From positions 4,937,151-4,961,150 of the forward strand of contig NC_016584.1 in NCBI RefSeq assembly GCF_000235605.1: a stretch of 24,000 bases of DNA, in the 5' to 3' direction. This DNA comes from Desulfosporosinus orientis DSM 765 (GTDB lineage: Bacteria; Bacillota; Desulfitobacteriia; Desulfitobacteriales; Desulfitobacteriaceae). Position 1 is the stretch's first letter; every line of letters starts with the position of its first letter. The notes beneath the pieces are model-generated. The model was not told the DNA's origin. It was given only the letters and a program-made list of their open reading frames with translations, and made no database searches. The translations under genes were made by a program, and so were the position numbers. Shown here piece by piece: positions 1 through 24,000 of this stretch.

Positions 1-712
1 CTTTCTGAGAGGTTCCTTAAAATTATATCGTTATAAGCTGAAAGCTCATTCCTTTTTGCTCTATTCACTCATCGCTGCTCAGCTTTTAGCTTTGCTCTTT
101 TCTTTGGGGGGAACCAGTCATATGGCCTCAAGTAATGGGGAGGTGTCCGTCACTTTAAACATGTATTCCGCCAGTCTGGTCATTGCCTTCACCCTTTTTT
201 GGATTTTCTTTGTCAGTTATCAGCTGCCAACCAGCCGATACAAAAAACTTGAACGTCCTCTTGTTGTCAACAGCCTTTCCGGAAGTGTTTCTGACATAGG
301 CTTTTTGCTGACGGCTTGTGTCTTTGGGGGCATAACGTCATCACTCTTTGGTATCATTCTCCGAATCTTTGTGTTTGTGCGCTCCAATCCGGCCCAAATA
401 CTCCATGATCATTTTTTCTTAACCTTAGGGGATCTCTTGATTGGAATGGCTGCAGGAATTATGTACATGGTCGTAATCTCCGCAATTGGCTATTTAATGG
501 GCATGCTTGTCAGGATAAGCATGGCTTTTATCCTTATTATACCAGCAATACTCTTTGGGCTGATAAGAGTGTATACCAATTCAATGCAGCATTTTCTTGA
601 ATATTTTACCGCCGAAAGTTCATTGCCCTTATTCATCCTCAAAATAATCGCTGCCACCATTATTGTCTATGGAGCAAGTATTTTACTCTCAGATAGAAAG
701 GAGCTCGCCTAA
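1..712 (+). CDS. polytopic integral membrane protein, ABC-2-type-permease-like; 5' end probably outside the window
   Basis: The ORF-track ORF 56..712 starts at a TTG inside a hydrophobic helix. The same frame (codons at 2,5,8...) has no stop back to the window edge (FLRGSLKLYRYKLKAHSF...), so the CDS probably begins upstream. About six hydrophobic helices. The stop overlaps the next start (TAATG at 710..714). Family call rests on topology and composition only. Confidence 0.5.
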   Translation, partial: FLRGSLKLYRYKLKAHSFLLYSLIAAQLLALLFSLGGTSHMASSNGEVSVTLNMYSASLVIAFTLFWIFFVSYQLPTSRYKKLERPLVVNSLSGSVSDIGFLLTACVFGGITSSLFGIILRIFVFVRSNPAQILHDHFFLTLGDLLIGMAAGIMYMVVISAIGYLMGMLVRISMAFILIIPAILFGLIRVYTNSMQHFLEYFTAESSLPLFILKIIAATIIVYGASILLSDRKELA

Positions 713-1434
713 TGAATGCGGTTACGTTTTCCCTGGCCATTCTCCTTGCCGGACTGGTCATTGTTTTCATCATCGCCAAGCTAGGGTCCAAGGTTATTAA
801 GCTCTTATCCTGGAAAATCTGTGCCCTTACAGCAGGGGTATATATAGGCTTATTGATCTTGTCTTATCCACTTCTCTGCCTCTTGCCGGACAATGACTTT
901 ATTAAATCTGCCCAGCAGCGGGATGAAACTGTCGCAGCAACGCAAAGTCTGTTAAATGCTCTTTATCATGAGCCTCCTATTCTTAATGAAGAGACAATAG
1001 CTCACAGTAAAGGAGTCTTTAAAAACAGCAGCCGCTCCTTCCCGTTTTCTTCCCACCAAATATCCCTCAACATCCAACAAGGCCCCGGTAATCATCACAT
1101 TTTCATCAAGAAGAAAGAAACCTCTGACGGTATCATTGATGTATCAACTTATGTCACTGCTCATTATATCGGCAATGTTGACTTTTCCAAGCAAGTCTCT
1201 CCACCAACCATCATACTTAAAGATAATATGATGCATTTAATTTTTCCAAATCTCCAAACTATGAACTATCAACAGATAAACTATGATTTTACTCTCAGTC
1301 AATTTAAAGCCGCCGGCGATAATGGCAGTACTATGAGGTCTCACTACGGCGAACAACTTGTTTATATACGGGTCCCTAAAAATATTGAACTCAACATCCC
1401 TAAGGATCAGCCATTGATTCATGAGATTGACTAA
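712..1434 (+). CDS. membrane-anchored protein of unknown function (2 N-terminal TM helices plus a ~170-aa extracytoplasmic domain)
   Basis: 240-aa ORF translationally coupled to the upstream permease-like gene (TAATG). It has two N-terminal hydrophobic helices and then a polar domain. No family recognised. Confidence 0.6.
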   Translation: MNAVTFSLAILLAGLVIVFIIAKLGSKVIKLLSWKICALTAGVYIGLLILSYPLLCLLPDNDFIKSAQQRDETVAATQSLLNALYHEPPILNEETIAHSKGVFKNSSRSFPFSSHQISLNIQQGPGNHHIFIKKKETSDGIIDVSTYVTAHYIGNVDFSKQVSPPTIILKDNMMHLIFPNLQTMNYQQINYDFTLSQFKAAGDNGSTMRSHYGEQLVYIRVPKNIELNIPKDQPLIHEID

Positions 1435-1546
1435 AATCATTATAAAGAATTCCTCGGGTTGCATGACCCTTCCCCGCGCTGGCTTGTGGCCTTTTACTGC
1501 CTCTCCACGCCATGGTATTTTTCAGGATGAGTTTTTCAGGGTAATA

Positions 1547-1596
1547 GAAAAATACGCCTTGATACGGCTTAAAAGCCTTTTCATGGCGTATTTTTC
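1547..1596. terminator. compound hairpin between convergent genes (candidate bidirectional terminator)
   Basis: GAAAAATACGCC (1547..1558) pairs with GGCGTATTTTTC (1585..1596). An inner GGCT/AGCC hairpin sits in the loop, and A/T runs flank both sides. It lies between the convergent 712..1434 (+) and metK (-) genes. Confidence 0.4.
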
Positions 1597-1698
1597 ACTG
1601 TCAGGAGTCTTTTTAGCTGTTATTGCCATAATTTCTGCAGCATCTGCTGAATAATAGGTTAACATGTGCCTGGATAAATCTTTAAACCCTACTGTTAT

Positions 1699-2889
1699 TT
1701 AAAGCCCTGCAAGCTTCTTTAAAGCTTCAGCTTTGTCCGTTCGTTCCCAGGGAAGATCCAGGTCTGTCCTGCCGAAATGTCCATAGGCTGCCGTCTGTCG
1801 ATAAATCGGACGGCGAAGATTCAAGGTCTTGATAATTCCAGCCGGACGCAAGTCGAAGGTTTGCTTTACAAACTCGACTATTTTTTCATCCGCCAGTTTC
1901 CCAGTACCAAAGGTTTCAATAGAGATTGAAACGGGCTGAGCGACACCGATGGCATAAGCGATTTGAAGTTCACAGCGATCTGCTAAGCCTGCTGCAACTA
2001 TGTTCTTTGCTACATAACGAGCTGCATAAGCTGCGGAACGATCAACTTTTGTGGGATCCTTACCGGAGAACGCCCCACCGCCATGCCGAGCCATGCCTCC
2101 ATAAGTGTCAACAATGATTTTTCTGCCTGTAAGACCGCAATCCCCTTGCGGACCACCAATGACGAAACGCCCGGTAGGATTGATAAAATATTTAGTGTCC
2201 TCATTAAGGAGCTCTTTCGGAACAGTAGGATAAATAACATATTGAAGGATATCTCTGCGTATTTGCTCATTGGTTACATCAGGATGATGTTGAGTGGAAA
2301 TAACAATGGTATCCACTCGAACCGGTTTATTATCCTCATATTCTATCGTAACTTGAGTTTTTCCATCTGGGCGCAAATAATTCAGCTGGTTGGATTTGCG
2401 CACCTCGCTCAGTCTTCGGGCTAAACGGTGAGCTAAGTCAACGGGCAGGGGCATATAGCTCTCAGTCTCATTGGTAGCAAAGCCAAACATCATGCCCTGA
2501 TCACCGGCTCCGATGGCTTCAATCTCGCTGTCCGTCATTTCACCGGTTTTAGCTTCCAAGGCCTGATCCACACCTAAAGCAATGTCTGCGGATTGTTCGC
2601 CAATGGAGGTCAAAACAGCACAGGTTTCTGCATCAAAGCCGTATTTTGCTCTGGTATAACCAACCTCCCGTATGGTCTCCCTGACAACATGGGGTATATC
2701 CACATAGCAGGATGTGGTTATCTCACCGCTGACCAGAACCAGACCTGTCGTGACCATTGTTTCGCAAGCCACTCGAGCCTGTGGATCCTGGGCAAAAATA
2801 GCATCCAAGATAGCATCTGAAATCTGATCGCAGATTTTATCGGGATGACCCTCTGTGACCGATTCTGATGTGAACAATTTTTTAACCAA
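1699..2889 (-). CDS. metK: S-adenosylmethionine synthetase
   Basis: 396 aa with hallmark motifs [28 protein letters not shown] and [25 protein letters not shown] start at 2889 with AGGAG 8 nt upstream. Confidence 0.97.
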
Positions 2890-2908
2890 TTACTTCACTC
2901 CTTTGCTT

Positions 2909-4102
2909 CTAACCGAGGAGGCGGGCAATCTCGGCAACGAGATTCTTGGCAACCTCCAGTTTGCTCATTTGAGGAAAATCTATTCTTCTTCCATCAGGAA
3001 AGAGAAAACTGACAATATTCGTCATGCTCCCGAAACCTGCACCGGGTTTAGTGACATCATTGGCCACCAGGAGATTGACATTCTTTCTCTGCATCTTTTC
3101 CTGGGCATAAGCTAAAAGATTTTCGGTTTCAGCTGCAAACCCAATTAGAACCTGGGAGGTCTTCCGGCGTCCCAGTTCAGCCAAAATATCAGGATTAGGG
3201 ACCAACTCAATGGTTCGGTTAGCTCCGTCTTTTTTAATTTTCTGCTCCGCCTGTGAGGCCGGGCGATAATCAGCCACGGCCGCCGCCTTCACCACAACAT
3301 CCAGTTTATTAAACTCAGCCAGGACGGCGTCATGCATTTCTAAAGCTGTTTGAACAGACACACGGGTAACACCCGGAGGTGTAGGCAGGTCTGTAGGCGC
3401 ACTGACCAGGATGGTTTCCGCACCTGCTTCCTGAAGGGCCTGGGCAATGGCAAAACCCATCCGCCCGGAGCTGCGGTTTCCTAAATAGCGCACGGGATCA
3501 AGAGGTTCCTGAGTTCCGCCGGCGGTTACAAGGGCACGCTTGCCCTTTAGACAAGGGGACTCCGCAAAAAATTGAACGACAGCTTCCACAATTTCTGCCG
3601 CTTCGCTCATTCGTCCTACTCCATCTGTGCCGCAGGCTTGAAAACCAACGCCTGGACCAATGATTCGCATTCCTCGTTCTTTAAGCCGGTGCAAATTTCC
3701 TTGAGTTGCAGGATTCTGGTACATGGCCTGATTCATAGCCGGCGCCACAAAAATAGGTGCTCTGGTTGCCAGAAGCACCGTGGAAAGAAAATCATCCGCC
3801 AAACCTACGGCCATTTTGGCGATGATATTAGCTGTGGCAGGTGCAACCACCACAGCATCCACATGCTCAGCTAAAGCAATATGCTCCACATTCCATAGTT
3901 TGGGCTCCGCAAACATATCCACATGCACTGGATTTGTGGATAAACTTCGCAGTGTGAGGGGGGTAATAAATTCCGTTGCCGATTTTGTCATGGCAACATG
4001 AACATCGACCTCTAACTTGCGCAAACGACTGACAACCTCAGCAATTTTGTAAGCAGCAATTCCACCTGTAACCCCTATGAGGACCTTTTTCCCTGCCAGC
4101 AT
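2909..4102 (-). CDS. coaBC: bifunctional phosphopantothenoylcysteine decarboxylase / phosphopantothenate-cysteine ligase
   Basis: 397 aa. N-terminal flavoprotein domain (GVTGGIAAYK) and C-terminal CoaB domain (GNRSSGRMG, AAAVADYRP). Conserved position after rpoZ, with a TAATG overlap. Confidence 0.95.
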   Translation of the reverse strand: MLAGKKVLIGVTGGIAAYKIAEVVSRLRKLEVDVHVAMTKSATEFITPLTLRSLSTNPVHVDMFAEPKLWNVEHIALAEHVDAVVVAPATANIIAKMAVGLADDFLSTVLLATRAPIFVAPAMNQAMYQNPATQGNLHRLKERGMRIIGPGVGFQACGTDGVGRMSEAAEIVEAVVQFFAESPCLKGKRALVTAGGTQEPLDPVRYLGNRSSGRMGFAIAQALQEAGAETILVSAPTDLPTPPGVTRVSVQTALEMHDAVLAEFNKLDVVVKAAAVADYRPASQAEQKIKKDGANRTIELVPNPDILAELGRRKTSQVLIGFAAETENLLAYAQEKMQRKNVNLLVANDVTKPGAGFGSMTNIVSFLFPDGRRIDFPQMSKLEVAKNLVAEIARLLG

Positions 4103-4308
4103 TACACGCGCTCTTCTGGATGACAGTTATAATGGATGTCTGAACGAGAGATTTCCTCCAGTGAAATGCTGACTGGTTTAACGCCTTTGGCCAAATCCTC
4201 GTGTTTTCCTTCTTCCATGATCATACGAGCACGTTTGGCAACTACGATCACTAAGGTGTATTTGCTGTCGACCTTGCTCATCAGAGTGTCGAGTGAAGGT
4301 TGTTTCAT
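4102..4308 (-). CDS. rpoZ: DNA-directed RNA polymerase subunit omega
   Basis: 68 aa with a Firmicute omega-like N-terminus (PSLDTLMSKVDSKYTLVIVVAKRAR). Classic gmk-rpoZ-coaBC synteny. 4-nt overlap with gmk. Confidence 0.9.
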   Translation of the reverse strand: MKQPSLDTLMSKVDSKYTLVIVVAKRARMIMEEGKHEDLAKGVKPVSISLEEISRSDIHYNCHPEERV

Positions 4309-4913
4309 ACAGATTCCCCCTTAAAAACAAACGGTTTTCGTTTAACACGGCATTTTTCTGCAATGAGAATACTTTTTAATTTATCGACAGCCACGGGAAC
4401 CTCATCATTGACCACGACATAATCGTATTCACTGACATATTCCAGCTCCTCTATGGCAGTGGCTAACCTTTTCTGAATCACTTCCTCCGTTTCCGTACCC
4501 CGCTTGTGAATTCTCTCAGAGAGTACATCCATTGAAGGCGGGACAATAAAAGTGAAAACTCCTTGAGGAAAGCACTTTTTAATTTGTAAAGCACCTTGAA
4601 TTTCTATCTCTAAAATGACATCCTGTCCTGCTTGGATAGCCTGTTCAACTGCGAAGCGCGGTGTTCCATAGTAATTATCACAGAACTTTGCCCATTCCAG
4701 CAGTTCATCTCTGTTAATCATGGCTTCAAATTCAGCCTTTTGTCGAAAAAAGTAATGAATTCCATCCACTTCACCAGGACGAGAAGATCTTGTTGTCATC
4801 GAGACGGAATATTTTAAGTCAGGCATCTGGCGCAGCAATTCTTGGCAAAGCGTCCCTTTGCCTGCTCCGGAAGGGCCCGACAGCACTATCAATAATCCAT
4901 GACTTTTTTCCAC
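4305..4913 (-). CDS. gmk: guanylate kinase
   Basis: 202 aa. P-loop GPSGAGKGT, a TTR..RPGE.DG..Y.F substrate motif, and synteny. Confidence 0.95.
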   Translation of the reverse strand: MEKSHGLLIVLSGPSGAGKGTLCQELLRQMPDLKYSVSMTTRSSRPGEVDGIHYFFRQKAEFEAMINRDELLEWAKFCDNYYGTPRFAVEQAIQAGQDVILEIEIQGALQIKKCFPQGVFTFIVPPSMDVLSERIHKRGTETEEVIQKRLATAIEELEYVSEYDYVVVNDEVPVAVDKLKSILIAEKCRVKRKPFVFKGESV

Positions 4914-4923
4914 AACCTCACCC

Positions 4924-5199
4924 CTAATCCACAGGGTCTTCTGCGTGGCTGCCGGACTCTTTGGCTGTAAGACGATGAGCTACGGTTTCAGGCTGAACTG
5001 CAGACAAAATCACATGATGACTATCACAAATAATTACGGCTCGTGTGCGCCGGCCATAAGTAGCATCAATAAGCATACCCGCATCACGCGCTTCTTGAAT
5101 AATACGTTTGATGGGAGCGGATTCCGGACTTACAATCGAAATAATACGATTGGCAGAAACGATATTGCCAAACCCAATGTTAATAAGTTTAATGTCCAA
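4924..5199 (-). CDS. remA: RemA/DUF370 family DNA-binding regulator of extracellular-matrix/biofilm genes
   Basis: 91 aa. The core [47 protein letters not shown] matches B. subtilis RemA (YlzA) as I recall it. Conserved position between yicC and gmk. Confidence 0.9.
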
Positions 5200-5212
5200 G
5201 ATGAATCCTCCA

Positions 5213-6091
5213 TTACTCTAAATTTTGAACTTGTTCGCGTATTTTTTCTAATTCGCTTTTGACTTTTATAACTTGCTGCCCAATCATTAGATCATTGGCC
5301 TTTGATCCTATGGTATTAATCTCCCGGTTCAATTCCTGAATTAAAAAATCAAGTTTACGCCCTACCGGTTCATTGCTCAGCAAAGCCTCCCGGCTTTGTG
5401 CCAAATGGCTGTCAAAGCGGACCAATTCTTCCGTAACGGAGGCTCTGTCTGCGAAATACGCTACTTCATTAGCCAAGCGAAGGGGATCTAACTCCACGTC
5501 CCCAAGAAGCGTCTGGATACGTTCCTGCAGGCGTTCTTGATAGTCTGTTACAACATATGGCGCACGCTCAGCAATCGTGTGCAAATAATCTCCCAGAAGA
5601 TCAATCCTTTTCATTAGATCCAGGGTTAATTTTTCACCTTCGGATCTTCTCATCTGAGCAAAACCATCAATCGCCTTCACAAGGGCCTCGGCACAGATTT
5701 TCCAGAAGGCCTCCAAATCAATTTCAGGCTCTACAACCGAAAGAACCTCGGGAAAGCCCACTAATCGGTAAATATCTGTTTCATACTCTGTATGTAGAGC
5801 TAAAGCGAGATCTTTCAATGTCTTATCATACGACAGTGCTAAATCATTGTCAACCTTCACCAATCTCTTGCGTTCTTCTGTTTCCGCCACATTGACATGT
5901 ACTTCGATCCGGCCCCTTTGAAAATTATCTTGAAGCATTTTACGTATTCGTTCTTCCACACTGTTATAGTTCCGGGGAATCCTCACGACAATTTCTAAAA
6001 AACGATGATTAACGGATTTTAACTCAATGGATACTTGATAGCCGCCTCCACTGGCCTCTCCCCGACCAAACCCAGTCATACTGATTGACAC
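5213..6091 (-). CDS. yicC: YicC/YloC family stress-induced protein (endoribonuclease family)
   Basis: 292 aa. N-terminal SMTGFGR motif and C-terminal [13 protein letters not shown] motif typical of YicC/YloC. GTG start at 6091, with an internal ATG 4 codons later as an alternative. Confidence 0.9.
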
Positions 6092-6173
6092 AAGCCTTCA
6101 ACTTCCCTTCTTTAAACTAACCCCTTAATCCGGGTAGGGCGTTATTTTTTAGAGTACTATTATTTAGTAGTAG

Positions 6174-6209
6174 AAAAATTGCAGCAGGTAATAACCTGCT
6201 GCAATTTTA
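6174..6209 (-). terminator. rho-independent terminator of the 8399->6287 operon
   Basis: Perfect 13-bp stem AAATTGCAGCAGG (6176..6188) / CCTGCTGCAATTT (6195..6207) with a 6-nt loop. On the minus strand it is followed by TTTTTC. It lies 80 nt downstream of the stop at 6287. Confidence 0.65.
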
Positions 6210-6286
6210 ATTATATCATATTAATATTCACTTGATAAATAATTAAAGCAACTTATCCTTAAATGTCAATGTTAGTTGTGCAAATA

Positions 6287-7099
6287 TTAACATGTTTTAG
6301 TATTAAGATGTGGTTTTTTCCGATTATCCAGGAATATGAACAGGAAAGCAATGGCTGAACCCACCAGCAAAGCGATTAAAACCGACATATAGCCATAAAA
6401 GGGGCCATCATATATTGCCATGTCGTTTAACCATTTGACGATACCGATGGTCTCGACATCAAAGGTCTGGTCACTTGTTCCGATTACCTGCCCGTCTTTA
6501 ATAAAATAAACCGTTATATTACATTTTTCCTGAGGAATATTTGCAGGAAGCTCAAAACTGGTATTAAACTTACCATTATTAATTTGGACTCCGCTCTCGT
6601 TAATTCCATACAGTCCGCTTTCGCTGAATAAACCAACCATGGAATTCACAAATTCTTGTGCTTCAGATTTTTCTAATGTAAGAGAACCTGCATCACTATG
6701 CTTTCTGACTTCCGCCATTTGATAAACTGCCGAATAGTCTTTATCTATACCCAATTCCGCCTGCAAATCTTGTGGAAGGTCCGAAAGAGACTGGGAAGAA
6801 AGGATCCGGTACAGTTTAGGAACTTTAGTTACCGAGGTGCTTTCGACATTCATCCAAAATAAACTTACTTTTCCCTTTTTATTTAAATCTAAAATGGCAT
6901 CGTTAGGAGAGCTGACTTTGATATAAACTTGAGCATTGTCCGGTACGCTGCCGGAAATATCCAAGGCAGCGCCTTTAAAATTCAGTCCGACATTAACCTT
7001 ATCCGGTGAAACTGTAAGCTGATTCTCTGCTGCCATTCCCTGACCGGCAAAGGTCAATAAGAAAAGCATGCTTAGCAAGATTACTGCCAGCCTTCTCAT
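6287..7099 (-). CDS. exported, C-terminally membrane-anchored protein resembling TIGR02186 / PF09608 (Alph_Pro_TM) family, function unknown
   Basis: 270 aa. Signal peptide (MRRLAVILLSMLFLLTFAGQGMA|AE), a ~215-aa polar domain and a single C-terminal TM helix (YGYMSVLIALLVGSAIAFLFIFL). Motif blocks LFWMNVE and FELPANIP....ITVYFIKDG.V match my recollection of the family pattern. TAATG coupling to the TauE-like gene. Confidence 0.8.
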   Translation of the reverse strand: MRRLAVILLSMLFLLTFAGQGMAAENQLTVSPDKVNVGLNFKGAALDISGSVPDNAQVYIKVSSPNDAILDLNKKGKVSLFWMNVESTSVTKVPKLYRILSSQSLSDLPQDLQAELGIDKDYSAVYQMAEVRKHSDAGSLTLEKSEAQEFVNSMVGLFSESGLYGINESGVQINNGKFNTSFELPANIPQEKCNITVYFIKDGQVIGTSDQTFDVETIGIVKWLNDMAIYDGPFYGYMSVLIALLVGSAIAFLFIFLDNRKKPHLNTKTC

Positions 7100-8019
7100 T
7101 AATGGCCACCCCCTAGGGAAATTAATGAAGCTGGAGGAAGAACTAAATCTACCAACATTTTAAGCATAACGGCTAAAACAATCACGGAAAAAATAACCCT
7201 TAACTGTTCTGCAGGAAGCCTTTTGCCAAGCCTTGCCCCGAATTGAGCTCCAATAGAGGAACCAATTAATAAGACAATTGCCAAGACAACATCAACAGTA
7301 TGATTTAAAGAACTTTGGGCCATTGTCACGTTGATAGCTGTAAAAATAATCACAAAAACACTCGTGCCAACTGCCTTAATTGTTGGCATTCCCAATAAAT
7401 AAATCATGACCGGCAGCATAATAAATCCACCGCCAACGCCCATAAGCGCAGCAAGAATACCTATTAGTAAACCCAGCAAGAATAGAGAGATAACAGAACA
7501 ATGAATACCGGATACCTCAAAATGCATTTTAATAGGCAGCTTATTCATAAACTGCATTGCTTTATTTTCTTTAGGTGTTTCATCAATTTCTTTTGTTTTT
7601 TTCCTTAGAGAATTGATACTCTCGATAAACATAAAGGAGCCTACACATAGCAGCATCACTACATAAGTGGATTTTAGCACAAAGTCGAAGTTGCCAAGGG
7701 AGCGCAGAACTTTAACAAGAGCTGTCCCAAAACTGCCGCCCACTAAACTCCCGACGAGAATAATGAAGCCAAGTTTAAAGTCAACATTCTTATTGCGGCT
7801 ATGGGCAATGGTTCCGGAAACAGAAGCCGCCACAATTTGGTTCGTATCGGAAGCTACTGCTACAGCAGGCGGTATCCCCATCCACATCAAAAGGGGGGTT
7901 AATAAGAATCCTCCTCCCACTCCGAAAAGTCCGGACAGCAATCCAACCAAACCACCCATGCCTAGAATAGCAAATATCGAAATTGGCATTCTGGCAATAG
8001 GGAAGAAAATGTCCATCAT
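7099..8019 (-). CDS. TauE/SafE (DUF81) family anion permease
   Basis: 306 aa. Two 4-TM halves rich in G/L/V (GLLSGLFGVGGGFLLTPLL and AALMGVGGGFIMLPVMIYLLG repeats) are separated by a ~40-aa charged loop, which is typical TauE/SafE architecture. ATGATG/TGA overlap with the upstream gene. Confidence 0.9.
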   Translation of the reverse strand: MMDIFFPIARMPISIFAILGMGGLVGLLSGLFGVGGGFLLTPLLMWMGIPPAVAVASDTNQIVAASVSGTIAHSRNKNVDFKLGFIILVGSLVGGSFGTALVKVLRSLGNFDFVLKSTYVVMLLCVGSFMFIESINSLRKKTKEIDETPKENKAMQFMNKLPIKMHFEVSGIHCSVISLFLLGLLIGILAALMGVGGGFIMLPVMIYLLGMPTIKAVGTSVFVIIFTAINVTMAQSSLNHTVDVVLAIVLLIGSSIGAQFGARLGKRLPAEQLRVIFSVIVLAVMLKMLVDLVLPPASLISLGGGH

Positions 8020-8399
8020 TCTCCCCCCTTATATTGCAGGTACAGTGCTTCATATTTGGGAATCAGAGTTTTCGTATAAACTTTAATGCCAAATCTTTGT
8101 ACCCCTATGCCTAAGAGCATGGTTAATAACAATAATCCCGTTGAACCCCAGGTGAAATTATTGACTTGTGCATCTTCAGGGGTATAAACATTGCCTTGGG
8201 CATCTTGCCAGGAATATATTTCTTTAGTGTCTTGATTTTGACTAACGATAACATGTTTATTGGGATTGTAATAATGAGTAAACACTTCTGACCTAAGAAA
8301 ATTCAGGCCACCCCAGAAAAAAAGAACTGATAAAATTAACACTGCAAAACTTAATTTAACACTAAATTTCCCTAACTTTTTTTTGCTGATCTCTGTCAT
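8016..8399 (-). CDS. small 2-TM membrane protein, no recognised family
   Basis: 127 aa. Strong RBS (GGGGAGG 7 nt before the ATG at 8399). Two hydrophobic helices flank a ~50-aa polar loop. First gene of the translationally coupled three-gene operon. Confidence 0.75.
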   Translation of the reverse strand: MTEISKKKLGKFSVKLSFAVLILSVLFFWGGLNFLRSEVFTHYYNPNKHVIVSQNQDTKEIYSWQDAQGNVYTPEDAQVNNFTWGSTGLLLLTMLLGIGVQRFGIKVYTKTLIPKYEALYLQYKGGE

Positions 8400-8613
8400 G
8401 GTTTATTCCTCCCCAAACGTATTTTCTGGTAAAATCGTTGAAATAGTAAAAACCTATGATGGAACGTAAATCAAGATATAAACAAAAAGGTTTTTGTTGA
8501 TTATGCCGTGCGTTTCCTCTTAATGAATGACATCTATCCCTGTTTTGATAAAACACCACCTCCGAGTGTGAGTAATTCCCGCTTAACTATTTGCTTTATG
8601 TATAAAGAATATA

Positions 8614-8629
8614 AGCAAAATCAATGCCA
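8614..8629 (-). promoter_or_regulatory. sigma-54 (-24/-12) promoter of the 8399->6287 membrane operon
   Basis: The minus strand reads TGGCATTGATTTTGCT. The GG and GC doublets are spaced exactly as in the consensus TGGCAC-N5-TTGCW. It sits just downstream of the RR-gene terminator and ~215 nt upstream of the ATG at 8399. The neighbouring gene encodes a sigma-54 activator, and a near-identical copy lies at 12089..12104. Confidence 0.65.
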
Positions 8630-8664
8630 TGTTTATAGATAACCTATCATCCCCGATTTAAGGG

Positions 8665-8704
8665 CAAAAACAAAACCGGCAACTCTTCAAGTTGCCGGTT
8701 TTGG
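8665..8704 (-). terminator. rho-independent terminator of the HK-RR operon
   Basis: Stem AAAACCGGCAAC (8672..8683) / GTTGCCGGTTTT (8691..8702). On the minus strand it is followed by TTTTGTTTTTG. It lies 45 nt downstream of the RR stop codon. Confidence 0.7.
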
Positions 8705-8722
8705 GAACTTTTCTTCCCATTC

Positions 8723-8743
8723 AATGAGCATAATTTGCTCATT
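8723..8743. promoter_or_regulatory. inverted repeat AATGAGC-N7-GCTCATT, candidate enhancer (UAS) for the sigma-54 activator
   Basis: Perfect 7-bp arms centred ~105 bp upstream of the -24 GG of the 8614..8629 promoter, which is the usual UAS distance. It lies immediately after the RR stop, so it could also be a simple RNA hairpin. Confidence 0.3.
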
Positions 8744-8745
8744 TG

Positions 8746-10131
8746 CTACAAAAGATCATATTCTTTCATCTTTGCATAAAGGGATCGTCGATTTAAGCCC
8801 AAGGTATTGGCTGAATCTTGTCTATTCCAGTTGTGGTCTCTTAATGTTTTGACAATCACCTGTTTTTCCACCTCAGCCAGGATATCTTTAAGGGGCCGCT
8901 TTAGTCTTAGGGTTAGATTAAGTTCTGAGTCTGAGTTTTGAAAGGGTTGAGGATTTCCATCAAAAATACCAAGATCATCCGGCAAAATAACGGCCCCTCT
9001 GGCCATGACAACCGCTTGCTCACAGGTATTTTTTAATTCTCTTACATTACCTGGCCATGAGTAATTAAGCATGAGCTTTAATGCTTCTTTAGATATACTG
9101 GTAATTCTTTTGGCATGCTTTAAAGCAAATCGATTAATAAAGTAATTGGCTAAAGGGGTAATATCTTCTTTTCTCTCCTTGAGAGGGGGAAGCTTGATAT
9201 TAACAACGTTCAGTCGATAAAATAGATCCTCTCTGAATTTTCCTTCCTCAACTAACTTTTGTAACTCTTTATTAGTAGCTGCCAGAATGCGGATATCCAC
9301 CTTAATACTATTAATTCCTCCAACTCGTTCAAACTCCCGCTCCTGCAGCACACGGAGAAGTTTGGTTTGAGCCTGGTGGGTTAATTCTCCGATCTCATCA
9401 AGAAAAATTGTCCCACTGTGAGCAAGTTCAAATTTACCCAGTTTCTGAGTAATGGCTCCTGTGAAGGCTCCTTTTTCATGCCCAAACAATTCGCTTTCCA
9501 TCAGATTTTCCGGAATGGTGGCACAATTAATTTTTATATAGGGACAATGACTTCGTTTACTGTTTTTATGAATGGATTGGGCAACCACTTCTTTGCCTGT
9601 TCCGCTCTCACCTTGAATTAAGACGGTTATATCACTATCCGATATTCTGCCAATGGTTTTAGAAATCTCCTGCATGATTCTGGATTCCCCAATAAAGTTA
9701 TCCGATTGATTCAGATCATCTTCTAACTTTTCACGAAGGGTAGCAACCTCAGAGACAAGATTCTTCATCCTTACGGCTTTCTGAACGGACAAAATGAGTT
9801 CGTCCAGGTTGAGGGGTTTATTAAGGTAGTCATGAGCCCCTTCCTTCATAGCTTGTATAGCTATTTCAGTGGTACCAAAGGCAGTCATCAAAATGACAGG
9901 TACACTAACTCCAATATCTTTAATTCGTTCCATAACTTTGATGCCATCATCATCAGGAAGCTTAATATCTAAGAGAATAGTATCAGGATTAAAATTATCT
10001 AAAGCCTCCATTCCCTCTGCCGCCGTATAGGTCACATAAACTTCATACCCCGCACTTTCCAGAACATCACGCAGCAGTTCACAGACGCCCTCTTCATCGT
10101 CAATTACCAGAACTCTAGCCATTCTTGTCAC
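8746..10131 (-). CDS. sigma-54-dependent response regulator (NtrC/AtoC/ZraR class enhancer-binding protein)
   Basis: 461 aa. REC domain (VLVIDDE...LLDIKLPDDDG). AAA+ domain with Walker A GESGTGKE, ESELFGHEKGAFTGA (GAFTGA loop) and Walker B TIFLDEIGEL. C-terminal Fis-type HTH (ANTLGLNRRSLYAKMKEY). Confidence 0.95.
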   Translation of the reverse strand: MTRMARVLVIDDEEGVCELLRDVLESAGYEVYVTYTAAEGMEALDNFNPDTILLDIKLPDDDGIKVMERIKDIGVSVPVILMTAFGTTEIAIQAMKEGAHDYLNKPLNLDELILSVQKAVRMKNLVSEVATLREKLEDDLNQSDNFIGESRIMQEISKTIGRISDSDITVLIQGESGTGKEVVAQSIHKNSKRSHCPYIKINCATIPENLMESELFGHEKGAFTGAITQKLGKFELAHSGTIFLDEIGELTHQAQTKLLRVLQEREFERVGGINSIKVDIRILAATNKELQKLVEEGKFREDLFYRLNVVNIKLPPLKERKEDITPLANYFINRFALKHAKRITSISKEALKLMLNYSWPGNVRELKNTCEQAVVMARGAVILPDDLGIFDGNPQPFQNSDSELNLTLRLKRPLKDILAEVEKQVIVKTLRDHNWNRQDSANTLGLNRRSLYAKMKEYDLL

Positions 10132-11950
10132 CCCTCTCAGCTATTGGTAAATAGATTGTCATGATTGTACCTACATTAACAGTGCTTTCAACTTCATAGA
10201 AACCCTTATGAGCTTCGATAATTTCCCGGGCAATCGCCAAACCTAAACCGGTACCTTTTGATTTGGTCGTGAAAAATGGTTCAAAAACCTTTCCTAAATT
10301 TTCTTCTGAAATACCACAGCCGTTATCTTTAATGGACACTCCAACCATATTTTTTTCTTCGTCATAAAAGGTTGTTGTCTCTAATTTACCCTTTCCTTGG
10401 GTTGATTGAAAAGCATTATACATAATGTTTGAGAGAACTTTCTCAATCTGATGCTCATCCATGATCACATCCGGAAGTTCATCTTCATACTTCGCAGCAA
10501 ATTCTATCTTATCCCCATGGGCATCGCCTAAAAACTGAACCACTCTTCTTACCAGGCTGTTAATGGCACAGGGCTGCATCGTAGCCCGGGAAGGGCGGGC
10601 AAATTGTAATAATTCATCTGTGATCGTCGCCAAGCGGGTCATTTCCCTGTTCACGATGTTTAATGATTTTTGCGATGGGACATGTCCCTGGTTCCAGAAC
10701 TGCATATACCCGGTAATTGAGGTTAAAGGACTTCTAATTTCATGAGCAACTCCGGCAATAATCTTTCCTAATGATGCAAATCTCTCCTGCCGATTGATAT
10801 CTTCCCTCAAGCGAACCATTTCTGTGATATCGCGGAAGTGTAAGAGCGCCCCCACAAGGTCCTGACGTACATTTACCATTAGAGATGTGCTGATCAGCAA
10901 ATGGAGGTGACTGCCCGGCGAATCCTGGTAGAAAACCTGTATATCTTTTACAGGCTTATTTTGAAGAAGAGTATTCTTGACGCAATCGATAAAGGGACTA
11001 TCCTCCGGAAAAATATCCTGCATAGTTAATCCTAAATAATCCTTACTAAGATTGAGCATATGACAGGCAGCGTGATTGATGCTCACAAGCTTTTGTTCTT
11101 TATTAACCGTAATTATTCCGTCATCAATGCTGGTTAAGATTTCTTGGTTATAGTTTTGAACATCAATTAGCTTATTGTACATTTGGTTGATGGCATCCGT
11201 AATCTCCCCAAGTTCTCCCGGCGCCCTCGGGATAATATAGGTAGGATCATTGGATATTGTGGTCAGATTCCGCTTAACTTCATTAACACTCCCGGCAAAT
11301 TTTCGAACCAGACTGATTGTCCCGCCAAGAGCAAACAAAATCCCTAAAGTAATAATTCCATAAACAATTTGTTTCATATTATCAATCTTTTGAGATATGG
11401 GTTTAAAATCCGAACTAGCCCAGACAGCACCAATTGTTATACCGTCCCTAATAATGGGCCGATAGGCTTCCAGTTGTCCATTTTCGGTTATACCGCCAAA
11501 AACCTGAAAGACCATATTCTTAGTCTCAAGGGCATCCTCAAAATTATTCTTTCTTCGCTTGGAAAAGTTTTCTCGTAAATGAACATTATCTCCATCTAAA
11601 ATGACGTCATAATCTTTCCAGTAATATCCTAAATCCAAATTTGGGTATTCTCTCTTTGCTTCAACTATAATAGGTTGTAAGGATTTGTTGAGAGCCTTAG
11701 CTTGATCCCTTTGGGTCATATTCCCAGCCCCAATATCCTCAATCATTTTATTAAAGGTTCCGTTTAAATTTTCATCCAGATAGGTCATAGCCGTTTCCAT
11801 AGCCTTACGCTGATTATCAATCAGGCCCAGTTCAGTGGAATGTACCAGATAATAGAGATATCCCGCCAGCCCTATGGGTATCAACAACAGAAGAGCAATG
11901 ATTTTTAGCAAGTGATCAATGAATCCATCATGGACAATCCTTATCCTCAT
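10115..11950 (-). CDS. membrane sensor histidine kinase (extracytoplasmic Cache/PAS-like sensor, HAMP, PAS, HisKA, HATPase_c)
   Basis: 611 aa. TM1 (~res 15-35) and TM2 (~res 195-215) bracket a ~155-aa external domain, followed by a HAMP-like linker and a PAS domain (ILTSIDDGIITVN). H-box AHEIRSPL, N/G boxes (DNGCGI, GTGLGLAIA). 17-nt overlap with the RR gene. GGAGGAG RBS 6 nt before the ATG. Confidence 0.93.
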   Translation of the reverse strand: MRIRIVHDGFIDHLLKIIALLLLIPIGLAGYLYYLVHSTELGLIDNQRKAMETAMTYLDENLNGTFNKMIEDIGAGNMTQRDQAKALNKSLQPIIVEAKREYPNLDLGYYWKDYDVILDGDNVHLRENFSKRRKNNFEDALETKNMVFQVFGGITENGQLEAYRPIIRDGITIGAVWASSDFKPISQKIDNMKQIVYGIITLGILFALGGTISLVRKFAGSVNEVKRNLTTISNDPTYIIPRAPGELGEITDAINQMYNKLIDVQNYNQEILTSIDDGIITVNKEQKLVSINHAACHMLNLSKDYLGLTMQDIFPEDSPFIDCVKNTLLQNKPVKDIQVFYQDSPGSHLHLLISTSLMVNVRQDLVGALLHFRDITEMVRLREDINRQERFASLGKIIAGVAHEIRSPLTSITGYMQFWNQGHVPSQKSLNIVNREMTRLATITDELLQFARPSRATMQPCAINSLVRRVVQFLGDAHGDKIEFAAKYEDELPDVIMDEHQIEKVLSNIMYNAFQSTQGKGKLETTTFYDEEKNMVGVSIKDNGCGISEENLGKVFEPFFTTKSKGTGLGLAIAREIIEAHKGFYEVESTVNVGTIMTIYLPIAERGDKNG

Positions 11951-11996
11951 AATAATCTCCTCCGATTATCAGCCTGCCTATCTCTATTATACATAG

Positions 11997-12018
11997 AATT
12001 CATCCTTTGATGAGAATT
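11997..12018. promoter_or_regulatory. imperfect inverted repeat AATTCATC-CTTT-GATGAGAATT, candidate UAS / autoregulatory site
   Basis: The core TCATC-N4-GATGA is perfect, and the outer AATTC/GAATT arms are offset by 2 nt. It is centred ~83 bp upstream of the -24 GG at 12090 and ~55 bp upstream of the HK start. It shares the half-site ATGAG with the repeat at 8723..8743. Confidence 0.25.
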
Positions 12019-12088
12019 TTTTTTCACATTCTACGAGTAAATTTTGCCCATTTAAATTTCCTTTCTTGATTATAAAGCCCTTTACAGA

Positions 12089-12104
12089 TGGCATGGTTTT
12101 TGCT
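12089..12104 (+). promoter_or_regulatory. sigma-54 (-24/-12) promoter of the CBS-pair gene pair
   Basis: The plus strand reads TGGCATGGTTTTTGCT with consensus GG/GC spacing, ~52 nt upstream of the ATG at 12156. It is 17/20 identical to the promoter at 8611..8630 on the other side of the HK-RR genes. Confidence 0.65.
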
Positions 12105-12155
12105 TAATATCTTATAAATGGAAAATTCAAGCGACTTAGAAAGAGGCTCATCTTT

Positions 12156-12626
12156 ATGAAAATCACTCTTGGCCAAATCATGGTTCCTCTAGATGAATAC
12201 CCCATTGTTTCAGAAGAAGAGTCCCTTGAAAAGGCCATAGAGTTATTGACGGAAGAATTTAAGCAAAGGGATAACCGCTGGCATAATTTTGAAGCTGTAC
12301 TAACCACCAACTCTGAGGGCGAGATTACCGGAATGCTTACCCTGCGATTTGCCTTAGATGCTGTTCGGGAACTAAAATTCCCAAGTCTCCGTCATAGACT
12401 GGCAGAGCTCTTCGCTGAGGAGCCCGTAAAGAGAAGCCCGCTTCAGGTTAAAGACATCCTACATCCCTTGAAAAGCAGATTAATTGATATTTCTGTCGAG
12501 TTAGATGAAGCCATTGCTTTTCTTTTAAAGCATAATCTAAACTCCATTCTGGTTGCGAAAAACCAACAAATTGTCGGTGTCGTCCGAACCATGGATTTAT
12601 TCTGGTATATTGGCGATGTTTTATAA
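12156..12626 (+). CDS. stand-alone CBS-pair (Bateman domain) protein
   Basis: 156 aa with two CBS-like repeats (IMVPLDEYPIV...ITGMLT and VKDILHPL...IVGVVRTMDLF). RBS AAGAGG upstream. Confidence 0.85.
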   Translation: MKITLGQIMVPLDEYPIVSEEESLEKAIELLTEEFKQRDNRWHNFEAVLTTNSEGEITGMLTLRFALDAVRELKFPSLRHRLAELFAEEPVKRSPLQVKDILHPLKSRLIDISVELDEAIAFLLKHNLNSILVAKNQQIVGVVRTMDLFWYIGDVL

Positions 12627-12644
12627 AATACGGAGGGATGTTCG

Positions 12645-13268
12645 ATGACTCCAACCTACTTATGTCACAACATCATGATACCTATAGATCATTTTCTGAC
12701 CATCAACCAATACGACTCAGTGCGTGAAGCCTTAAAGTTAATGAGAGAATCCTTTCATCAAGAGTCTGCCTGGCAAGGTCCTCAAGTCTTAATTGTTGTG
12801 GATAATCACCAAAAGCCTGTTGGACTTCTGACCCTGAAATGTTTGCTCAAATCCTCTCAGCTAAAGCAATTACAAGAAAGCACATACTTTAAGTCTGAAT
12901 GCGTCAGTTGGCATTATATTAATAAATGTCAAAAATCAGGAATTGCCGTCAGAGAACTCATGCGGCCGATTCACTGTTTCTTCTTTGATTATCATCATTT
13001 TGACATCATAACTGCTGCGGCGGTATTCACCCGCAACGGTATAAACTATATACCAGTTCTTAAGAATCATGAGCTGATTGGCATCATTAATAAATCCAAA
13101 CTTTTCTACGAATTACAGTTCTTAAATACCACCTCTCCCAAGAGCCTTAGGGCATTTGATTCACTGTCCAGAAATTTAAAGGACATAAAAAGCAGTATGT
13201 CTATGCTTTTTGCCGGTATCTTTCCGTCGGATATCAGAAAACTTGATAAGCGGCTGCCCAAGTTTTGA
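12645..13268 (+). CDS. stand-alone CBS-pair protein with a ~50-aa C-terminal extension (paralog of the upstream gene)
   Basis: 207 aa. CBS-like repeats (IMIPIDHFLTI...PVGLLT and VRELMRPI...LIGIINKSKLF) are colinear with the upstream protein. GGAGGG RBS 7 nt before the ATG. 18-nt spacer from the upstream gene. Confidence 0.8.
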   Translation: MTPTYLCHNIMIPIDHFLTINQYDSVREALKLMRESFHQESAWQGPQVLIVVDNHQKPVGLLTLKCLLKSSQLKQLQESTYFKSECVSWHYINKCQKSGIAVRELMRPIHCFFFDYHHFDIITAAAVFTRNGINYIPVLKNHELIGIINKSKLFYELQFLNTTSPKSLRAFDSLSRNLKDIKSSMSMLFAGIFPSDIRKLDKRLPKF

Positions 13269-13368
13269 CCCCCATGCCGCGGCACCGGCAGATGATGTGA
13301 AAAGGGGCCGTGTTCTAGGTCGGGCAGCTTCGCCATATCCGTGCAAGATAGTAGCAATAAAATAGCAT

Positions 13369-13407
13369 AAAAAAACCGGCCGGAATTATCATCCGACCGG
13401 TCTTTTT
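13369..13407 (-). terminator. rho-independent terminator (strong for dapF; probably bidirectional for the CBS genes)
   Basis: Arms ACCGGCCGGA (13375..13384) / TCCGACCGGT (13392..13401). In the minus-strand RNA the stem is 10 bp with one G-U, followed by TTTTTTTT. In the plus-strand RNA it has a C-A mismatch, followed by CTTTTT. Confidence 0.7.
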
Positions 13408-13417
13408 ATGCACACTC

Positions 13418-14263
13418 TTATAGTCCCAGCCATTCCCCTTTAAAGGCATAAGCTGCCGGGCCTGTCATGTAGACATGATTATCTGCTCCCCACTCGATGA
13501 ATAGGTCCCCCCCCGGCAAATGAACGGTAACCTTCCGCTCCGTCTTATGATTAAGGACTGAGGCAACTACTGAAGCACAGGCACCTGTACCACAGGCCAG
13601 TGTAGGGCCAGCTCCCCGTTCCCATACTTTCATGGTTATCTCCTGGGGAGAATTAATCTGAATAAACTCCACATTGGTTTTACGGGGAAATAGTGAATGC
13701 TTTTCAATGGCGGGGCCAACCCTGTCAAAATCAAGAGTGGCATAATCCTCGACAAAAATGATACAGTGAGGATTCCCCATGGAGACCGCCGTATATAAGT
13801 ATGTTTCACCTAATGCTTCAATGGACCGGCCAATAACCGGTTCTCCTTCTCCCAACACAGGAATAAGCTCAGCTTTCAAAACAGGCTCACCCATGTCAAC
13901 TTGAACACCTTGAACTTGCCCATCTTTGATAAACAGCTTAGGTTTTAAAATCCCTGCCCCGGTTTCCACCAGCATAGAGTCAGAAACAACAATCCCTTGA
14001 TCATATAAATACCTGGCAAAACAGCGTATACCATTGCCGCACATTTCAGGTTCCGAGCCATCAGAATTAAAGATCCGCATCCTGGCGTCGGCAACTTTTG
14101 AAGGAAGTATCACCACCAGCCCATCCCCGCCTATGCCAAAGCGGCGGTGGCAAAGCTTTTCCGCCAGTTCCGAATAGTTGGCGTTCCCCTCTTCACCAGA
14201 ATCCGACATTTGATCTAAGAAAATAAAATCATTTCCCAAACCATGCATTTTAATAAATTCCAT
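13418..14263 (-). CDS. dapF: diaminopimelate epimerase
   Basis: 281 aa. N-terminal F.KMHGLGNDFI motif and both catalytic-cysteine motifs (MCGNGIRC and ACGTGACA). Confidence 0.95.
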   Translation of the reverse strand: MEFIKMHGLGNDFIFLDQMSDSGEEGNANYSELAEKLCHRRFGIGGDGLVVILPSKVADARMRIFNSDGSEPEMCGNGIRCFARYLYDQGIVVSDSMLVETGAGILKPKLFIKDGQVQGVQVDMGEPVLKAELIPVLGEGEPVIGRSIEALGETYLYTAVSMGNPHCIIFVEDYATLDFDRVGPAIEKHSLFPRKTNVEFIQINSPQEITMKVWERGAGPTLACGTGACASVVASVLNHKTERKVTVHLPGGDLFIEWGADNHVYMTGPAAYAFKGEWLGL

Positions 14264-14348
14264 GGATTCTCCCCCAAATCAATGTTCGATATTCGAGATT
14301 TATTGTTCAAAGCCAGTTTTGAATATCAAACTTACTCTTCTGGATAAA

Positions 14349-14377
14349 AGAATACTACGCCAGTTAAATTGGGTCAA
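14349..14377 (-). promoter_or_regulatory. candidate sigma-A promoter for dapF
   Basis: The minus strand reads TTGACC (14377..14372), a 17-nt spacer, then TATTCT (14354..14349), ~85 nt upstream of the dapF ATG. Sequence match only. Confidence 0.3.
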
Positions 14378-14405
14378 CGGGCAGACTGGTTAACCTCAAA
14401 ATTAC

Positions 14406-17144
14406 TTATCCTTTGGCAATAACCGTTTTTCCCTGCCAACTGTTCTTTACAAGCCGGGCAAATCCTATCAAAACGGAAGGTCCCCCTGCCACACAGAGAA
14501 TGAGAATCCACTGCCAGCCTGCCAGGGATGTGGTTTTAAAAATTGTCTGCAAGGGTGGTATATAAATCACAGAAAGCTGCATGATGGTGGAAACACAAAC
14601 GGCACCGACAAGATAGAGATTGGTAAAAAGCCCTACTTCAAAGATGCCTCGTTCTTCAGACCTACAGTCAAAGACATGGAATAATTGGGAAAATACCAGG
14701 GTAGAAAAGGCCATGGTTCGAGCCCCTAACATATTAACTCCCATAAACAAAGCTGCAACGAAGACGAAAAGTGTACCCAAGCCAATAAAGGTCCCCCTGA
14801 TAGCAATTTTTGACGCTAACCCCCGGGCAAAGATACTTTCACCCGGTTTCCTGGGCGGACGATTCATGATTCCCGGTTCTGACCCATCCACCCCTAAAGC
14901 CATGGCCGGCAATCCATCCGTTACTAAATTCACCCATAATATTTGAATGGGAAGCAGGGGCAGGGGTAAGCCTACCAAAGCCGCCAAAAACATGGTTAAA
15001 ACTTCTCCTAGATTACAGGACAGCAAGTAGCGGATAAATTTCCGGATGTTGTCGTAAATCCCCCGGCCTTCCTCCACAGCTGCCACAATAGTAGCGAAAT
15101 TATCATCTCCCAAAACCATAGATGAAGCTTCTTTAGTGACATCTGTCCCGGTCTTGCCCATTGCCACACCAATGTCTGCTTCTTTAACCGCAGGAGCATC
15201 ATTAACACCGTCTCCGGTCATGGCAACCACTTGCCCCTGCTTTTTAAAGGCTCGCACAATTCTAAGCTTATCTTTTGGAGTCACCCGGGCAAAAACTGAC
15301 AGATCCATGATGCGCTCACTTAAATCCTGATCCGATGTTTTTTCCAATTCCGCTCCCGTAATCACTCCGCCGCCTTGTCCCCGGATGATCCCTAATTCAT
15401 GGGCTACAGCCTCTGCCGTTAAGCGATGATCCCCCGTGATCATAACCGGCTTAATTCCAGCCTGGCGGCAGACCCGAATTGCTTTGACAGCACTGGCCCG
15501 GGGCGGGTCAATCATCCCCAGCAGCCCAACAAAGGTTAAACCTTGTTCCACCTTTTCATCCAGAGGTTCGGAGTCGGCCAGGGGTTTTTCAGCCACCGCC
15601 AGAACTCGCAGAGCATGTCTGGCCATTTCATCATTGGCACGCATAATGTTTTTCTTACGTTCTGAAGACAGCTCGCCAACTCCCTGCCCTGTCAGTTCCC
15701 GCTGGCAAAGTCGCAGCACCGTATCCGGGGCTCCCTTGACATAGGCTTTACGTCCTTGCTTTGTTTCGTAAACAACACTCATCCGCTTGCGATCAGAATC
15801 GAAAGGCAGCTCCCCAATTCTCTTTTGTTTCCGCTCCAAAACCTCCCGCCATATTCCCGCCTTAGCAGCGGCTACCAAAATAGCCCCTTCTGTCGGATCT
15901 CCTTCAATACCCCAAGGTGATTCCTTTCCCTTGGAGCGAAAAAGCCCCGCAACCTGCACTCCTTTCTTCGTTAAGGCAGAGTTATTGCACAGTGCCCCAA
16001 TTTTTAAGGCGGAATTGAGAGGATCCCGTTCTTTTTCCGGATCGGCGCCCCTGAATTCTCCCTTAGGATCATACCCTTCTCCGGAAACGGAAATCCTTCT
16101 GCCATCGGAATAAATCTGCCGCACGGTCATTTCATTTTGAGTTAAAGTCCCTGTTTTATCGGAACAAATAACCGTTGCACACCCCAAAGTTTCTACAGCC
16201 GGTAATTTGCGAATAATGGCTTGACGCTTAACCATACGCTGGACTCCAATGGCTAAAGCCACTGTGACAATAGCGGGCAGACCCTCCGGAATAGCTGCTA
16301 CCGCTAAGGATACCCCTGTGAAAAACATCTTATAGAAATCCTCACCTCTAAGAATTCCCGTGACAACCACTGCTACGCAAACAAGGAGACTAATTAAAAC
16401 CAGCCATTTGCCCAATTCCGCCAAACGCTTCTGCAAAGGGGTTTCTTCATCTTCCACACTTTGAATCATTCCTGCAATAACGCCCATCTCTGTATCCATT
16501 CCTGTCGCCACTACGACCCCGGCGCCCCGCCCATTGACAATGGAGGTTCCCATGTAACCCATATTCTGCCGGTCAGCCATAGGCGTAAACTCGTCATGAA
16601 GAGGGGCAATGCTTTTGCTGACAGGGTGAGATTCTCCTGTTAAAGCAGACTCTTCTACTTGAATGTTCACAGCTTGAATCCAGCGAACATCTGCCGGAAT
16701 GCGGTCTCCCGTATCTAAAAGCACAATATCTCCCGGCACCAAGTCCGCAGCAGGTATCTTCTGTTCCACCCCTTCCCGCAGCACTCGTGCTTCCGGAGCC
16801 GTCAGGGAACGCAAGGATTCCATGGAACGTTCTGCTCGAAACTCCTGAACAAAACCCAAAACCGCATTAATAATTAAGATTGCTAAAATGGTTATGGCAT
16901 CTGCTATTTCTCCCAATAGTCCGGAGACCACTGTAGCTGCCAGCAGAACTAATACCATAAAGTCTTTAAATTGTCCGAGGAACAAAAAGACCGGATTTGT
17001 CCCCTTCTTTACCGCCAGGACATTCCTGCCAACCTCCTGCAGTCGACGCCGAACCTCTTTGACACTTAGTCCTTTCCCCGGATGTACGTCCAACGCCTTG
17101 GCCACGTCAAGCCAAGGCAGCACATGCCACGCCTGTTGCCGCAT
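14406..17144 (-). CDS. yloB: P-type Ca2+-transporting ATPase (SERCA/PMCA-like, YloB-type)
   Basis: Motifs LTGES, phosphorylation site CSDKTGTLTQNEM, IPEGLPAIVT (type IIA Ca2+ site), MITGDH and TGDGVNDAPA. I place the start at the ATG at 17144 (GGAGG 8 nt upstream) rather than the ORF-track 17201. Position next to rqcH (yloA) matches B. subtilis. Confidence 0.93.
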   Translation of the reverse strand: MRQQAWHVLPWLDVAKALDVHPGKGLSVKEVRRRLQEVGRNVLAVKKGTNPVFLFLGQFKDFMVLVLLAATVVSGLLGEIADAITILAILIINAVLGFVQEFRAERSMESLRSLTAPEARVLREGVEQKIPAADLVPGDIVLLDTGDRIPADVRWIQAVNIQVEESALTGESHPVSKSIAPLHDEFTPMADRQNMGYMGTSIVNGRGAGVVVATGMDTEMGVIAGMIQSVEDEETPLQKRLAELGKWLVLISLLVCVAVVVTGILRGEDFYKMFFTGVSLAVAAIPEGLPAIVTVALAIGVQRMVKRQAIIRKLPAVETLGCATVICSDKTGTLTQNEMTVRQIYSDGRRISVSGEGYDPKGEFRGADPEKERDPLNSALKIGALCNNSALTKKGVQVAGLFRSKGKESPWGIEGDPTEGAILVAAAKAGIWREVLERKQKRIGELPFDSDRKRMSVVYETKQGRKAYVKGAPDTVLRLCQRELTGQGVGELSSERKKNIMRANDEMARHALRVLAVAEKPLADSEPLDEKVEQGLTFVGLLGMIDPPRASAVKAIRVCRQAGIKPVMITGDHRLTAEAVAHELGIIRGQGGGVITGAELEKTSDQDLSERIMDLSVFARVTPKDKLRIVRAFKKQGQVVAMTGDGVNDAPAVKEADIGVAMGKTGTDVTKEASSMVLGDDNFATIVAAVEEGRGIYDNIRKFIRYLLSCNLGEVLTMFLAALVGLPLPLLPIQILWVNLVTDGLPAMALGVDGSEPGIMNRPPRKPGESIFARGLASKIAIRGTFIGLGTLFVFVAALFMGVNMLGARTMAFSTLVFSQLFHVFDCRSEERGIFEVGLFTNLYLVGAVCVSTIMQLSVIYIPPLQTIFKTTSLAGWQWILILCVAGGPSVLIGFARLVKNSWQGKTVIAKG

Positions 17145-17287
17145 GCCCCTTTCCTCCTTTTGCTTTATACCCTTAATAGCTTGGACCCTTTTGTAGTACA
17201 TGCTTATTCCAAAACCTTGAGAAAAATGCCTCTGCCCAACAAGTGTGTTATACTAAAAAGCGATTCCAATCTGAAAGGATGTTATCC

Positions 17288-19126
17288 ATGGCATTAGACG
17301 GTGTGACCCTGGCCTATCTTGTTAAAGAGCTTGCTCCTCTGCTTATAGGGGCACGTATTGATAGAATTTTTCAGCCGGAAAAAGAAGAGATTCATTTCCA
17401 ATTACGCCAGCAAAGCTCAAAGCGCCTCCTGCTTAACTGTAGCGCCACCGCTCCCCGCTTCCACCTTACTCAGGAAAACAAAAAAAACCCCTCATCCCCG
17501 CCCATGTTTTGTATGATCTTACGCAAACACCTGGAAGGCGGTAAACTCACAGGATTATACCAAAAAGAACTGGAACGGGTTGTCACCTTTGAATTTCAAA
17601 ACTACAATGACCGGGGAGACTTGGTAACCTTACATCTGCACCTGGAAATCATGGGCAAGCATAGCAACCTTATTCTTGTTGATCCCCGGGAAAACATGAT
17701 TTTGGATGGTTTAAAGCGCTATTCCCACGCTCTCAGCCAGTATCGGGAAGTTTTGCCGGGGCGAACCTATTTAGCCCCACCCTCTCAAGGAAAGCTGCCT
17801 CCGCTGCAGAACGAAGAGTTATGGCGGGAAACCCTTTACAAGGAAGAATTAGATCGGCCTCTAACCAGCCTGCTCCTCGCCTCCTTCGCCGGAGTCAGTC
17901 CTGAATTGGCACGGGAAATCGTCATTCAGGCAGGATTGAGTACGGACACGCTCTTAAATCAATGCGGAGATATTGATCTTTCCCGGCTTTTTCAAGCCTA
18001 TCGCCGCCTCTGCGATCCCGGTTCGGTCCCTGAGATACAGCCTTGCTTGTATTACCAGCCTGCCCCCCGCTCCCAATTGGCAGCCTTTAGTTTCGTCCCT
18101 TTTCAGCAGTATCAAGAATTAAGGCTGGAATCAGTTTCAACTCTCAACGAGGCGGTTCAAACCTTTTATCAGGTCAAAGCTAACAACAACAGCCTGGAAT
18201 CCAGACGAGGCTCTCTGGGCAAAATCCTTCAGGAGCAATATTCTCACAGCAGCAAGAAGCTCAAAATATATAACGAAGCTGAGTCAAGTGCTGAAATAAA
18301 CCTGGCTTATCAGCGCTGGGGAGAACTTCTTACCGCTAATCTCTACCAGATCGAACCCGGATCCTCTGAGGCTGTTGTGGAAGATTATTATGATCCTTCG
18401 GCCCCTGAGGTGGTTATTCCCCTTAATCCCCATATCAGTCCCATCGACAACGCCCAGCGCTATTACAAGCTCTATAACAAAGCCAAAGCCACTCTGCTCA
18501 AAACCAAAGAGCTCAAGGAAGCCGTTCTCGATGAACTCCGCTATCTTGAGTCCTTAAAATACAATTTGGCACAGGCCGCCACCCCCTCCGAACTGGAGGA
18601 ACTCTATGCTGAGCTGGCCGGTCAAGGCTATGTAGCCGGCAAACATCTAAAAAAAGTTCATTCTAAAGGGAAACCAGGCCGGGCCAAGCCCGGTTCTAAA
18701 TCCAAAGCCAAGTCTTCTAAGGTTGTTCATCAGCCCAGAGTATTTCACTCCAGCCAGGGGCGGCTTATCCTGGTGGGGAAAAACAACGCCCAGAACGACT
18801 GGCTGTCCTTACGCAAAGGAAAGCCCAACGATCTTTGGCTTCACACCAAAGTGATTCCCGGTTCACACGTCCTGGTTCCCCTGCAGGACGGGGAAGAATT
18901 CCCCGATGATGCTACTCTTGAAGAAGCCGCAGCCCTGGCTGTTTATTTCAGTCAAGCTCGGGGTTCTTCTCAGGTCGCCGTGGATTATACCCATGTCAAA
19001 CAGCTTAAAAAACCCAACTCCGGCAAGCCCGGCATGGTGATTTACGATCAGAACTGGACCTTATACTTGACTCCTAAGCCGGAGGTATTAGAGGGTTTAC
19101 TGGCAAGTGAAGCGATTCTGGAATAA
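17288..19126 (+). CDS. rqcH: ribosome-associated quality control factor RqcH (NFACT / FbpA / YloA family)
   Basis: N-terminus MALDGVTLAYLVKEL...RIDRI.QP is typical of the NFACT-N domain. It also has a central coiled-coil region, a Lys-rich linker and a C-terminal NFACT-R/DUF814 (GRLILVGKNNAQND...DLWLHTK..PGSHV). I place the start at the ATG at 17288 (AAAGGA RBS) rather than 17243. Confidence 0.9.
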   Translation: MALDGVTLAYLVKELAPLLIGARIDRIFQPEKEEIHFQLRQQSSKRLLLNCSATAPRFHLTQENKKNPSSPPMFCMILRKHLEGGKLTGLYQKELERVVTFEFQNYNDRGDLVTLHLHLEIMGKHSNLILVDPRENMILDGLKRYSHALSQYREVLPGRTYLAPPSQGKLPPLQNEELWRETLYKEELDRPLTSLLLASFAGVSPELAREIVIQAGLSTDTLLNQCGDIDLSRLFQAYRRLCDPGSVPEIQPCLYYQPAPRSQLAAFSFVPFQQYQELRLESVSTLNEAVQTFYQVKANNNSLESRRGSLGKILQEQYSHSSKKLKIYNEAESSAEINLAYQRWGELLTANLYQIEPGSSEAVVEDYYDPSAPEVVIPLNPHISPIDNAQRYYKLYNKAKATLLKTKELKEAVLDELRYLESLKYNLAQAATPSELEELYAELAGQGYVAGKHLKKVHSKGKPGRAKPGSKSKAKSSKVVHQPRVFHSSQGRLILVGKNNAQNDWLSLRKGKPNDLWLHTKVIPGSHVLVPLQDGEEFPDDATLEEAAALAVYFSQARGSSQVAVDYTHVKQLKKPNSGKPGMVIYDQNWTLYLTPKPEVLEGLLASEAILE

Positions 19127-19157
19127 ATCTTCATTCCTCAAAAAAGGAAGATCTAAA

Positions 19158-19195
19158 AGGTCCAGGTACGTTGTCTGAACAACGCACCTGGACCT
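19158..19195 (-). terminator. rho-independent terminator of the LeuCD-like operon (hairpin shared with convergent rqcH)
   Basis: 16-bp stem AGGTCCAGGTACGTTG / CAACGCACCTGGACCT. The single mismatch is G-U in the minus-strand RNA and A-C in the plus-strand RNA. On the minus strand it is followed by TTTTAGATCTTCCTTTTTT. Confidence 0.55.
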
Positions 19196-19314
19196 CTTCC
19201 TGTACCCCTATTTCCGCTCAAATGTCTTTCTTTTCAGCTTTGCATTTGCTTCTTTATTTTCTAAATAAAGATATTTAGGGCATAGAACAATTTTACTTCT
19301 ATTTCTTAAACCGC

Positions 19315-19788
19315 TTATGAATTAATATATTTGACTATCCCACCACAATTCAATATTTCTTGCATGAAAGGTGGCAAAGGAGTAACTTCGAGGTAACTGT
19401 TGGATGAGATATTTCTTATGACCCCCTTGTGAGTGTCAATCTCCAGTACATCACCCTGTCTGATCTCATCCGCATTTTCACATTCCACCAACAGCAGCCC
19501 AATATTAATAGCGTTGCGATAAAAAATCCTTGCAAAACTTTTGGCAATGACCGCACTGACACCTCTCTCCTTTAGTACGGCAGGAGCCTGCTCTCTTGAA
19601 GATCCGCACCCAAAGTTATCATTGCCGCTAATAATATCCCCCGGTTTAAAATCTTTCGTGAAGTTTTCATAGAATTCAAAGGTATGGGGAGCCATTTGCT
19701 GGAGTGTAGACAGACTCAGGTATTGTGCAGGAATGATCTGATCGGTATCCACATTATCTCCAAATTTGATAGTTTTAGCTTTGATCAT
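19315..19788 (-). CDS. aconitase-superfamily hydro-lyase small subunit (short LeuD/HacB type; 3-isopropylmalate-dehydratase-like)
   Basis: 157 aa. Motifs KFGDNVDTDQIIPAQYL and GCGSSREQAP. The start lies 1 nt after the large-subunit stop (TAATATG). Confidence 0.9.
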   Translation of the reverse strand: MIKAKTIKFGDNVDTDQIIPAQYLSLSTLQQMAPHTFEFYENFTKDFKPGDIISGNDNFGCGSSREQAPAVLKERGVSAVIAKSFARIFYRNAINIGLLLVECENADEIRQGDVLEIDTHKGVIRNISSNSYLEVTPLPPFMQEILNCGGIVKYINS

Positions 19789-19789
19789 A

Positions 19790-21040
19790 TTATATCACCT
19801 TCCTCGGATCGGTTATTTTTCCATAGAGTGCAGAAGCTGCTGCAGTTGCTGGGCTGGCAAGATAGATTTCTCCATCGGGGCTACCTACGCGGCCTTGAAA
19901 ATTCCGATTAGCAGTTGTAAGGAGACGCTCACCAGGCCCAATTAGGCCAATGGTACCGCCAAAGCAGGCACTGCAGCCAGGGGTGGATACCATGGCGCCG
20001 CTTTCCATAAAAGTCCCGATCAGACCTCGTTCCATTGCCTCCATGTATACCGCGTTGCTGGCAGGTGTGACCAGCATCCGCACCTTTTCGGAGATCTTTT
20101 TCCCCCTCAGAATAGCCGCCGCCGTTTCAAGATCTTCTAACCTGCCATTGGTACAGGCACCCAGAAACACTTCATCTATGTCGAGCCCTTCAAAGTCGGA
20201 AAGGGATTTGACTTGATCCACGCTGTTGGGGTAGGCGATCTGGGGTTCCAAGTTTTCTACATTATAAGTTAATACCCGTTCATATGAAGCATCCTCATCG
20301 TCCTCAATTACCGGATAATACTCTCTTCCCAAATCCTTCATGAAGGCTTTTACCTTTTCATCAGGTTGCACATAGGCAAATTTTGCTCCTGCTTCAATGC
20401 CCATGTTGCAAAGGGTAACCCGCTGGGAAACGGTCAAATCCCGAATGGCCTCCCCTTCAAAAACCAAGGCCTTATAGGTAGCACCCTTAGCAGTGAGGTC
20501 ACCGATCATCTTCAGGACGAGATCCTTGGCGTAGACACCCTGGGGCCATTTTCCGCCGACACGGATCTTGATGGCGAGAGGCACCTTAATCCAGACCTTA
20601 CCCTCCAGCCAACCAACCGCCACATCCGTTGATCCCATTCCTGTGGAAAGGGCTCCAATGGCACCATAGGTACAGGTATGGGAATCGGCACCAATGATAA
20701 AATCACCAGGTTTGGCATGATGCTCGAGCATCAGCTGATGACATACCCCCACACCATCGTAAATGTATTTTAACTCCTGATCCCTCCCAAACTGCCGCAT
20801 CTTTTTGTGGGTTTCCGCTGCATCAACAGAACAACAAGGAGTATAATGATCCATAACCAAGACCACCTTTTCCCGATCAAAAACCCGTTCACCCTTTAAT
20901 TCTTTTTTGAATACATCAATCGATAGGGTGGTTGTAGCATCATTGGACATCACACAATCAAGCTTCACATCAACGATCTGTCCCGCTTTAACTGTTTCGA
21001 GACCTGCATGGGTAGCAATAATTTTTTCAATCGCGTTCAT
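19790..21040 (-). CDS. aconitase-superfamily hydro-lyase large subunit (LeuC/HacA type; 3-isopropylmalate-dehydratase-like)
   Basis: 416 aa. Motifs GADSHTCTYGA, Fe-S cysteines GACTNGR and PGCSACFG, and ANRNFQGR. RBS AGGGGGA 6 nt before the ATG. Confidence 0.9.
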   Translation of the reverse strand: MNAIEKIIATHAGLETVKAGQIVDVKLDCVMSNDATTTLSIDVFKKELKGERVFDREKVVLVMDHYTPCCSVDAAETHKKMRQFGRDQELKYIYDGVGVCHQLMLEHHAKPGDFIIGADSHTCTYGAIGALSTGMGSTDVAVGWLEGKVWIKVPLAIKIRVGGKWPQGVYAKDLVLKMIGDLTAKGATYKALVFEGEAIRDLTVSQRVTLCNMGIEAGAKFAYVQPDEKVKAFMKDLGREYYPVIEDDEDASYERVLTYNVENLEPQIAYPNSVDQVKSLSDFEGLDIDEVFLGACTNGRLEDLETAAAILRGKKISEKVRMLVTPASNAVYMEAMERGLIGTFMESGAMVSTPGCSACFGGTIGLIGPGERLLTTANRNFQGRVGSPDGEIYLASPATAAASALYGKITDPRKVI

Positions 21041-21117
21041 ATGCTATCCCCCTTTTCATTTATTCCATCCTACTCCATTTTTTGCTATAATTAAAATGCC
21101 TGTTTTTCATAATATCC

Positions 21118-21132
21118 ATAACTGGGGGTTAT
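21118..21132. promoter_or_regulatory. candidate LysR-type T-N11-A box (ATAAC-N5-GTTAT)
   Basis: Perfect 5-bp dyad in the 95-bp divergent intergenic region, ~85 bp upstream of the LeuC-like ATG. It overlaps the RBS region of the LysR gene. Motif fit only. Confidence 0.3.
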
Positions 21133-21135
21133 ATC

Positions 21136-22029
21136 GTGTTGCATGCAGAACTCTATAAGATTTTCTATTTCACTTCTATGTGCCGGAGCATTTCTGAAGC
21201 TGCTGATAGGCTCTATATTAGCCAACCAGCAATCAGCAAATCTATTAAAAAGTTGGAAACCTTAACTGGGTGTACACTTTTTATCAGAAATTCTAAGGGT
21301 GTCACCCTTACGACAGAGGGGCAGATTCTCTATGATTATGTAAAAAGTGCCTTTGAAACCCTGAACAATGGAGAGATGATGCTTGAAAAGCTAAAAAAGA
21401 GAACCGAGGGCATTGTCAAAGTGGGCATAAGCAATACGCTTTGCAGATACTTCTTTTTACCCCATCTAGAGGCATTTCATTATCAGTACCCCGGTATACA
21501 CATTCAAATCATCAACCGGCCTTCACCGGATACCTTGAAACTTTTAGAGCAAGGGCAGCTTGATTTTGGCATTATCAGCATTCCCATGGACAAGGGAGAC
21601 CTGGAATATTTCGAGTTGATGACCATCCAGGACATCTTTGTGGCAGGCAGTAAGTATGACATCCCGGATTGTGCCCTCCCCCTTAAGAAACTTGGAAGTT
21701 ACCCACTCCTGATGATGGAAGCCGGGAATCTCTCTCGGATCCATATCGACGACTATTTTAAGGCCAATCATCTCAGCTTTACGCCAGAAATAGAGATCAG
21801 CAGTATGGATATCTTAATTGAATTTGCCAAAATTGGCTTGGGGTTTGCCTCGGTGATCAAAAGTTTTGTTACCGAGGAGCTAGCTCTTGGTATACTGAAG
21901 GAAGTTCCGGTCTCCCCTGCTATACCGCAACGCAAAATAGGTATTGCTCTGAAAAAGAATATTCCAGTTTCTCTGGCTTCCCAGTCCTTTATAGAGTATT
22001 TAAAAGGGACCAGGGTTTTGAGTCAGTAA
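21136..22029 (+). CDS. LysR-family transcriptional regulator
   Basis: 297 aa. N-terminal wHTH (SISEAADRLYISQPAISKSIKKLE) and a C-terminal substrate-binding fold of typical length. GTG start at 21136 with GGGGG 7 nt upstream. Divergent from the LeuCD-like operon. Confidence 0.9.
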   Translation: MLHAELYKIFYFTSMCRSISEAADRLYISQPAISKSIKKLETLTGCTLFIRNSKGVTLTTEGQILYDYVKSAFETLNNGEMMLEKLKKRTEGIVKVGISNTLCRYFFLPHLEAFHYQYPGIHIQIINRPSPDTLKLLEQGQLDFGIISIPMDKGDLEYFELMTIQDIFVAGSKYDIPDCALPLKKLGSYPLLMMEAGNLSRIHIDDYFKANHLSFTPEIEISSMDILIEFAKIGLGFASVIKSFVTEELALGILKEVPVSPAIPQRKIGIALKKNIPVSLASQSFIEYLKGTRVLSQ

Positions 22030-22357
22030 ACGCATCTCTTTTTAAACTGTATTTTTTAGAACACTTCTAGTATTTCTAATTATCCACTCGTCACCTTATC
22101 TGTTCTTATTTTATCTAATTCTGAGCCTTGATTTTTGTATATGAATAGATACTTTTCACCATCTCTGTCGGACATTGAATTATAATGCTCAATCAAATGC
22201 AAGGCAGGTCGAGAATAAACTGCAATTTGATGAGCTCGAAAAAACAGGAAGGCTACCTTTTTAGGTATCCTTATGCTGGGTTTTTCCCAATATTTTATTA
22301 TTTAATCAATAATTTACCTTTTCATAATTTGCTCTTTACAATGCTATGTTACTATTA

Positions 22358-22375
22358 ATTTGAACATGTTCAAAT
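22358..22375. promoter_or_regulatory. 18-bp perfect palindrome ATTTGAACATGTTCAAAT, candidate operator / 5'-UTR hairpin of the PHP-protein gene
   Basis: Perfect dyad located between a candidate sigma-A promoter (TTTACC 22313..22318, 18-nt spacer, TACAAT 22337..22342) and the AGGAGG RBS (22383..22388). Confidence 0.4.
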
Positions 22376-22394
22376 GAAAAACAGGAGGTTTTCT

Positions 22395-23879
22395 ATGAAA
22401 ACTAAAACAAATCGCGTAAAAATCGCAACACTTGTTATGTCAATGTCTTTTCTATTAAGCACATTCAATTTACCAGCATTTGCGGCCAACATACAGCAGC
22501 CCACACATTATGAAAAAAGCTACACAATCGTCAGTCCTTATAAGGATGTAGACTGGAAAAATTACGGTCAATACAAAGCTGATTTCCATGCGCACTCAAC
22601 AAACTCCGATGGCGGTAATTTTACAAAAGATATGGTCGAAGACCACTACAAAAAAGGCTATGACATTCTTGCCATGACAGATCACAATTATCTCACAAAA
22701 AGTTGGGATACTGTTGCAAAAGGTGCGATTGATTCCGCGAGAGAGGCTGCAATCGTTAAGGGAGATGACCGCAGCGGCAAAGGTATGATTGATATTTACA
22801 ATACTGATGAGCAGTCGAAAACTGATCATATCAATTCTTTCTTTGCAGATTTCAATAACAGCACTGGTGCTACCATGGCAAGCACGATTGAAACCGTTGA
22901 AAAATTGGGTGGGATCACTCATATTAACCATCCGGGCAGATATACCGGCGGTGCGTCAGGCGGCGATGCTGGATTGGCTGCTTCAAACAATCCTACTACA
23001 ATTCAAAAGTATGTTGATCTTTTCACTAAGTACCCTTCCTGCATTGGAATGGAAATCATCAACAAGATCGATAACGAGTCCAGAAGCGACAGAATCCTTT
23101 GGGACAATATTCTGAAAGATATGATGCCCAATGGCCGCTTTGTCTGGGGTTTCTCAAACGATGATACACACAGCATTAACGCCACCGGGTATTCTTGGAA
23201 TGTAATGCTCATGCCTTCGCTTTCTCAAGATGCAACCAGAACAGCTATGGAAACCGGCGCATTTTATGCGGTGAGCCGTGTCTCCCGTCGTGACAACATC
23301 AATGCAAAATTGCCTAATGGCAATGACATGCCCGGCAGTGGTACACCCGATACTTTATATTTGCTCAATCAGACTAGTCCCAGCATCTCGAATATCGTTG
23401 TGAATCAGAAGGATAATTCGATAACGATTACCGGACAGGATTACAATACCATTGAGTGGGTCGCAGATGGCGATGTAATCGCAACCGGCACAACACTTGA
23501 TCTGAACGATCATGAGAATGAGATTAACACTTATGTACGCGCACAGCTAAAAAGCAGCACCGGTATCGCTTTCACTCAGCCTTTCGGCGTTAAAGAAAAT
23601 AAGTCTGCCGCCATTTCTATCACAAGCATTGATAACGGCAACAATCAGGCAAATGTGAATTTTGATATCCATTCCGCCAACGGCAAGGGATACGTTGTGT
23701 GTCTCTCTGATAGCGGAAATGAGGGAACCTATGCCCCGTACAGCGATGTGAACTACGATTCCAAGGGAGCGCACATCAAAGGTTTAGAAAACAAGAAATA
23801 TTACGCATACGTTATGTACGTGAATGGTAACACTATTGCCGAGAAAAGTGAACCAGTATTGTTAAATCCCGGAAAATAA
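22395..23879 (+). CDS. secreted PHP-domain (polymerase/histidinol-phosphatase family) metal-dependent phosphoesterase with a C-terminal beta-rich domain
   Basis: Start placed at the ATG at 22395 (AGGAGG 6 nt upstream). Signal peptide MKTKTNRVKIATLVMSMSFLLSTFNLPAFA|AN. PHP motifs DFHAHSTNSDG, ILAMTDHN, THINHPGR and FSNDDTH. The ~150-aa C-terminal region looks Ig/FN3-like. Confidence 0.85.
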   Translation: MKTKTNRVKIATLVMSMSFLLSTFNLPAFAANIQQPTHYEKSYTIVSPYKDVDWKNYGQYKADFHAHSTNSDGGNFTKDMVEDHYKKGYDILAMTDHNYLTKSWDTVAKGAIDSAREAAIVKGDDRSGKGMIDIYNTDEQSKTDHINSFFADFNNSTGATMASTIETVEKLGGITHINHPGRYTGGASGGDAGLAASNNPTTIQKYVDLFTKYPSCIGMEIINKIDNESRSDRILWDNILKDMMPNGRFVWGFSNDDTHSINATGYSWNVMLMPSLSQDATRTAMETGAFYAVSRVSRRDNINAKLPNGNDMPGSGTPDTLYLLNQTSPSISNIVVNQKDNSITITGQDYNTIEWVADGDVIATGTTLDLNDHENEINTYVRAQLKSSTGIAFTQPFGVKENKSAAISITSIDNGNNQANVNFDIHSANGKGYVVCLSDSGNEGTYAPYSDVNYDSKGAHIKGLENKKYYAYVMYVNGNTIAEKSEPVLLNPGK

Positions 23880-23947
23880 TACGTATATATTCTAAATTCA
23901 CTTAACAATTGAAAAGCTATGCATTTATGTGGGGTTTGAGACAACAT

Positions 23948-23991
23948 GAACCAGGGGATAATAAATATGACTTATCCCTTGGTTCTTATTT
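23948..23991 (+). terminator. candidate terminator downstream of the PHP-protein gene
   Basis: 14-bp stem GAACCAGGGGATAA (23948..23961) / TTATCCCTTGGTTC (23972..23985) with one G-T pair, followed by TTATTT. It lies 69 nt after the stop. Confidence 0.45.
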
Positions 23992-24000
23992 CAGGGAACA

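Follow-up and report, generated by a model that had tools for sequence, protein, structure and literature searches.

Seven genes of Desulfosporosinus orientis DSM 765 (a kinase–regulator pair, a transporter operon and a CBS operon) lie together in the 24-kb window that makes up the whole stretch of DNA analysed here, and they raise the question of whether they form one regulon and what that regulon would do. We consider it probable that they are a conserved AtoS/AtoC-type, sigma-54-dependent regulon for an inducible TSUP-family transport complex with cytoplasmic CBS partners, a reading supported by conservation, promoters, activator sites, likeness to AtoSC, gene linkage and a precedent in D. 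vulgaris. Every one of the seven open reading frames called in a first-pass annotation of this DNA was present in the translations, at the positions given in Table 1.

Table 1. Features of the seven-gene module and its flanks, in window coordinates
Feature	Position	Strand	Basis or description
Seven-gene module	6287–13268		Kinase–regulator pair, transporter operon, CBS operon
Intrinsic terminator, small–TauE–PF09608 operon	6175–6208	−	ΔG −22.8 kcal/mol, z −7.6
PF09608 (Alph_Pro_TM) protein, 270 aa	6287–7099	−	Pfam 168.8 bits, cut-off 24.5
TauE/SafE (TSUP family) permease, 306 aa	7099–8019	−	PF01925, 178.6 bits
Small protein, two membrane helices, 127 aa	8016–8399	−	Conserved outer loop
Transporter-operon leader, ~215 nt	8400–8613	−	13 orthologous leaders aligned
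Sigma-54 −24/−12 promoter, transporter operon	8614–8629	−	TGGCATTGATTTTGCT, exact consensus match
Terminator, kinase–regulator operon	8671–8703	−	ΔG −23.1 kcal/mol, z −5.9
Paired putative activator sites, transporter promoter	8702–8741		Phylogenetic footprint, palindrome enrichment
Putative activator site, transporter side	8702–8719		TGGGAAGAAAAGTTCCCA
Putative activator site, transporter side	8725–8741		TGAGCAAATTATGCTCA
NtrC/AtoC-type response regulator, sigma-54 activator, 461 aa	8746–10131	−	REC, Sigma54_activat, HTH_8 (Pfam)
AtoS-type membrane sensor kinase, 611 aa	10115–11950	−	PAS, HisKA, HATPase_c (Pfam)
TATAAT −10 box, kinase–regulator operon	11986–11991	−	Plus-strand ATTATA conserved
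Paired putative activator sites, CBS promoter	12011–12050		Footprint, palindrome enrichment
Putative activator site, CBS side	12011–12028		TGAGAATTTTTTTTCACA, degenerate
Putative activator site, CBS side	12034–12050		CGAGTAAATTTTGCCCA
Sigma-54 −24/−12 promoter, CBS operon	12089–12104	+	TGGCATGGTTTTTGCT, exact consensus match
First stand-alone CBS-pair protein, 156 aa	12156–12626	+	PF00571, 37.4 bits
Second stand-alone CBS-pair protein, 207 aa	12645–13268	+	PF00571, 47.9 bits, two matched stretches
Bidirectional terminator, CBS operon and converging dapF	13365–13411		Hairpin folding

The first-pass annotation had placed an outward-facing −24/−12 promoter at each end of the kinase–regulator pair. 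When exact matches to TGGCAY-N5-TTGCW were sought across the window, these two were the only ones found (0.13 expected), and at least two matches arose in 1 of 100 shuffled windows. Both are intergenic and point at the genes downstream. Their reported identity of 17/20 holds in the 20-nt frame that begins two bases before TGG and fails in other frames. The D. orientis genome encodes rpoN (Desor_5473) and 35 sigma-54 activators (PMC6615313 supplement). Counting relaxed matches, the transporter-operon promoter is found upstream of the small gene in 13 of 13 seven-gene loci, and a match on this side is also present in L017–L021; on the CBS side, 12 of 13 have a candidate ahead of the first CBS gene (the exception is L001), detected in L011 and L016 with the relaxed pattern only. 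With one mismatch permitted, consensus matches are about as frequent as chance predicts (3 found versus 2.05 expected in the window), as they might be if both promoters were accidental matches beside genes that are simply neighbours. This explanation is contradicted by the conservation data and is extremely improbable: the exact matches exceed expectation, both are intergenic and correctly oriented, orthologous loci keep them in position and have paired activator sites 5′ of them, and the gene order is kept in a different genomic context.

That order is widely retained. Of 14 non-redundant related genome loci, 12 carry all seven genes with order and orientation unchanged. The 12 other species-level loci with seven genes belong to the Desulfotomaculia/Peptococcaceae, the majority of them outside Desulfosporosinus, and in Desulfurispora the genes that flank the module are unrelated to those in D. 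orientis. In that genome the module is kept amid different flanks, and the proposal that the seven genes form one regulatory module is supported by the conserved order, the retention of both promoters and the matching palindromes found at each.

These palindromes are new in this analysis. Upstream of each promoter lies a pair of 17-bp palindromes approximating TGGGCA-N5-TGCCCA, always spaced 22–23 bp apart; the transporter-side pair has a centre spacing of 22.5 bp and begins 5 nt past the regulator stop codon. The two intergenic regions contain 5.1 palindromes per kb versus 0.45 per kb elsewhere, an approximately 11-fold difference, and the pairs are likely to be the binding sites of the regulator. 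Of the 12 loci displayed, 11 retain the plus-strand ATTATA, and the TATAAT box that it represents is likely to belong to a sigma-70-type promoter for the kinase–regulator operon. The nearer CBS-side site would be centred at about −40 relative to this promoter and, because it would cover the −35 region, autoregulation is suggested.

The domains and motifs previously read from the regulator and kinase (REC, Sigma54_activat, HTH_8, GESGTGKE, GAFTGA and HEIRSPL) were all recovered by Pfam or in the translations, as were PAS, HisKA and HATPase_c in the kinase; the HAMP domain also assigned to it stayed below threshold, at 16 bits against a Pfam cut-off of 25. In the regulator, D55 lies in REC, and GESGTGKE and GAFTGA lie in the AAA+ domain. 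Two membrane helices of the kinase flank an outer domain of ~157 amino acids, which matched no Pfam family and no solved structure, and are followed by a HAMP-like linker, PAS, HisKA (H403) and HATPase. The kinase passes the NCBIfam AtoS model (669.5 bits; cut-off 646) and aligns colinearly with Escherichia coli AtoS (27% identity), through the outer domain as well. A full-length comparison puts the regulator at 45% identity to E. coli AtoC; it scores 519.7 bits against the AtoC model, under the cut-off of 714. D55 and H403 align with the phospho-acceptors of AtoC and AtoS and, judged by sequence, the sensor pair is of the AtoS/AtoC type. The E. coli atoSC–atoDAEB locus has a matching layout, running from kinase and regulator through binding sites and a sigma-54 promoter to the target operon.

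The homology to AtoS could just as well indicate an organic acid. The kinase would then respond to an external short-chain, acetoacetate-like acid and the TauE complex would carry a non-sulfur organic anion, in keeping with the AtoS model score, the alignment through the outer sensor domain, the presence of the short-chain fatty acid transporter AtoE in the operon regulated by AtoSC in E. coli, and the poorly defined substrates of the TSUP family (PMC5840216). However, the sensor domain is 19% identical to AtoS over the first 240 residues, the regulator misses the AtoC cut-off, and the sole expression datum for a TauE–PF09608 pair concerns thiosulfate (PMC13490349). No related locus examined has ato-type genes, or catabolic genes of another kind, linked to it, and we regard this organic-acid reading as rather improbable.

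Pfam returned both families predicted for the transporter operon, PF01925 and PF09608; of the label ‘TIGR02186/PF09608-like’, the second half stands and the first does not (a score of 74 against a TIGR02186 cut-off of 255). The small gene and the start of TauE share 4 nt, and the TauE stop codon and PF09608 start codon share 1 nt. Conservation within the module is highest for the TauE protein, with 66–92% identity across genome loci and 58–60% to Desulfobacterota-like homologues, and the TauE gene lies directly 5′ of the PF09608 gene in every related locus with upstream sequence present. The PF09608 protein has a signal peptide, a beta-rich outer domain and a C-terminal membrane anchor; its AlphaFold2 model (pLDDT 82) had no match in the PDB at E < 1e-3, leaving the outer domain without an informative structural match. 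The small protein matched nothing in Pfam or NCBIfam, and 1.84 billion representative proteins include just 18 relatives; its conserved outer loop reads FTHYYNPxKHVIVxQNPDTKEIYAWKDxxGNVYTPED. Its gene is present in every Bacillota genome locus examined and missing from Desulfobacterota-like and most metagenome loci. Because both accessory proteins carry conserved domains on the outer side of the membrane, we read them as putative permease subunits. The pairing of TauE with PF09608 is already mirrored by a database name.

As predicted, Pfam matched PF00571 in both plus-strand genes. Their products are distant paralogues (21% identity, E = 8e-15); the first has orthologues in 12 of 12 seven-gene loci, and the second has a C-terminal tail of ~50 amino acids. 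An adenosine-binding motif with an Asp is known from other CBS domains, and in the alignment of the second protein this usual Asp is not conserved. What points to a partnership with the transporter is gene linkage: in other phyla a CBS gene lies inside the TauE–PF09608–Usp operon (the Desulfobacterota-like loci L019, L020, L026, L028 and L035), and in most of the distant loci the equivalent place is occupied by Usp. The CBS proteins could instead belong to the signalling side, as feedback modulators of the kinase or activator within an otherwise identical regulon, since L014 and L015 jointly lack kinase, regulator and CBS genes and keep small–TauE–PF09608. The CBS operon also has its own promoter, separate from that of the transporter operon, the second protein gives a weak match to the activator PrdR in its CBS region, and many one-component sigma-54 activators of these organisms carry N-terminal CBS–CBS–PAS modules (PMC6615313 supplement). 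Yet the co-absence involves two loci only, Ammonifex (L021) has kinase, regulator and transporter without a stand-alone CBS gene, and the placement of CBS genes within TauE operons argues the other way; we think a signalling role unlikely.

Among loci with sufficient flanking sequence, most have kinase and activator genes adjoining TauE–PF09608, and in many loci the operon continues with Usp and/or CBS genes. The Usp genes that follow TauE–PF09608 in most of the distant loci, the CLC–CBS channel genes adjacent in L020 and L021, and the thioredoxin-like and DsbD-type genes beside the Desulfurispora module would also suit a system for stress or ion homeostasis (acid, anion or envelope stress) in place of a nutrient or electron-acceptor transporter. 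But these associations differ among loci, the D. orientis locus has neither Usp nor CLC genes, and many transporters have Usp and CBS proteins as generic regulatory partners. Even though the annotation of the DVU3305 regulon in D. vulgaris is general stress response plus transport (PMC4641369), a stress function seems to us decidedly doubtful.

For the transport complex that we favour, we tentatively guess that the substrate is a sulfur oxyanion or a sulfonate from outside the cell, for example thiosulfate or sulfite. This guess draws on the family name, on a proteomic correlation in one other phylum (TauE and a co-occurring membrane protein rise by a log2 fold change of 1.6–1.8 during thiosulfate disproportionation in Dissulfuribacter; PMC13490349) and on taxonomy: nearly all the named organisms with the closest TauE homologues reduce sulfate, sulfite or thiosulfate, a distribution confounded by relatedness.

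We propose that the membrane kinase would sense an external signal through its outer domain and phosphorylate D55 of the regulator, which would then bind the paired palindromes, two helical turns apart, upstream of both promoters; the sequence features of this step are conserved and its biochemistry is predicted. Spending ATP, the regulator would open sigma-54 complexes at both outward-facing promoters. One transcript would yield the TauE permease together with the small two-helix protein and the PF09608 protein, these two presumably as permease subunits; the other would yield the two paralogous CBS-pair proteins, which may partner the transporter and sense a nucleotide or metabolite. The kinase–regulator operon may be autoregulated through the CBS-side activator site.

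The combination of sigma-54 with a two-component system is wiring of a familiar type. In D. vulgaris, TSUP permease operons of undefined substrate are under sigma-54 two-component control, and DVU0110, DVUA0057 and DVU3305 bind 5′ of such operons (PMC4641369). The first-pass claim that no such system had been described was overstated, given the AtoS/AtoC homology, the atoSC–atoDAEB layout, this precedent and the TauE–PF09608 database name. Its promoters, reading frames, terminators and, HAMP apart, domains stand; it omitted the activator sites, the ~215-nt leader and the terminator that separates the regulator gene from the minus-side promoter.

Among the 13 orthologous leaders there is no conserved open reading frame, and the leader has no Rfam match; a conserved Shine–Dalgarno-like GGAGGTGGTG (8554–8563) follows a degenerate TTCAC repeat (8564–8573). 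The terminator of the kinase–regulator operon sits between the activator sites and the transporter promoter. The hairpins said to end both outer operons fold strongly, as does this one. On the minus side, a perfect 15-bp stem is followed by a T-run; the plus-side hairpin lies ~100 nt past the second CBS gene and is bidirectional and common to dapF, with a ΔG of −24.2 kcal/mol on the plus strand and −35.6 on the minus strand.

The seven open reading frames that the first-pass annotation had assigned to the module were all recovered with unchanged coordinates (see table), and the Pfam families predicted for them (PF09608, PF01925, CBS, Sigma54_activat, HTH_8 and PAS/HisKA/HATPase_c) were found in their products. 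The kinase has PAS, HisKA and HATPase_c domains as proposed; HAMP was detected only below threshold. The PF09608 protein is 100% identical to a protein of Desulfosporosinus orientis DSM 765. Overlaps of 4 nt and 1 nt join the three membrane genes, and one of 17 nt joins the kinase gene to the regulator gene. The module is flanked by housekeeping genes, with gmk, remA and yicC (4305-6091) on one side and dapF and a P-type cation ATPase gene (13418-17201) on the other, and its GC content of 0.37-0.43 is slightly lower than that of the flanks.

Features of the module in window coordinates; all hairpins fold far better than shuffled sequence
Feature	Position	Strand	Assignment
PF09608 protein gene	6287-7099	-	PF09608 (Pfam)
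TauE permease gene	7099-8019	-	PF01925 (TauE) (Pfam)
Small protein gene	8016-8399	-	Pfam: none
Regulator gene	8746-10131	-	REC + Sigma54_activat + AAA_lid_14 + HTH_8 (Pfam)
Kinase gene	10115-11950	-	PAS + HisKA + HATPase_c (Pfam)
CBS1 gene	12156-12626	+	CBS (Pfam)
CBS2 gene	12645-13268	+	CBS (Pfam)
Predicted sigma-54 promoter, transporter side	8614-8629	-	exact TGGCAY-N5-TTGCW
Predicted sigma-54 promoter, CBS side	12089-12104	+	exact TGGCAY-N5-TTGCW
Putative activator sites, transporter side	8725-8741 + 8702-8719		palindrome matches
Putative activator sites, CBS side	12011-12028 + 12034-12050		palindrome matches
Hairpin	6175-6208	-	
Hairpin	8671-8703	-	terminator of kinase-regulator operon
Hairpin	13365-13411	both	bidirectional, common to CBS operon and dapF

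A scan with a PF09608 alignment, covering one genome per species, returned 12 loci, all from Desulfotomaculia/Peptococcaceae-type Bacillota, and identical-protein look-ups added 2 further genome loci to give 14 non-redundant ones. Translated searches recovered the complete module, arranged CBS2<-CBS1 / kinase->regulator / small->TauE->PF09608, in 12 of these 14, so that the conservation of the neighbourhood, on which the first-pass annotation had made its case depend, is borne out. The flanking genes in Desulfosporosinus meridiei (L003/L004) are those of the window; those in Desulfurispora (L001) differ. Around other TauE homologues the arrangement varies: in Pelotomaculum, kinase-regulator-small-TauE-PF09608 is preceded by a small-like gene and a CBS gene, the order in Ammonifex is small-TauE-PF09608-kinase-regulator-Usp, and in two Desulfobacterota-like loci a divergent activator-kinase-regulator group faces TauE-PF09608-Usp-CBS.

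As a sigma-54 promoter we accepted a -24 GG and a -12 GC element at fixed spacing (TGGCAC-N5-TTGCW), upstream of and facing a gene. Exact matches to TGGCAY-N5-TTGCW number two in the 24 kb, against 0.13 expected, and they are the two promoters that had been proposed from the sequence, both intergenic and outward-facing. These promoters are conserved in orthologous loci, and on that ground we rejected chance matches: allowing for a few that are recognized with a relaxed pattern only, a -24/-12 promoter precedes the small gene in 13/13 seven-gene loci (the window and 12 others) and the first CBS gene in 12/13, the exception being Desulfurispora. A one-mismatch scan of the window adds a third match, which corresponds to the chance rate (2.05 such matches expected); this site, TGGCAGTAATCTTGCT at 7074-7089(-), falls within the beginning of the PF09608 gene and on the strand of the operon. 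The D. orientis genome encodes rpoN (Desor_5473) and 35 sigma-54 activators, few of them response regulators (PMC6615313 supplement), and the lists of this study of Clostridiales sigma-54 regulons give the D. orientis response-regulator activators without a reconstructed regulon (PMC6615313).

Alignment of the upstream regions adds candidate activator sites, which the first-pass annotation did not have. These are paired 17-bp palindromes, approximately TGGGCA-N5-TGCCCA, with centres 22-23 bp apart. Counted over the 13 loci with a match defined as at least 9/12 positions, the density of palindromes is 5.1 per kb within the two intergenic regions versus 0.45 per kb elsewhere, and the pairs are centred ~73-130 nt upstream of the predicted transcription starts. 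The gene for the GAFTGA activator sits between the two promoters that have these predicted sites upstream. On the transporter side, the putative pair begins 5 nt past the regulator stop codon, upstream of the terminator of the kinase-regulator operon. Between the kinase and CBS genes, the kinase strand carries a conserved TATAAT (11986-11991), suggestive of a sigma-70 promoter of the kinase-regulator operon; the nearer putative activator site would lie at about -40 of this promoter, which would make autoregulation possible. A paralogous second module in D. orientis (L017; the contig, from a Logan assembly, encodes the D. orientis paralogue protein and is truncated ahead of the kinase gene) comprises kinase, regulator, small protein, TauE (64% identical), PF09608 and a YbjQ-like gene. 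This module has a sigma-54 promoter of its own, TGGCATGGAAATTGCA, and the TGGGCA-N5-TGCCCA palindrome has no match in it, so that it and the module of the window look mutually insulated.

By sequence, the two-component pair is of the AtoS/AtoC type. The kinase scores 669.5 bits against the NCBIfam AtoS model NF008468 (cut-off 646) over residues 7-609 and is colinear with Escherichia coli K-12 AtoS, outer domain included, at 27% identity. The regulator has the hallmarks of the NtrC class (REC with its Asp, AAA+ with Walker A and GAFTGA, and a Fis-type HTH, with AAA_lid_14 and HTH_8 among the Pfam matches); it scores 519.7 bits against the AtoC model NF008469, below the cut-off of 714, but is 45% identical to E. 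coli AtoC, has the same length (461 aa) and aligns its D55 with D55 of AtoC. The two systems share the kinase architecture, a regulator with D55 and GAFTGA, and the succession of kinase gene, regulator gene, palindromic sites just past the regulator stop codon, sigma-54 promoter and target operon with a transporter. They differ in the spacer of the binding site as read from the sequence (5 nt in the window, 6 nt in E. coli), in the second, divergent sigma-54 promoter of the window, and in their targets, which in E. coli serve acetoacetate catabolism and here are small-TauE-PF09608 and two CBS genes. The predicted targets are thus transporter and CBS operons, not genes of acetoacetate or short-chain fatty acid catabolism, and neither the window nor any orthologous locus was found to contain ato-type genes (atoDAEB). 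By analogy with AtoS, the signal or substrate may be an organic acid; in the sensor domain, however, identity to AtoS is only 19% (first 240 residues), which leaves room for a signal other than acetoacetate. A profile of the sensor domain built from 10 sequences matched no Pfam family and no PDB sequence.

We therefore propose a circuit in which an external signal would act through the AtoS-type kinase on the AtoC-type regulator, which would occupy the paired sites at two sigma-54 promoters. This circuit is well supported by comparative sequence evidence, and the regulon interpretation of the first-pass annotation is upheld by sequence and conservation.

A published precedent is Desulfovibrio vulgaris, with nine sigma-54 operons for TSUP or PSE transporters whose substrates are unknown (PMC4641369). 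There, DVU0110 and DVUA0057 bind upstream of DVU0132 (TSUP)-DVU0133 (a hypothetical membrane protein), and DVU3305 controls the TSUP-Usp operon DVU3302-3298 (PMC4641369). As proposed for the window, response-regulator activators bind palindromes upstream of sigma-54 promoters that drive a TSUP permease with hypothetical membrane proteins, once with a Usp protein, and one promoter (at -232) has a long leader (PMC4641369). In contrast to the window, D. vulgaris belongs to another phylum, its binding motif is another (TGTTGCA-N3-TGCAACA), and the reports describe no CBS operon and no small two-helix protein (PMC4641369).

Scanning metagenomes yielded 52 additional loci at 22-40% identity, which we annotated with profiles built here. 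TauE lies directly upstream of PF09608 wherever upstream sequence is present, Usp follows PF09608 directly in most loci, a CBS gene comes after Usp in several, and a divergent kinase-activator pair is found in most loci with enough upstream sequence. This linkage in metagenomes and genomes means that the combination of a TauE-PF09608 core with kinase and activator genes next to it is widespread. The wider cassette, found in Desulfobacterota-like genomes and sediment metagenomes, shares with the window the TauE-PF09608 core, the adjoining kinase and sigma-54-type activator and, in several cases, CBS; it differs in having Usp instead of, or besides, CBS, and some of its activators lack REC or have EAFTGA, with a sigma-70-like promoter before TauE. 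Compared with these more distant loci, D. orientis has a membrane AtoS-type kinase where the kinases of the TauE-PF09608-Usp(-CBS) cassette are cytoplasmic PAS types, a small protein that is common to the Bacillota loci and absent from the wider cassette, and a separate divergent operon of two CBS genes. EAFTGA replaces GAFTGA in the adjoining activator of many TauE-PF09608-Usp loci, a large group that includes L038, L046, L050, L054, L055, L063, L066, L071 and similar metagenome loci. Upstream of TauE, such loci have a conserved sigma-70-like TTGACA-N17/18-CATACT and no -24/-12 element, as well as TGCTGCA-N3-TGCAACG motifs similar to the published DVU3305 binding motif; their activators may be a family that acts at sigma-70 promoters. 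CLC-type channel genes with fused CBS adjoin the TauE-PF09608 cassette in two unrelated lineages (Desulfobacterota-like L020, 11991-13733; Ammonifex L021, 4543-6414).

Of the proteins of the module, TauE is the most conserved (66-92% identity across genome loci, 58-60% with Desulfobacterota-like homologues) and matches PF01925 at 178.6 bits (threshold 32.6) over model positions 2-237 of 237; a PDB sequence search with it gave nothing useful. The PF09608 protein scores 168.8 bits against its Pfam family (threshold 24.5) and 74.3 bits against TIGR02186, the alphaproteobacterial group, for which the cut-off is 255.25, and is thus a distant subfamily relative to that group. Its model (pLDDT 82) has a signal peptide, a beta-rich outer domain and a C-terminal membrane helix, with no significant match in the PDB. 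In the small protein, a strongly conserved outer loop separates two membrane helices; its relatives number only 18 in a set of 1.84 billion representative proteins. Our literature search found no paper that mentions PF09608, Alph_Pro_TM or TIGR02186, and none that connects TauE with Peptococcaceae genera. Among characterized TSUP permeases, TauE and SafE are sulfite or sulfoacetate exporters and TsaS takes up 4-toluenesulfonate; to our knowledge, characterized members of the family act alone. The permease of the window shares PF01925 membership with them, but permeases of its type invariably come with a PF09608 protein and, among Bacillota, also with the small two-helix protein. The constant TauE-PF09608 adjacency points to a multi-subunit mode of transport in part of the TSUP family, of which we know no description. 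We infer that the three membrane proteins form one transport complex, since their genes are invariably adjacent and translationally coupled and their outer domains are conserved.

CBS1 and CBS2 are distant paralogues (21% identity, E 8e-15). Both qualify as tandem-CBS proteins: CBS2 has two Pfam stretches (47.9 bits), and CBS1, with one (37.4 bits), aligns with CBS2 over both halves. Taking the Asp of the G-h-h-T/S-x-x-D motif as the mark of an adenosyl ligand, CBS1 has GVVRTMD as its second motif, and in CBS2 and its orthologues the usual adenosine-binding Asp is missing from both motifs. Stand-alone CBS-pair regulators include CbpB, which binds c-di-AMP, and the plant CBSX proteins; these are likewise small, with one CBS pair, and act on partner proteins. 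The window differs in having two paralogues, one (CBS2) without the usual ligand-binding aspartates, and in showing no sequence match to CbpB or CBSX; PDB sequence searches with CBS1 and CBS2 gave nothing useful, the only match being an unnamed CBS protein (E 2e-5). Operon linkage in other phyla, and Usp in the same position, support the idea that the CBS proteins serve the transporter; the absence of CBS genes from the two loci that also lack kinase and regulator weakens it.

For the substrate we tentatively favour a sulfur oxyanion or sulfonate, on the basis of known family members, the organisms with the closest homologues and a single proteomic result. In that result, a TauE protein and a co-occurring membrane protein of Dissulfuribacter thermophilus were more abundant in thiosulfate disproportionation than with hydrogen plus sulfite (PMC13490349). 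The TSUP family is linked to sulfur-containing anions, and its proteins, abundant in sulfate reducers, are proposed but unproven sulfur-anion transporters (PMC5840216). The Usp and CLC neighbours would instead fit a role in stress or ion homeostasis, which the module may have. A fuller version of the sulfur-anion reading, which we regard as unlikely, is that TauE, PF09608 and the small protein represent a new multi-subunit TSUP class by which sulfate reducers transport a respiratory sulfur oxyanion (thiosulfate, sulfite or sulfate), and which is induced by an AtoS-like sensor for the external anion and gated from inside by a CBS1/CBS2 heterodimer reading an adenosyl metabolite from sulfate reduction (for example AMP or adenosine phosphosulfate). 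If true, one missing sulfur-anion transporter of sulfate reducers would be identified; many TSUP permeases in these organisms have no known substrate, and the membrane passage of sulfite, thiosulfate and sulfate is unresolved (PMC5840216). The main value of the locus is as a tractable way into TSUP permease function in sulfate reducers: it offers a delimited regulon, a predicted operator, two promoters suited to reporters and an outward-facing sensor, and an inducer screen could therefore reveal the substrate. Even if the function is mundane, it is a clean example of an AtoSC-type circuit re-used for new targets.

An exact 16-mer, TTGTGAAACGYTCGAC, occurs in only 3/74 loci (L014, 8389-8404; L015, 8447-8462; L018, 3778-3793) and not in the window, always upstream of an operon that is led by a small-protein gene and has no sigma-54 promoter. 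In the Bacillota loci L014 and L015 the operon is small-TauE-PF09608, without kinase and regulator, and in Pelotomaculum (L018) it consists of a small-like gene and a CBS gene, which suggests that the 16-mer marks an alternative regulator for the same function. The Pelotomaculum gene (3959-4378) is a second small-protein copy, 44% identical over 81 aa and directly upstream of the CBS gene, and through it the small-protein family is linked to CBS as well as to TauE.

An Rfam scan of the whole window gave no match, so the long leader of the transporter operon is no known RNA element. A leader peptide was also rejected, as a 65-aa ORF at 8362-8559 is not kept in orthologues and none is conserved. 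At 8554-8573(-), and at the same leader position in L001, L008-L013 and L016, lie two elements. The first is a conserved direct repeat, TTCACT(T/A)TCACA, which is degenerate in Desulfosporosinus; the second, 3-15 nt past the repeat, is a perfect Shine-Dalgarno-like GG(A/G)GGTG(G/A)TG with no conserved ORF behind it. They could be an mRNA-stabilizing ribosome-binding element or a second operator.

Follow-up and report, generated by a model that had tools for sequence, protein, structure and literature searches.

A TauE/SafE permease and an exported PF09608 protein form a near-obligate gene pair, found in Desulfosporosinus orientis within a three-gene operon under putative sigma-54 control

Few bacterial transporters are as numerous, or as little understood, as permeases of the TauE/SafE (TSUP) family. 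To our knowledge, the characterised members (TC 2.A.102; TauE of Cupriavidus necator, SafE, TsaS, and CysZ of Corynebacterium glutamicum) have all been described as single-component permeases. Family members have been associated with small sulfur-containing anions, and individual sulfate reducers carry 4-11 copies, with 8 TSUP paralogues in D. orientis (PMC5840216). A 320-aa TauE protein next to a small hypothetical gene is also found in the Desulfovibrio 'nitrate cluster' (DVU0251-DVU0245 / Dde_0597-0605), together with a PEP-utilising/PPDK-like gene and a CheY-like regulator (PMC4001038). Mutants in this cluster are nitrate-resistant, G20 mutants grow mildly more poorly on thiosulfate, and the authors proposed that the cluster encodes a leaky thiosulfate importer (PMC4001038). 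For the 195-aa DVU0250 the only annotation is 'conserved hypothetical' (PMC4001038), and we found nothing further on DVU0250-0252 in the searchable literature. The second protein family considered here, known as TIGR02186, PF09608 or Alph_Pro_TM, is mentioned in no searchable paper, and neither is its pairing with TauE.

We analysed a 24 kb stretch of the D. orientis genome, referred to throughout as the window. Three ORFs on its minus strand encode a small protein with two predicted transmembrane helices (gene 1), a TauE permease (gene 2) and a PF09608 protein (gene 3). Coordinates for these and the associated features are given in Table 1. The initial annotation had described the three genes as joined by overlaps, and both junctions bear this out. 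On the minus strand, genes 1 and 2 meet in an ATGATG that contains the gene 1 TGA stop (8019..8014), giving an ATGA overlap, and genes 2 and 3 meet in a TAATG (7101..7097). A purine-rich, Shine-Dalgarno-like run can be read 5' of all three starts. This layout suggests that the three proteins may be co-produced in stoichiometric amounts. The promoter and terminators enclose exactly the three operon genes. Genes flanking the locus within the window are housekeeping genes, and nothing within these 24 kb links the locus to sulfur metabolism.

Table 1. Positions of the operon, its regulatory genes and the associated sequence elements in the 24 kb window.
Feature	Position	Strand	Basis or remark
Intrinsic terminator closing the operon	6175..6208	-	15-bp stem, then U-run; -23.2 kcal/mol, z=-7.2
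PF09608 (Alph_Pro_TM) protein, 270 aa (gene 3)	6287..7099	-	PF09608 profile match and AlphaFold model; C-terminus ...KTC
TauE/SafE (TSUP) permease, 306 aa (gene 2)	7099..8019	-	PF01925 profile match; C-terminus GGGH
Two-TM protein, 127 aa (gene 1)	8016..8399	-	ORF with 19 homologues; conserved extracytoplasmic loop of ~45 aa
Sigma-54 (-24/-12) promoter of the three-gene operon, TGGCATTGATTTTGCT	8614..8629	-	Exact match to TGGCAY-N5-TTGCW
Terminator between regulator gene and sigma-54 promoter	8671..8703	-	15-pair stem, then T-run
Palindrome GAGCAAATTATGCTC, putative NtrC-type activator binding site	8726..8740	.	Consensus GRGCA-N5-TGCYC
NtrC-type response regulator/sigma-54 activator	8746..10131	-	REC, AAA+ with GAFTGA, Fis-type HTH
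Sensor histidine kinase	10115..11950	-	Two TM around a ~170-aa extracytoplasmic region, PAS, HisKA, HATPase
Second palindrome copy, GAGTAAATTTTGCCC	12035..12049	.	Palindrome search
Second sigma-54 promoter, TGGCATGGTTTTTGCT, divergent from kinase gene	12089..12104	+	Exact match
CBS-pair protein, 156 aa, second regulon output	12156..12626	+	Kept in all Firmicute loci
CBS-pair protein, 207 aa	12645..13268	+	Kept in all Firmicute loci

The gene 3 product matches the PF09608 profile at 168.8 bits (E=2.1e-49, gathering threshold 24.5) over profile positions 5-225 of 227, which confirms its proposed membership of this family. Its assignment to TIGR02186 did not hold, with 74.3 bits against a TIGR02186.1 cutoff of 255.25; judged by these scores, the protein is a relative of TIGR02186 and no equivalog. 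By its name TIGR02186 is alphaproteobacterial, an origin that the window protein does not share. The initial annotation had taken the family to be limited to Alphaproteobacteria, but it turns out to have members in Nitrospirota and Desulfotomaculales. PF09608 comprises about 1,889 clusters at 50% identity, and the few organisms named in cluster look-ups were a single MAG each from Peptococcaceae and Desulfotomaculales, besides MAGs from Nitrospirota. The nearest named relatives of the window protein belong to Desulfosporosinus. Because the family is wider than Alphaproteobacteria, and because the Firmicute homologues already carry the NCBI name 'TIGR02186 family protein', its occurrence in a Gram-positive genome is not new in itself.

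In length and layout the protein conforms to what is expected of a PF09608 member, namely ~250-280 aa, a signal sequence at the N-terminus and one transmembrane helix at the C-terminus. Its AlphaFold model (pLDDT 94) is composed of a signal peptide, a two-lobed ectodomain, an amphipathic helix and a C-terminal transmembrane anchor, in that order. Hydropathy agrees with the model, and the exported, singly anchored architecture read initially from the sequence is thus retained. The two lobes, an Ig-like sandwich and an alpha/beta lobe, together span ~200 aa. Seven of the 13 invariant or near-invariant family positions (G219, A228, Y235, G236, A243, G247 and F254) fall in the juxtamembrane helix and anchor; the best-conserved part of the protein is the transmembrane anchor with its Gly/Ala face rather than the ectodomain. 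In the family alignment the ectodomain contains no conserved metal-ligand or catalytic-type residue, and no family-wide His, Cys or Met. At E<1e-3 Foldseek matched nothing in the PDB and recognised no binding-protein or enzyme fold in the ectodomain, and the partial overlaps that it returned were generic (Ig-like, beta-cup and GM2-activator-like, with query-normalised TM-scores <0.3). The best PDB sequence match was to plant ribosome-inactivating proteins at E=0.006, which we judged to be chance.

The gene 2 product matches PF01925 at 178.6 bits (E=2.1e-52, gathering threshold 32.6) over profile positions 2-237 of 237. It contains the GVGGGF motif twice, at residues 32-37 and 193-198, and a hydropathy estimate suggests 4+4 hydrophobic blocks around a K/R-rich central loop. 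Identity to PF09608-linked TauE proteins of other phyla is 41-57%. Among NCBIfam families the magnetosome protein MamO matches best, through its TauE domain, at 51.6 bits against a cutoff of 800, and a PDB sequence search returned nothing. Gene 1 has no Pfam or NCBIfam match in profile searches, and its 19 homologues are all of the Desulfosporosinus/Desulfocucumis type. The loop at residues 38-85 is its most conserved part and includes the invariant H42 and H49. The AlphaFold model (pLDDT 77) consists of a helix, a three-strand mini-sheet and a second helix, for which Foldseek found nothing in the PDB. The idea that this protein is an extra small subunit survives in part: it is a real, conserved gene whose position is kept in 8 loci, but it is absent outside one Firmicute clade. 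Elsewhere the slot is filled by a soluble Usp-like gene or, in Alphaproteobacteria, is empty. In other clades the ORF that precedes TauE was considered as a homologue of the two-TM protein and rejected, since its product is soluble, 140-175 aa long and weakly Usp-like.

The association between TauE and PF09608 extends far beyond this genome. A contig profile search with a close PF09608 alignment yielded 6 loci, with derived peptide patterns that were clade-specific, and a third protein search with a diverse PF09608 alignment added at least 15 further distant members. TauE lies directly upstream of PF09608 in all 21 loci chosen via PF09608, a set that takes in Alphaproteobacteria as well as distant metagenome lineages at 22-28% identity. 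A metagenome search from the opposite direction, based on an alignment of the TauE subfamily alone (alignment A3), placed PF09608 directly downstream of TauE in 75 of 77 informative loci. The gene order is always the same, and with both directions pooled the pair is present in 96 of 98 informative loci. The single true negative (L094) has a TauE subfamily member and no adjacent PF09608. Lower-scoring TauE paralogues, intended as a negative control, did not occur within the retrieved loci. Given the 8 TSUP paralogues of D. orientis, chance adjacency would be of the order of 1e-3 per gene, and the enrichment anticipated in the initial annotation is evident from either partner. Of the 75 metagenome junctions, 42 are overlaps of 1 or 4 nt, and the spacing is 6 nt or less in 73. 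Pairwise distances of the two proteins are correlated (r=0.82, reached by 0 of 999 Mantel permutations), and PF09608 evolves much faster (mean p-distance 0.72, against 0.43 for TauE). The pairing is near-obligate and co-inherited across several bacterial phyla.

The operon promoter reads TGGCAT-N5-TTGCT with canonical -24 GG/-12 GC spacing and is one of only two exact sigma-54 promoter matches in the 24 kb window. It recurs at the orthologous position in six related Firmicute loci (L001-L006) and as the variant TGGTAC-N5-TTGCT in a seventh (L014). The second promoter, which lies ahead of the two CBS-pair genes, is kept in L001-L005 and has a one-mismatch form in L006; L014 has no match on the corresponding side. 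Every Firmicute locus has a GRGCA-N5-TGCYC palindrome ~100-130 bp upstream of the operon promoter, the palindrome recurs at the second promoter, and the window contains 6 strand-matches where 0.25 are expected. The activator matches PF00158 (Sigma54_activat) at 242.6 bits, with GAFTGA readable in the translation, and its gene adjoins the operon in all seven loci. The kinase and regulator genes share 17 nt, the 3' end of the former running into the start of the latter. The complete seven-gene module, from the operon to the CBS-pair genes, is present in these seven loci, and the genes around it differ in L004-L006 and L014. Sigma-54 activators and promoters also accompany the TauE-PF09608 pair in other non-alphaproteobacterial lineages, and no rpoN gene is found within the 24 kb window. 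The conserved promoters, upstream palindrome and adjacent activator make the dedicated sigma-54 control suggested at the outset well supported at the level of sequence.

A new point is that both partners often end in Gly-Gly-x-His. The C-terminal residue is His in 128 of 180 PF09608 family members, typically as GG[AGS]H, and the partner TauE ends in GGGH in 14 of 14 non-alphaproteobacterial loci. The tails co-occur in the two partners (Fisher p=2.8e-5). The window PF09608 protein and those closest to it carry Cys in place of the terminal His (KTC, KAC, KEC). The tail is missing from PF09608 in 7 of 7 alphaproteobacterial plasmid loci, from TauE in 5 of 6 partners there, and from many metagenome pairs. 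The core function therefore does not depend on the tails.

The reading that we favour, and consider rather probable, is that the locus encodes an inducible, heteromeric TSUP-type secondary transporter in which PF09608 serves as an accessory subunit with a single membrane pass. We infer a physical complex in which the 8-TM TauE protein would provide the translocation path and PF09608 would act as a bitopic subunit. Its conserved small-residue C-terminal helix would pack against TauE, and its ~200-aa two-lobed ectodomain would be placed over the outer face of the permease. The Firmicute-specific two-TM protein would contribute a small beta ectodomain. The kinase, with its predicted extracytoplasmic sensor region and PAS domain, would phosphorylate the NtrC-type activator, which would bind the GRGCA-N5-TGCYC palindromes upstream of the two sigma-54 promoters and thereby switch on the transporter operon and the two cytoplasmic CBS-pair proteins together. 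The CBS-pair proteins are probably regulators. The TSUP family is linked to small sulfur-containing anions, and by this analogy the substrate is most likely a small anion, perhaps sulfite, thiosulfate or another sulfur oxyanion, a guess based only on the reported cargo of a few distant TSUP members.

We weighed this heteromeric transporter against other accounts of the same data. On one of them, PF09608 would work on its own at the cell surface, as a structural component of the envelope or as an enzyme, and a co-expressed TauE would transport what it uses or makes without the two forming a complex. The ectodomain is large, fast-evolving and makes up most of the protein, the structural similarities that Foldseek finds are generic, and the first operon gene varies by clade in a way that suggests a loose module. 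We nevertheless regard this as unlikely, since conservation peaks in the Gly/Ala-faced anchor and not in the ectodomain, since the ectodomain has no conserved catalytic-type residues, and since family-wide TauE overlaps of 1-4 nt with correlated C-terminal tails are typical of subunits. It is far harder to accept that the adjacency and overlaps are incidental, that TauE is just another paralogue with unrelated hypothetical neighbours, and that the small ORF is no gene at all. Sulfate reducers do have numerous TauE paralogues (PMC5840216), and short ORFs without family matches are often spurious. This account is contradicted by the recurrence of the pair in almost every informative locus, by the homologues, strongly conserved loop and constant position of the small ORF, and by the promoters and terminators that bracket exactly the three genes; we give it next to no credence.

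The C-terminal tails also raise the idea of transition-metal transport or sensing by the TauE/PF09608 complex, with the flexible cytoplasmic Gly-Gly-x-His/Cys termini of both subunits and the loop histidines of the small protein as ligands. The frequency of terminal His in both partners fits this idea, the exchange of His for Cys in the window protein and its closest relatives preserves ligand chemistry, H42 and H49 are invariant, and the best NCBIfam match of the permease is to MamO. That match covers only the generic TauE domain at a score far below its cutoff, the tails are absent from the alphaproteobacterial plasmid proteins and many metagenome pairs, and the ectodomain lacks family-wide His, Cys or Met. 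The regulator is of the sigma-54 two-component type rather than a metal-sensing repressor, and we find a metal-related role quite improbable.

The heteromeric transporter can be extended into a bolder and, taken as a whole, doubtful proposal. The TauE subfamily and PF09608 may constitute a previously undescribed, widespread class of bacterial multi-subunit secondary transporter, its TSUP permease being gated or fed on the outer side by a single-pass subunit whose fold is unseen in the PDB. The tails might then form a shared cytoplasmic ligand or regulatory site, the system might belong to a sigma-54 stress regulon of anaerobes with Usp or CBS proteins, and it may be the Desulfovibrio nitrate-resistance system. 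That a TauE subfamily is almost never found without an exported partner points to a heteromeric architecture not known for TSUP. The pairing also gives PF09608 a concrete, testable role, and the circuit of kinase, activator, palindrome and promoter offers an experimental handle on the inducer and, through the inducer, on the substrate.

Compared with the characterised TSUP permeases, the window protein is likewise a full-length PF01925 member, but its subfamily lies nearly always in an operon with PF09608, has a central loop motif (LP..-F..SG) and often ends in GGGH. The alphaproteobacterial TIGR02186/PF09608 loci, in Sphingomonas, Sinorhizobium, Neorhizobium, Tritonibacter and Pseudorhodobacter, share the Pfam family and the same order and overlap with TauE. 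Identity to the window protein is only 22-28%, the window protein scores below the TIGR02186 cutoff, and the plasmid loci show neither a two-TM partner nor a nearby sigma-54 activator homologue. The TRAP (DctPQM) and TTT (TctABC) systems are formally built from the same parts, pairing the large permease with one small membrane protein and one extracytoplasmic protein, and likewise lie in one operon under two-component control. This is a resemblance without homology or membership: profile searches gave the operon proteins no Pfam match to TRAP/TTT families, Foldseek found no DctP/TctC fold, the PF09608 ectodomain lacks the Venus-flytrap form of a binding protein, and the small two-TM subunit is absent outside one clade. 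The Desulfovibrio nitrate cluster resembles a group of PF09608-bearing loci (L015-L020) in its gene content and differs from the window locus in having PPDK-like and CheY genes. If the link to this cluster is true, the system would bear on the control of souring by sulfate reducers through nitrate.

The TauE-PF09608 pairing is real and was tested from both directions. Plasmids and chromids searched with tblastn gave 13 alphaproteobacterial records with PF09608. Seven of these were examined as loci, and in six of the seven the end of the TauE gene abuts or overlaps the start of PF09608. The arrangement is the same in both records annotated for the two genes, and again in six distant metagenome or MAG members with 22-28% identity. 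In the Neorhizobium galegae VafX2 locus (L007), TauE occupies the same upstream position (3973..4870), is split into two frames and carries no annotation in its record; it is apparently a frameshift or pseudogene. The pair was found in all 21 loci reached from PF09608 (the window, seven Firmicute, seven alphaproteobacterial and the six distant loci). For the reverse test, metagenomes were scanned with an alignment of PF09608-linked TauE proteins and the best 80 loci were taken (43-57% identity to the window TauE), 77 of which had enough downstream sequence for scoring. A PF09608 gene lies immediately downstream on the same strand in 75 of the 77, so that the enriched adjacency proposed in the initial annotation is borne out from either partner. 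Of the two exceptions, L094 is a genuine negative, the only such case for this TauE subfamily. The other, L049, is a tandem duplicate of the TauE-subfamily gene interrupted by a contig end.

Among the junctions of the two genes, 19 overlap by 4 nt, 23 overlap by 1 nt and 31 have 0 to 6 nt between them, and tight translational coupling is therefore a family property. Pairwise distances of the two proteins are correlated (r=0.82 across 73 pairs; 0/999 Mantel permutations as high), with TauE the much slower-evolving partner (mean p-distance 0.43 versus 0.72 for PF09608). As D. orientis has 8 paralogues of the TauE/SafE permease class, TSUP (PMC5840216), chance adjacency would be on the order of 1 in 1000.

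Features of the window and of its encoded proteins are collected in the table. The three open reading frames form a head-to-tail array on the minus strand, with a purine-rich ribosome-binding stretch ahead of all three starts. The overlapping junctions described earlier are read directly in the sequence, as ATGATG with an embedded TGA between genes 1 and 2 and as TAATG between genes 2 and 3. Gene 1 has no family match in Pfam or NCBIfam. Motifs in gene 3 had been matched to PF09608 and TIGR02186 in the initial annotation; the first assignment holds (168.8 bits, threshold 24.5), but the protein reaches only 74.3 bits against TIGR02186, below the cutoff of 255.25. Judged by its profile scores, gene 3 is distantly related to the alphaproteobacterial equivalog and falls outside its membership.

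Coordinates and predicted features of the operon, its surroundings and its products
Feature	Position	Strand	Basis or detail
Gene 1, 127 aa	8399..8016	-	ORF reading
Gene 2, 306 aa, TauE/SafE permease	8019..7099	-	PF01925, 178.6 bits, full-length
Gene 3, 270 aa, Alph_Pro_TM protein	7099..6287	-	PF09608, full-length
C-terminal codons, TauE gene	7099..7113	-	
C-terminal codons, PF09608 gene	6287..6301	-	
Terminator closing operon	6208..6175	-	15-bp stem, -23.2 kcal/mol, z=-7.2
Exact sigma-54 promoter of operon, TGGCATTGATTTTGCT	8629..8614	-	motif match
Strong terminator just upstream of operon	8703..8671	-	ends activator gene (preceding regulator)
15-bp palindrome GRGCA-N5-TGCYC	8726..8740		upstream of operon promoter
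NtrC-type activator	8746..10131	-	REC, Sigma54_activat incl. GAFTGA, Fis-type HTH
Sensor kinase	10115..11950	-	two TM segments, PAS, HisKA, HATPase
15-bp palindrome GRGCA-N5-TGCYC	12035..12049		upstream of second promoter
Second exact sigma-54 promoter, divergent	12089..12104	+	motif match; ahead of CBS-pair genes
CBS-pair gene	12156..12626	+	downstream of second promoter
CBS-pair gene	12645..13268	+	downstream of second promoter
Gene 1 helix	residues 3-39		model
Gene 1 three-strand mini-sheet	residues 50-72		model
Gene 1 helix	residues 77-125		model
PF09608 signal-peptide helix	N-terminal		model
PF09608 Ig-like beta-sandwich	residues 29-101		model
PF09608 mixed alpha/beta lobe	residues ~110-217		model
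PF09608 amphipathic helix	residues 219-230		model
PF09608 TM helix	residues 232-260		model

The PF09608 family comprises ~1,889 clusters at 50% identity (1.84 billion representatives searched), all of ~250-280 aa. Its supposed restriction to Alphaproteobacteria does not hold, since members also occur in the Firmicute loci and the named ones include Desulfotomaculales and Nitrospirota MAGs. The window protein was modelled at pLDDT 94. Foldseek of this model against the PDB found no match at E<1e-3; the overlaps it reported were generic (Ig-like or beta-cup) and had poor TM-scores. A profile search of PDB sequences gave no credible match. Across 88 diverse members, 13 positions are invariant or near-invariant (G43, G50, W82, P94, Y164, P185, G219, A228, Y235, G236, A243, G247 and F254), seven of them in the juxtamembrane helix and transmembrane anchor as a small-residue face; the ectodomain of the same members has no conserved ligand-type or catalytic-type residue. 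From this pattern we infer a membrane-embedded contact with TauE.

Both proteins can carry distinctive C-termini. A terminal His, typically in GG[A/G/S]H, is present in 128 of 180 PF09608 proteins, and in the first set examined, of 14 non-alphaproteobacterial loci, every partner TauE has GGGH as its C-terminus. The tail is missing from PF09608 in all seven alphaproteobacterial plasmid loci and from five of six partner TauE proteins. Among 64 complete metagenome pairs, TauE ends in His beside 21 of 22 His-ending PF09608 proteins, a co-occurrence with Fisher p=2.8e-5, uncorrected for phylogeny. For the window and its closest relatives, the last residue of PF09608 is Cys instead (KTC, KAC or KEC). 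This swap suggests a ligand-binding or regulatory role for the terminal residue, a lead that is also the basis of a rival reading involving metal. Hydropathy suggests a 4+4 TM topology whose central loop is K/R-rich and cytoplasmic, and on this model both tails would lie in the cytoplasm.

The small protein encoded by gene 1 was modelled at pLDDT 77. Its loop is the most conserved region, with H42, H49, D57, E60, W64 and D66 invariant, and its homologues are confined to the Desulfosporosinus, Desulfocucumis and Desulfurispora group. In the other sigma-54-linked clades, first position is taken by a soluble protein of 140-175 aa with weak similarity to Usp, and in Alphaproteobacteria that position is empty. 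The TauE-PF09608 pair is therefore the conserved core, to which a third component is added in a lineage-specific way.

The closest named relatives of the window PF09608 protein are from Desulfosporosinus. All seven genes of the module occur in the same arrangement in six scanned genomes (Desulfosporosinus spp., Desulfocucumis palustris, a Peptococcaceae MAG and a Bacillota MAG) and in Desulfurispora thermophila. Both promoters and palindromes are at orthologous positions in the related loci L001-L006; L014 has a variant operon promoter, TGGTAC-N5-TTGCT, and no promoter match on the CBS side. Since their flanking genes differ in L004-L006 and L014, the seven genes move together as a unit. The palindrome, given in the table as its consensus, is strongly over-represented (6 strand-matches observed against 0.25 expected), and the sensor kinase has an extracytoplasmic stretch of ~170 aa between its TM segments. 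Dedicated sigma-54 control, as initially proposed, is upheld by promoters, palindromes and an adjacent kinase and activator kept across related loci, and conservation of the module points to a dedicated regulon that has two outputs. The 17-nt overlap of the kinase 3' end and activator start (10115..10131) suggests that these genes are likewise translationally coupled.

Other matches were also seen. A third palindrome copy with one mismatch (GAGCAAAATTTGCCT, 20374..20388) lies within an aconitase-family gene (19790..21040, minus strand), has no sigma-54 promoter match nearby and may be chance. A sigma-54-like match with one mismatch (TGGCAGTAATCTTGCT, 7074..7089, minus strand), ~10 nt past the ATG of the PF09608 gene, is absent from the corresponding position of related loci and is therefore probably chance. 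The outer neighbours are all housekeeping genes: one flank has yicC, gmk, coaBC and metK, the other dapF, a P-type ATPase and an NFACT-family gene. Two plus-strand ORFs of 218 and 240 aa (56..712 and 712..1434) share a 1-nt stop/start overlap and have no Pfam match at E<=1e-3. The only match of a 501-aa plus-strand ORF (22374..23879) is to a PHP domain and lies below threshold (22.2 versus 26.4 bits); its neighbour is a LysR-type regulator gene (21136..22029).

The reading with the best support is a TSUP transporter that is inducible and heteromeric. TauE would be the permease, the PF09608 protein an obligate bitopic accessory subunit and the 2-TM protein a clade-specific third subunit. Acting through sigma-54, the kinase and activator would induce both this operon and the two CBS proteins. 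CBS and Usp-like proteins are typical small nucleotide-binding regulators, and their recurrence (CBS in the Firmicute module, Usp-like in other modules) suggests cytoplasmic control of the transporter. Substrate precedent in the TauE/TSUP family is for small sulfur-containing anions.

Both families are already catalogued, and NCBI uses the name 'TIGR02186 family protein' for the Firmicute homologues, so PF09608 in a Gram-positive genome is not new. Our literature search found no paper naming PF09608, TIGR02186 or Alph_Pro_TM. As far as we found, three points are undescribed: that one TauE subfamily is coupled to PF09608 near-obligately and in both directions in several phyla; that Firmicutes have a tripartite version within a regulon of sigma-54 promoters, palindromes and CBS genes; and that the C-terminal His tails are correlated. 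We regard the system, read as a TSUP permease with an obligatory partner subunit, as a solid conserved unknown that is open to experiment and overturns nothing.

In the distant loci L015, L017, L018 and L020, and partly in L019, the pair is embedded among further genes: a Usp-like gene, an 862-aa PPDK_N/PEP-utilisers protein, a CheY-like regulator, Usp, FGE-sulfatase and CitMHS/ArsB-type transporter genes, and a sigma-54 two-component system. In the Desulfovibrio 'nitrate cluster', a gene for a 320-aa TauE is accompanied by a neighbouring hypothetical gene and by PPDK-like and CheY-like genes; mutants of the cluster are resistant to nitrate, and those of G20 grow slightly more poorly on thiosulfate (PMC4001038). 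The likeness of this cluster to L015-L020 is one of gene content.
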